Shown piece after piece: positions 1-54,481 of a stretch of 54,481 nt of DNA. Under the pieces are notes generated by a model. That model ran no database searches. It was not told the DNA's origin and was given only the letters and a program-made list of their open reading frames with translations. Both the position numbers and the translations under genes were made by a program. The stretch spans positions 1-54,481 of the forward strand of contig CAYYUX010000004.1 in assembly GCA_964474975.1 (NCBI GenBank). The letters run 5' to 3'. This stretch comes from an uncultured Thermodesulfobacteriota bacterium. Lineage in GTDB: Bacteria; Desulfobacterota; GWC2-55-46; JADFVP01. Every line of letters begins with the position of its first letter. Position 1 is the first letter of the stretch.

Positions 1-361
1 CGTTCTTATAGACAATGGCATTGAGGGAGAGTAGCCCCGACTCGTCAGAGAGCTTGACAACGAGACTACTGCCTTTATCATCAATGTTTTTAAATAACCT
101 CAGCCCCATTTTATCGTCAACATAGGTGTAGCCGGGCTCGTTAATATCCAGAGCAAACTTTTTTGCTACGCTAAGCCCGTCCCTTGCCAGAAAGGATGCA
201 TTCTGATAATCGATAAAACTACCCGTGCTCATTGTATCCAGATGCACGGAAAAGACTATCTCTGCAAGAACGCTGACTATAATAGCCGTTACAAGGAGCG
301 TTATGATAAGCGCGAAGCCTCTCTCGCCGCGTAGTCTCAAAGGCGCTCGTGCAATTATCAT
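1..361 (-). CDS. gspK: Type II secretion minor pseudopilin GspK (N-terminal part; runs off the window edge)
   Basis: Not in the ORF track; read manually. ATG at 361 overlaps the gspJ stop (TGATG). Translation MIIARAPLRLRGERG|FALIITLLVTAIIVSVLAEI... has a prepilin site lacking Glu5, and later 'VKLSDESGLLSLN' matches the GspK DEsgkinlN motif. Follows gspJ. Confidence 0.85.
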   Translation of the reverse strand, partial: MIIARAPLRLRGERGFALIITLLVTAIIVSVLAEIVFSVHLDTMSTGSFIDYQNASFLARDGLSVAKKFALDINEPGYTYVDDKMGLRLFKNIDDKGSSLVVKLSDESGLLSLNAIVYKN

Positions 362-1017
362 CACTTTACCATTGTCTCTACAGTTGCCGTCAATGTCCTT
401 ACCCCCTCAAGGGCATTGATACCTATGGATATCCTTACGGCAAGAGGCACGGCTTTACGCGTCTCGGCGTCCCATGAATCCACCCACTTGTCACCATCGT
501 AAAACTGCGCCTCAAAGCCCCGTATGCCTTCCATTACCTCGGCCCTGCCGCCCTTAACCCCTGTATAGGGGTTCCATGATTCACGGTAGAGCGTAAGTCC
601 GCTCTCCGTATCTTCGGCGCTGTAGCTTACGGCCATGAGGTCGCCCGAGGGGTCCTTTCCGGCAGGATAGGTAAAGTAGGTCATTGAAAGGCTCGCGTTA
701 TCAGCGGAATCAGGGGTTCCGCCCCTGCCGCGCCATAGCGAGACGGCGTTGGAAGGGCTGAAAAAAGAGGCGCGTACCTCCTTTGAAAATATCCCCGAGA
801 AACGGCGAAATTCGCGCAGACGGTCCATCTTCGCCTGAACATTCTCCCTTGTGGAAAGTACGTTGAAGAGGCTCGCGTATATGGCCGTTATTATTACGGC
901 GAGGATAGCGACGGCAATGAGGAGCTCGATGAGCGTAAAACCGGGGGCGTTAAAATCACGTAGGCAAAGGCCCTTGATTATCCCCCTTTGTCTCGGTCTT
1001 CTCTCTATAAAGCCCAT
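361..1017 (-). CDS. gspJ: Type II secretion minor pseudopilin GspJ
   Basis: Prepilin motif G|FTLIELLIAVAIL; C-terminal 'FYDGDKWVDSWD...PLAVRISI' typical of GspJ; operon position. Confidence 0.85.
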   Translation of the reverse strand: MGFIERRPRQRGIIKGLCLRDFNAPGFTLIELLIAVAILAVIITAIYASLFNVLSTRENVQAKMDRLREFRRFSGIFSKEVRASFFSPSNAVSLWRGRGGTPDSADNASLSMTYFTYPAGKDPSGDLMAVSYSAEDTESGLTLYRESWNPYTGVKGGRAEVMEGIRGFEAQFYDGDKWVDSWDAETRKAVPLAVRISIGINALEGVRTLTATVETMVK

Positions 1018-1019
1018 AT

Positions 1020-1412
1020 CTACTTCTCCGGTATCATGGTCTTTATGGTTACGCCCGCCTCGCCAAAACGACTCAGACTCATGGCCTCTGTAATCATCCC
1101 CTTATAAGAGGACATTTGCCTGCTATAACTCCATAAAAACCCCTCATAATCAGGGGAAAGATCTCCATTCTTTTTCTCCGGCTCGCCGTAGAGCCGGACC
1201 TGCTCCAACCTCTCCGCGGCGAGCATGGCGTCAAGTGTCCTGTTGATATTGCCGTCAACAACAGTAAGGTGATAGCTGATACTGGTAAGGGCCGTGACAA
1301 TAACCCCGCCGAGAATGGCAAGGGCCACCATTATCTCAAGGAGCGTAAAGCCCCTCTCTGAGATGACTCTTTCCTGCCGCGGACTCGAGTGGGTTGAGGG
1401 TCTCCTACACAT
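1020..1412 (-). CDS. gspI: Type II secretion minor pseudopilin GspI
   Basis: G|FTLLEIMVALAIL prepilin motif, about 130 aa, between gspH and gspJ. Confidence 0.8.
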   Translation of the reverse strand: MCRRPSTHSSPRQERVISERGFTLLEIMVALAILGGVIVTALTSISYHLTVVDGNINRTLDAMLAAERLEQVRLYGEPEKKNGDLSPDYEGFLWSYSRQMSSYKGMITEAMSLSRFGEAGVTIKTMIPEK

Positions 1413-1932
1413 GACCTTTAATTATCTTGACCTTGCCTGAATATGGGTTGTAACGTAAGGTAAGTTCTTCATCGCCTCTTCGAAGATGGAGGCTGAAGGG
1501 GTCTGCCCCTGCCGAGGGGTTAAAGACTACGGCGGCCTCGCCCTTTGCTATTCTTCCGAGCCCGGCTATGACAATATCCTCTATCTCCGTGGACTTGCCC
1601 AGACTAAAGCCACTTATGTCATGGTCTTTCGAGGCCACGAATCCCTCGCCGTCAGAAGAGGTCTCAACCCTTAAAATCTCTTTTTCAGGATAAAACCAAA
1701 CCCTGTAATAGCGCCCTTCCGTGGTAGCCGTATCATCAAGGTAGCGGAAAAGCCCGGCTATCCGCCGCGCGTCTGACCGAAAACCGTAACTCTCAAGCAC
1801 GCTCATGCCGGGAAAGGCGATAAGAAGCACTGAGGCAACTATGGCGATGACTACTACAAGCTCTATGAGTGTAAAGCCCGCGCAGGAGGCCCTGGCCTCA
1901 GTTGACGTTCCAGCTCTCCACGTCACTGTCAA
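1405..1932 (-). CDS. gspH: Type II secretion minor pseudopilin GspH
   Basis: G|[13 protein letters not shown] prepilin motif; C-terminal '[10 protein letters not shown]'; overlaps the end of gspG. Confidence 0.8.
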
Positions 1933-2374
1933 ACCCCTCGCCGCCTCTTACGCCATCGGCCCCGTAAGAGAGGATATCATAATCCCCGTGGAGACCGGGA
2001 GAGGCGTAGATGTATGGATTGCCCCATGGGTCCAGGGGTATCTTATTATTCTCAAGATACCCGCCCTTGCGCCAGTTCCTGGGGATAATACCTACCGTGG
2101 GTTTCGCGATAAGGGCGTTAAGGCCCTGCTCCGTGGCTGGATAACGGCCATTATCGAGTTTGTAGAGTTTTATGGCAGTCTCGAAGTTCTTTATCTGAAC
2201 CTTGGCCTCAGTCACCTTGGCCTCATCGGTGCGTCCGATGATACGCGGGGCGATAATAGCCGCGAGGATACCGAGAATGACGATTACCACCATGAGCTCT
2301 ATAAGGGTGAAACCGCTATTGCCTCTTAAAAAATTCCGACCACGGCCCTTCTTCTTTTTCATCTCCATATTCAT
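1898..2374 (-). CDS. gspG: Type II secretion major pseudopilin GspG
   Basis: G|[17 protein letters not shown], '[10 protein letters not shown]', '[16 protein letters not shown]', 'SYGADG..GGEG' are GspG signatures. Confidence 0.95.
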
Positions 2375-2525
2375 ATTTTTATCCGGCTCTTCATTAGATG
2401 AAATTTATTATAACCCATGGGAACCCCGGCCTCTTAATATAAACGCTCTGAGCTTATTGTTTGCCGCCTACACGCCATATCGGCCCAGCTATTCCGCCGG
2501 CCCCAACCATTTCACCAGGATTTTT

Positions 2526-2606
2526 CCTCACTAACCCCGAATATCCCCTCACTAACCCCTAATTTCCCTCTCTCCCCCCTGCATACCCCTTGTCCGCAAT
2601 CCCCCC
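2526..2606. repeat. Intergenic C-tract array including the direct repeat CCTCACTAACCCC (x2)
   Basis: CCTCACTAACCCC at 2526-2538 and 2547-2559; seven C3-C6 runs between 2535 and 2606. Confidence 0.7.
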
Positions 2607-2632
2607 TAAGGCCCCTCATCAGGCACGGGGAT

Positions 2633-3883
2633 TTATAAGATGATACCGCCTGCCACGGTAAAGCCATCGTGTTCAAGGACAAAACGGCCCGTCTCCTGAA
2701 TCTTGGAGAATGGATCCACTACAACGGGTCTATCGAGCTTTATCTCCACCTTTGCCACCTCTGATGGCTTTATAATGGAAGCGTCTCTCTCAACTACCTC
2801 AATGGAGGCAGGGTCAAACCTCTGGTAGATCTTCTCTATTGTGGCCCCTGCATCCTGAGTGGCGCACTTGAAGGTCAAGGGTCTGCCAAGGGTGTAGTCC
2901 TTATCGACCATCCAGAATATATTGGCATTTATGGTATCTGTCACATCGGCATCAATGCGGTCAACGACTATCTGCCCCCTATCAAAGCCAACGCCCTCGG
3001 CGGTAATGCCTATGGCGTCACCGGCGGTGGCCTCTTTGATACCATCTTCAAGGTATTTTTTTATTTCCTTGATGCGCGCCTTTTTCTTTTCCGGGAGTAT
3101 AAAGACCTCTTCTCCTGCGCGCAGTACCCCGGCCTCAACCCTGCCTACGGCCACCTTCACGCCATCGATATCATATACGTCCTGCACGGGAAATCTCATT
3201 CCGCGGTCCAGGGCCTTTACGGACTCGAAACTATCGAGGGCGCTAAGCACGGTAGGCCCGTCATACCACTTCATGTTCACGGACTTTTCGGCAACATTGT
3301 CACCCTCCATGGCGGAGATGGGTATGACATAAGAAGGGGTTATGCCGAGGCCAGACAGCACCTTTGTAATATCATCTTTTACCTTGATAAAGGACTCTTC
3401 CGAGTACCCCGTAAGGTCCATCTTGTTAAGTAGCACGGCCACCTGCTTAATGCCGAGGAGGCCGAGGACATGGCAGTGCCTGAGAGTCTGCTCCTCAACA
3501 CCGCGCGCCGCGTCTACAAGCATAATGGCCGCCTCGGCCTGCGAGGTGCCGCTAATCATGTTTTTAAGAAACTCCCTGTGCCCGGGAGCGTCGATGATTA
3601 CGTATCTTCTGCGCTCTGTATTAAAAAATGTATGAGCGATGTCTATGGTGATACCCTGGTCGCGCTCTTCCTGCAGGCAATCCATGACATGGGCGAACTC
3701 TATCTTTCCGTCTTTGCCTTCAGCCTTTGAACTCTCCTTTATCTCCTCCATCTTCGATGGCGAGAGACAGCCCGTATCAAAAAAGAGTCTGCCCACGAGG
3801 GTGCTCTTGCCGTGGTCCACATGCCCTACGATAACAATATGAAGTTCCCTTTCTTCCATTATTGCATCTCCTGTTTTTGTCAT
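2633..3883 (-). CDS. cysN: Sulfate adenylyltransferase GTPase subunit CysN (no fused APS kinase domain)
   Basis: EF-Tu-like motifs [37 protein letters not shown]; immediately downstream of cysD; only 416 aa. Confidence 0.9.
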
Positions 3884-3884
3884 A

Positions 3885-4688
3885 TCACATATACCCCAAT
3901 GCGCGTAGCTTCTGCATAGTGTAGGCGTCTTCCTTGTCCTGCGCCCTGCCGGCCCTCTCAGAGGTAGTTGAGTCAGATATTTCCTCTATTATCTCGTCTA
4001 CATTCGCGGCCTTTGAGTCCACAGGCCCGCAACAGGGCGCGCATCCGATGGAGCGGAACCTCTTGCCTTCCTTGCTGAAGTAGAGCTCCGAGATAGGCAG
4101 GTTCTCTCTCTTAACATACTTCCAGATATCAAGCTCCGTCATATGGAGTATGGGATGGACACGCACATGGTCCTCACCCTCGGACTCTGACTTGTACTGG
4201 TCCCATAGCTCGGCGGGCTGGTCTTCGTAGTTCCACCGGAAGTTCTCGTCCCTTGGGGAAAAGACCCTCTCCTTCGCGCGGATGCCATGCTCGTCGCGTC
4301 TTATGCCGAGGAGCAGGGCCTTGAAGCCGTACTTCGCTATGGTCTGCTTGAGGGCATTGGTCTTCAGTTCGTTACAGCAATCGAGCTTACTGCCCTTGCC
4401 CGGCCCCATGCCGCCGTCAAGGGCCTCGGAGTTACGCCCCACTATGAGGTCGAGACCCCATTCTTTTGCGTACTTATCGCGGAATTCATACATCTCCGGA
4501 AACTTGTAACTCGTATCTATGTGTAATACGGGAAATGGAATTTTGCCGAAAAAGGCCTTTTTACATAGCCATAAAAGGGTTGTAGAGTCCTTACCCACAG
4601 ACCAGAGCAAGGCAATATTTCTGTACTTGGCGTAGGCCTCCCTGATGATAAAGATACTCTTATTCTCAAGCATTGTGAGTTGATCCAT
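3885..4688 (-). CDS. cysD: Sulfate adenylyltransferase catalytic subunit CysD
   Basis: PP-loop LWSVGKDS, '[17 protein letters not shown]', '[12 protein letters not shown]', '[16 protein letters not shown]', 'SERAGRAQD'. Confidence 0.92.
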
Positions 4689-4711
4689 AACTTCTCCTTG
4701 TAATATGAGAA

Positions 4712-6064
4712 TTAAGCGGAAAAATAATCCAGTATAATCGGGGCAAGGGACTCGATGTGAAGGCGCGACGCCGGTGCCGCCGAATCAGGCAGGATAGAAT
4801 GGGCGTCATGCCTTGTGTGCATACCAGTGAAGCGTCCGTTGCCAAAGGGTTCCGCCTTTTTGAAGGCGCTCTTCAAATCAAAACCGTCATTAGCGAGGCA
4901 GACAAGGTCCGGGCCAACCTCAGCAGAGGGGCCGCTGTACAGCTCGGCCTTATTGTATATCTTTTTTATTACCTTCTGCCCATCATAGGTAAGGGAATCA
5001 AGTACTTTCCTGACCTCGGCAATTACAGCAGGGACATCAGAGGCAGAGACAGCTCCCGCCGGATACTTTCCCTCGGTGTTGATGTATATCCGTGCCGGCT
5101 CCATGGCAAAGGCCTTTGTAGGGGCCTTTATCTGCTCGAAATAATCACGGCTCTCATCAAGATGAAGGATCCCGGCATTCTGAAAAACAGTATTTATATA
5201 CACTTCTTTTTTAAGCTCCGTAAAACCATGGTCCGACATGGTCATGAATAGCCCGTCTCCCTTTGAGAGATCATGAAAACGGGCGAAGAGGGTACCGATA
5301 ATGGCGTCGAGCTTCTGATAAAAACTAACAAAAGCACCGTGATATTTATGGTTTTCATCAAAGGCCGCATCAAAAAAGAAGTGATGAATCCTGTCTGTCT
5401 CCGTAATAACGGCAATAAAGAGATCCCATGGATCATTCACCATGAGGTTCTCAAAGGCCTCCATGCGCTTATCAAGCACATAGTCTACCTCTTCAAAAAA
5501 CCCATCGGGGTTTGAGACGGCCTTTGCGGCATCTACATCGGAGCGGTAGTCAATGGATTTAAGATAATCATAGGCGCTCGCCGGATATGTGCCCTTTTGC
5601 AGGTCTATGCAGACAAAACCCGCCGTCAATATGCCGTTCATGGGCGAAGCCGGGTAGGTCTCGGGTATGTTCATCACAACGGAGCGCAGAGGCTCTGGGA
5701 AGCGTCCGCTGTAACGGTCGCCGAGGGCGGAGCGTTTATCACCAACCGTACCGCCGATGATATCCCAGATGGAAGGCGCGCCTATATTGGAATAGGATGG
5801 AAAATACATGGAGTAGGCCCCGGGCTTCAAGTCCATGAAGCCGTATATACCGTGCTCGCCGGGGTTGGCGCCCGTAAGGAAGGAGGCCCATGATGTTGAT
5901 GATACGTCGGGTATGGACGCGTCCATCTCATGAAGGGCAAAGCCGCTTGAGAGTATCTCCCGGACATGAGGCATGAGGCCCCTCTTCATATATTCCGTAA
6001 TAAGCCCTGTAGATACGCCGTCAAGGCCCACTGCAAGACATCTTTTTTTTCTTGTCTCCGACAA
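4712..6064 (-). CDS. AlkP-superfamily (type I phosphodiesterase/NPP-like) enzyme, cytoplasmic
   Basis: 'VGLDG', nucleophile segment 'SIPDVSSTSWASFLTG.NPGEHGIYGF', 'ETDRIHHFFF', 'MSDHGF', 'GMH'; AGGAGG RBS before the TTG start; no signal peptide. Confidence 0.85.
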   Translation of the reverse strand: MSETRKKRCLAVGLDGVSTGLITEYMKRGLMPHVREILSSGFALHEMDASIPDVSSTSWASFLTGANPGEHGIYGFMDLKPGAYSMYFPSYSNIGAPSIWDIIGGTVGDKRSALGDRYSGRFPEPLRSVVMNIPETYPASPMNGILTAGFVCIDLQKGTYPASAYDYLKSIDYRSDVDAAKAVSNPDGFFEEVDYVLDKRMEAFENLMVNDPWDLFIAVITETDRIHHFFFDAAFDENHKYHGAFVSFYQKLDAIIGTLFARFHDLSKGDGLFMTMSDHGFTELKKEVYINTVFQNAGILHLDESRDYFEQIKAPTKAFAMEPARIYINTEGKYPAGAVSASDVPAVIAEVRKVLDSLTYDGQKVIKKIYNKAELYSGPSAEVGPDLVCLANDGFDLKSAFKKAEPFGNGRFTGMHTRHDAHSILPDSAAPASRLHIESLAPIILDYFSA

Positions 6065-6673
6065 AACATCCTCCTGTTTTTAAAAAATAAGCGCTGTTAT
6101 AAAAGGTCAACTGATGTGGTTATAATAATTCACACACATGATAAGTCCGCCAGGGAATCAACCCCCTGAGAGGGTCAAGGCTCCCTGCCTCCGCGCCATT
6201 ATGGCGCAATTTTCCAGGCCGCCGCGGCCCTAATGCCTCCCTGTGTACTCCACCTTCATTCTCGCACGGCACCAAACTCCCCCTCCAGCCACATCAGCTC
6301 CCCCGCCCCCCCCACTACAACCGGATATTTTCATGCCGGCCTTTTCTTAATGCCCGCCCCCTTTTAAATGCCCGCCAGGCTCTGGGGCCGGGATGACGCC
6401 AGGCTCAGCGTGCCTGCCCGCTATGTTTATTGCGGAGTATCAATATTGAATTATATCCTTTTAGAATTCTTTTTTAAAGCATAAAAGACATAACCAGAGG
6501 GTAATATCCCCCCCCAGGAGAGAGAATGATGCAGAAGAAGACGCTTTAGGACAAAACAGTCTCAATATACATCATTCATATAAGGCCTTTCAGACATCCA
6601 AGGGGCAGTCTCCCCTGCAATCACCGGCCATTATGTCCACGGGAAGCTACGGCAGATTCAACATTGATGGATT

Positions 6674-6717
6674 AAAAAAAGATGCCCCGAGACGCCCCCA
6701 AAAGGCCGACTCGAGGC
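6674..6717 (-). terminator. Probable intrinsic terminator after the S8 protease pair
   Basis: Minus-strand stem GCCTCGAG...CTCGGGGC followed by ATC and T7, about 10 nt after the stop codon. Confidence 0.65.
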
Positions 6718-6726
6718 GGAGATAAC

Positions 6727-8340
6727 CTAAGGAGTGACAGTGTAGGCGAGCATGTCTTCGTCATAGCTCAGACCAGCAACTTCTACTGTGCCAATGATAT
6801 CATACCTGCCCGCTGGAAGAGTAGCTGGTATGGTCTTTGTGAAGTAGGCGGTTCCCAAGGTGGCGGCCTGCATGCTAAATGTCCTTGTGTCAAGCGGCAC
6901 TCTGCTGCCATCGGGCAATACGGCGTCAATGGATACAGATACCATATAATTTGAGAGGCCGTTATTGGTTATGGTAACGGAGTAGGAGGCGCTTCCTCCG
7001 AGAGGTACTGTCTGAGGGCCATTAGGGGCTACGTCTATCAAGACCAGAGGAGGCGGCATACGTAAGGAGTTATTGAGATTAAGTCGTCCGCCCGTACCCA
7101 CTGGGAGGCCAAGGGGGTCCACACCGCCGAGGATCTTCAACTTAACCTCGTTTGCAGTAAGCGTAGCATCCTTGGCCATAAGCAACGCCGCCGCTCCAGC
7201 TACATGCGGCGAGGCCATGGAGGTACCGTCTAAAAAACCATATGTGTTAAAGGGCAGGGTGGATTGGATGGCTACACCAGGGGCGCTAAGGTCCACTGAA
7301 GTCATGCCGAAATTTGAAAAACTTGCCAAGGCATCATAAGAATCCGTTGCGGCAACGGAAATGATATTGGGAAGGTCGTAAGCCGCGGGGTAAAAGGGAG
7401 ACACATCGATGTTCTGACTGTAATTACCTGCGGCGGCTACAAAAAGACTTCTTGATGCCTGTATGGCGTCTTTAAAGGCCTGAGAAAAAGGGGCCCCACC
7501 GTAAGAATTATTAGTTACCCTTACGCCCATGGAGGCCGCGTAGTTGACGGCGCTTATGACATCTGCAGTACTGGCGCGGCAATAAAACCCCCCTAATACC
7601 TTCAAGGGCATTATCTGAATATGCCAGTTGACACCCGCAATGCCTATGCCATTATTACCTACGGCTCCCATTGTACCCGCAGTATGAGTGCCGTGCCCGT
7701 TGCAAACGGCATTTCCATCATAGGGGTCATTGTTATTACTTACAAAATTCCAGCCATGGACATCATCTATATAACCGTTGCCGTCATCATCAATGCCGTT
7801 CCCGGCGATTTCCCTGGGGTTGGTGTATAGATTGGCGGCGAGATCCTCATGTCTCATGTCCATCCCGGTGTCAATATCGGCTACCACCATATGCGAGGTT
7901 CCCTGAAAGGCATTCCATGCCTCGGGCGCGTCTATATCGGCGTCAAAGAGCCCCACGAAAATCCCACCGAAATTGTTAAGCCCCCAGAGGTTCAAAAATA
8001 AGGGGTCATTGGGTGTTGTAGTGGCGTTAAGATCCATGAAGGCGTTACGCTCGGCGTATTTAACGTTCGCCAGCCCCTTCAGAAGACGTACCGCCCTCTT
8101 TGCCATGCCATCAGGCACCTTGACATGAAGGGCATGTATGCGGGCGAAACGCTTGACAATCTTACCGTTCACCATTGATAGCGCCTTATCTACAGATGCC
8201 TGAGTTACGTCATTGTTAAAACGCACAAATAACTCACCAGGCACATAAACAGGCAGGTTCTTCACGGAACCGGCAAAGGCTGCCCCGCTTACTGCTGTAA
8301 TCAAGATAATAATTAAAACCGTGAAGCATTTCCTTAACAT
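6727..8340 (-). CDS. Secreted S8 (subtilisin-like) serine protease with prodomain and C-terminal beta-rich domain
   Basis: Signal peptide; catalytic triad motifs DIDTG, HGTHTAG, GTSMASPHVAG; Ca-binding 'NGIDDDGNGYIDDVHGWNF'. Confidence 0.93.
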   Translation of the reverse strand: MLRKCFTVLIIILITAVSGAAFAGSVKNLPVYVPGELFVRFNNDVTQASVDKALSMVNGKIVKRFARIHALHVKVPDGMAKRAVRLLKGLANVKYAERNAFMDLNATTTPNDPLFLNLWGLNNFGGIFVGLFDADIDAPEAWNAFQGTSHMVVADIDTGMDMRHEDLAANLYTNPREIAGNGIDDDGNGYIDDVHGWNFVSNNNDPYDGNAVCNGHGTHTAGTMGAVGNNGIGIAGVNWHIQIMPLKVLGGFYCRASTADVISAVNYAASMGVRVTNNSYGGAPFSQAFKDAIQASRSLFVAAAGNYSQNIDVSPFYPAAYDLPNIISVAATDSYDALASFSNFGMTSVDLSAPGVAIQSTLPFNTYGFLDGTSMASPHVAGAAALLMAKDATLTANEVKLKILGGVDPLGLPVGTGGRLNLNNSLRMPPPLVLIDVAPNGPQTVPLGGSASYSVTITNNGLSNYMVSVSIDAVLPDGSRVPLDTRTFSMQAATLGTAYFTKTIPATLPAGRYDIIGTVEVAGLSYDEDMLAYTVTP

Positions 8341-8422
8341 GTTGTTGCCGCCTCTCTCGTCTTGGTGTTTAAAAGAAAATTCATAACTTAAGGCAAAGCA
8401 CGCCTACGCCGCAACATATAAC

Positions 8423-10039
8423 CTACGGAGTGATAGTGTAAGGGGCGATATCCTCGTCAAAGCTTATGCCGCCCGGCACCTCAACCCTGCCTGCGATATT
8501 ATATACGCCTGTCACCAAAGAGGGAGGGACAATTTTTGTGAAGTTGGCGCTTAGCGTAGCTCCCGGCGAGACGTTGAAGGACCTCGAGTCAAGGGTGAAT
8601 TCACTGCCGTTAGGAGATACGGCCGCGACGCTGGCCTTAACAAACTGGACTGCTCCGCTGGCATTATGGATGGCAACAGAGTAGGAAACTGAACCCCCGC
8701 GAGCCACTGTAGTGGGGCCTATGGGAGTAATGCTCATGGTCACCGCAGGAGGCGGCAGAAGTAAGGTGTTGTTAATATTAAGGCGGCCTCCCGTGCCTAC
8801 GGGCAGAGACGCAGGGTCCACACCGGCAAGAATCCTCCACTTCACCTCGTTTACGGTGAGCGTCGGGTCCTTGGCCATCAGCAGAGTGACCGCTCCCGTT
8901 ACATGAGGCGTAGCCATGGAGGTTCCGCTAAAGAAGCTGTATGTATTATTGGGCGTAGTGGAGAGAATATTAACGCCCGGGGCCGCAAGGTCTACGGATT
9001 TAACACCAAAGTTGGAAAAACCTGCAAGGCCGTCGTTCTTGTCAGTAGCGGCAACAGATATTATATTTGGAAGGTTATAGGCGGAGGGATACTGAGGAGC
9101 AAAGTCCGTGTTCTTGCCGTCATTACCGGCGGCGGCCACGAAAACGCTGTTAGAGGCCTGTATGGCGTCATATTCCGCCTGCGTCGGCGAGGTACTGCCG
9201 TAAGAGTTGTTCGAGACCCTCACGCCCATGGAGGTCGCATAGTTGACGGCAGAGATGATGTCTGATGTAGAAGCGGAGCAGAAAAAGCCGAAAAAGGTCT
9301 TGAAGACCTTAAGAGGCATTATCTGCACGTTCCAGTTAACACCCGTTACGCCAATACCGTTATTGCCGACAGCCCCGATGGTTCCGGCGGTATGGGTGCC
9401 GTGTCCGCCGCAAGAGGCATCTGTGTCAGAGGGGTCATTGTCGTTATGGGCAAAGTCCCAGCCATGCACGTCGTCTACATACCCGTTCCCGTCGTCATCT
9501 ATACCATTACCGGCAATCTCGCCGGGGTTTGTGTATACGTTGGCCGCGATATCAGGATGAGTCATATCAAGGCCTGTGTCTATATCGGCAACCACCATCT
9601 TGGAGTTTCCAGTGATAATATTCCAAGCCTCGGGAGCGTCGATATCGGCGTCAAAAGTCCCGCCTGTCTGCCCTGTATTGTTAAGGCCCCATAGATCGGG
9701 AAACCTTGCGTCATTGGGGGTGACGGAGATATACCTCAAAGCGTTAAGTTCCGCGTACTTGACACCATTCAACCTTTTAATAATATTGACGGCACGCTGT
9801 GCAGTACCCTTGGGAACCTTTATGTGCATGGCGTTGATACGAATAAAACGCCTTATCATTTTAGCATTTACGCTACTCAACACACGTTCCACAGCGGCCC
9901 TATCCCTAATATTATTAAGACGAACAATTATCTCGCCCGGCACAAAGGCCGGACGCTTATGCGCGGTGCCGGCAAAGGAGACCCCGCTTACAGCCATGAT
10001 CAAAACAACAACTAAATACCCGTAACTCTTCCGTAACAT
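8423..10039 (-). CDS. Secreted S8 (subtilisin-like) serine protease, paralog of the adjacent gene
   Basis: Signal peptide; DIDTG, HGTHTAG, GTSMATPHVTG; colinear with 6727..8340 along its whole length. Confidence 0.93.
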   Translation of the reverse strand: MLRKSYGYLVVVLIMAVSGVSFAGTAHKRPAFVPGEIIVRLNNIRDRAAVERVLSSVNAKMIRRFIRINAMHIKVPKGTAQRAVNIIKRLNGVKYAELNALRYISVTPNDARFPDLWGLNNTGQTGGTFDADIDAPEAWNIITGNSKMVVADIDTGLDMTHPDIAANVYTNPGEIAGNGIDDDGNGYVDDVHGWDFAHNDNDPSDTDASCGGHGTHTAGTIGAVGNNGIGVTGVNWNVQIMPLKVFKTFFGFFCSASTSDIISAVNYATSMGVRVSNNSYGSTSPTQAEYDAIQASNSVFVAAAGNDGKNTDFAPQYPSAYNLPNIISVAATDKNDGLAGFSNFGVKSVDLAAPGVNILSTTPNNTYSFFSGTSMATPHVTGAVTLLMAKDPTLTVNEVKWRILAGVDPASLPVGTGGRLNINNTLLLPPPAVTMSITPIGPTTVARGGSVSYSVAIHNASGAVQFVKASVAAVSPNGSEFTLDSRSFNVSPGATLSANFTKIVPPSLVTGVYNIAGRVEVPGGISFDEDIAPYTITP

Positions 10040-10567
10040 ACCCTGCTCCTTTTAGTATTGATAATAAAAAAAGTCTCTATATGCTAAACCTTAATACTAA
10101 AAAAATCTGACCTTTAATATTATTTAGCCCGGCGCTAAAAAACACTTCTGCCGCCGTAAGACTTCTACGGCTATGTAGTCGAACTCTATAAAACTCGTAT
10201 AATATACCACATTTTCAGAGGCATTGCCTCAACTATATGGCATATGCTCATAATCTCGTAATCCCCGGGATGAAAAAGAGCCGCACTCTAACGTATCCCT
10301 GATGCAGGCATAGGGGATAAAAACGTTCATACCGCCTCAGCCTCAAAGCCTTAGATATTGACGTAAGGTACTTTTTTATGTTACTAAAGTACGTAAATAC
10401 TTTGCTCTTAACCAAGAGATTTTCAAGCGAATCCTCCACGGCATCGGTAAAAGGCTATCCGTAACCTGAACTCATAAATTAATATAACTTACACGGTAAC
10501 ATCATTAACCTGCGATAAGGTTCATAGAAAACATAACTACTAAAAAAACATTCAGGTAGGCGCTTAC

Positions 10568-11914
10568 ATGAAAAAAAACAAAATTGCAGTAGCCATCACG
10601 CTCCTAATAGTTGCGTTGTTTTTTATCGGCACTCCAAGCAACGCCAAAAGAAATATATTCAAGAGGTATCAGCGTCCTGTAAGGCTCAAAGGGGTTAGTT
10701 CCAACAAACACGGTCCGCAGGCAAAACAGGCCGGCAGTCTAAGCCCCCTTACCTTTCTCTCCGTAAAAGGAAATAAGGTTGTTGATGAGACAGGCGCAAT
10801 CGTCTACTTGAGAGGATTCCATTATGACAGCTTTTCCTCTCTTCAAAAAAAGATATTCGATTTCATTAAATCAAAGGGCATGAACCCCTACAAAGCAAAC
10901 GTTGAACTCTCCAGGTTCTGGTTTACCGATAAAGATATAAGCAATATAAAAAACATGGGGGCTAATGTTGTCAGAATAAGCATAAAGCTCTGGCAAATCG
11001 AGAATAAACCTTTCTCTTACAGCCAAGACTCCCTTCGCCATCTTGATAATGTTGTACAGCGATTTGGCGCACAAGGTATTTATGTAATATTGGATTTACA
11101 TGCCGCCGGGCAAAACACCCTTACCCACAACAGGGAATATGGAAACATCCTGTGGCAAGACAAAAAAATGCAAAAAAGAGTGGTGGCCCTATGGGAGATG
11201 CTCTCCCAGAGGTACAAAAACACCCCCTATATTGCCGGTTATGATATTTTAAATGAGCCTACCGCTCCCAGCAAAAAAGCATTACATGCCCTTTATCAAA
11301 AGATAATTGATGGCATAAGAAGAGCAGATAAAAAACATATCTTATTTGTCGAGACTAATCTATTTCCAAGAAAATATAAGAATGTCTATTTTGGCGGTAC
11401 ATACTCCGACAAAAATATTGTCTTGAGCTTGCACTTTTATAAACCTCCCAGTTTTACAAACCAGGGCATCGGAAGCCGGTCTACAGGACAAAAGTATCCC
11501 GGGACGTATCGAAAGCTATACTGGGACAAAAAACAAATAGCTAATTATATGGCTGAGTTCCTTAATATGCCTGAAGCCCGGGGCAGACCATTTTATGTGG
11601 GAGAATTCTCTGCAAACGTCTGGTACGGCGGGGCCGACGCGCTACGGTGGACAGAAGACGCGATTAGTGTCTTTAAAGCAAAGGGTATTCATTTTACCTA
11701 CTTTCAATACAAATCCGGAATGCTGAACCAATTGGGTTATTTTTCACCCCGTAAAACAACGTACCATAAAATGATAGCAATGAGACGCAAAGTTAAAAGA
11801 AGAAAAAAGGGAGGCAATCTCTTATCTACAGAAGACATGAGACTCAATTTAACGCAAAACTTTGAGACATACTCAAAATTAACAACGGTCTTACAAAAAG
11901 GGTTCGCAAGGTAA
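10568..11914 (+). CDS. Secreted glycoside hydrolase family 5 (cellulase family)
   Basis: Signal peptide; 'MGANVVRI', 'VILDLH', acid/base 'YDILNEP', 'SLHFY', nucleophile 'YVGEF'. Confidence 0.88.
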   Translation: MKKNKIAVAITLLIVALFFIGTPSNAKRNIFKRYQRPVRLKGVSSNKHGPQAKQAGSLSPLTFLSVKGNKVVDETGAIVYLRGFHYDSFSSLQKKIFDFIKSKGMNPYKANVELSRFWFTDKDISNIKNMGANVVRISIKLWQIENKPFSYSQDSLRHLDNVVQRFGAQGIYVILDLHAAGQNTLTHNREYGNILWQDKKMQKRVVALWEMLSQRYKNTPYIAGYDILNEPTAPSKKALHALYQKIIDGIRRADKKHILFVETNLFPRKYKNVYFGGTYSDKNIVLSLHFYKPPSFTNQGIGSRSTGQKYPGTYRKLYWDKKQIANYMAEFLNMPEARGRPFYVGEFSANVWYGGADALRWTEDAISVFKAKGIHFTYFQYKSGMLNQLGYFSPRKTTYHKMIAMRRKVKRRKKGGNLLSTEDMRLNLTQNFETYSKLTTVLQKGFAR

Positions 11915-11915
11915 G

Positions 11916-11940
11916 AAAGCCCTCTCAGGAGGGAGGCTTT
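11916..11940 (+). terminator. Possible terminator hairpin after the GH5 gene
   Basis: AAAGCCCTCTC-AGGA-GGGAGGCTTT bulged stem directly after the stop; short U tract. Confidence 0.45.
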
Positions 11941-12383
11941 GCTATAAATGAACGAGTTTCATTGTCTGACCTTGAGCGGGGAAGATGCCTCTCTCAAAAC
12001 AGAATATATGTTGAATTGTTCCCCGGCGCGCAGACTTGTCAATCTTCAGGTTATACAAAAATAACGGGCGTTTTTAATAAGCTCCGGCAACGCACTTTGC
12101 GAAAACCAAAGATTCGCTTGAAAGATTAAAAACAGGCGCTTTACCTTTGCGCAAACCTTGGATTTAGTTCCGTTTTCAGAGCGTTCTACGTCCGATAACG
12201 ATTTATTACGACGGCACTTCTTCTGAGTAAAGCCTCTGGTGCGAGGAGCATTCTCACGTATCACATCTCCTTGAAATATCAATATTTTACTCGCCAAAGC
12301 ATCCCTGCTGGAAAAGGTCTTTTACTATACGAGGCTTTCTTGGCGACAACTTTCCGATAAAGATTGAGCGGTAACTACACAAA

Positions 12384-13568
12384 TTGCCTATCAAAGTTTT
12401 ACATGTTATTCAGGGGAAACATTTTGGCGGTGCAGAGCAGGTAGTTTTGACCTTAGCGAAGTGCTGCGACCGCAAAAATATCATACCGTCAGTACTCTGC
12501 CTCTCAGATGGTTTGCTTATAAGCAAACTTGAAGAATCCGGCATAGCGGCTTTTCTCATACCCATGACTTCAAAAAGAGATATTATCCTCCCCCTACTGA
12601 AAACCATCAAACTCATTAAAAAAGAAAATATCGACATTATTCACACTCACACGGTAAGGTCTAATCTTATCGGACGATTAGCCGCTTTTTTTTCTAGAAG
12701 AAAATGTATCACCCACCTCCATAGCCCCATACTTAGAGACTTTGCCGATCTAAAAAGAGGACGTATCAATGAAATCGTTGATTCTCTTACACGGCCATTT
12801 GCAGACCGCTATATCGCTGTAAGCCATAGTCTTCGAGAGGAAATGGTACAACGAGGGATGTCGGGGCAAAAGATTGTAACCGTACATAACGCCCTGGATT
12901 TAGAATCTTTATATGTATCAGACAAAAAAAAAGATATCTCTGAGACGAGCATCCGGGCTGAGTACAATATTCCAGAAACAAATTTTCTGATAACCTTGGT
13001 AGCTCTCCTACGTCCGCGTAAAGGCGTTGAGGTTCTTATCAAAGCCATGAAAAAAGTCTGCACCCATTTTCCTGAGGTCTCTCTTTTAATCGTTGGCAAT
13101 GATGATATTTCTGAAGACCCCGGCTATGCTCAAAGGCTTCGCAGTACGGTGTCGGACCTCGGTATGGAAAAAAATATTTTTTTTACCGGATTCAGAGACA
13201 ATGTGCCTGAGATATTAACTGAATCTAATCTCATGGCATTACCTTCACTATTTGGCGAGGGGCTCCCTATGGTCATACTGGAATCAATGGCTATGGGGCT
13301 TCCAGTTGTAGCATCTAAACTGGAGGGCATTCCTGAGGTCATTGATGATGATGTGACAGGATTTCTGGTTAATCCAAATGATGTGGAAGCGCTCTCAGAT
13401 AAAATTATCAAGATTATGGAGTCGCCGGATTTAGTAGAAACAGTCGTAAAAAACGCTCGCAAAAAAATAACCACTGAGATGAACGGGTACAGGCAGGCAA
13501 GTCAGGTAGAAGCGATTTATAAAGACGTATTGTCACATAACAAATTTTCCTCAAATTCTTTGACATGA
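12384..13568 (+). CDS. Glycosyltransferase family 4
   Basis: 'GGAEQVV', 'IIHTH', 'RKG', 'EGLPMVILESMAMGLPVVAS...GIPEVI..TGFLV'; TTG start. Confidence 0.92.
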   Translation: MPIKVLHVIQGKHFGGAEQVVLTLAKCCDRKNIIPSVLCLSDGLLISKLEESGIAAFLIPMTSKRDIILPLLKTIKLIKKENIDIIHTHTVRSNLIGRLAAFFSRRKCITHLHSPILRDFADLKRGRINEIVDSLTRPFADRYIAVSHSLREEMVQRGMSGQKIVTVHNALDLESLYVSDKKKDISETSIRAEYNIPETNFLITLVALLRPRKGVEVLIKAMKKVCTHFPEVSLLIVGNDDISEDPGYAQRLRSTVSDLGMEKNIFFTGFRDNVPEILTESNLMALPSLFGEGLPMVILESMAMGLPVVASKLEGIPEVIDDDVTGFLVNPNDVEALSDKIIKIMESPDLVETVVKNARKKITTEMNGYRQASQVEAIYKDVLSHNKFSSNSLT

Positions 13569-14302
13569 GCACAACTACTACATTATTTAATATTCCGATA
13601 AATATCTGCCGGCTTCAAGAGGGTATTGCTCTTGTAGAAGAATTGATCGCGGCTAAAAAACCCTCTCTTGTGGCCCTTGCCAATGCGCACACCTTGAATC
13701 TTGCATATGAGCATAACGAGTATGGCAAGGTCTTAAAGAACGCAAATTTGGTTCTTCGAGATGGCTCGGGAGTCGCCTGGGCGCTCAAAAAAAAAGGGGT
13801 GGAGCCTCTCTATAATTTTGTAGGCACAGACTTTATCCCTGAATTTTGCAAAAGCACTCTTAATAGCGGCTATAGAATATTTCTCTTAGGAGCAACTCCC
13901 GGAACAGCTCAGATTGCAGGGGAAAAATTATGCGAATTAGCCCCCGGCATTGTTATTACCGGATGCCACCATGGCTATATACCTGAAGATGAAACAGGAC
14001 AAATCATCAATTATATTAATTCAACGAAAACCGATATACTTTTAGTGGCCATGGGCAATCCGAAACAAGAGTTATGGATAGCAGAGAACCTGCATAGATT
14101 AAATGTCCCTGTTTCCATCGGCGTAGGCGCCCTCTTTGATTATTTAAGCGGTTCCGTTAAGAGGGCGCCGCAGTGGATGATAAGGATGGGGATAGAATGG
14201 ATATTTCGACTTATTATTGAACCAAAACGACTCTGTAAAAGGTATATCGTTGGAAATCCAAAATTCATAATACGAGTATACAGGGAATATTTCGGAATAT
14301 AA
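13565..14302 (+). CDS. WecB/TagA/CpsF-family glycosyltransferase (GT26)
   Basis: 'DGSGV', 'GTDF', 'IFLLGA', 'HHGY', 'VAMGNPKQELWI', 'GVGALFD..SG..KRAP.W...G.EW.FRL..EP.RL..RY'. Confidence 0.93.
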   Translation: MSTTTTLFNIPINICRLQEGIALVEELIAAKKPSLVALANAHTLNLAYEHNEYGKVLKNANLVLRDGSGVAWALKKKGVEPLYNFVGTDFIPEFCKSTLNSGYRIFLLGATPGTAQIAGEKLCELAPGIVITGCHHGYIPEDETGQIINYINSTKTDILLVAMGNPKQELWIAENLHRLNVPVSIGVGALFDYLSGSVKRAPQWMIRMGIEWIFRLIIEPKRLCKRYIVGNPKFIIRVYREYFGI

Positions 14303-14316
14303 ATAATGCAAGCTCT

Positions 14317-14343
14317 GGCAGTTTTTTTTAAACTGCCTTTTTT
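14317..14343 (+). terminator. Intrinsic terminator after the GT26 gene
   Basis: GGCAGTTT/AAACTGCC 8-bp stem followed by T6, between convergent genes. Confidence 0.7.
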
Positions 14344-14558
14344 GTCGAGGGAGGGGAAGCGCTACGGTCTACAGCTTTATCGAAACTGCCATGGCCAATG
14401 GCCTACAGCCTTATCCGTACCCGGGATATCTCCTTGAAAATATCCCGACAGCAAAGACAACATCACATGGCCGCAGCCTGCTCTGCCAATGAATATTGAC
14501 AGCAATACACTTGAATAAGCCCTATACTTAAAGGGTGTGATTAGTCCGGTATTTACCT

Positions 14559-15692
14559 TCAATGAGCCGCTATAAACCTCATATAAAGCGACTCAATCTC
14601 TTTAATATTTTGTCTTATGTCAAATACTCTTCCTACCCTTTGCAGGGCAGACCGTCCCATTAGCTCTGCTACTTCAGGTGAGTCGAGAAGACTCCTTATG
14701 TTCTCAGAAAAGGCCTCGATATCTCCAAAAGGGACGAGAAAACCTGTCTCATTAGATACGACCGCTTCATTTACACCTTCAACATCGAATGCGACAATAG
14801 GTTTTGCCCTGGCCATAACTTCTAAGAGAGTTATGGAAAAAGCCTCGCCGCCTGACGAAAAGACAAAGACGTCCATAATATCGAGAAGTTTATATACATC
14901 TGATCTCTGGCCAAGAAACTTGACCTCCTCCTCCAAACACATTTTTTTTGCCAATGTTTCCAAAGCTTCTCTTTGCGGGCCGCTTCCAACGATAAGAGCT
15001 GTAAACCTCGTTCCCCCTTTCTTTAAAAGAGCCAACGCCTTAAGCAGACTCGGGTACTCTTTTTCCGGCACCAAGCGGCCCACCATCCCTAAAACAGGCA
15101 AATCATTTGAAATTCCGAGTTCTTTCTTTAACTTTGCCCTATCACATGAGAGGCCAGCGATGCCTTGGACGTCAACTCCGTTATAAATAAGCGTAATCTT
15201 ATTTTCAGGAGTCCTTTCCCTTTGGATAAGGCTCTTTTTCATCCCTTTTGAAATAGCTATAAAGTGATGAATAAAGGGCGCTATAATACGATTAAAAATT
15301 ACTACTCGCCTTTTGCGCTTTATTGGCGAGCCTATTGTTGTGCCATGATCGGTATGTATAATTACAGGGGCAAAACCCAACACACAGCAAAGCTTCGCAA
15401 GAGGCGTTTGGCCGTGAATGTTTACAACATCTATCTTTTTTCTTCGTATGATGGAGATCAGTTGCATGGCGCCAAAGAGGTCAAAACCACTTCTCATGTT
15501 GAGCACGATTACTTCGCTGGCATAATCCTTTATCTCGTCGGAGACTACACCGCCGGAAAATAGCACACAAACGGTAATATCAAAATGGCTCTTATCGGAG
15601 TACCGGCATAACGAGAGAACAAACTTCTCAGAACCTCCGATGTCGCCGCATGGCAAAACATATAAAATTTTTATTTTTTCATTCATCATCAA
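14559..15692 (-). CDS. Glycosyltransferase family 4
   Basis: 'GGSEK', 'IYNGVD', 'VGRLVPEK', 'EAFSITLLEVMARAKPIVA..V.GV.E...TGFLV'. Confidence 0.92.
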   Translation of the reverse strand: MMMNEKIKILYVLPCGDIGGSEKFVLSLCRYSDKSHFDITVCVLFSGGVVSDEIKDYASEVIVLNMRSGFDLFGAMQLISIIRRKKIDVVNIHGQTPLAKLCCVLGFAPVIIHTDHGTTIGSPIKRKRRVVIFNRIIAPFIHHFIAISKGMKKSLIQRERTPENKITLIYNGVDVQGIAGLSCDRAKLKKELGISNDLPVLGMVGRLVPEKEYPSLLKALALLKKGGTRFTALIVGSGPQREALETLAKKMCLEEEVKFLGQRSDVYKLLDIMDVFVFSSGGEAFSITLLEVMARAKPIVAFDVEGVNEAVVSNETGFLVPFGDIEAFSENIRSLLDSPEVAELMGRSALQRVGRVFDIRQNIKEIESLYMRFIAAH

Positions 15693-15700
15693 ATAACTCT

Positions 15701-16702
15701 TTAAAAAAAGAGGTAGGGGCTGAGAGAAACCCCCTTTCTTCTTAACTTCATTATATTCGATAAAGGGTACTGCTCAGTCCCCGCGGTTGTACTGCAAACA
15801 AGCTCAAATCCCTCCTCACGCAATATTTTCATAACATCTTCAGAGTAATCATCGTCTTTGCCGTATGGATAGGCAAATACTTTTACAGACTGCTGAATCT
15901 GTTCCTCGATCATTTTTTTTGATTCAACAATTTCCTCTCGTGCCTCAGAGACCGGGAGAGAACTCAACACAGGGTGCGACCTTGTATGACTGCCGAAGGA
16001 GATACCTCCGCACGACATCTCCTTGACTTCTTCCCAGGTAAGCATCACTCTTTCGCCATCATTCGGCCATGCTCTTACTTTGCATATCTGTGATAAATAT
16101 TTCAGAGAATCATTGCGCTCATCGGGTGTATACGCCTTAAATCTATCGGCCAATGAACGCAATATACAGATCCTTGCAGACGGGTCGGACGCGAAGAAGA
16201 GGCAAATCTCCTTGCCTGCCTCGTGGAGGAGCTTGTTGCCGCCAAAATTTTCAATCTTTGGAAAAGCTTTTGCCTTGTACATTATCCACGCAAGCATATC
16301 AGGCCATAAAAGTCTGCCTGTATCTATATAATCGGTGGCAAGAAAAATCGTGGCAGGGACATTGTGCTTTTTCAATACGGGAAAGGCTTCAGAATAGTTA
16401 TTGCGGTAGCCATCATCAAAGGTAATAACTGCAATATCTTTTTTCGAGTTTTCCTTATACTCGCGTTTATTCAGATATTTCAGATCGACAATATCATAAT
16501 GCTTCTTCAAAAAAATAATCTGCCTTTCAAAAACATCCGGCCTTACGGCGTGGCCGAAGAGGGGCTTCGCCTGATAATGTATTTTATGGTAAAGCAAGAT
16601 GAAAATTTTTCTCTTACCGGTCAGTCTCCGCCAGAGTATTTTCCACTGTGGGAATCCACCATAATACAGAATAGGCCTCAGCAAAATCCGCGTGCTTGCC
16701 AT
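15701..16702 (-). CDS. Polysaccharide deacetylase (CE4/NodB homology domain)
   Basis: 'ILLYH', 'ITFDDGY', 'PATIFL', 'GSHTRSHPVL', 'FAYPYG'. Confidence 0.9.
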   Translation of the reverse strand: MASTRILLRPILYYGGFPQWKILWRRLTGKRKIFILLYHKIHYQAKPLFGHAVRPDVFERQIIFLKKHYDIVDLKYLNKREYKENSKKDIAVITFDDGYRNNYSEAFPVLKKHNVPATIFLATDYIDTGRLLWPDMLAWIMYKAKAFPKIENFGGNKLLHEAGKEICLFFASDPSARICILRSLADRFKAYTPDERNDSLKYLSQICKVRAWPNDGERVMLTWEEVKEMSCGGISFGSHTRSHPVLSSLPVSEAREEIVESKKMIEEQIQQSVKVFAYPYGKDDDYSEDVMKILREEGFELVCSTTAGTEQYPLSNIMKLRRKGVSLSPYLFF

Positions 16703-16708
16703 AATGGT

Positions 16709-18190
16709 CTACATATACCCTAATGCTTTTAAACGGTCAATCATTGAAGCATCTATCTTGTCTGAGTTGATCTCCCCCTCAATCTTATTTATATTATCGA
16801 GATAGAACTCATTCATCTTCGCATAGCGAATAGATGCTTCATGCTCTAAATCTCCATAACTATTTGTTTTATGATACAAGTTGTTTATCTCTCCGGGATC
16901 ATCTGCTAAATTGTAGCACTCATGGCTTCCATTAGATGAGTATATAAATTTCCTATCTTTCGAACGGATGCTTAATAACCGCCTATCGTATTTCTGCAGA
17001 CGGTCCCTGTACTTAACTCTCTCGGGGCCGAATGCCTTTATCAACTCCGATACTGCCAGGCCTTGCTTCCTCCGGGGACGCACCTTGCCAAGGAGGTCAT
17101 TGCCCTGCACCTGTTCCCATATCTTTTTGTCCTCAATATTAAGAAGAGAAAGAATAGTGGGATAAATGTCCACGTTCTGTACCACTTCGGAAACACTGCC
17201 GGTCAAACTCAAATCTTTAGGGTATTTTATCAGCAATGGAATCTTAACAAGGGTATCGTATAAACAAAAATAGTGGAACATAAGCCCGTGATCACCGAGG
17301 TTGTCGCCATGGTCCGCAAGGATAATCACCATAGTATTATCATAAACATCATATTTTTTTAGTAGCTTAAAAATCCTCGATATAATATGGTCGGCATAAT
17401 AAATTGAATTATCATAAAAAGACTGGAGGATCTGAAAATCTTCAGCGGACATATTGCTCTGACCAAGTAGATACTTCAGGTGGTCATGGTTAATAGATAA
17501 TTTTTTATAATTATCACGTAAATTAGCAAATTTAAGCGCATACTTGAAGGGCGAGCGGTATGGCGAGTGCGTCTCAAAAAGATGCGTATACACAAAAAAG
17601 GGCTTGTCCCTGTTATGCTTCAGCCACCCGGATAATTTATTATGAAAGTAGTGACTGCCTCGATCTATCAACACATCAAAGGAACGGGCCAGCATATCAA
17701 ATAAGGCTTTTTTCTTGGGATTTATCTCCTCCTCTGAAGAGTCATCTGCTCGAGTAATCCCGGGAGGCTGTAAACGGTTGACCTGTTTTCTGAACAATGT
17801 GGAGACAACTTTTTTAACTGTATCGACACTGTATTCCGAGACAAAATCATCGAAGCCTCTATCAAGCCCCGAGTATGGGGATACGTAAACGTTCTTTACA
17901 AAACCAGCGGTATTATAACCATACTTTTTTAGTGCGCTTGGCAGTGTAAGGAACTTCTCGTCGAGCGTATCACCATCGACCAGAAGGCCATGCTTTGATG
18001 TATACATGCCCGTAAAAAGAGAAGCTATGGAAGGCATCGTCCAGTAACTTGAAGATACGGCATTTTCGTAAACAGAGAGCTCCGACCGGATGGAAGAGAG
18101 AAATGGCATGGTATTACGATGATAGCCGTAGATCGGCACATTCTGTGCTCTAACAGCATCCATGACTATTATCAATACATTTGGTTTCAT
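16709..18190 (-). CDS. Sulfatase-fold (AlkP superfamily) hydrolase/transferase with Thr at the nucleophile position
   Basis: 'PNVLIIVMDAVRA', 'SYWTMPSIASLFTG', 'ETHSPY', 'ADHGD.LGDHG', 'YNLADDPGE..NL'; lacks the C/S-x-P-x-R formylglycine motif; no signal peptide. Confidence 0.85.
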   Translation of the reverse strand: MKPNVLIIVMDAVRAQNVPIYGYHRNTMPFLSSIRSELSVYENAVSSSYWTMPSIASLFTGMYTSKHGLLVDGDTLDEKFLTLPSALKKYGYNTAGFVKNVYVSPYSGLDRGFDDFVSEYSVDTVKKVVSTLFRKQVNRLQPPGITRADDSSEEEINPKKKALFDMLARSFDVLIDRGSHYFHNKLSGWLKHNRDKPFFVYTHLFETHSPYRSPFKYALKFANLRDNYKKLSINHDHLKYLLGQSNMSAEDFQILQSFYDNSIYYADHIISRIFKLLKKYDVYDNTMVIILADHGDNLGDHGLMFHYFCLYDTLVKIPLLIKYPKDLSLTGSVSEVVQNVDIYPTILSLLNIEDKKIWEQVQGNDLLGKVRPRRKQGLAVSELIKAFGPERVKYRDRLQKYDRRLLSIRSKDRKFIYSSNGSHECYNLADDPGEINNLYHKTNSYGDLEHEASIRYAKMNEFYLDNINKIEGEINSDKIDASMIDRLKALGYM

Positions 18191-18331
18191 TTTAAGACCT
18201 CTATATTACCATGAACTATCAGGATAGCACCTACGACGGTGGATACATCTCAAACAATAAGCGCTTGAGGAAAGCAAAACTGCTTTCACATGTCTTAGCC
18301 GAACACACAACCATTAGGCCCTATACCGTTA

Positions 18332-19030
18332 TCACCTTATATTCTGTGAAGCGGCATATTTTATGGTATGGCGTTTGAAAAAGCTAAAATATTTTTTGTA
18401 AGTTATTGTCTGTAACGGATATATCTCCGCGAACTTCATTCTTCGGTAAAGTATCTGGAACAATGGAAACTGCTCGGCCTTGCAGATAGCCTTCATCTTG
18501 TATCTGCCAATACTCTTGCAATAAAGAGTCATCTCACGTAACGCGACTTTGTGTATATTTTTAAACCTGAATTCGGGAACCGTATAGAGGTCCATCGGAA
18601 TAATCTCATCACAAGATGGACGTAAAGTTAATCCTGAAAATGGATCGTAGAAGTCACTTAGAATCAGCCACTGATAGTATACTACCCTACCCTTATGTAT
18701 GCCTACAAAAACAAGGTAGTTTTTCTCAAACCAATCCTTGAACCTACGTATCTTCTTCTTGGGCATGAACTCCTCAAAGGCGCAGAGGTCCTCCACTGTA
18801 CCCAGCCGTATCTCAATATCAACTAAAGAATTATATTCGTCAGATGGCCCTCCCTGCTCAAACCATGTCTCCATAGTCATGTCACCGCCGAACAAGATCA
18901 ACTCTCTTTTTAGATAAAAAACCTTCCACAGACGCTTTACGCCTGCCTTTAATATATCTTTAGCGCTGCGTCCTCTAAATTTAGCCAATAAACTAAAAAT
19001 ATTTTTCACCTCTTTCAAGCAAAAATCCAA
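18332..19030 (-). CDS. Hypothetical protein, probably GNAT-fold acyltransferase
   Basis: 'LVFVGIHKGRVVYYQW' and 'DLYTVPEFRFKNIH' resemble GNAT strands and motif A (consensus V.PEYRG.G); start codon uncertain. Confidence 0.55.
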   Translation of the reverse strand: MDFCLKEVKNIFSLLAKFRGRSAKDILKAGVKRLWKVFYLKRELILFGGDMTMETWFEQGGPSDEYNSLVDIEIRLGTVEDLCAFEEFMPKKKIRRFKDWFEKNYLVFVGIHKGRVVYYQWLILSDFYDPFSGLTLRPSCDEIIPMDLYTVPEFRFKNIHKVALREMTLYCKSIGRYKMKAICKAEQFPLFQILYRRMKFAEIYPLQTITYKKYFSFFKRHTIKYAASQNIR

Positions 19031-19283
19031 GGCATCCCTTAAGGGATGTCAAAAGCAGGAAGGGCGGAAACAATTCCCGGCAGATACGATTTTAGCTCAA
19101 TAGATACATCTTTTAGTAGTGTCGACGTTTTTTATAGCAACATAATTGATTGGATAAAAAAGGAAAGTTGACTGCAGTAATTACTCTGGTAAGTTTAGCC
19201 TAATCCTTTAGTGACCAGCCCAAGTACATCGCCTATCCCGGGAAACAAATATACTTCGGCAGACATAAAACGATTTGTTAGAT

Positions 19284-19317
19284 AAAAAACTCCCTTATCC
19301 CCCTTGAGGTTGGAGTC
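19284..19317 (-). terminator. Possible terminator after the fabF pair
   Basis: Minus strand GACTCC...GGGAG followed by T6; imperfect stem. Confidence 0.35.
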
Positions 19318-19381
19318 TTCATCCCTTTCGAGCTCTCCTGTATTAATTACGCGAGCTTAAGCAAAAAGGTATCGTAATATC

Positions 19382-20614
19382 CTACTTATATTTTCGCACA
19401 ACAATGACAGAGTTTACCCCACCAAAGCCGAAGGAGTTTGAGAGAGCCGTATTAATCTCTGCCTTTCTGCCCTGATTCGGCACATAGTCAAGGTCGCACT
19501 CAGGATCTGGAACCTCATAATTTATAGTAGGAGGAAGATACTGATTTTCAATGGCGAGTATGGTAGCGATAAGCTCCGCAGACCCCGCCGCGCCAAGCAT
19601 ATGACCGACCATGGATTTAATTGAACTTACTGGTACCGAGTATGCCCTTTCACCCAGAGCCGCCTTTATGGCCATGGTCTCGCCTTTGTCGTTCTGAGAT
19701 GTCGCAGTACCGTGCGCATTTATGTAATCAATATCATCTACAGAGATCCCGGCATCATTAATGGCGCCCTTAATGGTATCCGTCTCCCCTTCTATACTTG
19801 GAAAAGTAAGGTGATGCGCGTCTGAACCGGCCCAGTATCCCGCCACCTCGCAATATATATGAGCCGAGCGTTTCAATGCGTGTTCCAAGCTCTCAAGCAC
19901 AATTACACCGGAGCCCTCTCCTAAAACCGGGCCGTCTCTGTCTTTGCTAAAAGGCCTAACAGCCCCCTCGGGGCAATCATTCCTCGTAGACAAGACCCTT
20001 AACTTACACCAACCACTCAACATAGGAGGCGTAATAGGGGCTTCCGAACCTGCGGTAATCAAGGCATCGGCATATCCATGTTTAATAAGCCTGTACCCTT
20101 CGCCCACAGAAACAGCTCCAGAGGCGCACGTATTGGTATATGAATAATTAACCCCTTTAATCCCGTATTCTATCGCGATGTTTGAGGCAACCGCTACTCC
20201 CATTGCCCTTGGAAAGGTTATAGGGTCTACGGCCCGGGCGCTCTTAAGATAAAAGTCTTTATACAACTCCTCCCGGGAATGTACAGCGCCTTCACTTGTA
20301 CCGCACAGGACACCGATCCTTCGGCGGTTGTCATCGTTAATCTCAAGTTTGCTGTCTTTAATGGCCTCAGCCGCGGCGACAAGGGCAAATTGGGTGATCC
20401 GATCAGTTACATAAATCTTCTGCGGACTCATATGGTTTTTAGGCTCAAACCCCTTGACCTGCGCGGCCACTTTTGTCCTGAAAGGGGCCGTGTCAAAGCC
20501 CTCAATAGGGGCCACACCGGACCTGCCGCATGATAAGGAATCCCAGTAAGCCTTTTTATCATTACCTATGGGGCTGATAATCCCCATACCTGTAACCACT
20601 ACTCTCTTTTCCAA
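19382..20614 (-). CDS. fabF: Beta-ketoacyl-ACP synthase II-type ketosynthase (copy 2)
   Basis: 'RVVVTGMG', catalytic 'NTCASG', 'INAHGTAT', 'SIKSMVGHMLGAAG', 'SNSFGFGG'. Start placed at TTG 20614 behind a GAGGA RBS; the ORF track extends to 20680. Confidence 0.88.
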   Translation of the reverse strand: MEKRVVVTGMGIISPIGNDKKAYWDSLSCGRSGVAPIEGFDTAPFRTKVAAQVKGFEPKNHMSPQKIYVTDRITQFALVAAAEAIKDSKLEINDDNRRRIGVLCGTSEGAVHSREELYKDFYLKSARAVDPITFPRAMGVAVASNIAIEYGIKGVNYSYTNTCASGAVSVGEGYRLIKHGYADALITAGSEAPITPPMLSGWCKLRVLSTRNDCPEGAVRPFSKDRDGPVLGEGSGVIVLESLEHALKRSAHIYCEVAGYWAGSDAHHLTFPSIEGETDTIKGAINDAGISVDDIDYINAHGTATSQNDKGETMAIKAALGERAYSVPVSSIKSMVGHMLGAAGSAELIATILAIENQYLPPTINYEVPDPECDLDYVPNQGRKAEINTALSNSFGFGGVNSVIVVRKYK

Positions 20615-20615
20615 A

Positions 20616-21893
20616 TCACATATCCTCACTATCAGAACCATTCCATTTTTTAAGCACCAAGGTTGAGTTGGCCCCTCCAAAACCGAAAGAGTTCGTTAAT
20701 GCGATATTAACGTTTACATCCCTCGCAGTATTCGGCACATAGTCAAGATCACACTCAGGGTCCGGTTCTTCGTAGTTAATGGTAGGCGGGACTACGCTAT
20801 TCTCCATGGCAAGGATACAGGTTATAAATTCTATAGCCCCTGATGCGCCAAAAGTATGTCCAACATTTGGCTTAATTGAGCTTATTGGAACGGAGTATGC
20901 CTTATCACCCCAAACCTCCTTAAGCGTCTCTGTCTCTACCTTATCATTCGCCCTCGTCGCAGTACCATGGGCACTGATATAATCAACATCCCCTGGTCCT
21001 ATACCGGCTTCGTCCAGAGCCATTTTTATCGCTCTTACTTCCTGAGCTTGATTCGGATAGGTAATATGAAAAGCATCACTTGTCGCCCCATAGCCGATAA
21101 CCTCACAGTATATCCTCGCATCTCTTGCCAGGGCGCTCTCCAGACTCTCAAGTATTACAATGCCCGCCCCTTCGCCTATTACAAGGCCATCACGATTTTT
21201 ACTAAAGGGCTTGCAGGCCCTTTTAGGGTCATCGTTATTGGGAGACAGAGCCCTGAGCTTGTTCCACCCTGAGAAAACAATGGGAGAGATAGTAGCATCA
21301 GAGCCGCCTGTGACCATTATATTCTGATATCCGTTTTTTATCTTCTGATAGGACTCCCCGATAGCATTAGAGCCCGATGAACAAGCGGTAGCCAATGCAT
21401 AGCTTATCCCTTTAAGCCCGAAGTGAAGAGATATATTACTTGCGGCGGCATTATACATAACCAGAGGCACTGTTAATGGATTGACATAACGGTAACCTTT
21501 TTGAAAAAGCTCTTTGGCAGAATTGTCATGGGAGACAATGCCAGCCACGGCAGAGCCAAGTATTACGCCTGCCTCCTCTCTGGCATTATTACTAAGAGCG
21601 CTGTCTTGAAGGGCAGATGTTGTAGCGGCAATCCCGAAAAGGGCACATGGATCCATCCTCTTAATATTCTTAACGTCAAGAAAATCTTTAGGATTAAAAT
21701 CATCTATAGTTGCCGCTATCTTCGTCCTGTAGCTTGAAGTATCCAACCTCGCCTCAGGAATTCTCTTAACACCGGTTTTTCCACTAATCAAGGCCTCCCA
21801 AAAAGATTCTTTAGTAGAACCAATAGATGTAAGCAGACCTATCCCGGTGACGACAACCCGTCTTTTGCCACTACCTTGCACGGGCCTACGCAT
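20616..21893 (-). CDS. fabF: Beta-ketoacyl-ACP synthase II-type ketosynthase (copy 1)
   Basis: 'RRVVVTGIG', 'TACSSG', 'SAHGTAT', 'GHTFGASG', 'NSFGFGG'. Confidence 0.9.
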   Translation of the reverse strand: MRRPVQGSGKRRVVVTGIGLLTSIGSTKESFWEALISGKTGVKRIPEARLDTSSYRTKIAATIDDFNPKDFLDVKNIKRMDPCALFGIAATTSALQDSALSNNAREEAGVILGSAVAGIVSHDNSAKELFQKGYRYVNPLTVPLVMYNAAASNISLHFGLKGISYALATACSSGSNAIGESYQKIKNGYQNIMVTGGSDATISPIVFSGWNKLRALSPNNDDPKRACKPFSKNRDGLVIGEGAGIVILESLESALARDARIYCEVIGYGATSDAFHITYPNQAQEVRAIKMALDEAGIGPGDVDYISAHGTATRANDKVETETLKEVWGDKAYSVPISSIKPNVGHTFGASGAIEFITCILAMENSVVPPTINYEEPDPECDLDYVPNTARDVNVNIALTNSFGFGGANSTLVLKKWNGSDSEDM

Positions 21894-22137
21894 CCTCCAT
21901 GCATTCTTGGATTAATACAACGGCAGAGGCAAAAGAGTCAATCTTCTGTGCGGCCTCATCAGGGATATCAACATCAAAAAGTTGCTCAAGATTGGATATT
22001 ATACCTAAGGCGGAAAGAGAATCGCCTCCGAGCTCAGCAAGGGTAGAGTCTTTCTTAATATCCTCCACCGAGACATCCAAAACCTTGGTTATAGCCTGTT
22101 TAACCTTTTCTTCGACTGCTTTAATATCTTCCGGCAT
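21886..22137 (-). CDS. acpP: Acyl carrier protein
   Basis: 83 aa acidic protein with phosphopantetheine site 'LGGDSL' and 'LEQLFDVDIPDE.A.KI'. Confidence 0.88.
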   Translation of the reverse strand: MPEDIKAVEEKVKQAITKVLDVSVEDIKKDSTLAELGGDSLSALGIISNLEQLFDVDIPDEAAQKIDSFASAVVLIQECMEDA

Positions 22138-22156
22138 ATATTCTCCTTATTAGTTT

Positions 22157-22903
22157 TCAGGCCAACCCGCCGTCTATTCTTATTACCTGACCGGTAATAT
22201 AACTTGAATGCTCAGAAGCAAGGAAGCACACCGTATCAGCCACCTCTTGAGGTCTTCCAAATCGTCCCAACGGTATATTGTCAAGATATTTTCTCTGCGA
22301 TTCTTCAGGAATATCATTCAGCATATCTGTTTCGATAAAACCCGGCGCAACGGCATTCGCGTTAATACCAAAAGGCGCCAGTTCCTTGGCCAGAGACTTG
22401 GTGAAACCGATAACACCACCTTTGGAGGCAGTATAATTGGTCTGTCCAGAAGAGCCTACAATACCACTGAGAGACGCAATATTTATTACTCTCCCGGTTC
22501 TTCTTTTCATCATTGAAAAGACAACACTTCTTGTAACGTTAATAACGCCTATGAGGTTGGTATTAATCACCTCAAGCCAGTCATCAGGCTCCATGTTAAT
22601 TAAAAATTTATCTCGTAAGATGCCCGCGTTGTTGACAAGAATGTCAACAGGCCCCAGGGAGTCCTTTACCGACTTTACCATTGATTTAACAGCATCATAA
22701 TCAGCAACAGGACATTGCAATGCCAGTGCCTCTCGACCGAGAGCCCTTATCTCTTCTTCAACCCTCTTGGCGGTTTTATCGCTGGACAAATAAGTAAAGG
22801 CTACATCAGCACCATTGCCCGCAAGGGTCAATGCAATCTCGCGGCCTATTCCCCTTGTAGCGCCCGTAATTAATGCAATTTTGTTTTCCAAGTCCAATTC
22901 CAT
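22157..22903 (-). CDS. fabG: 3-oxoacyl-ACP reductase (SDR family)
   Basis: 'TGATRGIG', 'VNNAGI.RD', '[11 protein letters not shown]', 'VAPGFI.TDM', 'YITGQV'. Start set at ATG 22903 (MELDL); the ORF track extends to 22999. Confidence 0.9.
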
Positions 22904-23672
22904 ATCAATGGGTATGCGACGCGATACTTGAATGTAATATAATTTAAACTTTGCACATTCTATCTGAGAGATAAGCGGCCTTAAAAATAATGGCCGCAAC
23001 TCATATTTATTACAGGCGAGTTACTATTCAATAACTCAGCTCTTGATGTAATATTTTATCATATAGCCATGATGAATAAAACAAAAGTTTTAATGACTCC
23101 AAACCCGCCTTCATCTCGGCATATTCACCTCGGGCCGCCGGATTTCCCATCCATTGCAAGAGGAGATAAAAAATCAAACAGCCCTGTAGAGCAGTCTATA
23201 TTCGCCCTCTTTTACCATATCGTTTTATCCGAGTCAAAACAAATATAGGCAGAAATTTAGTAGCATTTACAGTTTTTTGCTATGCTATTATCACCTTTTT
23301 TTATAGGCAGTTCTCACAGCCAGACCTCACTCAGACGCAGGAGATCAGGCCAGCCGCACTCCCAGCGTCAAGGGCTCGTTAAGAACGGCCTAAAGGTTGC
23401 TTCCGGCGGACTTATTGATAACAGATAGTTCTTTTTCGTTTCTCGAAAGCCCCTCCGTGACCATATCATACCTAAGTTCCTCGTAAGCTGTTTGACGCTC
23501 TTTCTTGAGGCCGCATACCTGCCTCGTCTGGGGTAAAAACACATTAATAGGTTCTCTATACTATGCCGCAGGCACATCTGAACGAGAGCATATCAGCCGG
23601 GTGCATCTTCCACGGCGTTACCCCTTGCCGCCTGCACAAAAAAACCTTCCCGCCTTGATAATTACACTCAAC

Positions 23673-23697
23673 ACCCCTCGATTCTAAATCGAGGGGT
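23673..23697. repeat. Perfect 11-bp inverted repeat (hairpin/REP-like)
   Basis: ACCCCTCGATT-CTA-AATCGAGGGGT, about 80 nt downstream of the radical SAM gene. Confidence 0.7.
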
Positions 23698-23775
23698 ATA
23701 ACGGTACGCATCGCATGGATGAGGCCGTTGCGCCTCACTTATAAAATATATGCATCGTTACGTGTCCTTACCTTC

Positions 23776-24834
23776 TCACGTTGTTTTCCCATACTTGGGA
23801 CACCTGCGGCAGACATCGGGCATACCTGTCTTTAACTCGTTGCGAAACTTTATAAAGGCCTCGCCGTTCCATATTTCCTCAAGAGTATTCTGAAAGATAT
23901 TCCCCATATATGTTGTCTTGTCATAGAAGCTGTCGCTACAGGGGTTTATCCAGCCCGAGGCATTGACATAAAAAAATTTCCAAGGCTCCCGGCACTCCCT
24001 CACCCTCTCCTCATTATTGAGACGCTCCAGCATATCGCCTCCATATACAAGTGTGACGTTTTGTTCGGCGGCGGCTTTCCTGTATTCCTCCAGTGACTTA
24101 ACATCTTCAGCGGATAATGCATCGCCTTCCGTATCATAATGTTCCAAGAGGCCGTGAAGACGTACGCGCGTTACACCTAATTTGCTAACGGTATTTACGA
24201 GTAACGGAATCTCATTGATATTCCTATGCATAGCCACCATGAAAACCGTTATATATGGTTTTGTCCGTCCCAAACCATTTCTGATCTCTATTAGTCTTTT
24301 TAAATTTGCGCACACCACATCAAATTTAGCACCGGCCCTGATTCTCTCATAGCTTTCCTGAGTTCCGCCGTCTATTGAGACATTGATATTAGTCAAACCG
24401 CGGGCGTTGACCAGTTTGAACGCTATTTCTTCAGTCATTAACATTGCGTTTGTGAAAAAATGAGTAACAATACCTTTTTTATAGGCATAATTTATCATAT
24501 CCACTAAATGCGGATTCATAAGCGGCTCGCCAACACCATTTATAAGAGCGGATTGCACAAATGGCAGTCTATCTATGACCAGCTTGAAATTTTCAAGCGA
24601 CATGTGTTCCAATTTACGCCTATCTTTCCATTCCTCAATAGAATGCGCGCACATTTTACACTTCAAATTACAGACGTTGGTTATCTCTATCTGCGCGGCG
24701 ATGGGCTTGCTCTTAACAACCAAGGGCAGAACCTTCAGGGTATATAGCTCCGCCACAGAGAGATTAAGGAGGCTACGAACACCTTGCCGTATTACAGCCT
24801 TACCATATCGTCTTAAAATATTTTGTTTAGCCAT
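23776..24834 (-). CDS. Radical SAM enzyme with C-terminal SPASM/twitch domain
   Basis: CxxxCxxC 'CNLKCKMC', 'GVGEPLMNP', 'VSIDG', C-terminal 'CREPW...G.INPC...GNI....L.EIWNG...CRRC'. Start ATG 24834 has a GGAGG RBS; the ORF track extends to 24924. Confidence 0.9.
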   Translation of the reverse strand: MAKQNILRRYGKAVIRQGVRSLLNLSVAELYTLKVLPLVVKSKPIAAQIEITNVCNLKCKMCAHSIEEWKDRRKLEHMSLENFKLVIDRLPFVQSALINGVGEPLMNPHLVDMINYAYKKGIVTHFFTNAMLMTEEIAFKLVNARGLTNINVSIDGGTQESYERIRAGAKFDVVCANLKRLIEIRNGLGRTKPYITVFMVAMHRNINEIPLLVNTVSKLGVTRVRLHGLLEHYDTEGDALSAEDVKSLEEYRKAAAEQNVTLVYGGDMLERLNNEERVRECREPWKFFYVNASGWINPCSDSFYDKTTYMGNIFQNTLEEIWNGEAFIKFRNELKTGMPDVCRRCPKYGKTT

Positions 24835-24991
24835 TTTTATCCTCCACCAATAAAATTTTAAAAACAATGGAGTATGAACTCGCCGCCTAAAGGCATACAT
24901 GCACCGATTAAACCAGCCCCACATACCGCAAGATAACCATTGTTTATTCTAAACTCCATTTCGTAACATCTGATTATGTTCAGAGAACTGT

Positions 24992-26494
24992 TTAACACAG
25001 AGGTAATGATTCCTTCGCGGCGCAATCCTCGACAATCAATGCGTGCAATGCGGCTATCATCCCAAAAGCAAACCACAGGGCAGGGTTGATGCCGGCAAAA
25101 TCCATCTTAATCATAGCATGAACCCCCCAGGAGCATACGCCGGCGAAGACGCCGATGCCTATCGGCGAGTACAAATTATCCTTCCCTTGAAAACATATCA
25201 ATGCCATCTTAAAAGCCCTATATAAAACCAGCAGAAAAACGGCCAGGGCCGCCAACCCCGATTCGGCGCCGATAATCAGATAAGCATTGTGCACAGGATA
25301 AGGAAACCTGTAAGATACATTTTCTCTCGAACGGTCGTATTTGTTCATTTCGGTTGTATAGTTATTGAGGCCAACACCTCTAATGGGATTTGATTCTATC
25401 ATATTTACCGCAACCTTCATCATTGGTATCCGGCTGTAAGCCGAGCCATGGTCGTCTTCAAAAATTCGTTCCCTCACAGATGGCACGGCAATAATAGTCA
25501 TCGTACCAAGCAAGGCAACAGCCACAATCATTAAGGCGGAGGCCTTCAAGCTACTGTTCAGCAAGGACCTCAGAAGCCCGAAAATCGAGATAAACAGGCT
25601 AAGTGTCAGAGCAATCCATCCTCCTCGGGACAGTGTCAACAACTCCGTAAAGAAGCCTGACATCAAAATTGCGAAGATGGCCAATCTAAAGATCCCCCTT
25701 GTCTTGGTAAATAGGACACAGAGCAACATGGACAAGACAAAGTTGAGATACATCGCCAAAGAGTTGGCGCTTCCTATGGTGCCGCCTACCCTAGACAAAA
25801 CCGTAGAACCAGCAGTCGTGGTCTCAAAAGCCTTCGCACCCTCTCCAAATATCTGAAGTCCGAATGTACCCCCTGTAATAAACTGCAAAATACCTATAAC
25901 GCTTTGCAAGAACACCCCCATGGCAAGTGCCGACACAACGAACAAGACATCTTCTCTACTCTTTATATTATTCGCGAAATAAATAAAGATGAGATATGAC
26001 TTGGCAATGAGTATCGCCATGGATAAACTCAGCTGTAAATCCTGAGACCACAAGGCAGATAGCCCTGCAAGGGCTACATAAAGAAGCGTCGGGATGGAGA
26101 TGGAGGGGAAAAAATTAAAAGTTTCCTCTTTACATATCAGTTGAAACAGCCACATACCCAGCAATACGACAAAAAAAACATCAAATATAGTAACAGGCAA
26201 CCCCGTTAATTGAGCGTAGTTTGTGACCTTGTAAATTAAAAAGAAATCCAGACGGATAGGAATAAAAAATACTGTCAAGAACAGAAGACACCTCTTGTAT
26301 TCTCTTATTACAACAAAAAAAGAGAAAAAAGATATCACCCCCATAGCAGAAGCGGCCAGCCATTTCCTCCCATGGAACGCGGAAACGACAATCGCGACGC
26401 CTGAGAGAACTCCCAAAAGTACGGTAACAATATTGCTGGGCAGAGCCGTTCTCCGCCCTGTTGTGAAGTTGTCATTTCTCAATGCAGTTCTCAA
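24992..26494 (-). CDS. O-antigen ligase/Wzy-family polytopic membrane protein (probable polymerase)
   Basis: Many TM helices; 'RVGGTIGSAN.LA', 'TLSRGGWI', 'NPIRGVG.NN', 'VHNAYL.I.AE.G' Wzy_C/WaaL motifs. Confidence 0.85.
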   Translation of the reverse strand: MRTALRNDNFTTGRRTALPSNIVTVLLGVLSGVAIVVSAFHGRKWLAASAMGVISFFSFFVVIREYKRCLLFLTVFFIPIRLDFFLIYKVTNYAQLTGLPVTIFDVFFVVLLGMWLFQLICKEETFNFFPSISIPTLLYVALAGLSALWSQDLQLSLSMAILIAKSYLIFIYFANNIKSREDVLFVVSALAMGVFLQSVIGILQFITGGTFGLQIFGEGAKAFETTTAGSTVLSRVGGTIGSANSLAMYLNFVLSMLLCVLFTKTRGIFRLAIFAILMSGFFTELLTLSRGGWIALTLSLFISIFGLLRSLLNSSLKASALMIVAVALLGTMTIIAVPSVRERIFEDDHGSAYSRIPMMKVAVNMIESNPIRGVGLNNYTTEMNKYDRSRENVSYRFPYPVHNAYLIIGAESGLAALAVFLLVLYRAFKMALICFQGKDNLYSPIGIGVFAGVCSWGVHAMIKMDFAGINPALWFAFGMIAALHALIVEDCAAKESLPLC

Positions 26495-26502
26495 TCCTCT
26501 TC

Positions 26503-28137
26503 TTAGTCAAAATAACCTAAATCCTTCAGACGGCCTTCAATCTCTTTTTCTTCATCAGGGCTATACTTTGTCTCTTCTGCACCTTCAAAAACGCCTGAGA
26601 TAGAGGTGGCACTATGCCTGAGATTCCCAGTCGCTCTAAAATCCGAAGTAAAGATCTCATTTACCACTTTCCCGTCCATGTCTTCAGGGACAGGCAGGTT
26701 GAAGTTATACAGAACCGTTGGCGTAATATCCGTTATATCTGCATCTACTTCAAGGCCTTTACGTATATTCTTCCCGTATGCCGCAAAAATACCCTCTTGC
26801 CTGTGGCAGCCCTCCGGCCCCATGGCTTTTTTTACAAAGCAACCGCCTCCGATAGAGACCGACGTGTTAAGCATATAACCGTAATTTTTCATTCTCAAAA
26901 GAAGATCCGGGGCGTTCTTCACGTATGGCCCATTATACAACTCGTCTTTCAAATATACCTCGTCGACAAAGCGTTTTCCGTTAGCCGGATCAATCAGCGT
27001 AAGAAGTTTTGCTCGCAACTCCTTTATCTTTTTTGCACGATGTGCCGCATCATCCGAATAATCACTCCCCTCTTTGTTAAAATAAATACCCTGCTCATAC
27101 ACGTCACTGCTAAAGAAAACGGTCTTGGAAAAATCAATACAACGGCTCAAGGCATTTTCCGCAACGGCAATATTCCTGCCCTTGTCAAAAAACTTGTCAA
27201 TATGCATCCTGCCAATAAACTTTGTGGCATAAAGCCTTGTCTTGGAGAGAGAGAGAAGACCCTCCTTTAAGAGCCACTCATTAAGGGAAACCGTCTTTTC
27301 AAGCGGACCGAAACCATGATCAGAGACGATATAAAAGGTTGTGTCTTCATCAATCATGCTGAGAATACGCCCTATGCCATCATCCACCAGACGATATAGC
27401 TTTAATAGTTCTTCCCTGGCATGCGCGGCAACAGGCGTATTGTACATAGCCTCGCCCTTATCCAGATACTTCCAGTACTTATGTTGAATTTTGTCAAAGC
27501 ATGTAAAGACAACCATGAAGAAATCCGGTGTATACTTGCGCAGTAAAACTTCTGTCGCCTCTATACGTTTTTGAGTACATAGGATAAGGTCTTCAACAAA
27601 CTTCTGCAACTGCCCTTCCGTACCTGTCCTGCGTCCGGCGATCCTGACATTGATAACATATGAGCCAATCTCTTTAATCAACTCCTTATATAGCCCCTCA
27701 GGGTGAGTAAAGTCTTCCTTGCCAAGCGGTGTAAGCAGGCCCGGCACCATGAATCCATTAATAGGCTCCGCAGGATAGGTTATGGGCAGATTGATTACAC
27801 CAGCGCTCATTCCCGCGTTATTAAGATAATGCCATAACTTGGGCGTCTTGACGGATCTGCTACTGACAAAGGCCCTTTTTGTCTCGCCATTATTATTAGT
27901 TGTGAAGCCAAAGACACTGTGTTTGCCAGGATTCATCCCCGTTACACTGGAGACCCACGCAGGGGCCGTGTAAGGAGGAATAGTTGAACGCAAGATGCCG
28001 GAGACGCCATCGGAGCAAACCTTCTGGAGATTAGGCATATGTCCACGCTCCATTAGCGGCTTCAAGAGGTTCCATGCACCCCCGTCCAGCCCAAGAACAA
28101 AAACTTTTTCAGATGTTTTTTTTATTCCTTCTTTCAT
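26503..28137 (-). CDS. AlkP-superfamily (type I phosphodiesterase/NPP-like) enzyme
   Basis: 'VLGLDGG', 'STIPPYTAPAWVS..TG.NPGKH', 'DKIQH', 'VSDHGF', 'APDL', 'GCH.QEGIF'; C-terminus 'RLKDLGYFD'. Confidence 0.88.
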   Translation of the reverse strand: MKEGIKKTSEKVFVLGLDGGAWNLLKPLMERGHMPNLQKVCSDGVSGILRSTIPPYTAPAWVSSVTGMNPGKHSVFGFTTNNNGETKRAFVSSRSVKTPKLWHYLNNAGMSAGVINLPITYPAEPINGFMVPGLLTPLGKEDFTHPEGLYKELIKEIGSYVINVRIAGRRTGTEGQLQKFVEDLILCTQKRIEATEVLLRKYTPDFFMVVFTCFDKIQHKYWKYLDKGEAMYNTPVAAHAREELLKLYRLVDDGIGRILSMIDEDTTFYIVSDHGFGPLEKTVSLNEWLLKEGLLSLSKTRLYATKFIGRMHIDKFFDKGRNIAVAENALSRCIDFSKTVFFSSDVYEQGIYFNKEGSDYSDDAAHRAKKIKELRAKLLTLIDPANGKRFVDEVYLKDELYNGPYVKNAPDLLLRMKNYGYMLNTSVSIGGGCFVKKAMGPEGCHRQEGIFAAYGKNIRKGLEVDADITDITPTVLYNFNLPVPEDMDGKVVNEIFTSDFRATGNLRHSATSISGVFEGAEETKYSPDEEKEIEGRLKDLGYFD

Positions 28138-28166
28138 GCTACTAATACCTCAATATTACTCTGAAG

Positions 28167-29714
28167 TTATGCGTTAACATCCCGGGACTTAAATATTTTA
28201 CGCTTCATCTTATTCAAGAGCATAACATCTCCCTCGGACAAACCTAAGAGCCACAACAGAGAGACATAAGCTAACAGGTACAGCAGTATCATTATCACAA
28301 GCATAAACGGATTATTGCCATCAACTCCAAAAGCGATTATTGCAACAAGTAGCAGTGCCGATAGCAGACCGCTCAAAACAGGCTTAAGTGTATCCAAAGA
28401 ATATGGATGTATTCGCAGATAATACCATACCTCTAACAAGCGTAACACTTGAAGGACGGAGATGGCTGTGACATTAGCTATTGCGGCGCCTATTATGCCG
28501 TATCTTGGTATTAAAAAAATGTTCAGAAGTATACTTATTACGCATAAGAGCCCGGAGTTTACGAGATTAGCCATCGGTCTGCCTGTCATCATAAGCATAA
28601 AACCTACGGAGCCGACAGATACGTCTATTAACTGACCAACGCAGAGGATGATAAGCGCCGCGTAACCGCCGACAAAACCTGCCCCGTAAAGGCCCATGAA
28701 CTGTCTGGAAAAAAGAATCAGCAGTGTGGCTATTGGAAGGCTCGCCATTATTACATACTTTGTTATTGTCTTGAATTGACGAGAAAGGTCATCGCGTTTG
28801 CCATCGGAATGCAACTCTGAGATAAGTGGGGCGAAAGTCATATTAACCGCTGTCTGAGGTATAATGATTATAGGGATAATGCGTGTCGCCACTCCGTAAA
28901 TGCCAACCATTGCAGTCGGTAAAAAAAATCCCATTATTATAATGTCCGAGCCGGCGATAATTCTTCTGAATATACTCGTAAATAACAGGGGTGTGGAAAA
29001 ACGAGTCAATTTCCCCACCTCTGCGACAACAGGACCGCCCTGGAATATAACCCGTAGATTCTTATACAAATAATAGCAGGCCAGCATGGCGCCCACTACT
29101 GCCACGAGGACATACACCAACACTATCCCCATAAGCTCATACCCCATCATCACAGCGATTACGACACCTGCCAAACGGATAAAAGGCATCTGTACACGCT
29201 GTATCAATACCTTGCACTTAATGAGTTTTAAGCCCTGCAGAGTGGCAATGACAACAAGCATTGTCGTAGTAAAAGGGAGTGCGATGGCCATGACTCTCAA
29301 CACAGGCACAAGCTCTATCTTATGGAATATCTGCTCCGCAAGAACTCCGGCGGCTCCGTATACGGCAAGGGCAAGGAGAATGCTTGCCGCAACAACGAGG
29401 ATGAGTCCGCTGAAAAAGATCCCCTTTAAGCGCGGCATATCCTTCAAGACCCGATACTGCGCTACGTATTTGACAATAGCGTTTTCCATACCTAGCAGAG
29501 ACAGAACCTCTACAAAAGAAATGACCGTAATGGCCATAACAAAAACACCAAAAGAGTCTGGCCCTATTGTCCTTGTAATAATTATACTGGACGCTAAGCG
29601 AGTTGCGACAAAGACAAATTGGCCGACAATGCCAACGCCGGCGTTTTTTATAACAGAGCTCAGCCCCGACTCTATTTTAGATAACGGCGATGTCATATCA
29701 GCCTTTTTTACCAC
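28167..29714 (-). CDS. wzx: Polysaccharide repeat-unit flippase (Wzx, MOP superfamily)
   Basis: About 14 TM helices; 'RTIGPDSFGVF', 'VGIYGVA', 'LNIFLIPRYGIIGAAIA'. Confidence 0.85.
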   Translation of the reverse strand: MVKKADMTSPLSKIESGLSSVIKNAGVGIVGQFVFVATRLASSIIITRTIGPDSFGVFVMAITVISFVEVLSLLGMENAIVKYVAQYRVLKDMPRLKGIFFSGLILVVAASILLALAVYGAAGVLAEQIFHKIELVPVLRVMAIALPFTTTMLVVIATLQGLKLIKCKVLIQRVQMPFIRLAGVVIAVMMGYELMGIVLVYVLVAVVGAMLACYYLYKNLRVIFQGGPVVAEVGKLTRFSTPLLFTSIFRRIIAGSDIIIMGFFLPTAMVGIYGVATRIIPIIIIPQTAVNMTFAPLISELHSDGKRDDLSRQFKTITKYVIMASLPIATLLILFSRQFMGLYGAGFVGGYAALIILCVGQLIDVSVGSVGFMLMMTGRPMANLVNSGLLCVISILLNIFLIPRYGIIGAAIANVTAISVLQVLRLLEVWYYLRIHPYSLDTLKPVLSGLLSALLLVAIIAFGVDGNNPFMLVIMILLYLLAYVSLLWLLGLSEGDVMLLNKMKRKIFKSRDVNA

Positions 29715-30855
29715 TATATATTTTATCTCTCACGGCGCAAGCCACGGGCCGTATGTGCCGTTCTAAAACATGGAGCCCCAAGGAGCGCCAGCCGTTGTGG
29801 AACAACAGTACTTTTTTAATCTTCCATATTTTATTTGTGACTTTCAGTTTGTACTCATCTTCTCCCTGTAGCATATCAAACTCAGTATTTTTTTTATCAA
29901 AGCATTCCTCAATAATCTTCATCAGAAGGATTGAGCCCGGTGAGTACATTCTCCATAGCGGGTCATAGGCGGTGTTATAAAAATAATATTTTTGTCCGTA
30001 GTTAAATCCAATGGCATAGGCAACAAGAGTATTATCCAACCGTAGCATGTAGATAGAAAAAACACCCGCCTCGGCAAAGACAGAGCATACACGAGACAAA
30101 AATTCCCGATTACGTTCACCCTTAAAAATCCCCTTTTGCTCTTCTCCTTTCCATGATCTGCACTCCAGATCAGAAACCTCCTTAAAGGCTTCTCGTATCT
30201 TATCTTTATCGACAATCTCTACAAAAGATATCTTTTCATCTGCCTTTTTTTCGATCCTTCGTATGTAGGCCCTCATCTTGGACAGGGTCTTGGTTGAGAG
30301 GTTTTCATCACAATATTGCTTCCAGTCCCCGTGCATAATTATCGTTGGACAGCCCTTGCAATTATTATCGTGCTTGAAAAAATATTTAATATCCTGTTCT
30401 CTTGAAGAGAGGACTTGGGAGAGCGCTGTAAACGCATCTGATTCTTCCCGCATACGGGCAAGCTCTACCACATCCCATAAACTACGATTTTCATAAATAG
30501 TCTCTATTGCGAGCCTCCAGCATAGCTCGTAATCTTCAACAAAAATAGCACCCATGTAGTCTGATTTTTTAACACCTATAAACTGGAGTTTTCTGAGGGT
30601 GATGCCTAACAATACTTCCCTCGAAATCATCAGCGGAACAATCCCGCACACCTCGCCTCTTGAGTAAATAACCATTACAAACAACTGGCGACCCATGCCG
30701 AAAAACTCCCACCATGCGCAGATCCAGTTAAAAGTAAAAAATGGATTTTTATCAGGGCATTTGTCCAAAAGATCGCTCCATATCTCCTCCATGGCATTCA
30801 ACTCTTCAATGTTCCTGATTATCTCTACTCTGAAATCGCGGGAATTTGTCATCAC
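29698..30855 (-). CDS. CelD/BcsL-type GNAT acyltransferase
   Basis: 'PFFTFNW..AWW', 'GIVPL', 'SDY', 'TAYDP.W..YSPG.ILL', 'FDMLQGEDEYK'. Confidence 0.85.
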   Translation of the reverse strand: MMTNSRDFRVEIIRNIEELNAMEEIWSDLLDKCPDKNPFFTFNWICAWWEFFGMGRQLFVMVIYSRGEVCGIVPLMISREVLLGITLRKLQFIGVKKSDYMGAIFVEDYELCWRLAIETIYENRSLWDVVELARMREESDAFTALSQVLSSREQDIKYFFKHDNNCKGCPTIIMHGDWKQYCDENLSTKTLSKMRAYIRRIEKKADEKISFVEIVDKDKIREAFKEVSDLECRSWKGEEQKGIFKGERNREFLSRVCSVFAEAGVFSIYMLRLDNTLVAYAIGFNYGQKYYFYNTAYDPLWRMYSPGSILLMKIIEECFDKKNTEFDMLQGEDEYKLKVTNKIWKIKKVLLFHNGWRSLGLHVLERHIRPVACAVRDKIYSGKKG

Positions 30856-31026
30856 AGGTTTCTTATCTCAGTTTATTTATCTCTTGCCTGCCGTGCTTGA
30901 GTCTTATTTATTATTAAACATCTCAATGGTCTGCCACGTATATCGCAGTATTAAGCATCTACACTTCAAAAAGCGCCAAAGCCTTAGGGCAGAGGCGGGT
31001 TAGTATAGGTCCGCAACCATTGCAAC

Positions 31027-32136
31027 TCACGTCGTATTGAGCGCGGCTTTGTAGACCTCCATGGTCAAATCCGCTATGTGATCCCAATTCAGAGTGGTTC
31101 TGGATGTCTTCAACGCCTCTTCTCCCATACTTTTTCTTTTTCTTTTATTTTTCAATAACTCCACAATGGCCGTTGCCAACCCTTCAGCGTCTCCCGGAGG
31201 GACAACCAGCCCGTTCCTATTATTTTTAACGATCTCAGTAAGACTCCCGACATCAGTTACGATAACAGGTTTGCCATATACAAAAGCCATGGCTACAATG
31301 CCACTCTGACTTGCTTCTATATATGGGAGTGTAATGATCGCCGCCCTCTCAAAAAAAGCGCTTACTTCATCGTTTGGTATATGCCTGTCATGAATCTCAA
31401 AATGAGGATTAGCGCTTATGAGTTCTTTCTTTCTTCTTAAATCATCTCCACGTCCGGCGATTATCACCTTAAAATCCGGTACTCTCGAACTTACAATGGG
31501 TTCGGCGTCTATTAGCGTCTGCAGACCTTTATATTCCAGCATTCTGCCAAAAAAAAGTATTGAGGAGCCTTCTTCCTTACAAACTTTTTGCATGGACTGA
31601 GACTTGAAAGAACCGAGTACGCCATGAGGAACGACAAAAACATCAACGTCCTCTCTCTGAAACTCATTCATGAACCTCTTTTTTAAAACATCGCCATGAA
31701 CAATTACCTTGCGATATATTCTTTGCAGAATAAAACGCCTTATTTTTTTAATAAACCATTGATAGTTAAAGGTCGTCCCCGGATGGACAGTCACATCATG
31801 AACCGTGCCTACGACAACGGGTGCCTTGGGGGACAAGAGGACAAAGAGGTTAGATGTATCGCGAGATTCCTGGTGATGAATAATGTCAGGGCCAAAAGAC
31901 GCTATAACCCTTCTAATAACCAATAAATTCTTTAGTATCCTGGGGTTGAACATGGAATATCTGTCAATCAGAGTATAAGAGGCTTTACCCTCCAACATTC
32001 CATGCAACTCATCTTTGACGGTCCGAGATACTTCGTCTCTTGAAAGAATTAGATGTACTGTGTTTGTACGGCTTAGAGCTTGAGCCAACTCAACTGCATA
32101 TTCAACAAAATGCAGTGAAACCAGTAAAATTTTCAT
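31027..32136 (-). CDS. Glycosyltransferase family 4
   Basis: 'TVHDV', 'VVPHG', 'LFFGRMLEYKGL', 'LPY.EASQSGIV..A...GKPVI.TDVG'. Start ATG 32136 preferred; the ORF track gives 32175. Confidence 0.9.
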   Translation of the reverse strand: MKILLVSLHFVEYAVELAQALSRTNTVHLILSRDEVSRTVKDELHGMLEGKASYTLIDRYSMFNPRILKNLLVIRRVIASFGPDIIHHQESRDTSNLFVLLSPKAPVVVGTVHDVTVHPGTTFNYQWFIKKIRRFILQRIYRKVIVHGDVLKKRFMNEFQREDVDVFVVPHGVLGSFKSQSMQKVCKEEGSSILFFGRMLEYKGLQTLIDAEPIVSSRVPDFKVIIAGRGDDLRRKKELISANPHFEIHDRHIPNDEVSAFFERAAIITLPYIEASQSGIVAMAFVYGKPVIVTDVGSLTEIVKNNRNGLVVPPGDAEGLATAIVELLKNKRKRKSMGEEALKTSRTTLNWDHIADLTMEVYKAALNTT

Positions 32137-32285
32137 ATCCCTATCGTAAAATTCATGCTTGATCGGCCCCCGCATCTATCTCTGCAACCCCACGCACTTA
32201 ATGGCACAACCGGCTATGAGCTCTTGGTATGCCCCTTACCACTACAACACTCCGAGACATTAGCCAGTGACACACTCCTTTACTT

Positions 32286-33893
32286 TTACAGATACCCCAG
32301 ATTCTTTAACAATTCTTTTGATTTCTCAAATTCATCAATGTGTCCTTTCTCTGCATCGAATGCGTGAAGCCTCAAGCTCTCATCACCGGCCTCGCGTTTC
32401 AGGGGATGATCGTCCATGAATTTACGGCTGAAAATCTCATTTATCACTCTACCGCCGTAAGTATCCGGCACAGGAACGCCCATTAGATAAAGGATGCTTG
32501 TGGTTACATCCTCGATAAATATTTCACGTTCTATGGTTGCCGCTTCTACCATGGAACCGGAGGCTATAAACATACCTTCACGCCGATGGTCTCCGATCTG
32601 AATAGGGTCTTTTGCGTCCTTTATCAGCCCCCTTCTCATAGGGCTGAAGGAGACCTTGTAGTCATACAAAAACTGCGCTGTAATATCTGGAAACTGATTC
32701 TGCAAGGGGCCTGCATAGGTATCCTCACGATAGTGTATTTTGGATACGATTTTTTTTCCTGAAGCAGGATCCTTCAAACCCTCTAGATACTCAACAACTT
32801 CTTTCTTAAGAAGATCATATTCTTTGCCGGAAGAGACAATGCCCTCTTTTTTCTCGCCCCTGGTATTGATACAGATACCAAGATAATTATTGTAAACCGG
32901 GACAGAATACAATTTGGTCTTTTTCCAATCAATAAAATCCTCAAGAATAACCTTGCGACTTTTGCCGAGCTTTCCTTCAATCCATGTTTTTAGATACTTT
33001 GTCTTACTCCCCGGGAGGTAGGCCGTATGTCCCAGGCGCCTCATCAGGGTCAAGGCGTTAACCTGCCTGGTTGCGGATCTCCCGAAGCCATGATCCGACA
33101 TAATTATCTTTACGGCATTCTCTCCCGCCTCGTCAATAAGTTGGCCGATAAGGCTATCAAGCAGGACATAATACTCTCTAATTACGCCGTAGGTCTCTCC
33201 GTCTTGCGCGTCATCCCAGAAAAAATGACAGATGCGGTCCGAACCGGTAAAAACTACCATAAAGAAGTTCCAATCCTGCGTCCTCATCAGCTTAAGCGCA
33301 TTATTGGCCCTGCTTCTTGAGAGGTTGCACACATCATGTATAAACTTTTTTTTATCATTTTTAATCAGCTCTTTTACCTGCCATCTGTTCTGATTAATCA
33401 ACCCGTCAAGGTCAACACTGTAGTCTTCCAATTGTGTCAATAGCTCTACAGGATAGACATAATCATTTGAGCCATAGGGAACGAGCATACCTGAGATCAT
33501 AAAACCATCGAGTTTGTCGGGGGGATAAGTCAAGGGAACATTCATCAATCCCACTTTGTAACCGTATTTGTTCAATACACGCCAGAAGGGTATCCCCTTC
33601 ATATTGCCAAGGTTCATAAGCGTATTCGAAGATTGCAGTTTGTACTCATTTAGCTGACGATCAAAAAAATAGGCAACACCATGCCTTCCGGGGTTGGCGC
33701 CTGTGATAAAAGACGACCAGGCAGGTGCGGTTACCGGAGGGATTGTCGAGAGGAGTCGTCCATGAGTACCCCTGTTCATAAGGGATGCAATATTCGGAAG
33801 CAGGTTTTCCTCGAGCATAGGTTCTATGATATCAAAAGTTCCCCCGTCAATGCCTATTGCCAGAATCTTCTTTGTTGTTTTTTCTTTACTCAT
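32286..33893 (-). CDS. AlkP-superfamily (type I phosphodiesterase/NPP-like) enzyme, paralog of 26503..28137
   Basis: 'IGIDGG', 'STIPPVTAPAWSSFITG.NPGRHG', 'DRICHFFW', 'MSDHGF', 'GDHRREGMF'; C-terminus 'LLKNLGYL'. Confidence 0.88.
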   Translation of the reverse strand: MSKEKTTKKILAIGIDGGTFDIIEPMLEENLLPNIASLMNRGTHGRLLSTIPPVTAPAWSSFITGANPGRHGVAYFFDRQLNEYKLQSSNTLMNLGNMKGIPFWRVLNKYGYKVGLMNVPLTYPPDKLDGFMISGMLVPYGSNDYVYPVELLTQLEDYSVDLDGLINQNRWQVKELIKNDKKKFIHDVCNLSRSRANNALKLMRTQDWNFFMVVFTGSDRICHFFWDDAQDGETYGVIREYYVLLDSLIGQLIDEAGENAVKIIMSDHGFGRSATRQVNALTLMRRLGHTAYLPGSKTKYLKTWIEGKLGKSRKVILEDFIDWKKTKLYSVPVYNNYLGICINTRGEKKEGIVSSGKEYDLLKKEVVEYLEGLKDPASGKKIVSKIHYREDTYAGPLQNQFPDITAQFLYDYKVSFSPMRRGLIKDAKDPIQIGDHRREGMFIASGSMVEAATIEREIFIEDVTTSILYLMGVPVPDTYGGRVINEIFSRKFMDDHPLKREAGDESLRLHAFDAEKGHIDEFEKSKELLKNLGYL

Positions 33894-34042
33894 TGCATAC
33901 CTGTATCACTACTATTTAGCAATTGACTGATTGCTAGAACGCTTAAGGTCTAAGAAGGGCAGTCAACTGAGCCATCTTAGGAAGAATAATGTTTAGAGAA
34001 AAAAACGGGGCTTTTAAGGATAGTACAACACGCAGGTTCCAC

Positions 34043-34759
34043 TTAAAGATGTTTGAAAATAAATTTCGGCACAACTTGTTTAACACGGTTTAAGATTACT
34101 CCTCCAATATCGCACTTATTCTTCAGCAGATAATTCTTAGACTTTTCACACACCTCAAATGTCGTGCCGTAGGCCTGAATCACAAGCATAGTCGTGTCCG
34201 CCGCCAGTGCAAAGGAAAGAGCAGTGGAAGAATCAAGTATGGGACTTGAATCGATAAGGATATAATCGTACTGAGTCCTAAGAGTACGCAAGAGGTCAAA
34301 AATATTCCTCCTGTTTATACAATCCATACCATCATCTTCCTTCGGTCCATATGGCAGTAGATATAATTTATTTGATGAGTTCACTGGATGAATTACTTCC
34401 TCACAAGTTTTATATTTCCTGAGGACATCGCAGAGGCCATAACTTGATGAATTATCAAGAAGCCTCTGCAAACAAGGATTCTTTGAATTAGCATCAATTA
34501 AGAGGACACTCTTGTCGGAAAGATTTGCAGACAAGAGCTGTGCCAGATTAGCTACAATTGTAGAAACCCCCTCTTTTGCGTGACTGCATACGAAGTTGAA
34601 TGTCGAGTAGTCATTAACATCCTTGAGCAAGACAAGGGTCTGCTCAACATTGGCTAGTTGCTCCATCTCAAGAAGGTTATAAAACCCGGCCCTTACAAGG
34701 GGCGCGTGTCTTTCGTCGATATTTCCATGTTTTAGTATAGATTTTGAGAGCGCTGTCAT
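34043..34759 (-). CDS. CpsD/CapB-like cytoplasmic P-loop protein (split Wzc kinase module, degenerate Walker A)
   Basis: 'SHAKEGVSTIVANLA', 'VLLIDAN', 'YDYILIDSSP', 'GVILN'. Confidence 0.8.
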   Translation of the reverse strand: MTALSKSILKHGNIDERHAPLVRAGFYNLLEMEQLANVEQTLVLLKDVNDYSTFNFVCSHAKEGVSTIVANLAQLLSANLSDKSVLLIDANSKNPCLQRLLDNSSSYGLCDVLRKYKTCEEVIHPVNSSNKLYLLPYGPKEDDGMDCINRRNIFDLLRTLRTQYDYILIDSSPILDSSTALSFALAADTTMLVIQAYGTTFEVCEKSKNYLLKNKCDIGGVILNRVKQVVPKFIFKHL

Positions 34760-34789
34760 TGTTTACCTCTTATTTTCTTTCGATACGGC

Positions 34790-35992
34790 CTAATCCCTTT
34801 TCTCCGGGATAGAGCTGATTACTGGCAGAGACAATAAGCTATTAATATCGTCTTCTGACTTTGGACTATGATCCATATACTCCAGCAAAAACGGCAGCCC
34901 CATCGCAACAAAAAAACCGACTACAATAGAGATTAACAACAATAGAGTCCTTTTGGGAAAATCAACCGCCACCGGAAAAGTTGCGCCGTCCACGATGCTT
35001 ATGTTAGCCAGTGCGCGCCCGACCCTCTTTTGATATATCTTGGCGTCCTCGGTCTTGGCGGCATAAAGCATATAATTATTTTGTAGTAGCTCTATATTCC
35101 TTGCAAGGTCTTTAATGATACTCTCCTTCCTGCTCAGTTCATTAGTATCCGCCTGCAATTTCTTAAGAGCCTTCTCTATCACCATTCGCTGTTTTAATTT
35201 CGTCTGATCATCAGACAGATCAATGTCTGTTAATTGCGCATTAAGGTCACCCATACGTTTTATATTTGTGTCCTTTTGAATACTAAGATCTGTAATATTC
35301 CACTTGCTCTGATACTCTCTCAGCTTCCTCTCAGCCTCTGTGAGCCTCTTCAGATAACTATCTGCCTGTCTCTCATAGAACTGAATACCCTTTTCCTTCG
35401 TATAAACTTTATTATGATGCTGAATATAGTTATTCAGCACCCTGTTCAATACAACCTGTGCCGCTTTGGGCATCTCGGCATCCAGGCTAACCGATATGAC
35501 ATTCGACATTGCAATAGGTTCAATCTCCAGTGAATCAACGAGGAGCTGTACATTGTAGTCAAAAAAGCTCATTTTATTTTTCAATCTCAAAAACAACAAT
35601 ACCTTCCGGAACTCTTTGTTGACATAATCGAGGGCCCTCTTATACCATGCATGATCCTTAGCCTTAAGCCCAACACCGCCACCTTTCATAAAAGACCTGA
35701 CTGTGTTCCTCATAACGCTATCACTTGTCAACAGTTCTATTTCCGTATTAATATCCGCAAGTGATACGGGCGAGATACGATGTTCTTCAGATTTTCCTGT
35801 TGATATAACCACGCCCTCACTTGTTCTCGGCAAAATCATTATCTTTGCGTGGCTGACATAGACCGGCGGATAGATGTACGCAAAAAGCATAACAACGGTA
35901 ACGACTATAAAAAACGATGCTATGGCTTTATTCTTCCACGTAAACCAAATCCTGAAAAGATCCTTTGTGGAATGTAAATTTGTCAAGGACAT
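34790..35992 (-). CDS. Polysaccharide co-polymerase (Wzz/GumC/Wzc membrane domain)
   Basis: Two TM helices flanking a coiled-coil periplasmic region; 'PPVY.S.AKI', 'INTEIELLTS', 'LEYMD...S..DI...L.LPVI.SIP'. Confidence 0.85.
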   Translation of the reverse strand: MSLTNLHSTKDLFRIWFTWKNKAIASFFIVVTVVMLFAYIYPPVYVSHAKIMILPRTSEGVVISTGKSEEHRISPVSLADINTEIELLTSDSVMRNTVRSFMKGGGVGLKAKDHAWYKRALDYVNKEFRKVLLFLRLKNKMSFFDYNVQLLVDSLEIEPIAMSNVISVSLDAEMPKAAQVVLNRVLNNYIQHHNKVYTKEKGIQFYERQADSYLKRLTEAERKLREYQSKWNITDLSIQKDTNIKRMGDLNAQLTDIDLSDDQTKLKQRMVIEKALKKLQADTNELSRKESIIKDLARNIELLQNNYMLYAAKTEDAKIYQKRVGRALANISIVDGATFPVAVDFPKRTLLLLISIVVGFFVAMGLPFLLEYMDHSPKSEDDINSLLSLPVISSIPEKRD

Positions 35993-36065
35993 ATACGGAA
36001 CCCCTATGATATTATTGAAAACAATAAACCGTTATATTTATATGCAGACAAGATTATTCCCGACG

Positions 36066-37097
36066 CTATTTACGGATAAAGTTATGATTGTTGTTGAGAT
36101 CGTAACCAAAGGTAAACCCGAAACCTCGAAAAACGTTAGGGATCACTTTGTTCAGATACTGGTCAACAACCTGATCCACCTTTGCTATTTTTGTCTTTGG
36201 CACATATACAATATCGTACTGTTTAAGAAGTATATCCGTACTCAAATCAGCCTCGCCTATTACATTGCCTAAATTCACAAGTCGTCCGGTTGGCATATCT
36301 TGCTCATTGCGGCTAATCACAAGGACTGTCTTAAGCTCCGCCGAATCCAAGGATACTTGTGCCTGAGCCAGAATTTGCGTAAGCGTAGTGGGACGCTCCA
36401 TCAAAAACATACCCGGCAACCGCACCTCACCGAGGACATAAACCGCGTTGTTTTTCATCGTAGTCAGCATGAGTGAGATAGAGAGACCTTCATTCATCTT
36501 CTTATATTCCTTTTCCACATTCTCCTTCAACTGCGAGAGTGTCAGACCCGCCGCCTGTTGCTCCTTGATGCGCGGGAAGGACACATTGCCATCAGGCATT
36601 ATTGTGACCACCTGTCTCTGTGCGTTAGGAAAAGCGACCAGCTCTTCTTTCAGCTTCTTTATCGCAACATCATATTCAACCAGAGTAACTGTAACCATCG
36701 TCGTATTAAAAACATCGCTGAATTTTTCTTTTATCTTCTTGCTAAGCTCCGAAGGAGTACTGCCTGCCGCATGGATATCTCCTTTCATTGGCAAGGTAAT
36801 CATGCCATCAGGCCTGACGAAGAGCTGCCTGTCTATATTAGAATGGTTGTAAAACTCAACCTTTATCACATCGCCGGGTGCAAGGATATATTCTGAAATT
36901 TCATGCGGAAGCGCGATATGGTACATTATGCCTAACTCATCACCGGGACCCAGTAAATATTCTTTAGGTGCATCGTTAACCGCAGTGGCAAAAAAAGTCT
37001 CACTTTTAGTTTTCTTCAAAGCTTCCGTACTTGCACACGAAGATAACGCAAGAAACAAGATCATAAGTAGCCAGACGGCCTTTTTGTTGGCAAGCAT
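36066..37097 (-). CDS. wza: Outer-membrane polysaccharide export lipoprotein (Wza/OPX)
   Basis: Lipobox LSSC; 'YLLGPGD', 'VRPDG.ITLP..G...AAG.T', 'VYVLGEV..PG', 'D.VYVP'. Confidence 0.85.
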   Translation of the reverse strand: MLANKKAVWLLMILFLALSSCASTEALKKTKSETFFATAVNDAPKEYLLGPGDELGIMYHIALPHEISEYILAPGDVIKVEFYNHSNIDRQLFVRPDGMITLPMKGDIHAAGSTPSELSKKIKEKFSDVFNTTMVTVTLVEYDVAIKKLKEELVAFPNAQRQVVTIMPDGNVSFPRIKEQQAAGLTLSQLKENVEKEYKKMNEGLSISLMLTTMKNNAVYVLGEVRLPGMFLMERPTTLTQILAQAQVSLDSAELKTVLVISRNEQDMPTGRLVNLGNVIGEADLSTDILLKQYDIVYVPKTKIAKVDQVVDQYLNKVIPNVFRGFGFTFGYDLNNNHNFIRK

Positions 37098-37225
37098 TTT
37101 TACTCCCTAATTAACTCAGATAACATGCTGCAAAGAAACAGCTTTTTTTAAATACAAACATTTTTTCCAGTACAAACTTAACACTACGATTTCTGCAGTT
37201 GCGATCAAAAGCGGCAAACCCTACA

Positions 37226-38980
37226 TCAAACAGCTCCAAAAAACCTTACTACTGTTTTTATCGTCTTGAACAGTATTTTTAAATCCAGCCAGAATGACTG
37301 ATTTTTGACATAATAAATATCATACTTAATCCATGAATGGAACGACGACTTTGACCGTCCATTCACCTGCCATAGCCCTGTAATACCGGGCTTTACCTTG
37401 AGACGAATATCCCTCCAGCTGGTATTGAACCTCATTTCATCCATTACCAGAGGCCTCGGCCCCACAAGGCTCATCTCCCCTTTTAATACATTAAAAAACT
37501 GCGGCAATTCGTCCAGGCTCGTCTTTCTCAACAGACCGCCTATGCGTGTAATTCTAGGGTCCTTATTAAGTTTAAAGACGGGGCCGTCCACACTCTTGTC
37601 AGCCATGTATTTTTTTTGAAGATTATGGGCGTCTTTTATCATGGTTCTAAATTTGAGCATACTGAACTCACGGCCATCTTTACCGCACCTCTTCTGCCGA
37701 TAAATAATCTCGCCGGGAGAGTCTAACTTCACAATAAGGGCTACAAGAAGCATAAGCGGCGAGAGAATAATAAGGGCAGTGGCAGATACAAGCAAATCCA
37801 TAGCCCTCTTGGCCATCATAAAAAACATGGACCGAGCGGCCTCCACTCTCCCTATTGACACACCGCTTACGAAGGGTGCGCTACCAATGGTAGGCACTAT
37901 ATTCACATCACCGTGTTTGATATCTCCAACAAGGGTCATGTTGTTATAAGATTTGCCTTCTTTTATATCCGCTTTTGATGCGGCGACGCAGTAAAAGAGG
38001 CTTGCCCTGCTCCGCACCTCCGTACCGGACCATAGGATACTCTCCCGTACTATAGCCCCTTCGTCAACGACACAAGACTCTCCGAGTATAACGGGGCCTA
38101 TTATCTGGGCATAGTCCTTCACCACGCAGTTGTTACCGAGCACCACAGGGCCGAGCAGATAAGACCTCGGAGAGATAGCAACATCACGTCCTACCCAGAT
38201 ATTGGAACCAACCTCCTTGAGCCCTATCGGCACATGCCCATCGAGGATACGAGACCTATGGAAGTTATAATAGTCATCAACGCTCTCTATAGCCTTTATA
38301 GAGCCTTCAAATTTATATGTATATACGGGAAGAGAGGCCTTTTTCATGGCAGGAAAGAGCTGTTCTTTTATATCAAAATAACCCTCTCCATCGATAAGGG
38401 AGAGGGCGCAGGGGTTTACCACGAAGATGCCCTCTGACTTTACGGAAGACCTTCTCTCTCTTGAAGCGTGAATTATGGAAATATCATTTACAAGGCCATC
38501 CTCACTGGTCGTAATGGTCTCAAGAGTGGAGTTGCGCTTATGCGAGACACCTATGGTGAGCGCCGAGCACTTTGCCTTATGAAACCTTATCAACTCACCT
38601 ACGGCGTTAAACTCCGCGAAAGTATTGCACTGAATTACCAGAACGTCCTCGTCCTCAAAAAAATCCTCGAGGTCGCGCAAAACCCCTGCCGTACCCCTCG
38701 GCACGTCTTCCTCATAGTACTCTATTTTTACAGGAGGCATCTTGCCGCCGAAGATATCGGCCGGCATATCAATGTCGTCTCCTTTTTGCCCTACTATCAC
38801 TATATTAGTGATACCGTTATCAGAGAGGCACTGAATGGTCTGCTCTATGATGGGTCTGTTAAAAACAGGCAGGTTCATAATGGAAGTGTGCTTGATGAGA
38901 GGTGCAAGAAACTCATTTTCCCCATCAGCCAAGACAACAGCCCTCTCCACCCTACCATTAATATCAGCGTGACTAATCAT
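37226..38980 (-). CDS. Fusion of an NTP-transferase-like domain, a left-handed beta-helix and a phosphoglycosyl (initiating sugar) transferase
   Basis: N-terminal 'AVVLADG...LPVFNRPII...EDVPRGTAG'; hexapeptide repeats 'PVVLGNNCVV...IGPVILGESCVV'; C-terminal 'KRAMD...KFRTM...DPRITRIG.LLRKTSLDELPQ.FNVLKGEMSLVGPRP...VKPGITGLWQV'. Confidence 0.9.
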   Translation of the reverse strand: MISHADINGRVERAVVLADGENEFLAPLIKHTSIMNLPVFNRPIIEQTIQCLSDNGITNIVIVGQKGDDIDMPADIFGGKMPPVKIEYYEEDVPRGTAGVLRDLEDFFEDEDVLVIQCNTFAEFNAVGELIRFHKAKCSALTIGVSHKRNSTLETITTSEDGLVNDISIIHASRERRSSVKSEGIFVVNPCALSLIDGEGYFDIKEQLFPAMKKASLPVYTYKFEGSIKAIESVDDYYNFHRSRILDGHVPIGLKEVGSNIWVGRDVAISPRSYLLGPVVLGNNCVVKDYAQIIGPVILGESCVVDEGAIVRESILWSGTEVRSRASLFYCVAASKADIKEGKSYNNMTLVGDIKHGDVNIVPTIGSAPFVSGVSIGRVEAARSMFFMMAKRAMDLLVSATALIILSPLMLLVALIVKLDSPGEIIYRQKRCGKDGREFSMLKFRTMIKDAHNLQKKYMADKSVDGPVFKLNKDPRITRIGGLLRKTSLDELPQFFNVLKGEMSLVGPRPLVMDEMRFNTSWRDIRLKVKPGITGLWQVNGRSKSSFHSWIKYDIYYVKNQSFWLDLKILFKTIKTVVRFFGAV

Positions 38981-39290
38981 GTAGCGGTTCCTTGTATGCG
39001 GTATCGAGATGTTATGAAGAGATTCCTTGTATGCAGTCTATTGATGTGCGGTACGCAGGCTTCAGAGGTTTATGCCCAATAAGGGGCGATGAGTTTTAGA
39101 AACACCGAGGTATGGTGAAGGCCATCGGCTTTAGTATGCCTCCCATTCTATCAACTCTACGGCAAAGTATCTGCCGAAAAATTATGCTATTAGATTAACT
39201 CATTACACACTGTTTTGTCAATCCCCCCATGGAGGGGTTTTTAATAAGACCCTGCCGGGGCCTTTAAAAACAGGCAAATGAAGAGAGATG

Positions 39291-39881
39291 TTATTGATTG
39301 CCGGCAAAAACCCGGCATATAAGAAGGGACCTGTTTTTAACAGATATCTTTTGCATTATGCTCTTGACGTGATCCTTAACCGTATACTCGCTTATAAAGA
39401 GTAGCGCCGATATATCCTTGTTAGTCATGCCCCGCACTACACCGGTAAGGACCTCTATCTCCCTTTTTGTGAGTTTAAACCTTGCTCCCACTTTTTTAAC
39501 ATCAGCCGTGAGCCTTGTTGAAAACTTCTCAACGGTAACCATTACATGTGAGGTATCTGCATCCCGCTTTATCCTGCGGATAGGTATGGCTCTTAGTAAA
39601 AAATCCTCTCCCCCGCACAAGAAGCTCTTATAAACAAAATGCTTTTGCGCATCCTTCTCCCCGTCTGTCTGCACCCCCAGATCATCGCATAGAGAGATTA
39701 CCTGCTCAGGCACTACGGGGTCGGTATCAAGCGCGCGCTCATAAGCGGCATCCGATGCGTCCATCAATTTACGCAAAAACTTATTTGCCTCTTCATTCAC
39801 ATATATAAGCTCTCGGGCGGAATTGAAGATCATAACACCGGAAAGGGCCCGCTTACTTATTATGTCACTATAGGAATCCAT
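39291..39881 (-). CDS. LuxR-family helix-turn-helix transcriptional regulator with PAS-like N-terminus
   Basis: C-terminal 'LTKREIEVL..V.RGMTNKDIS..LFISEYTVKDHVKSIMQK'; no receiver-domain motifs. Confidence 0.85.
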   Translation of the reverse strand: MDSYSDIISKRALSGVMIFNSARELIYVNEEANKFLRKLMDASDAAYERALDTDPVVPEQVISLCDDLGVQTDGEKDAQKHFVYKSFLCGGEDFLLRAIPIRRIKRDADTSHVMVTVEKFSTRLTADVKKVGARFKLTKREIEVLTGVVRGMTNKDISALLFISEYTVKDHVKSIMQKISVKNRSLLICRVFAGNQ

Positions 39882-40039
39882 CGCAATAAAACTTATACCC
39901 TTTGCCCTGCAACCCAGCGTCCCGGTAGATGCTTTCCCTTTAGATGATATTAACTCTTATAGCCTCTTGTCAAGATATTCCTTCACGATAGGGTCATGGC
40001 TTCATGACAATCACAAAGAGACCACTGTCCTTTTTTTTG

Positions 40040-40069
40040 TTGCCAAGAGGCACTTGCCTCTTATATTAT
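40040..40069 (+). promoter_or_regulatory. Candidate sigma70 promoter with a palindromic operator in its spacer
   Basis: TTGCCA (40040-40045), 18 nt, TATTAT (40064-40069); AAGAGGCA-CT-TGCCTCTT inverted repeat at 40045-40062. Confidence 0.45.
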
Positions 40070-40245
40070 AATAATATTTTTCGTGCCGGAATCTGCCTTG
40101 CGACGAAGGTCAGAGCAACGGATACATATTAAACAATGAGGTCAACGCCTCTCCATAAACAAGTTTTCGTTATCTTACCTTCTTTTTCCAAATAAAAGTT
40201 AGCGCCCTCATTATCTTACAGAGGACTGGAGATATACAAAAAAAT

Positions 40246-40992
40246 ATGAGCCTTTCCGAGACAAACAAGAGGATATGGGATGACTTTGTCCCTGACTATG
40301 TAGATGACAGGGTCGCCAAAGTGCTGAGCCTCCTTCCACGCTCCACACCAAAGCCAAAGTATCTCGACATAGGTTGCTCAACAGGCTCCGCCACCATGCT
40401 CGTGGCAGAACGCATAGGCGCAAGCGTCGTAAAGGGCGTAGACTTTGTTCATACGGAAGAGGCCATAAAGAAGGGCGTAGACGCCCTGAGCCGGGACCTT
40501 AACAGCGGTGCGCCTCTTCCTTATGAAGACAAGACCTTTCATGTCGTCACCTGCATGGAAACAATGGAGCACGTCCACGACACGGATTTTCTCCTCTCAG
40601 AACTCTGCCGCGTATTAAGAGACGACGGCACGGCCATCGTGGACATACCGAGGCTCGACTCCATGATGAACATCCTCCTTCTGCTCTTCGGCTTTCAGCC
40701 TCCGGGCGTGGAATGCTCTTCATCAAAGCGCTACGGGGCCATAAACAGCGGAAGTATTCTCACGGGCCATGTATCCTATTTTACAAAAAGGGCCTTCCGC
40801 GAGATACTGCAAGCCAATGGTTTTACTATTGAAAAATTTGCCCAGACAGGCCAGAAGAGCGACTGGGAGGCAGTGCAGGCAAAGCTCGGCAAAGCTCCGG
40901 GCATGCTTCCCCGCCTTCTCTGGACCATTTATGATACCTTCCCCTTCAAGAAAGACTACATGATAATGAAGGTGCGTAAAGGGAAAAGATGA
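40246..40992 (+). CDS. Class I SAM-dependent methyltransferase
   Basis: 'YLDIGCSTG', 'LPYEDKTFHVV...ETMEHV.D....L.E..RVLR..G'. Confidence 0.88.
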   Translation: MSLSETNKRIWDDFVPDYVDDRVAKVLSLLPRSTPKPKYLDIGCSTGSATMLVAERIGASVVKGVDFVHTEEAIKKGVDALSRDLNSGAPLPYEDKTFHVVTCMETMEHVHDTDFLLSELCRVLRDDGTAIVDIPRLDSMMNILLLLFGFQPPGVECSSSKRYGAINSGSILTGHVSYFTKRAFREILQANGFTIEKFAQTGQKSDWEAVQAKLGKAPGMLPRLLWTIYDTFPFKKDYMIMKVRKGKR

Positions 40993-43900
40993 AGACCTCC
41001 TCCGCCTCACTTTTCCCCGGCGCAACGGGCCTTGCCGTCTTCGCCCTTGCCGTCGCCCTCTACCTTCCCCTCTCTTATCTCGACATATCCATGCTTGACG
41101 AGGGGGCCCTCCTTTACGTTGCCGAGAGGCTTACAAAGGGCGACGTCCTCTATAGAGACATAGTAACGGGCATCATGCCCGGCGTATATTACCTGCAGGC
41201 GCTGTTTTTTTTGCTCTTCGGATACTCCGTCATCGCGGGGAGGGTTCTGGCCGGACTAACCCTTGCCGCATCGGCCATGCTGATGTACTCAACTGCCCGG
41301 TACTTCCTCACCAAAAAAAGCGCCTTCGTTGTTACCATGCTCTTTATATCAATGGCCCTGCCGGCATACAGATGGCCGGGGTATTCGCAGATGTCCATTA
41401 CTCTGGCTCTCTGCTCTCTGCTCTTTTTTTTACGCTATATTAACTCTCTATCCCCTTACGCCATCATCATATCCGGGGCCTCCGCAGGACTTGCCCTGAT
41501 ATTCAAGCAGAACTACGGCGTATTTCTATGCGCAGGTTTAGGCCTTATACTCCTCGCAAGGCTGGTCTGCAAAAAAGAACTTAAGGCCACTATACTCTTT
41601 TCCATAGCCTTCTTAATACCCATCGCATTGACAGTACTCTATTTCTACTCAGAGGGGGCCCTGCCCGAGATGGTGCAATATACATTCATCTCCCTCTTCA
41701 AAAAGGCGGCTAACGCCTATTATAAGCCCTATCCTCTGCTATCAAGGACAGACCCTTACTTTTTCTACCACGAGATATATAACTTCATCCCATTCAGAGA
41801 CCTCGCTGTATGGACACTGAAAGACGGCATAATAGGCGAGAGCTGGTTCAGGGCATCAGCGGCCGTTATATATCTACTGCCGCCCTTTATCATTGCCGCC
41901 GCCGTCTTCCATATCGCCGCCGCCATTATCCGCAACAAGGCCCTGCCCTGGAAAGAAGGGACCCTTGTACTCATTGCTTTTCTCTTATTTCTTGGCGTCT
42001 TTCCGAGAAGCGATATCTCTCATCTCACATTCATCCTCCCGCCCATATTAATAACGGGCGCTCTTTTGGGCAATAGACTCCATCTATCAGGCAGAGCGCT
42101 ACAGATATCAAGAGGCACTGCCTTTACGCTTGCAGGCGTCTTCTCCATCTCTTGTCTCTTTTCTTCATATATACCCATATTTCCCCTCGCACCGAGAGCA
42201 CAAAAAGAGGCCCTGCGCATACCGAGGGCCCGGGCCGTAAGGGTACAAGACAACGCGGCCGTTGTCATACGGGCCGTAACAAGGCACATCAGGGATAATA
42301 CCGCCCCCGACGAGCCTATCCTTGTGGTACCCACAGGGGCCATGTACTATTTTCTGACAGCCAGAAAGAGCGCCGTACCATACCCTCTTATAATGCCGGG
42401 GGCAATGGACGAGGCCGAGGTCATCGCCGCCATGGAAAAGACGAAACTTCGATACATCGTATACTCGGACATGAGCTTTGACAACAAGACGCTGAGCAGG
42501 CATATGCCTCTCATACACGAGTATATTACAAAACACTACCATATAGATGATAGCTACCCTCTGAGAGATACAGGCGGGGCTACCTATGTGCTGAAAAGGG
42601 GCCTATCAAAAGAAGATGTAATACCTTTAAATAATTACCGAAAAGAGCCCGCCGGCCCAAAAACTGTGGCATACGATTTTGTCAAGCATCTTCCTGATGC
42701 CAAAAGCGGAGTAATACTCGGTATCGGCCGGGGTCTGCCCCTTTACAGATTCAATCAGGTATCGCTCGGCGCGTGGCTCTTGAAAGACGCCATACTTCAG
42801 TCGCCGGGAAGACGCTGGTCCAAGGTTTACACATCATTTGCCCTTCACATACCGGCGGACTCGGCGCTGAAATTCTCCATAGGCGGCTCACCTCTGCTCT
42901 GGCACAGTGAAGACGGCGACGGCATATTCTTTGAGGTATATCTTTACGATATAAAGTCAAAAAAGACCTCGAAACTATTTTCACGCTATTTAGACCCCAA
43001 GAACAATACGGGCGAGAGAAAGTGGTTTACATATTTGGCGGGTTTGAAAAAATACGAGGGACGTGATTTAATAATCTCATTCGTCACATCAGGCGGGCCG
43101 CGCTTTAACCTGACAAGGGGAAAGATAAACAGGTGGCGGCAGAGCGATATCGCCGGTTGGGGTGAGGCAGAGCTACTCTCCTTAAGCGGGGACGCCGAAG
43201 GTGGCCGAGAGGGGGCGAAAAAAATGGAAATACCCGGGAAAAAGCTCCCCGAGGCAGTCCTCTCCGAGATGTCAGGCTTTGACGATATCTCCTTCTTTTT
43301 AGCGGAAGAGAAGAAAAACCCCGGAGACTATGACGTGCATATGGCCCTTGGCCAAATATATAACCGAAGAGGCAGGATAGATAAAGCGGTCGGAGAATTC
43401 CGTGCCGCCTTAAAGGCCTATCCCGCCGGAAGCGAGGCAAGGGACTTTCTCGCGAGGCATTACATAAAAACCGGGAAGATAAAAAAGGCAAAGAGCCTGC
43501 TCGCCGAAGGCCTGAGAAAGGCCCCTGAGGACTCGAAGCTCAACATGACCATGGCAGACCTTTACAGGCACAGAAAAAAATATAAGAGGGCCATAGCGGG
43601 ATACGGCCGAGTTCTGCGCCTACACCCGGCGAACCAATGGGCGCGTCTCTCACGCGGGCGAAGTTATCTTGCCCTCGGAGATGCCCGACGCGCGGCCGCG
43701 GAGGCCCAGAAAGTACTCCACGCGCACCCCGGCAATGGAACCGCCCTTATCCTGCTCGGTGACACAGAGAGATTCAAGAAAGAGTGGAAGAGGGCCGAGG
43801 AAACATACAGAGAGGCCCTTGAAAAGGCCCCCGGAAGCAGAACAGCCGTCTACAAAATGGGTCTAACCCTTAAGGCGGAGGGCAAACGAGAGAAAGCCCT

Positions 43901-44009
43901 GCGGGTCTTTCGCGAGATTGCCTCCAATAAGAACAGCAATGTTTCTCTAAAGACCCTTGCCGAAAAGAAGATAGCGGAGATAATGAAAGATATCGAGGAG
44001 CACAAATAA
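40989..44009 (+). CDS. GT-C-fold (ArnT/PMT-like) membrane glycosyltransferase with a beta-sandwich domain and C-terminal TPR repeats
   Basis: 'LDEG...Y.A..L..G...YRD....MPG' first-loop motif, about 11 TM helices, 'FKQNYG'; C-terminal helical repeats 'HMALGQIY..RG..DKA...FRAAL...P'. Confidence 0.75.
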   Translation: MKTSSASLFPGATGLAVFALAVALYLPLSYLDISMLDEGALLYVAERLTKGDVLYRDIVTGIMPGVYYLQALFFLLFGYSVIAGRVLAGLTLAASAMLMYSTARYFLTKKSAFVVTMLFISMALPAYRWPGYSQMSITLALCSLLFFLRYINSLSPYAIIISGASAGLALIFKQNYGVFLCAGLGLILLARLVCKKELKATILFSIAFLIPIALTVLYFYSEGALPEMVQYTFISLFKKAANAYYKPYPLLSRTDPYFFYHEIYNFIPFRDLAVWTLKDGIIGESWFRASAAVIYLLPPFIIAAAVFHIAAAIIRNKALPWKEGTLVLIAFLLFLGVFPRSDISHLTFILPPILITGALLGNRLHLSGRALQISRGTAFTLAGVFSISCLFSSYIPIFPLAPRAQKEALRIPRARAVRVQDNAAVVIRAVTRHIRDNTAPDEPILVVPTGAMYYFLTARKSAVPYPLIMPGAMDEAEVIAAMEKTKLRYIVYSDMSFDNKTLSRHMPLIHEYITKHYHIDDSYPLRDTGGATYVLKRGLSKEDVIPLNNYRKEPAGPKTVAYDFVKHLPDAKSGVILGIGRGLPLYRFNQVSLGAWLLKDAILQSPGRRWSKVYTSFALHIPADSALKFSIGGSPLLWHSEDGDGIFFEVYLYDIKSKKTSKLFSRYLDPKNNTGERKWFTYLAGLKKYEGRDLIISFVTSGGPRFNLTRGKINRWRQSDIAGWGEAELLSLSGDAEGGREGAKKMEIPGKKLPEAVLSEMSGFDDISFFLAEEKKNPGDYDVHMALGQIYNRRGRIDKAVGEFRAALKAYPAGSEARDFLARHYIKTGKIKKAKSLLAEGLRKAPEDSKLNMTMADLYRHRKKYKRAIAGYGRVLRLHPANQWARLSRGRSYLALGDARRAAAEAQKVLHAHPGNGTALILLGDTERFKKEWKRAEETYREALEKAPGSRTAVYKMGLTLKAEGKREKALRVFREIASNKNSNVSLKTLAEKKIAEIMKDIEEHK

Positions 44010-44812
44010 TGGGATTTGCCCTGCGAAGAAGCTTTAAACGCTCCATTGAGTTTAAGGACCTTGTGGCGGAGTTCGTGAAGAGCGACTTGAAGGCCCGTTA
44101 CGCGGGCTCGGCGCTGGGACTCTACTGGTCCGTCATCAACCCCATACTGCTCCTCATAATATACACCCTTGTCTTCTCTACCATCCTCGGCGTAAGGTTC
44201 AATGGCGGCGCGAGCCGTCACAGCTACACGCTATATCTATTTTGCGGACTCCTGCCCTGGATAGCCTTTCAGGAATCAATCACTGCCTCTGTGGGAACCC
44301 TTACGAAAAACGCCAATCTTGTGCGAAACGTCGTCTTTCCATTGAAGACTCTCCATACGTCCATCATCATCTCGGCAATTATAAGCGAGCTTATAGGCAT
44401 CGTAATACTGCTTATCTTCAGGGTCATCATGACAGGGAGCATCGGTCATCTTACGCCGCTCCTTATCATAATCATATTTTTTCAGTTTCTCCTCACCATG
44501 GGGTTTTCTCTTCTCCTATCGGCGCTCAATGTATTTTTCAGGGATGTAGCCCCTTTAATGACGCCAATAATAAGGATGTGGATGTATCTAACGCCCATTT
44601 TCTTTCCCATTACCATCGTGCCTGCGAAGGTACGGATCGTCCTTTACATCAACCCCATGACAGCCCTCGTGACGGCATACAGGGATGTCCTCCTCAATGA
44701 CAGGCTTCCAGGTATTGGATTCATATACTTAATGATATTTTCCATTGCAATATTCATCATAGGCTACCGTTTTTTCACTAAAAACCATATGAGGCTTGTA
44801 GACCTGCTTTAG
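44009..44812 (+). CDS. wzm: ABC polysaccharide exporter permease Wzm
   Basis: 'DLKARYAGSALG.YWS.INP', 'GLLPW..F', 'FFRDV', 'W.YLTPIF', 'NPM'. Confidence 0.92.
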   Translation: MGFALRRSFKRSIEFKDLVAEFVKSDLKARYAGSALGLYWSVINPILLLIIYTLVFSTILGVRFNGGASRHSYTLYLFCGLLPWIAFQESITASVGTLTKNANLVRNVVFPLKTLHTSIIISAIISELIGIVILLIFRVIMTGSIGHLTPLLIIIIFFQFLLTMGFSLLLSALNVFFRDVAPLMTPIIRMWMYLTPIFFPITIVPAKVRIVLYINPMTALVTAYRDVLLNDRLPGIGFIYLMIFSIAIFIIGYRFFTKNHMRLVDLL

Positions 44813-44815
44813 ACC

Positions 44816-46072
44816 ATGATAGCCATAAAGGCCGAGGACCTCGGCAAAAAATACGAGATATACACCAAGCCATCGGCGAGGCTTGCCGAGATGGCATTCC
44901 CCAAAGGCAAGAAGCGTCACAGGGATATGTGGGTCCTGAAGGGGCTGAACTTCGAGATAAAAAAGGGGAGTACCTGCGGTATTATCGGCCACAACGGCGC
45001 AGGAAAAAGCACGCTCCTGCGCCTCCTCTCAGGGCTGAGCCAACCAACGACGGGCAAGATTATCGTCAAGGGCAGGGTCACCTCCGTGCTTCAGCTCGGC
45101 GCAGGCTTCAAGGCGGACTTTACGGGACGGGCCAACCTCTTCATGAACTGCTCTCTTCTCGGGCTGACAAAAGGAGAGGCCGAGGCCAAGTTCAAGGAGA
45201 TTGTGGACTTCGCGGAGCTATGGGACTTTATTGATATGCCTGTCAAGACATACTCTTCGGGCATGAAGATGCGCCTCTCATTCGCCATCATGATAACCAT
45301 GGACCCCGAGGTCTTCCTCGTAGACGAGGTCCTCGCCGTAGGAGACGAGTACTTCAGAGGAAAATGCTTCAATAAGATAAATGACCTGAAGAGGCGGGGG
45401 AAGACCCTTGTACTCGTCACGCACAGCCTCTATAATCTGCGCGCCATCTGCGACCGCGTTATGCTAATTGACAAAGGCGTCCTTATTGCAAACGGCGGTG
45501 CCGACGAGGTTGTAGATAAATACCTCTCCATGGTACACGCTCAGAGAGAAGACAAGATAAAGGCATTGAATAATAGCCACGAGGAAGAAGCAGAGGCCGG
45601 ACCGCCAAGATGGGGGGACGGCGGGATACAGATAAAAAAGGTCAGGCTCCTGGACAAAGAAGGCGTGGAGCGCTATGTATACAGGCCCAACGAGACAATG
45701 CTCATAGAGGCCTCCTATGATGTAACGAAGACTACTTATAATCCCGTATTCGGCATTGGTATATTCAGAAACGACGGCACATACATCTCCGGGCTCAACC
45801 ACCTCTGGCACGAGGACCCCATGGAGATTGCAGAGCTACGCGAGGGGACAAGGGGGCGCGTCACCTGCTCCATTGAAAATCAGCCGCTCCTGAAGGGCTC
45901 TTATTACATATCCTACTACTGCTACGACCACAGCGAGCTTGCCCCAACGCCCATCGACCACATGGAAAAGGCCCTTATCTTCGAGATTATGGAGGGTAAC
46001 ATAATCGAGCATGGCCTCATCTCCATTGCCACCACCTGGGATATAAAGGAAGGAACCCGTGGACCCGATTAA
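44816..46072 (+). CDS. wzt: ABC polysaccharide exporter ATPase Wzt with C-terminal carbohydrate-binding domain
   Basis: Walker A GHNGAGKST, 'PVKTYSSGM..RL.F', 'VDEVLAVGD..F..KC'; about 170 aa C-terminal Wzt_C extension starting 'RWGDG'. Confidence 0.93.
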   Translation: MIAIKAEDLGKKYEIYTKPSARLAEMAFPKGKKRHRDMWVLKGLNFEIKKGSTCGIIGHNGAGKSTLLRLLSGLSQPTTGKIIVKGRVTSVLQLGAGFKADFTGRANLFMNCSLLGLTKGEAEAKFKEIVDFAELWDFIDMPVKTYSSGMKMRLSFAIMITMDPEVFLVDEVLAVGDEYFRGKCFNKINDLKRRGKTLVLVTHSLYNLRAICDRVMLIDKGVLIANGGADEVVDKYLSMVHAQREDKIKALNNSHEEEAEAGPPRWGDGGIQIKKVRLLDKEGVERYVYRPNETMLIEASYDVTKTTYNPVFGIGIFRNDGTYISGLNHLWHEDPMEIAELREGTRGRVTCSIENQPLLKGSYYISYYCYDHSELAPTPIDHMEKALIFEIMEGNIIEHGLISIATTWDIKEGTRGPD

Positions 46073-47114
46073 ACTGTCCTTTGACCAATATCAGAGATAC
46101 CGCGTAGTGACGGATGCCATTACTGCGGTAAGAGGGGGCCGTGCCCCCTTAAAGATACTTGACGTAGGGGGAAGCCCCGGGCTCCTCACATATTTTCTGC
46201 CAAAAGACGACATTTATATACTCGACACTGCGCCCTCACCCGCCGGGCGCTTCATACGCGGAGACGGCACGGCCCTGCCCTTTAGAGACAAGGCCTTTGA
46301 TATCGTCACCGGCGTAGACGTCCTTGAGCACATCGCCCCTCCCATGAGGGTACCTTTTATCAGAGAGCTCAAAAGGACGGCAAAAAACTACATCTTCATA
46401 GCGGCGCCCTTTAATACAGAAGCCGTTGCCGAGGCCGAGGGCATACTCTATGACATTATAAGGGCCGCCAAAGGCGAGGAGCACGCCTTTTTAAAGGAAC
46501 ATATAGAGTACGGACTGCCCGCGCAAAGCGCCGTAACCGATACCTTGAGCGAGGGGGGCTGGCAGACCATTTCCCTGCCAAACGGGACGCTTAAACGCTG
46601 GCTCCCCATGATGGCCCTCAGCATCTACGTCACGGGAGATAGATTTCTTAACGCCCTCAGCGAGCGTATCAACGTCTTTTATAACACCAACTATTACGCC
46701 GACGACAACTGCGAGCCCTCGTACCGTCACCTGATAGCCGCCTGCAGGGAGGGCTTCAGGCAAGACGACGCCGAGAGGCTCCGCGGCCTTGCCGCCGAGG
46801 CGGGTCAAGATAAAGACCTCGACCTCTCCCTCCTATCGCCGCTTATCTCCCTCTTCGGATACGATGAGCTTAAAAAAACATGCAAGACAGAGAGAGAGGA
46901 ATTTAAGAAGGTCATAGAGGCGAGAGATACTTATATAACAAGCCTCACGGATACTATCGCTAAAAAAGACGAACGTATAAAAAAACAGAAAAAGACGATA
47001 AAGGGCTCTCAAGACACTATTGATGAGCTTAAAAAGAGGCTTAAGGCGCTGGAGCAATCCCTGAGCGTAAAGGCCCTGAAACGCCTCGGGCTGACAAAAG
47101 AGCCTAAAGATTGA
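46059..47114 (+). CDS. SAM-dependent methyltransferase with C-terminal coiled coil (WbdD-like chain terminator candidate)
   Basis: 'ILDVGG', 'GDG..LPF.D..FD.V...DVLEH'; C-terminal heptad-rich 'IAKKDERIKKQKKTI...IDELKKRLKALEQSLS'. Confidence 0.78.
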   Translation: MDPIKLSFDQYQRYRVVTDAITAVRGGRAPLKILDVGGSPGLLTYFLPKDDIYILDTAPSPAGRFIRGDGTALPFRDKAFDIVTGVDVLEHIAPPMRVPFIRELKRTAKNYIFIAAPFNTEAVAEAEGILYDIIRAAKGEEHAFLKEHIEYGLPAQSAVTDTLSEGGWQTISLPNGTLKRWLPMMALSIYVTGDRFLNALSERINVFYNTNYYADDNCEPSYRHLIAACREGFRQDDAERLRGLAAEAGQDKDLDLSLLSPLISLFGYDELKKTCKTEREEFKKVIEARDTYITSLTDTIAKKDERIKKQKKTIKGSQDTIDELKKRLKALEQSLSVKALKRLGLTKEPKD

Positions 47115-48547
47115 GCATGAAGATACTCCAGGTAATACATGACTTTCTCCCCCGCCACAGGGCCGGATCGGAGATATATACATACAAGCTCTCAAAAGAA
47201 CTCGTAAAAAAGGGACACGAGGTAACCCTTTTTTTTACCGAGGCCCGGCGCGGTACTGCCCAGTACACACTGAGAGAGGGTACTTACGATGGGTTGCCCT
47301 ACTTTGAGGCCATCGTCAACAGGGACTACGCCGATTTTGAAGAGACCTACGACAACCCTGCCATGGACGCCCTCTTTGTCCGTGTCCTCGCCCGGACAAG
47401 GCCTGATATCATCCATATTCAGCACCTTATCAACCACTCCTTTAATTATATAAGCATCGCAAAAAAAAGATCCACACCCGTTGTCTTTACACTTCATGAC
47501 TACTGGCTCACCTGCCCCCTCGGCGGGCAGAGGCTCGCCCCGGACCTCTCCATTTGTAGCGACGTTGAGCCCGCAAAATGCTCGAGATGCGTCTCAAGAT
47601 ACTCTAAAAACTCCTTCCGTCTGAAGAGGCTATTTCAAAAGGTATCGGGCAGGGGCCGTGAGTCCGCCGTAAAAGTCTCGCCCGGCGCGGGGCTGGCGGC
47701 GAGGTCTTTTTTAAAGGTTAATGGTCTCTTCGATACCATGGCCGCAAAGAAACTCATACCCGTCGTACAAAAGAGGCTTCTCCGCATACTCGACAGAACC
47801 CGGGACGTAGACCTCTTCGTATCTCCATCTCTTTTTTTAAAGGACCGCTTCGTGGAGTTCGGCATACCTGAAGAAAAAATCCTCCACTCTGATAATGGTT
47901 TTGATGTAAGCTCCTTTGGCAGGATAAAACGTGTAAGAGAAAAGAAAGTGCGCTTCGGCTACACTGGAAGCCTTGTCCCGCATAAGGGTGTTCATGTCCT
48001 TGTAGACGCCTTCAACGGCCTCTCCGAAGAAACAGCCCGGCAGACCGAGCTGAAGATATACGGTGACCTTACGTGGTATCCCGATTATACAGCCAAACTC
48101 CGCGCCAAGGCAGAGGGAGAGGGCAATGCGAAGGCGCGGTTCATGGGCCCCTTTGACAACAAGGACATTTCAAAGGTACTCTCAGAGATAGACGTCCTCA
48201 TAGTGCCCTCCATCTGGTTTGAGAACTCTCCGCTTACCATACACGAGGCCTTCATATCAGGCATACCCGTCATCACCAGCAACCTCGGCGGCATGGCCGA
48301 GCTTGTAAGGGACGGCGTCTCCGGGCTTGTCTTCAAGACAGGCGACGCAGAAGACTTGAGACATAAGATGGAAATGATCATAAAAAACCGCCCACTCCTT
48401 GAGAGGCTCTCAGAGGGCCTTCCAAAGGTAAAGACCATAAGCGAAAACGCCGGTGATATGGAGGGGATATACAGCAGGCTTATCTCCTCTCACGGGGCCG
48501 CTTCCGCCAAGAAGGCGGGGCACAAGAACACGGGCAAGGCGGAGTAG
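47111..48547 (+). CDS. Glycosyltransferase family 4 with a Cys-cluster insertion
   Basis: 'AGSEIY', 'PDIIHIQH', 'TLHDYWL.C', 'HKGVHVL', 'PSIWFENSPLTIHEA'. Confidence 0.9.
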   Translation: MSMKILQVIHDFLPRHRAGSEIYTYKLSKELVKKGHEVTLFFTEARRGTAQYTLREGTYDGLPYFEAIVNRDYADFEETYDNPAMDALFVRVLARTRPDIIHIQHLINHSFNYISIAKKRSTPVVFTLHDYWLTCPLGGQRLAPDLSICSDVEPAKCSRCVSRYSKNSFRLKRLFQKVSGRGRESAVKVSPGAGLAARSFLKVNGLFDTMAAKKLIPVVQKRLLRILDRTRDVDLFVSPSLFLKDRFVEFGIPEEKILHSDNGFDVSSFGRIKRVREKKVRFGYTGSLVPHKGVHVLVDAFNGLSEETARQTELKIYGDLTWYPDYTAKLRAKAEGEGNAKARFMGPFDNKDISKVLSEIDVLIVPSIWFENSPLTIHEAFISGIPVITSNLGGMAELVRDGVSGLVFKTGDAEDLRHKMEMIIKNRPLLERLSEGLPKVKTISENAGDMEGIYSRLISSHGAASAKKAGHKNTGKAE

Positions 48548-48556
48548 ATTGCCTTA

Positions 48557-49504
48557 ATGAAAGAGATACGCGTCTCCATACTCATACCCTCTCTTAATGG
48601 AGGGGTCGTATTCGGAGAATGCCTTGAGGCCATCTTCGCCCAGGAGACAAAGCACTCCTTCGAGGTAATCGTCATGGATTCGGGCTCCACGGACGGCACG
48701 GTGGAGCGCCTTAAAGGGCTTCCACTGAGGTTATATGAGATTAAGCCCGAGGAATTCAACCACGGAGAGACAAGGAACAGGGGCATAGGACTGGCAAAGG
48801 GAGAATTCGTTGTCCTCATGACGCAGGACGCCGTGCCAGTGGGCAGAGGCTGGCTCGATGCCATCATAAGACCCTTTCTTGCCGACCCCCTTACGGCAGG
48901 GGTATACGCGAGACAGCGGCCAAGAGAGGACGCCCATTTACTTACAAAGAGAGACCTCGACAAGTGGCTCACGGGAAGCCCCGAGAGACGCGTATCATAT
49001 ATCAGTGACCGCGGAGAATATGATAGGATGAGACCGATGGAGAGATATTTTTTCTGCAACTTCGACGACGTATGCTCTGCCGTTAGGGTGAGCGTTTGGA
49101 AGAAGATACCATACGTGAGAACCAACTTTGCCGAAGACCTTGAGTGGTCAAAAAAGGCCCTTGAAGCGGGCTTCAAGATAGTCTACGAGCCTGAGGCAAC
49201 GGTCATTCATTCTCACACACGGCCCCTTGGATACGAGTTCAAAAGGACGCGCCTCTGCCACAGGCGGCTTAATGAGATTTTCGCCATAAGGACAGTGCCG
49301 ACAAGGTCTGCCCTTATGCGCTACATCATGAAATCCACTGCAAGGGACATCGCCTATATATGGCACGAGGAACCCTCGCTGCTTAAAAAAATTTTATACA
49401 CATTGAAAGTTCCCTTCTCTGCCTTTATAAAGGTCTACGCGCAGTACAAAGGCGGCCTTGACGCAATTGCGGGCAGAGACGGCAAGAAGATAAAAGGAGT
49501 TTGA
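48557..49504 (+). CDS. Glycosyltransferase family 2 (rhamnosyltransferase-like)
   Basis: 'VIVMDSGSTDGT', 'EFNHG.TRN.G', 'LMTQDA.P', 'YARQ.PR', 'AEDLEW', 'HSH'. Confidence 0.88.
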   Translation: MKEIRVSILIPSLNGGVVFGECLEAIFAQETKHSFEVIVMDSGSTDGTVERLKGLPLRLYEIKPEEFNHGETRNRGIGLAKGEFVVLMTQDAVPVGRGWLDAIIRPFLADPLTAGVYARQRPREDAHLLTKRDLDKWLTGSPERRVSYISDRGEYDRMRPMERYFFCNFDDVCSAVRVSVWKKIPYVRTNFAEDLEWSKKALEAGFKIVYEPEATVIHSHTRPLGYEFKRTRLCHRRLNEIFAIRTVPTRSALMRYIMKSTARDIAYIWHEEPSLLKKILYTLKVPFSAFIKVYAQYKGGLDAIAGRDGKKIKGV

Positions 49505-49505
49505 T

Positions 49506-52500
49506 GTGCGCATAGCCCTTGTGATACACGGTTTTCCTCCCGCCAATATGGCGGGTTCAGAGGTCTATACGTTTAACCTCGCCGTAGAGCTGGCAAGGCG
49601 CCACGAGGTCTTTGTATTTCACCGCGCGGCAGACCCCTCGCGCCCAGAGTATGAAGTAAAGACAAAAGAATTCATGGGCCTCCATATCACCACCATAAAT
49701 AATAACTTCAAGAGCGGCCCCGAGTTCGCGAAGACATACCGTAACGAAATTATCGCCGGAAAATTCGGCGAGTTTCTCGATGAGGCATCTCCGCAGGTCG
49801 TCCATTTTCACCACGTCACATGTCTATCCACTACCTGCGTGGAAGAGGCCAGCTCCCGGGGCATACCTGTCGTCTACACACTGCACGACTTCTGGCTCTT
49901 CTGCCAGCGGGGTCAGCTCCTTGACCGTAATCTGGCCATCTGCGCCGGGCCATCGGACAAGGCCTGCGCCGAGTGCCTTGCCGCTCAGCTTGCCATGAGC
50001 GGCAGGGCGGGCAAGACAGCCTCGGCCATTAAAAAGAACATGCCATCTTTTCCGGGAAGGCGCACAGCTGTCGAGCTTCTTCGAAAGGTTTTTCTTCTTT
50101 CCTCAAAGACCCTCCAAAAAGATACTACGGGGCCTGCCGAGGAAATCGCCATACGCTCAAGACACATCATCGAGATATGCTCCCGTATCGACCGCTTCAT
50201 CGCGCCATCAAAATTTCTAATGGCAAAGTACGTAGGCTTCGGAGTGGAAAAAGAAAAAATAACATACCTCGATTACGGCTTTGACAAGGGCCTGTTCGAG
50301 GGCATAAAGAGAAAAAAAACAAAAAAAATACGCTTCGGATACATTGGCTCGTGGATACCATCAAAGGGAGTCCATGTGCTCATAAAGGCCTTCAACAGGC
50401 TCGCCGACGGAGCTAACGCCGAGCTTGCCGTATACGGCGAGCAGGGCTCCTTTCACGGATATAAAGATTACAATAAAGACCTCAAGGGGCTTGCGCAAAA
50501 CAAGGCAATACAATTTCCCGGGGCCTATGACAATAAAGACGTGGGCAAGATTCTCTCCGAGATAGACGTCCTTGTCGTGCCGTCCATCTGGTACGAGAAC
50601 TCTCCGCTCACCATACATGAGGCCTACCTCGCCGGGGTACCCGTAATCGCCTCGGACATAGGCGGCATGGCGGAGTACGTATGCGAGGGCGCTGGCGGCC
50701 TTAACTTCCGCGCGGGAGACGATGAAGACCTCTACAAAAAAATAATAAAAATAATAAAGAACCCCGGCCTCGTGGAAAAGATGCGAAAGTCCATACCGCC
50801 TGTAAAGTCCATCGCCGAGAACGCCTGTGAGATAGAAGAAATATACACCGAACTTGCGGCGCCTGCCCTTACAGATGGGTATGATTTTATAAGCAATATA
50901 TTTCACGCAGAAGTGGAAAAAGAGACGCGGGGCTTTACAGAGTGCCCCTACTCCGCCTACAAGCAGAAAAACATGGTAAACGTCTCTACCTTCAAGGCAG
51001 GAGGCGAGGAACGAAAAGTCCTCTTCGCCCACCCCGCCATCTGCGTGGGAGATACCTCGACTATCGTCTCTTTCAGGGAACTAAACATTAAAAAAGGCGA
51101 CACCCTCGACTTCGGCATGGGCATAAACGAAGATGCATGGGACAAGCCCGGCGACGGCGTGGAGTTTGAGGTTATCGTAAAGTCCGATGAAGTGATGACC
51201 TCTGTCTTCACAAAATACATAGACCCAAAGGGCAACGAGGCCGATAGAAAGTGGTTTGACGAGGGCCTTGACCTCAACGCCTTTGCGGGAAAAACAATCG
51301 AGGTTCTCTTCAAGACCTCGGCTGGCCCCCGTAACGACCCGGAGTTTGACTGGTCGGGCTGGAGCGGCCCGGCAATAGTGAATAACGGAAAGGCGAGATA
51401 CGACTTTCTTGGTGAACTCAATAAGTCCTTCATCATCCGCTTCGAAAAAGAAAACCCAAATAGAGAAGAGGTCTTTTATCTCGGCGATGACGCACGGCAG
51501 GTCTTGTCGCTTGACAAGGGCTCGCACTTTACCTACAGGGCCGTACCCGTCCCCGTTGACGGTAGGCTCAAGATGGGAGTAGGCGTAAGGGGCGGCCCCA
51601 GGGGGCTGAGGCTAAAGGGCGGCGTTGAGGTGGCGATAGAGCGGAACGGCAAGATAGAAACCATTTTTTCTAAAAACGCCCTTACAGCCCTTGGGAAAAG
51701 ACTCACAAAAAAATCGTGGCATGACGTGGAGGTAGACCTCGCGAAGTATGGCGGAGAAAAAGTTGACTTCCACTTCAGGAATAAAAGCGGCAAGGTAATG
51801 GGCTTAGGCCCAGTGGAGATAATCTCGAAGGTGAAAAAAAAGATTGAGCGCCGTCATATCTCCCACACCAACGTCCTTATCATAACCCTCGACGCCGTAC
51901 GTGCCGACCACCTTGGCTTTATGGGGAATAAGCGCGTAAAAACGCCCTGCCTTGACCGCATGGCAGGCGAAGGCGCTGTCTTCATGAACAACTTCGCCCA
52001 GTCGCATATAACCATACCCTCACATGTATCCCTTCTCGCCTCAAAATTTCCAAGGTCCATCAAGACCATGGACAATTACCAGTACAACTTTCCCGTCCTC
52101 GATACCATAGCCGAGAGGCTTGGGCGTGAGGGTTACCGCAGTAGCGCCATCGTAAGCGCGGCGCTCCTCAACCCCGAGTGGTGCAGAGGGCTTGAGCGGG
52201 GCTTTACTGATTACTTTCCCGTACTCGGCATGGAGCGGGCAGGCTCCCAGTGTACAAATATTCTTAAAAACTGGATAACAGAGAATAGCGAAAAACCCTT
52301 CTTCTCATGGATACATATATTTGACGCCCACTTTCCATATCAGGCGCCAAAACCATTTCACAAGATGTACGCCCCGGGCAAGGACGGCGATAAGTCAAGG
52401 TCCGTAGACTCCGTGGAGATGCACGCAATGACAAAGGGCTGGCTAACGAGACAGGGCATTGAAGACGTGGACCTGCCCATAGCAGAGTACGGCGCGGAGA

Positions 52501-53150
52501 TAACATACCTCGATTATGAACTTGACCGTCTCTTTAAACACATGGATGCCCTCGGCGTACTCGACAATACCCTTGTCATAATAACGGCGGACCACGGCGA
52601 GTATCTCGGCGAGCGGGGTAACTACTTCTGCCATGTAGGGGTCTACGACGAGACCATGCGCATACCCCTTATCATGCGCCTTCCGGGCAGGATCCCCGCG
52701 GGGCAGAGAATAAAAGGCATGGCCATGAACATCGACCTTGTCCCCACGGCCTTTGATATTCTCGGTCTCTCCAAAAAGGGTATGGAGGGCGCGTCACTCC
52801 TCCCCCTTATTGACAATAAGGCCGAAGAGGTTCATGAGTACGTCATTGACGAGGGTGCGCACGGATCGCAGATAGCCATACGCACAAAAAAATGGAAGTT
52901 TATAAAAACCCTTGAAGATGTCTCCTACGCCTCGAACTTCAAACTTGAAGAGGGCCTTACGGAGCTATACGACCTTGAGAATGATGCAAAAGAAGAAAAA
53001 AACGTGGCAGAAGAAAACGCCGATGTCTCGGCCCGCTTCGAGAAGATGCTTAAAAAGTGGCTATCTGAGAGAACAGGCGGAGATGAGGCGGAGATGATCG
53101 AGGCCGACGAAGAGACAAAGAAAAAACTCGAGGCACTGGGGTATCTCTAA
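49506..53150 (+). CDS. Multidomain fusion: GT4 glycosyltransferase, two beta-sandwich domains and a sulfatase-fold (AlkP) domain
   Basis: Residues about 1-450 are GT4 ('PSIWYENSPLTIHEA'); the middle has two repeats starting 'YDF'; the C-terminal domain has 'NVLIITLDAVRADH', 'ITIPSHVSL', 'DAHFPY', 'TADHGE', 'ELYDL..D..E..N' and ends 'LEALGYL'. Confidence 0.88.
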   Translation: MRIALVIHGFPPANMAGSEVYTFNLAVELARRHEVFVFHRAADPSRPEYEVKTKEFMGLHITTINNNFKSGPEFAKTYRNEIIAGKFGEFLDEASPQVVHFHHVTCLSTTCVEEASSRGIPVVYTLHDFWLFCQRGQLLDRNLAICAGPSDKACAECLAAQLAMSGRAGKTASAIKKNMPSFPGRRTAVELLRKVFLLSSKTLQKDTTGPAEEIAIRSRHIIEICSRIDRFIAPSKFLMAKYVGFGVEKEKITYLDYGFDKGLFEGIKRKKTKKIRFGYIGSWIPSKGVHVLIKAFNRLADGANAELAVYGEQGSFHGYKDYNKDLKGLAQNKAIQFPGAYDNKDVGKILSEIDVLVVPSIWYENSPLTIHEAYLAGVPVIASDIGGMAEYVCEGAGGLNFRAGDDEDLYKKIIKIIKNPGLVEKMRKSIPPVKSIAENACEIEEIYTELAAPALTDGYDFISNIFHAEVEKETRGFTECPYSAYKQKNMVNVSTFKAGGEERKVLFAHPAICVGDTSTIVSFRELNIKKGDTLDFGMGINEDAWDKPGDGVEFEVIVKSDEVMTSVFTKYIDPKGNEADRKWFDEGLDLNAFAGKTIEVLFKTSAGPRNDPEFDWSGWSGPAIVNNGKARYDFLGELNKSFIIRFEKENPNREEVFYLGDDARQVLSLDKGSHFTYRAVPVPVDGRLKMGVGVRGGPRGLRLKGGVEVAIERNGKIETIFSKNALTALGKRLTKKSWHDVEVDLAKYGGEKVDFHFRNKSGKVMGLGPVEIISKVKKKIERRHISHTNVLIITLDAVRADHLGFMGNKRVKTPCLDRMAGEGAVFMNNFAQSHITIPSHVSLLASKFPRSIKTMDNYQYNFPVLDTIAERLGREGYRSSAIVSAALLNPEWCRGLERGFTDYFPVLGMERAGSQCTNILKNWITENSEKPFFSWIHIFDAHFPYQAPKPFHKMYAPGKDGDKSRSVDSVEMHAMTKGWLTRQGIEDVDLPIAEYGAEITYLDYELDRLFKHMDALGVLDNTLVIITADHGEYLGERGNYFCHVGVYDETMRIPLIMRLPGRIPAGQRIKGMAMNIDLVPTAFDILGLSKKGMEGASLLPLIDNKAEEVHEYVIDEGAHGSQIAIRTKKWKFIKTLEDVSYASNFKLEEGLTELYDLENDAKEEKNVAEENADVSARFEKMLKKWLSERTGGDEAEMIEADEETKKKLEALGYL

Positions 53151-53151
53151 G

Positions 53152-53853
53152 ATGAAGCTACTTGTAATACTTCCCACATATAACGAAGCCGGCAACCTTG
53201 AGCGGATGGTCGGCGAGGTCCTTAAGGCAAAGGGGGCCCACGTCCTTGTAGTAGACGACAACTCAACAGACGGCACAGGAGAGATAGCAGAGAGACTCGC
53301 TAAAAAGAACTTGAGCGTAAGCGTCCTCCACAGGAGCGGAAAACTTGGCCTTGCCTCGGCATATATCGAGGGTTTTAACCACGGCCTTGCCAATGGATAC
53401 GAGTTTATTCAGCAGATGGACTGCGACTTTTCTCACGACCCCGGGGATATCCCAAGACTCCTTGAAGAGATGAAGACCTCCGGGGCCGACCTCGTCATAG
53501 GCTCAAGGTATGTGCGCGGCGGCGCCATTCTCGGCTGGCCCATGGCAAGGCATATCCTCAGCAAAGCTGGCAACCTCTACGCGCGTTTCGTCCTAAGCCA
53601 CAGGATAAGAGACTGGACAGGAGGCTTCAATCTATTCAGATCAAAAGTATTAAAAGATATTATCAACGAACAGAACTTCGCGCAGGGTTACGCCTTTCTT
53701 GTTGAGATGAAGTACCATACGCTTAAGGCCGGTTTCAAGGTCAGTGAGATCCCCATCATCTTCAGAGAGCGAACCATCGGAGAATCAAAGATGGGAAAAA
53801 ACATCGTCATCGAGGCGGCAAGCAGGGTCTGGAAACTAAGAAAAGACGGCTAA
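53152..53853 (+). CDS. Polyprenol-monophosphate sugar (mannose-type) synthase, GT2 (DPM1/Ppm1-like)
   Basis: 'ILPTYNEA.N', 'VVDDNSTDGTG', 'KLGLASAY..GF', 'QMDCDFSHDP', 'IGSRYV.GG', 'EIPI.F.ER..G.SKM'. Confidence 0.9.
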   Translation: MKLLVILPTYNEAGNLERMVGEVLKAKGAHVLVVDDNSTDGTGEIAERLAKKNLSVSVLHRSGKLGLASAYIEGFNHGLANGYEFIQQMDCDFSHDPGDIPRLLEEMKTSGADLVIGSRYVRGGAILGWPMARHILSKAGNLYARFVLSHRIRDWTGGFNLFRSKVLKDIINEQNFAQGYAFLVEMKYHTLKAGFKVSEIPIIFRERTIGESKMGKNIVIEAASRVWKLRKDG

Positions 53854-53856
53854 GGC

Positions 53857-54481
53857 ATGAAGAAACATACAACTTCTCTCGCGGCTCTCCTCTTTCTCAT
53901 CCTTGCCCTCGCATACTGGCGCATTGACGTCACGGGAGCGGCCACGGGCCATATCGCCCCCTTCAGCTCCGAGAACCTCTACCTGCTCTATTACCCTCTC
54001 ATCCATTACGGCATAGACTCCATGCGCGCCCTTCACATCCCCCTATGGAACCCGTATCAATCCCTTGGAGTTCCCTTTTTGGGCTCAGCCCTCTTTGGTC
54101 TATTTTCGCCATTCAGCTTTCTTTATTACATACTGCCAACACACCTCGCCATGGGTTATGCCACTATCTTGAATATCGCCTTGGCCGGATTATTCACATT
54201 TTTATTTTTACGTAAAACACTTGAGATCAAAGCCGCCGGTGCCTTTGCCGGCTCACTGGTATTCATGCTCTCGGGCTCGCTTTTATTGGAACTAATACAC
54301 CCCTCGCTCCTCGGAGCCATGGCCTTTTTGCCCCTTATGCTCTTTCTTGCCCATAAGGTCTTTCATACAGGAGATGGCCGATGGGCCGTCTTATTCGCCC
54401 TTGCCCTTGCCTGCCAGATGCTTACAGGCGCGGTGCAGATTGTCGTTCACAGCGTATTCATGACAGGGGCCTATTCCACAG
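53857..54481 (+). CDS. YfhO-like GT-C membrane protein (N-terminal part; runs off the window edge)
   Basis: Not in the ORF track; ATG at 53857 gives MKKHTTSLAALLFLILALAYW...YYP.....IPLWNPYQSLGVPFLG...FSPF..., with several TM helices and no stop before the window end. Confidence 0.75.
   Translation, partial: MKKHTTSLAALLFLILALAYWRIDVTGAATGHIAPFSSENLYLLYYPLIHYGIDSMRALHIPLWNPYQSLGVPFLGSALFGLFSPFSFLYYILPTHLAMGYATILNIALAGLFTFLFLRKTLEIKAAGAFAGSLVFMLSGSLLLELIHPSLLGAMAFLPLMLFLAHKVFHTGDGRWAVLFALALACQMLTGAVQIVVHSVFMTGAYST

Follow-up and report, generated by a model that had tools for sequence, protein, structure and literature searches.

A cysDN operon headed by an AlkP-fold gene and the candidate role of AlkP-fold enzymes in surface-glycan sulfation

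Introduction

Why should a gene for an enzyme of the alkaline phosphatase (AlkP) fold stand at the head of an operon with cysD and cysN, on a stretch of DNA that also carries two glycan loci? CysDN is the usual assimilatory sulfate-activating enzyme in many bacteria. In bacteria, polysaccharides that carry sulfate are both rare and of value, and the accepted view is that making them requires PAPS together with P-loop sulfotransferases. A first-pass annotation of the 54,481-nucleotide stretch analysed here (the window), which belongs to a Thermodesulfobacteriota MAG of 1.98 Mb from a hot-spring or vent mat, had proposed a sulfotransferase-free system in which cytoplasmic AlkP-fold transferases move sulfate, or a phospho-substituent, from an activated nucleotide such as APS onto lipid-linked glycans. 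Here, we examine this proposal by comparing the proteins, their gene neighbourhoods and their predicted interactions.

Results

Gene layout of the operon

Positions 2633-6064 of the minus strand hold a tight operon made up of the AlkP-fold gene, cysD and a cysN without a kinase domain:

2633..3883, minus strand: CysN-type GTPase, EF-1alpha-like (416 aa; TIGR02034 336.6 bits; GTP_EFTU domains)
3885..4688, minus strand: CysD, the ATP sulfurylase catalytic subunit, with LGY tail (267 aa; NF003587 354.2 bits; PP-loop SVGKDS)
4712..6064, minus strand: operonic AlkP/NPP-fold enzyme, tail-less (450 aa; PF01663 134 bits; Ser55 nucleophile, full two-metal site)

The AlkP/NPP-like gene comes first, as had been proposed, and is separated by 23 nt from cysD, which in turn lies 1 nt from the short cysN. 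Its frame opens with a TTG start codon that has an aggagg 8 nt upstream. CysD exceeds the NF003587 cut-off of 195 bits, carries the PP-loop and has a C-terminal GY[FM] end; it scores under the stricter TIGR02039 and NF009214 cut-offs, and it matches chain A of 1ZUN with 225.6 bits, with the C-terminal ends aligned. CysN passes the TIGR02034 cut-off of 336.1 bits marginally, contains the G1-G4 motifs including NKMD, and is encoded next to cysD. We describe it as EF-1alpha-like because archaeal EF-1alpha, its best match in the PDB (297 bits), outscores chain B of 1ZUN (264 bits). No match to the APS-kinase family PF01583 was found in its 416 residues, so it does not represent the bifunctional CysNC/NodQ form.

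A plain sequence search of the PDB returned no match for the operonic AlkP-fold enzyme, and its relatives came from profile and fold searches. The best PDB folds for its AF2 model (pLDDT 94.4) are phosphonoacetate hydrolase and Xanthomonas NPP (PF01663; 1EI6 and 2GSN, respectively), with which it shares the fold, the two-metal site and the position of the nucleophile. However, identity to these enzymes is only about 14%, the window enzymes are cytoplasmic, and the operonic clade has Ser in place of Thr together with Lys398, Pro323 and Phe412, which are conserved solely within the tail-less clade. Residues D15, S55, D224, H228, D278, H279 and H416 are invariant in 31 sequences. The nucleophile, which in the operonic enzyme is the first Ser of DVSSTSW (Ser55), is Ser in all 19 rows of the operonic clade in our residue table and Thr in the other clades. 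In a quick tree, this clade, whose members adjoin cysD, cysDN or cysC, is separate from the glycan-locus enzymes, although the clustering of the cysC- and cysD-adjacent rows is partly circular because these rows were chosen by adjacency. We know of no NPP/PF01663-family hydrolase that pairs with CysD.

AlkP-fold enzymes of the glycan loci

The four other AlkP-fold domains of the window lie in its two glycan loci:

15701-16702: polysaccharide deacetylase gene, directly after the 16709-18190 gene
16709..18190, minus strand: cytoplasmic sulfatase-fold enzyme, LGY tail (PF00884 and SGSH_C; Thr51 at the formylglycine position)
26503..28137, minus strand: long PF01663 enzyme, 544 aa, LGY tail (Thr nucleophile; polysaccharide locus, between Wzy-like and Wzx-like genes)
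32286..33893, minus strand: second long PF01663 enzyme, 535 aa, LGY tail (Thr nucleophile)
44009-44812: Wzm, and 44816-46072: Wzt with Wzt_C, of the ABC-transporter-type glycan locus that houses the 49506-53150 fusion
49506..53150, plus strand: fusion of GT4, a middle part and a sulfatase-fold domain, LGY tail (1214 aa; PF00884 at residues 789-1087, nt 51870-52766; Thr at the formylglycine position)

Five AlkP-fold domains thus lie where the first-pass annotation had placed them, with PF01663 in three (4712-6064, 26503-28137 and 32286-33893) and PF00884 in two (16709-18190 and 49506-53150). The PF01663 proteins score 128.9-136.7 bits against Pfam and have the fold, the nucleophile position and the six metal ligands of NPP, the ligands being invariant. 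All five AlkP-fold genes of the MAG are inside the window, and every PF01663 match (4/4) and PF00884 match (2/2) of the whole MAG is on this contig; these genes are clustered far beyond chance.

The first-pass annotation had also stated that all five lack a signal peptide and the C/S-x-P-x-R formylglycine motif that characterises S1 sulfatases, and carry Ser or Thr instead. Both statements were confirmed. Signal peptides and membrane helices are missing from all five, in which the Kyte-Doolittle value stays below 1.6 in every 19-residue window, and the first Asp that binds metal comes no later than residue 20. The formylglycine motif is absent from all five. The proposed Thr nucleophile holds for the four glycan-locus enzymes but not for the operonic one. 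Alignment of the 16709-18190 protein to a sulfatase construct of solved structure pairs Thr51 with the Ser at the formylglycine position and Ile55 with the motif Arg. The site reads T-M-P-S-I in this protein and T-I-P-S-H in the 49506-53150 fusion, and Thr at the formylglycine position is nearly invariant among 35 homologs.

The AF2 model of the 16709-18190 enzyme (pLDDT 88.8; the tethered terminal helix, residues 481-490, is modelled less confidently) has S1 carbohydrate sulfatases, choline sulfatase and phosphonate monoester hydrolase as its nearest folds. The PF00884 enzymes share the fold of S1 sulfatases and phosphonate monoester hydrolases, including the SGSH_C part, but differ in having Thr for Cys/Ser, Ile or His for the motif Arg, and a cytoplasmic location. 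A radical-SAM/SPASM gene at 23776-24924 was considered as a sulfatase-maturing enzyme and rejected: its NCBIfam matches are all under cut-off (best 140 versus 380 bits), and the window enzymes offer no formylglycine motif to mature. An Rfam search gave no family at gathering score within the window.

None of the five proteins matches the P-loop sulfotransferase families PF00685 or PF13469. They also differ from LtaS and EptA, as none has a membrane anchor and their NCBIfam scores are far under the cut-offs (for example, 55.8 versus 561 bits). We regard the AlkP-fold enzymes as cytoplasmic transferase candidates rather than sulfatases.

Haloarchaeal precedents

In fold, glycan-cluster location and, by hydropathy, cytoplasmic side, the window enzymes resemble three haloarchaeal proteins. 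According to the available excerpts of the two reports, Agl7 (HVO_2046) of Haloferax volcanii, annotated as a sulfatase, is required to sulfate dolichol-phosphate-bound hexose, and Agl30 (VNG1056C) and Agl31 (VNG1057C) of Halobacterium salinarum sulfate an N-glycan, their expression in Haloferax conferring sulfation (PMC11980604, PMC3892788). These excerpts describe AlkP-superfamily sulfatase-like proteins in glycan-assembly clusters that are needed genetically to sulfate a lipid-linked glycan, and of which at least Agl31 is soluble and cytosolic (PMC11980604, PMC3892788); the likeness drawn here is one of fold and setting. The best structural matches given there for the Agl proteins, 5G2U and 6HHM, are found at Foldseek ranks 46 and 48 for the 16709-18190 model. 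In contrast to the bacterial polysaccharide loci studied here, the Agl proteins act in archaeal N-glycosylation, and the same excerpts report no CysDN link, tail or donor for them (PMC11980604, PMC3892788). Furthermore, three of the five window enzymes are of the NPP type (PF01663), unlike the sulfatase-type Agl proteins.

Sulfate genes in the rest of the genome

The window was said to lack APS kinase (CysC), APS/PAPS reductase and P-loop sulfotransferase, and this was borne out by a scan of its 40 ORFs of at least 150 aa together with whole-genome family searches. The label 'sulfotransferase-free', however, fails at the level of the genome, where both cysC and a sulfotransferase domain occur outside the window. 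Contig C20 carries an APS-kinase fragment at its end, beside rml genes. On contig C49, beside Wzm and Wzt, a 1567-aa fusion protein combines GT4 and GT2 domains with a Sulfotransfer_3 domain at its N-terminus (29.5 bits against a cut-off of 27). This protein is the sole match in the genome to the P-loop sulfotransferase families PF00685/PF13469; for PF00685 itself, this genome of 93.6% completeness gave no match. Its architecture parallels that of the window fusion: in both, glycosyltransferases encoded beside Wzm/Wzt bear an extra domain, of the P-loop sulfotransferase kind on C49 and of the sulfatase fold in the window. A weak second PF01583 match (21.6 bits) was seen in a 447-aa frame on contig C51.

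A separate assimilatory set was found on contig C6, where a Na/sulfate symporter, a CysH-like reductase (182.7 bits) and Sat (326.9 bits) share one locus. CysDN therefore constitutes a second activating system.

Association of AlkP-fold genes with sulfate activation

Among 21 related loci, which span Thermodesulfobacteriota to Nitrospinota, cysD directly follows the AlkP gene in all 20 that can be assessed, the remaining one stopping at a contig end; cysN comes next after cysD in 17 of the 21. We then considered a phylum sample of 301 genomes, 69 with an AlkP match and 232 without. By hand count, at least 32 of the 69 genomes have an AlkP gene that either neighbours cysN, cysD or cysC or is fused to one of them. 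CysC or CysN is present in 62/69 genomes with an AlkP match versus 121/232 without, kin among these genomes not being independent, and seven of the 69 have neither at the thresholds used.

The arrangements are diverse. For example, one genome (G213) has the order sulfate ABC transporter-AlkP-cysD-cysN, whereas in two others (G151, G118) NusG paralog-cysD-cysN-AlkP-Wzz heads polysaccharide operons. CysD-like and AlkP genes occur without cysN in G061, G279, G144 and G088, and further loci contain AlkP-APS kinase-AlkP sandwiches or APS kinase-AlkP fusions. The fusions form a large family that includes a protein of Desulfomonile tiedjei DSM 6799; among its best 120 clusters, 116 contain PF01583 together with PF01663 and 118 end in the tail described below.

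AlkP-fold enzymes are strongly linked to sulfate activation. This link had been anticipated by the first-pass annotation and is now upheld by the AlkP-cysD-cysN synteny, by adjacency and fusion elsewhere, by the tail shared with CysD and by the haloarchaeal genetics; the profiling it had proposed likewise revealed co-occurrence.

A C-terminal tail shared by CysD and AlkP-fold enzymes

Only eight of the 35,024 frames of at least 30 aa in the MAG end in L..[LM]GY followed by 0-3 residues (the LGY tail), and five of these eight are CysD and the four glycan-locus AlkP-fold enzymes. The CysD tail is invariant in 21 sequences, and 115 of 119 homologs of the 26503-28137 enzyme end in GY plus 0-3 residues. 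A strict form of the tail is present in 7/7 stand-alone APS kinases that are adjacent to an AlkP gene versus 0/40 other APS kinases.

Prediction of a complex between CysD and the operonic AlkP enzyme gave an ipSAE of 0.66 (runs 0.64, 0.74 and 0.66), while the best of three controls gave 0.00. A value of 0.66 is reached by 58 of 80 solved complexes and by 2 of 110 mismatched pairs, a calibration that is approximate since different alignments were used here. The runs share at least 51% of contacts, and the pLDDT of the partner is at least 91. The CysD side of the predicted interface comprises residues 253-267 only, and the AlkP side includes Ser55, Asp224, His228 and Lys398. The CysD tail is thus predicted to sit in the active-site cleft of the operonic enzyme, which could mean that this enzyme is inhibited or regulatory, not a transferase.

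CysN had at first seemed a likely partner of the tail, the CysD end being conserved in 1ZUN; the available part of one study places the CysN contact on CysD where EF-Tu contacts aa-tRNA (PMC5770160). We set CysN aside on grounds of distribution: tail-bearing enzymes occur in six genomes in which CysN was not found, and CysD-like proteins that have no CysN partner are still tailed. As tails occur without CysN, and at least one of these genomes (G083) yielded long-type matches only, neither CysN nor the tail-less clade is a universal tail receptor.

Discussion

On balance, we think that the operon is a dedicated sulfate-activation module for surface-glycan sulfation, apart from assimilation, with the AlkP-fold enzymes as its sulfate-handling partners. 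Because Agl7, Agl30 and Agl31 are published genetic precedents with a sulfatase fold, sulfate transfer is the best reading for these enzymes, with either APS or PAPS as the presumed donor and a chemistry that we likewise infer. Judging from their family assignments, CysD and CysN would make APS. By analogy with the haloarchaeal proteins, the four tailed Thr-type enzymes of the glycan loci would most likely use APS or PAPS to sulfate lipid-linked or nascent glycans at the cytoplasmic face. The frequent fusion or adjacency of relatives to APS kinase speaks for PAPS as the donor in some clades at least. In the modelled complex, the cleft of the operonic, tail-less Ser-type enzyme receives the LGY tail of CysD; by extension, it could take the same tail from APS kinases and AlkP-fold transferases, and might then be a hub for docking or regulation, or else the protein that first accepts the activated sulfate. 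The reaction would presumably proceed through a covalent Ser/Thr-O-sulfate intermediate at the two-metal site.

This arrangement recalls the canonical route of CysDN/NodPQ, CysC and a NodH-type sulfotransferase, in that a CysD/CysN pair with its own gene copy would feed activated sulfate to a glycan pathway. It differs in that the operon has an AlkP-fold gene in place of an APS-kinase gene or domain, and in that no P-loop sulfotransferase is encoded in the window's glycan loci. A second parallel is the cysteine synthase complex, in which the C-terminal tail of CysE docks in the active site of CysK. There, as predicted here, the short C-terminal tail of a sulfur-pathway enzyme enters the active site of a neighbouring gene's product, although the folds are unrelated and the LGY tail is borne by several enzyme families rather than one. 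More tentatively, and with rather more doubt than belief, we suggest that the LGY tail is a portable docking peptide for the cleft of the Ser-type, tail-less AlkP enzymes. Through it, CysD, APS kinase and several AlkP-fold transferases would come together in a complex of the cysteine synthase kind, which would channel or gate activated sulfate for glycan sulfation by phosphatase-fold enzymes, directly from APS in kinase-less operons.

Two considerations count against glycan sulfation by the AlkP-fold enzymes. In the AlkP superfamily, a Ser/Thr nucleophile with Asp/His metal ligands is the hallmark of phosphoryl, not sulfuryl, transfer, and the sulfotransferase domain on C49 with the APS kinase on C20 could by themselves account for any sulfated glycan. 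Both would fit an explanation that we regard as unlikely, namely that the glycan-locus enzymes, with a Thr nucleophile and Asp/His ligands as in NPP, LtaS and EptA, transfer or trim phosphate-linked substituents (phosphoglycerol, phosphoethanolamine, phosphocholine or sugar phosphates), that sulfation is canonical, and that the shared tail merely co-localises envelope-modifying enzymes. The weak NCBIfam matches to EptA/MCR and LtaS models agree with this, but they fall far under cut-off in proteins that have no membrane anchor, and the 40 window ORFs scanned include no donor pathway for a phospho-substituent. Such a role would also leave unexplained the fusions and adjacency with APS kinase, CysD and CysN, the sulfate-transporter context, the tail common to CysD and AlkP-linked CysC, and the haloarchaeal genetics.

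We judge it similarly improbable that the operonic enzyme assists sulfate activation as a hydrolase and not as a transferase, whether by pulling APS synthesis as a pyrophosphatase, by removing by-products as a PAP/APS phosphatase, or as a regulatory partner of the CysK kind that the CysD tail gates. Its Ser nucleophile is that of alkaline phosphatase itself, its clade stands apart from the glycan-locus enzymes, an APS-making or APS-using enzyme adjoins it in every arrangement, and the predicted contact of the tail with the active site resembles an inhibitory or regulatory complex. The CysD-like and AlkP pairs without CysN would suit a pyrophosphatase that replaces the GTPase drive. However, APS kinase releases no pyrophosphate, and such a role therefore misfits the AlkP-APS kinase-AlkP sandwiches; a PAP phosphatase would have no substrate in a kinase-less operon, and the operonic enzyme could be hub and transferase at once. 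Far less credible is ordinary assimilatory activation by CysDN beside an unrelated AlkP gene. General knowledge of CysDN speaks for it, yet the assimilatory Sat locus on C6, the conservation of the AlkP-cysD pair across phyla and the positive CysD-AlkP complex prediction speak against it. Of the original interpretation, the link to sulfate activation and the cytoplasmic transferase candidates thus stand, while the absence of a sulfotransferase does not.

Full-text searches of the literature gave nothing linking AlkP-family proteins with cysD, cysN and a sulfotransferase, and no named APS-dependent sulfotransferase; the haloarchaeal genetics is the sole related work they returned. The window enzymes point to an uncharacterised route of surface-sugar sulfation. 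Should sulfate transfer indeed be the work of phosphatase-fold enzymes coupled to CysDN or CysC, a function would be assigned to a large unnamed group whose members number in the thousands and, in the glycan loci of bacteria and archaea, are annotated as 'alkaline phosphatase family protein' or 'sulfatase'; for many of these 'sulfatases' the annotation would be wrong. It would then also become possible to test for a new chemistry of sulfuryl transfer at a two-metal Ser/Thr site, and Desulfomonile tiedjei DSM 6799 is a cultured organism with an APS kinase-AlkP fusion.

Operon organization and synteny of the AlkP/NPP-fold enzyme

Sequence and gene order show that a CysDN module, which looks dedicated, is fixed to an AlkP-fold enzyme of the Ser type. 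The operon comprises three genes, separated by 23 nt (AlkP gene/cysD) and 1 nt (cysD/cysN), with about 660 nt of non-coding DNA upstream of the AlkP gene:

4712-6064, minus strand: AlkP/NPP-fold gene (PF01663), TTG start preceded by a Shine-Dalgarno sequence
3885-4688, minus strand: cysD (NF003587, 354 bits), PP-loop kept
2633-3883, minus strand: cysN (TIGR02034, 336.6 bits against a cut-off of 336.1), G motifs kept

For CysN, the match to archaeal EF-1alpha is slightly stronger than that to Pseudomonas CysN, and a family and domain search of the protein found no kinase domain.

The operonic enzyme has 986 homologs, the best 120 of which share 49-84% identity with it; relatives of the window are labelled Thermodesulfobacteriota or Deltaproteobacteria. 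Among 21 loci from species genomes, cysD directly follows the AlkP gene in 20, and the 21st stops at a contig end. cysN then follows in 17 of the 21 (including one fragment), two loci stop inside cysD, and one carries a threonyl-tRNA synthetase gene after cysD. At L011:7389-7685, one of these loci, the first 57 codons of cysD are joined head to tail to the last 40 codons of cysN, a remnant of a deletion or an assembly fault. In 11 of the 21, the more distant relatives (L012-L021), the AlkP-cysD-cysN genes end a longer same-strand row with DUF362/ferredoxin, B12-radical-SAM, GT2 and 704-aa molybdopterin oxidoreductase genes, the stop of the last overlapping the AlkP start.

Five AlkP-fold domains

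The first-pass annotation listed five AlkP-fold domains without signal peptides or the formylglycine motif, and these features all hold. A Pfam domain scan places the domains at 4712-6064, 16709-18190, 26503-28137, 32286-33893 and within 49506-53150; the whole metagenome-assembled genome (1.98 Mb, 186 contigs, 93.6% complete), of which the window is contig C4, has no other PF01663 or PF00884 match. By hydropathy, all five lack a membrane helix and a hydrophobic N-terminus. Both sulfatase-fold domains (16709-18190 and 49506-53150) carry Thr at the formylglycine position, nearly invariant among 35 homologs, and lack the motif Arg; the two long PF01663 proteins (26503-28137 and 32286-33893) likewise have Thr at the nucleophile position. 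The glycan loci of the window contain cytoplasmic Thr-type AlkP-fold enzymes. Alignments show that all metal ligands are kept and that Ser55 of the operonic enzyme matches the nucleophile position of Xanthomonas NPP. AF2 gave confident models both of this enzyme (pLDDT 94.4; nearest folds phosphonoacetate hydrolase and NPP) and of 16709-18190 (pLDDT 88.8; nearest S1 carbohydrate sulfatases, choline sulfatase and phosphonate monoester hydrolases).

A common C-terminal tail and its predicted docking site

The C-termini of CysD and of the four glycan-locus enzymes are alike: a helix, then LGY and one or two further residues (the LGY tail). Only 8 of 35,024 frames of at least 30 aa in the genome have such an end; five are these proteins, and in the remaining three no charged helix comes before it. 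In the relevant families, the tail is near-universal: it is present on 115 of 119 homologs of 26503-28137, 121 of 150 representatives retrieved with 16709-18190, all 21 aligned CysD and CysD-like sequences, and 118 of the best 120 APS kinase-AlkP fusion proteins. Among stand-alone APS kinases, the strict tail occurs on all seven that adjoin AlkP genes versus none of 40 elsewhere; ordinary APS kinases end in a looser, similar pattern. The tail is common to CysD, tailed APS kinases and fusions, and AlkP-fold enzymes. Where a CysD or CysC gene encodes the tail, the AlkP proteins flanking it have none. AF2 models the tail of 16709-18190 as a short helix (481-490), joined by a linker of lower confidence.

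In a quick maximum-likelihood tree, 44 PF01663 proteins fall into three groups: a tail-less clade of 19 rows that includes the operonic enzyme (SH-aLRT 100), a second clade of APS-kinase-adjacent and APS-kinase-fused proteins, and tail-bearing glycan-locus proteins, a grouping by context that is partly circular because the cysC- and cysD-adjacent rows were picked for that adjacency. The nucleophile position holds Ser in 19/19 rows of the tail-less clade versus Thr in 24/25 rows of the other groups.

Complex prediction for CysD and the operonic enzyme, with an own alignment for each, scored 0.66 (runs 0.64, 0.74 and 0.66), and the best of three controls 0.00. Of 80 solved complexes, 58 reach this mark, as do 2 of 110 mismatched pairs, counts that are a rough guide here given the use of own alignments. 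The runs share at least 51% of contacts, with a partner pLDDT of at least 91. The confident interface involves only the tail of CysD (residues 253-267) and, on the AlkP side, the catalytic cleft including Ser55, Asp224, Arg225, His228 and Lys398. Within the tail-less clade, position 398 is Lys in 17 and Arg in 2 of 19 rows, Pro323 is found in 19/19 and Phe412 in 12/19; none of the three is conserved in the other two groups. We are aware of no comparable solved complex, and a pass from model memory is therefore unlikely. At the confidence of the model, the CysD tail is predicted to dock in the cleft of the operonic enzyme.

Links to APS kinase across the phylum

Of 301 genomes drawn evenly from the phylum, 60 had CysN, 164 had APS kinase and 69 had a match to the operonic enzyme (E <= 1e-20). 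Co-occurrence profiling, suggested by the first-pass annotation, found CysC or CysN in 62 of the 69 genomes with a match versus 121 of the 232 without, a difference whose significance is overstated by kinship. Gene positions were read from coordinates and in part checked by Pfam or tblastn on sequence stretches. The AlkP gene adjoins cysN in at least 12 of the 69 genomes, adjoins a CysD-like gene without cysN in at least four (G061, G279, G144 and G088), and adjoins, flanks or is fused to APS kinase in at least 16 (11 checked); overall, it is adjacent or fused to cysN, cysD or cysC in at least 32 of 69. Fusions of APS kinase to AlkP make up a large family; both domains are present in 116 of the best 120 clusters, and one such protein comes from the cultured Desulfomonile tiedjei DSM 6799. 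Fusion or adjacency to APS kinase is a feature of related AlkP enzymes.

The CysD-like proteins of four loci (L036, L037, L038 and L093) share 33-52% identity with CysD, lack a segment of about 23 residues and keep the LGY tail. They pair with tail-less AlkP enzymes, and no CysN was found in those genomes. A sulfate ABC transporter lies directly upstream of the AlkP module in one sampled genome (G213), and in two others (G151 and G118) the module is part of polysaccharide operons headed by a NusG paralog.

Glycan loci of the window and sulfate genes elsewhere

The glycan loci and an acyl-chain cassette are laid out as follows:

about 12.4-39 kb: Wzx/Wzy-type polysaccharide locus, G+C 0.40-0.47 against about 0.51
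19382-20680 and 20616-21893: two ketosynthase genes
21886-22137: carrier protein, 83 aa, GGDSLS motif
22157-22999: ketoreductase
23776-24924: radical-SAM/SPASM gene beside the cassette
40.2 kb to window end: ABC-transporter-type glycan locus

Between 10001 and 40000, G+C falls from about 0.51-0.52 to 0.40-0.47 over the GH5 gene and the first locus, which may be an acquired island; it is back at about 0.51 in the second. The cassette (19382-22999), within the Wzx/Wzy locus, suggests that the polymer is decorated with acyl or lipid groups. A Polysacc_deac_1 deacetylase gene (15701-16702) directly adjoins the Thr-type sulfatase-fold gene 16709-18190, a neighbour that would fit an amino sugar being deacetylated and then sulfated; AlkP-cysD modules of relatives (L004, L036 and L037) are also accompanied by GT2 and deacetylase genes. 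In the second locus, Wzt is followed by a methyltransferase (46059-47114) that ends in a long coiled coil, reminiscent of the WbdD-type proteins that regulate chain length in ABC-transporter O-antigen pathways. The window further encodes type II secretion pseudopilins, two subtilases and one GH5 enzyme.

The proposal of a sulfotransferase-free system is contradicted genome-wide: the suggested search for cysC and sulfotransferases found both. On contig C20, an APS kinase gene (92.2 bits) begins just past rmlA-like, rmlD and rmlB genes and is cut off by the contig end after 78 codons. A third glycan locus, on contig C49, encodes Wzm, Wzt and a 1567-aa protein (L043:2167-6867), in which an N-terminal Sulfotransfer_3 domain (29.5 bits, cut-off 27) is fused to GT4 and GT2, and which is apparently a chain-capping sulfotransferase-polymerase of an ABC-transporter-type glycan pathway. 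The two ABC-transporter-type loci are parallel, with glycosyltransferases fused to a P-loop sulfotransferase domain on C49 and to a sulfatase-fold domain in the window (49506-53150). Contig C6 encodes a Na/sulfate symporter, a CysH-like reductase and the homomeric ATP sulfurylase Sat. Since assimilation owns this separate activating enzyme, the window's CysDN pair looks reserved for another purpose.

Proposed role in glycan sulfation

An APS-only route is possible for the kinase-less operon; it is not favoured over PAPS, because the genome contains a cysC fragment and relatives encode kinase fusions. Archaeal sulfatase-fold proteins are required for, and able to confer, glycan sulfation (PMC3892788, PMC11980604), and the parts of PMC11980604 consulted here identify no sulfate donor for them. 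In the window, the AlkP-fold enzymes would move sulfate from APS or PAPS, by a transfer that may pass through a covalent Ser/Thr intermediate, and the tail-less operonic enzyme would serve as a docking hub or gate.
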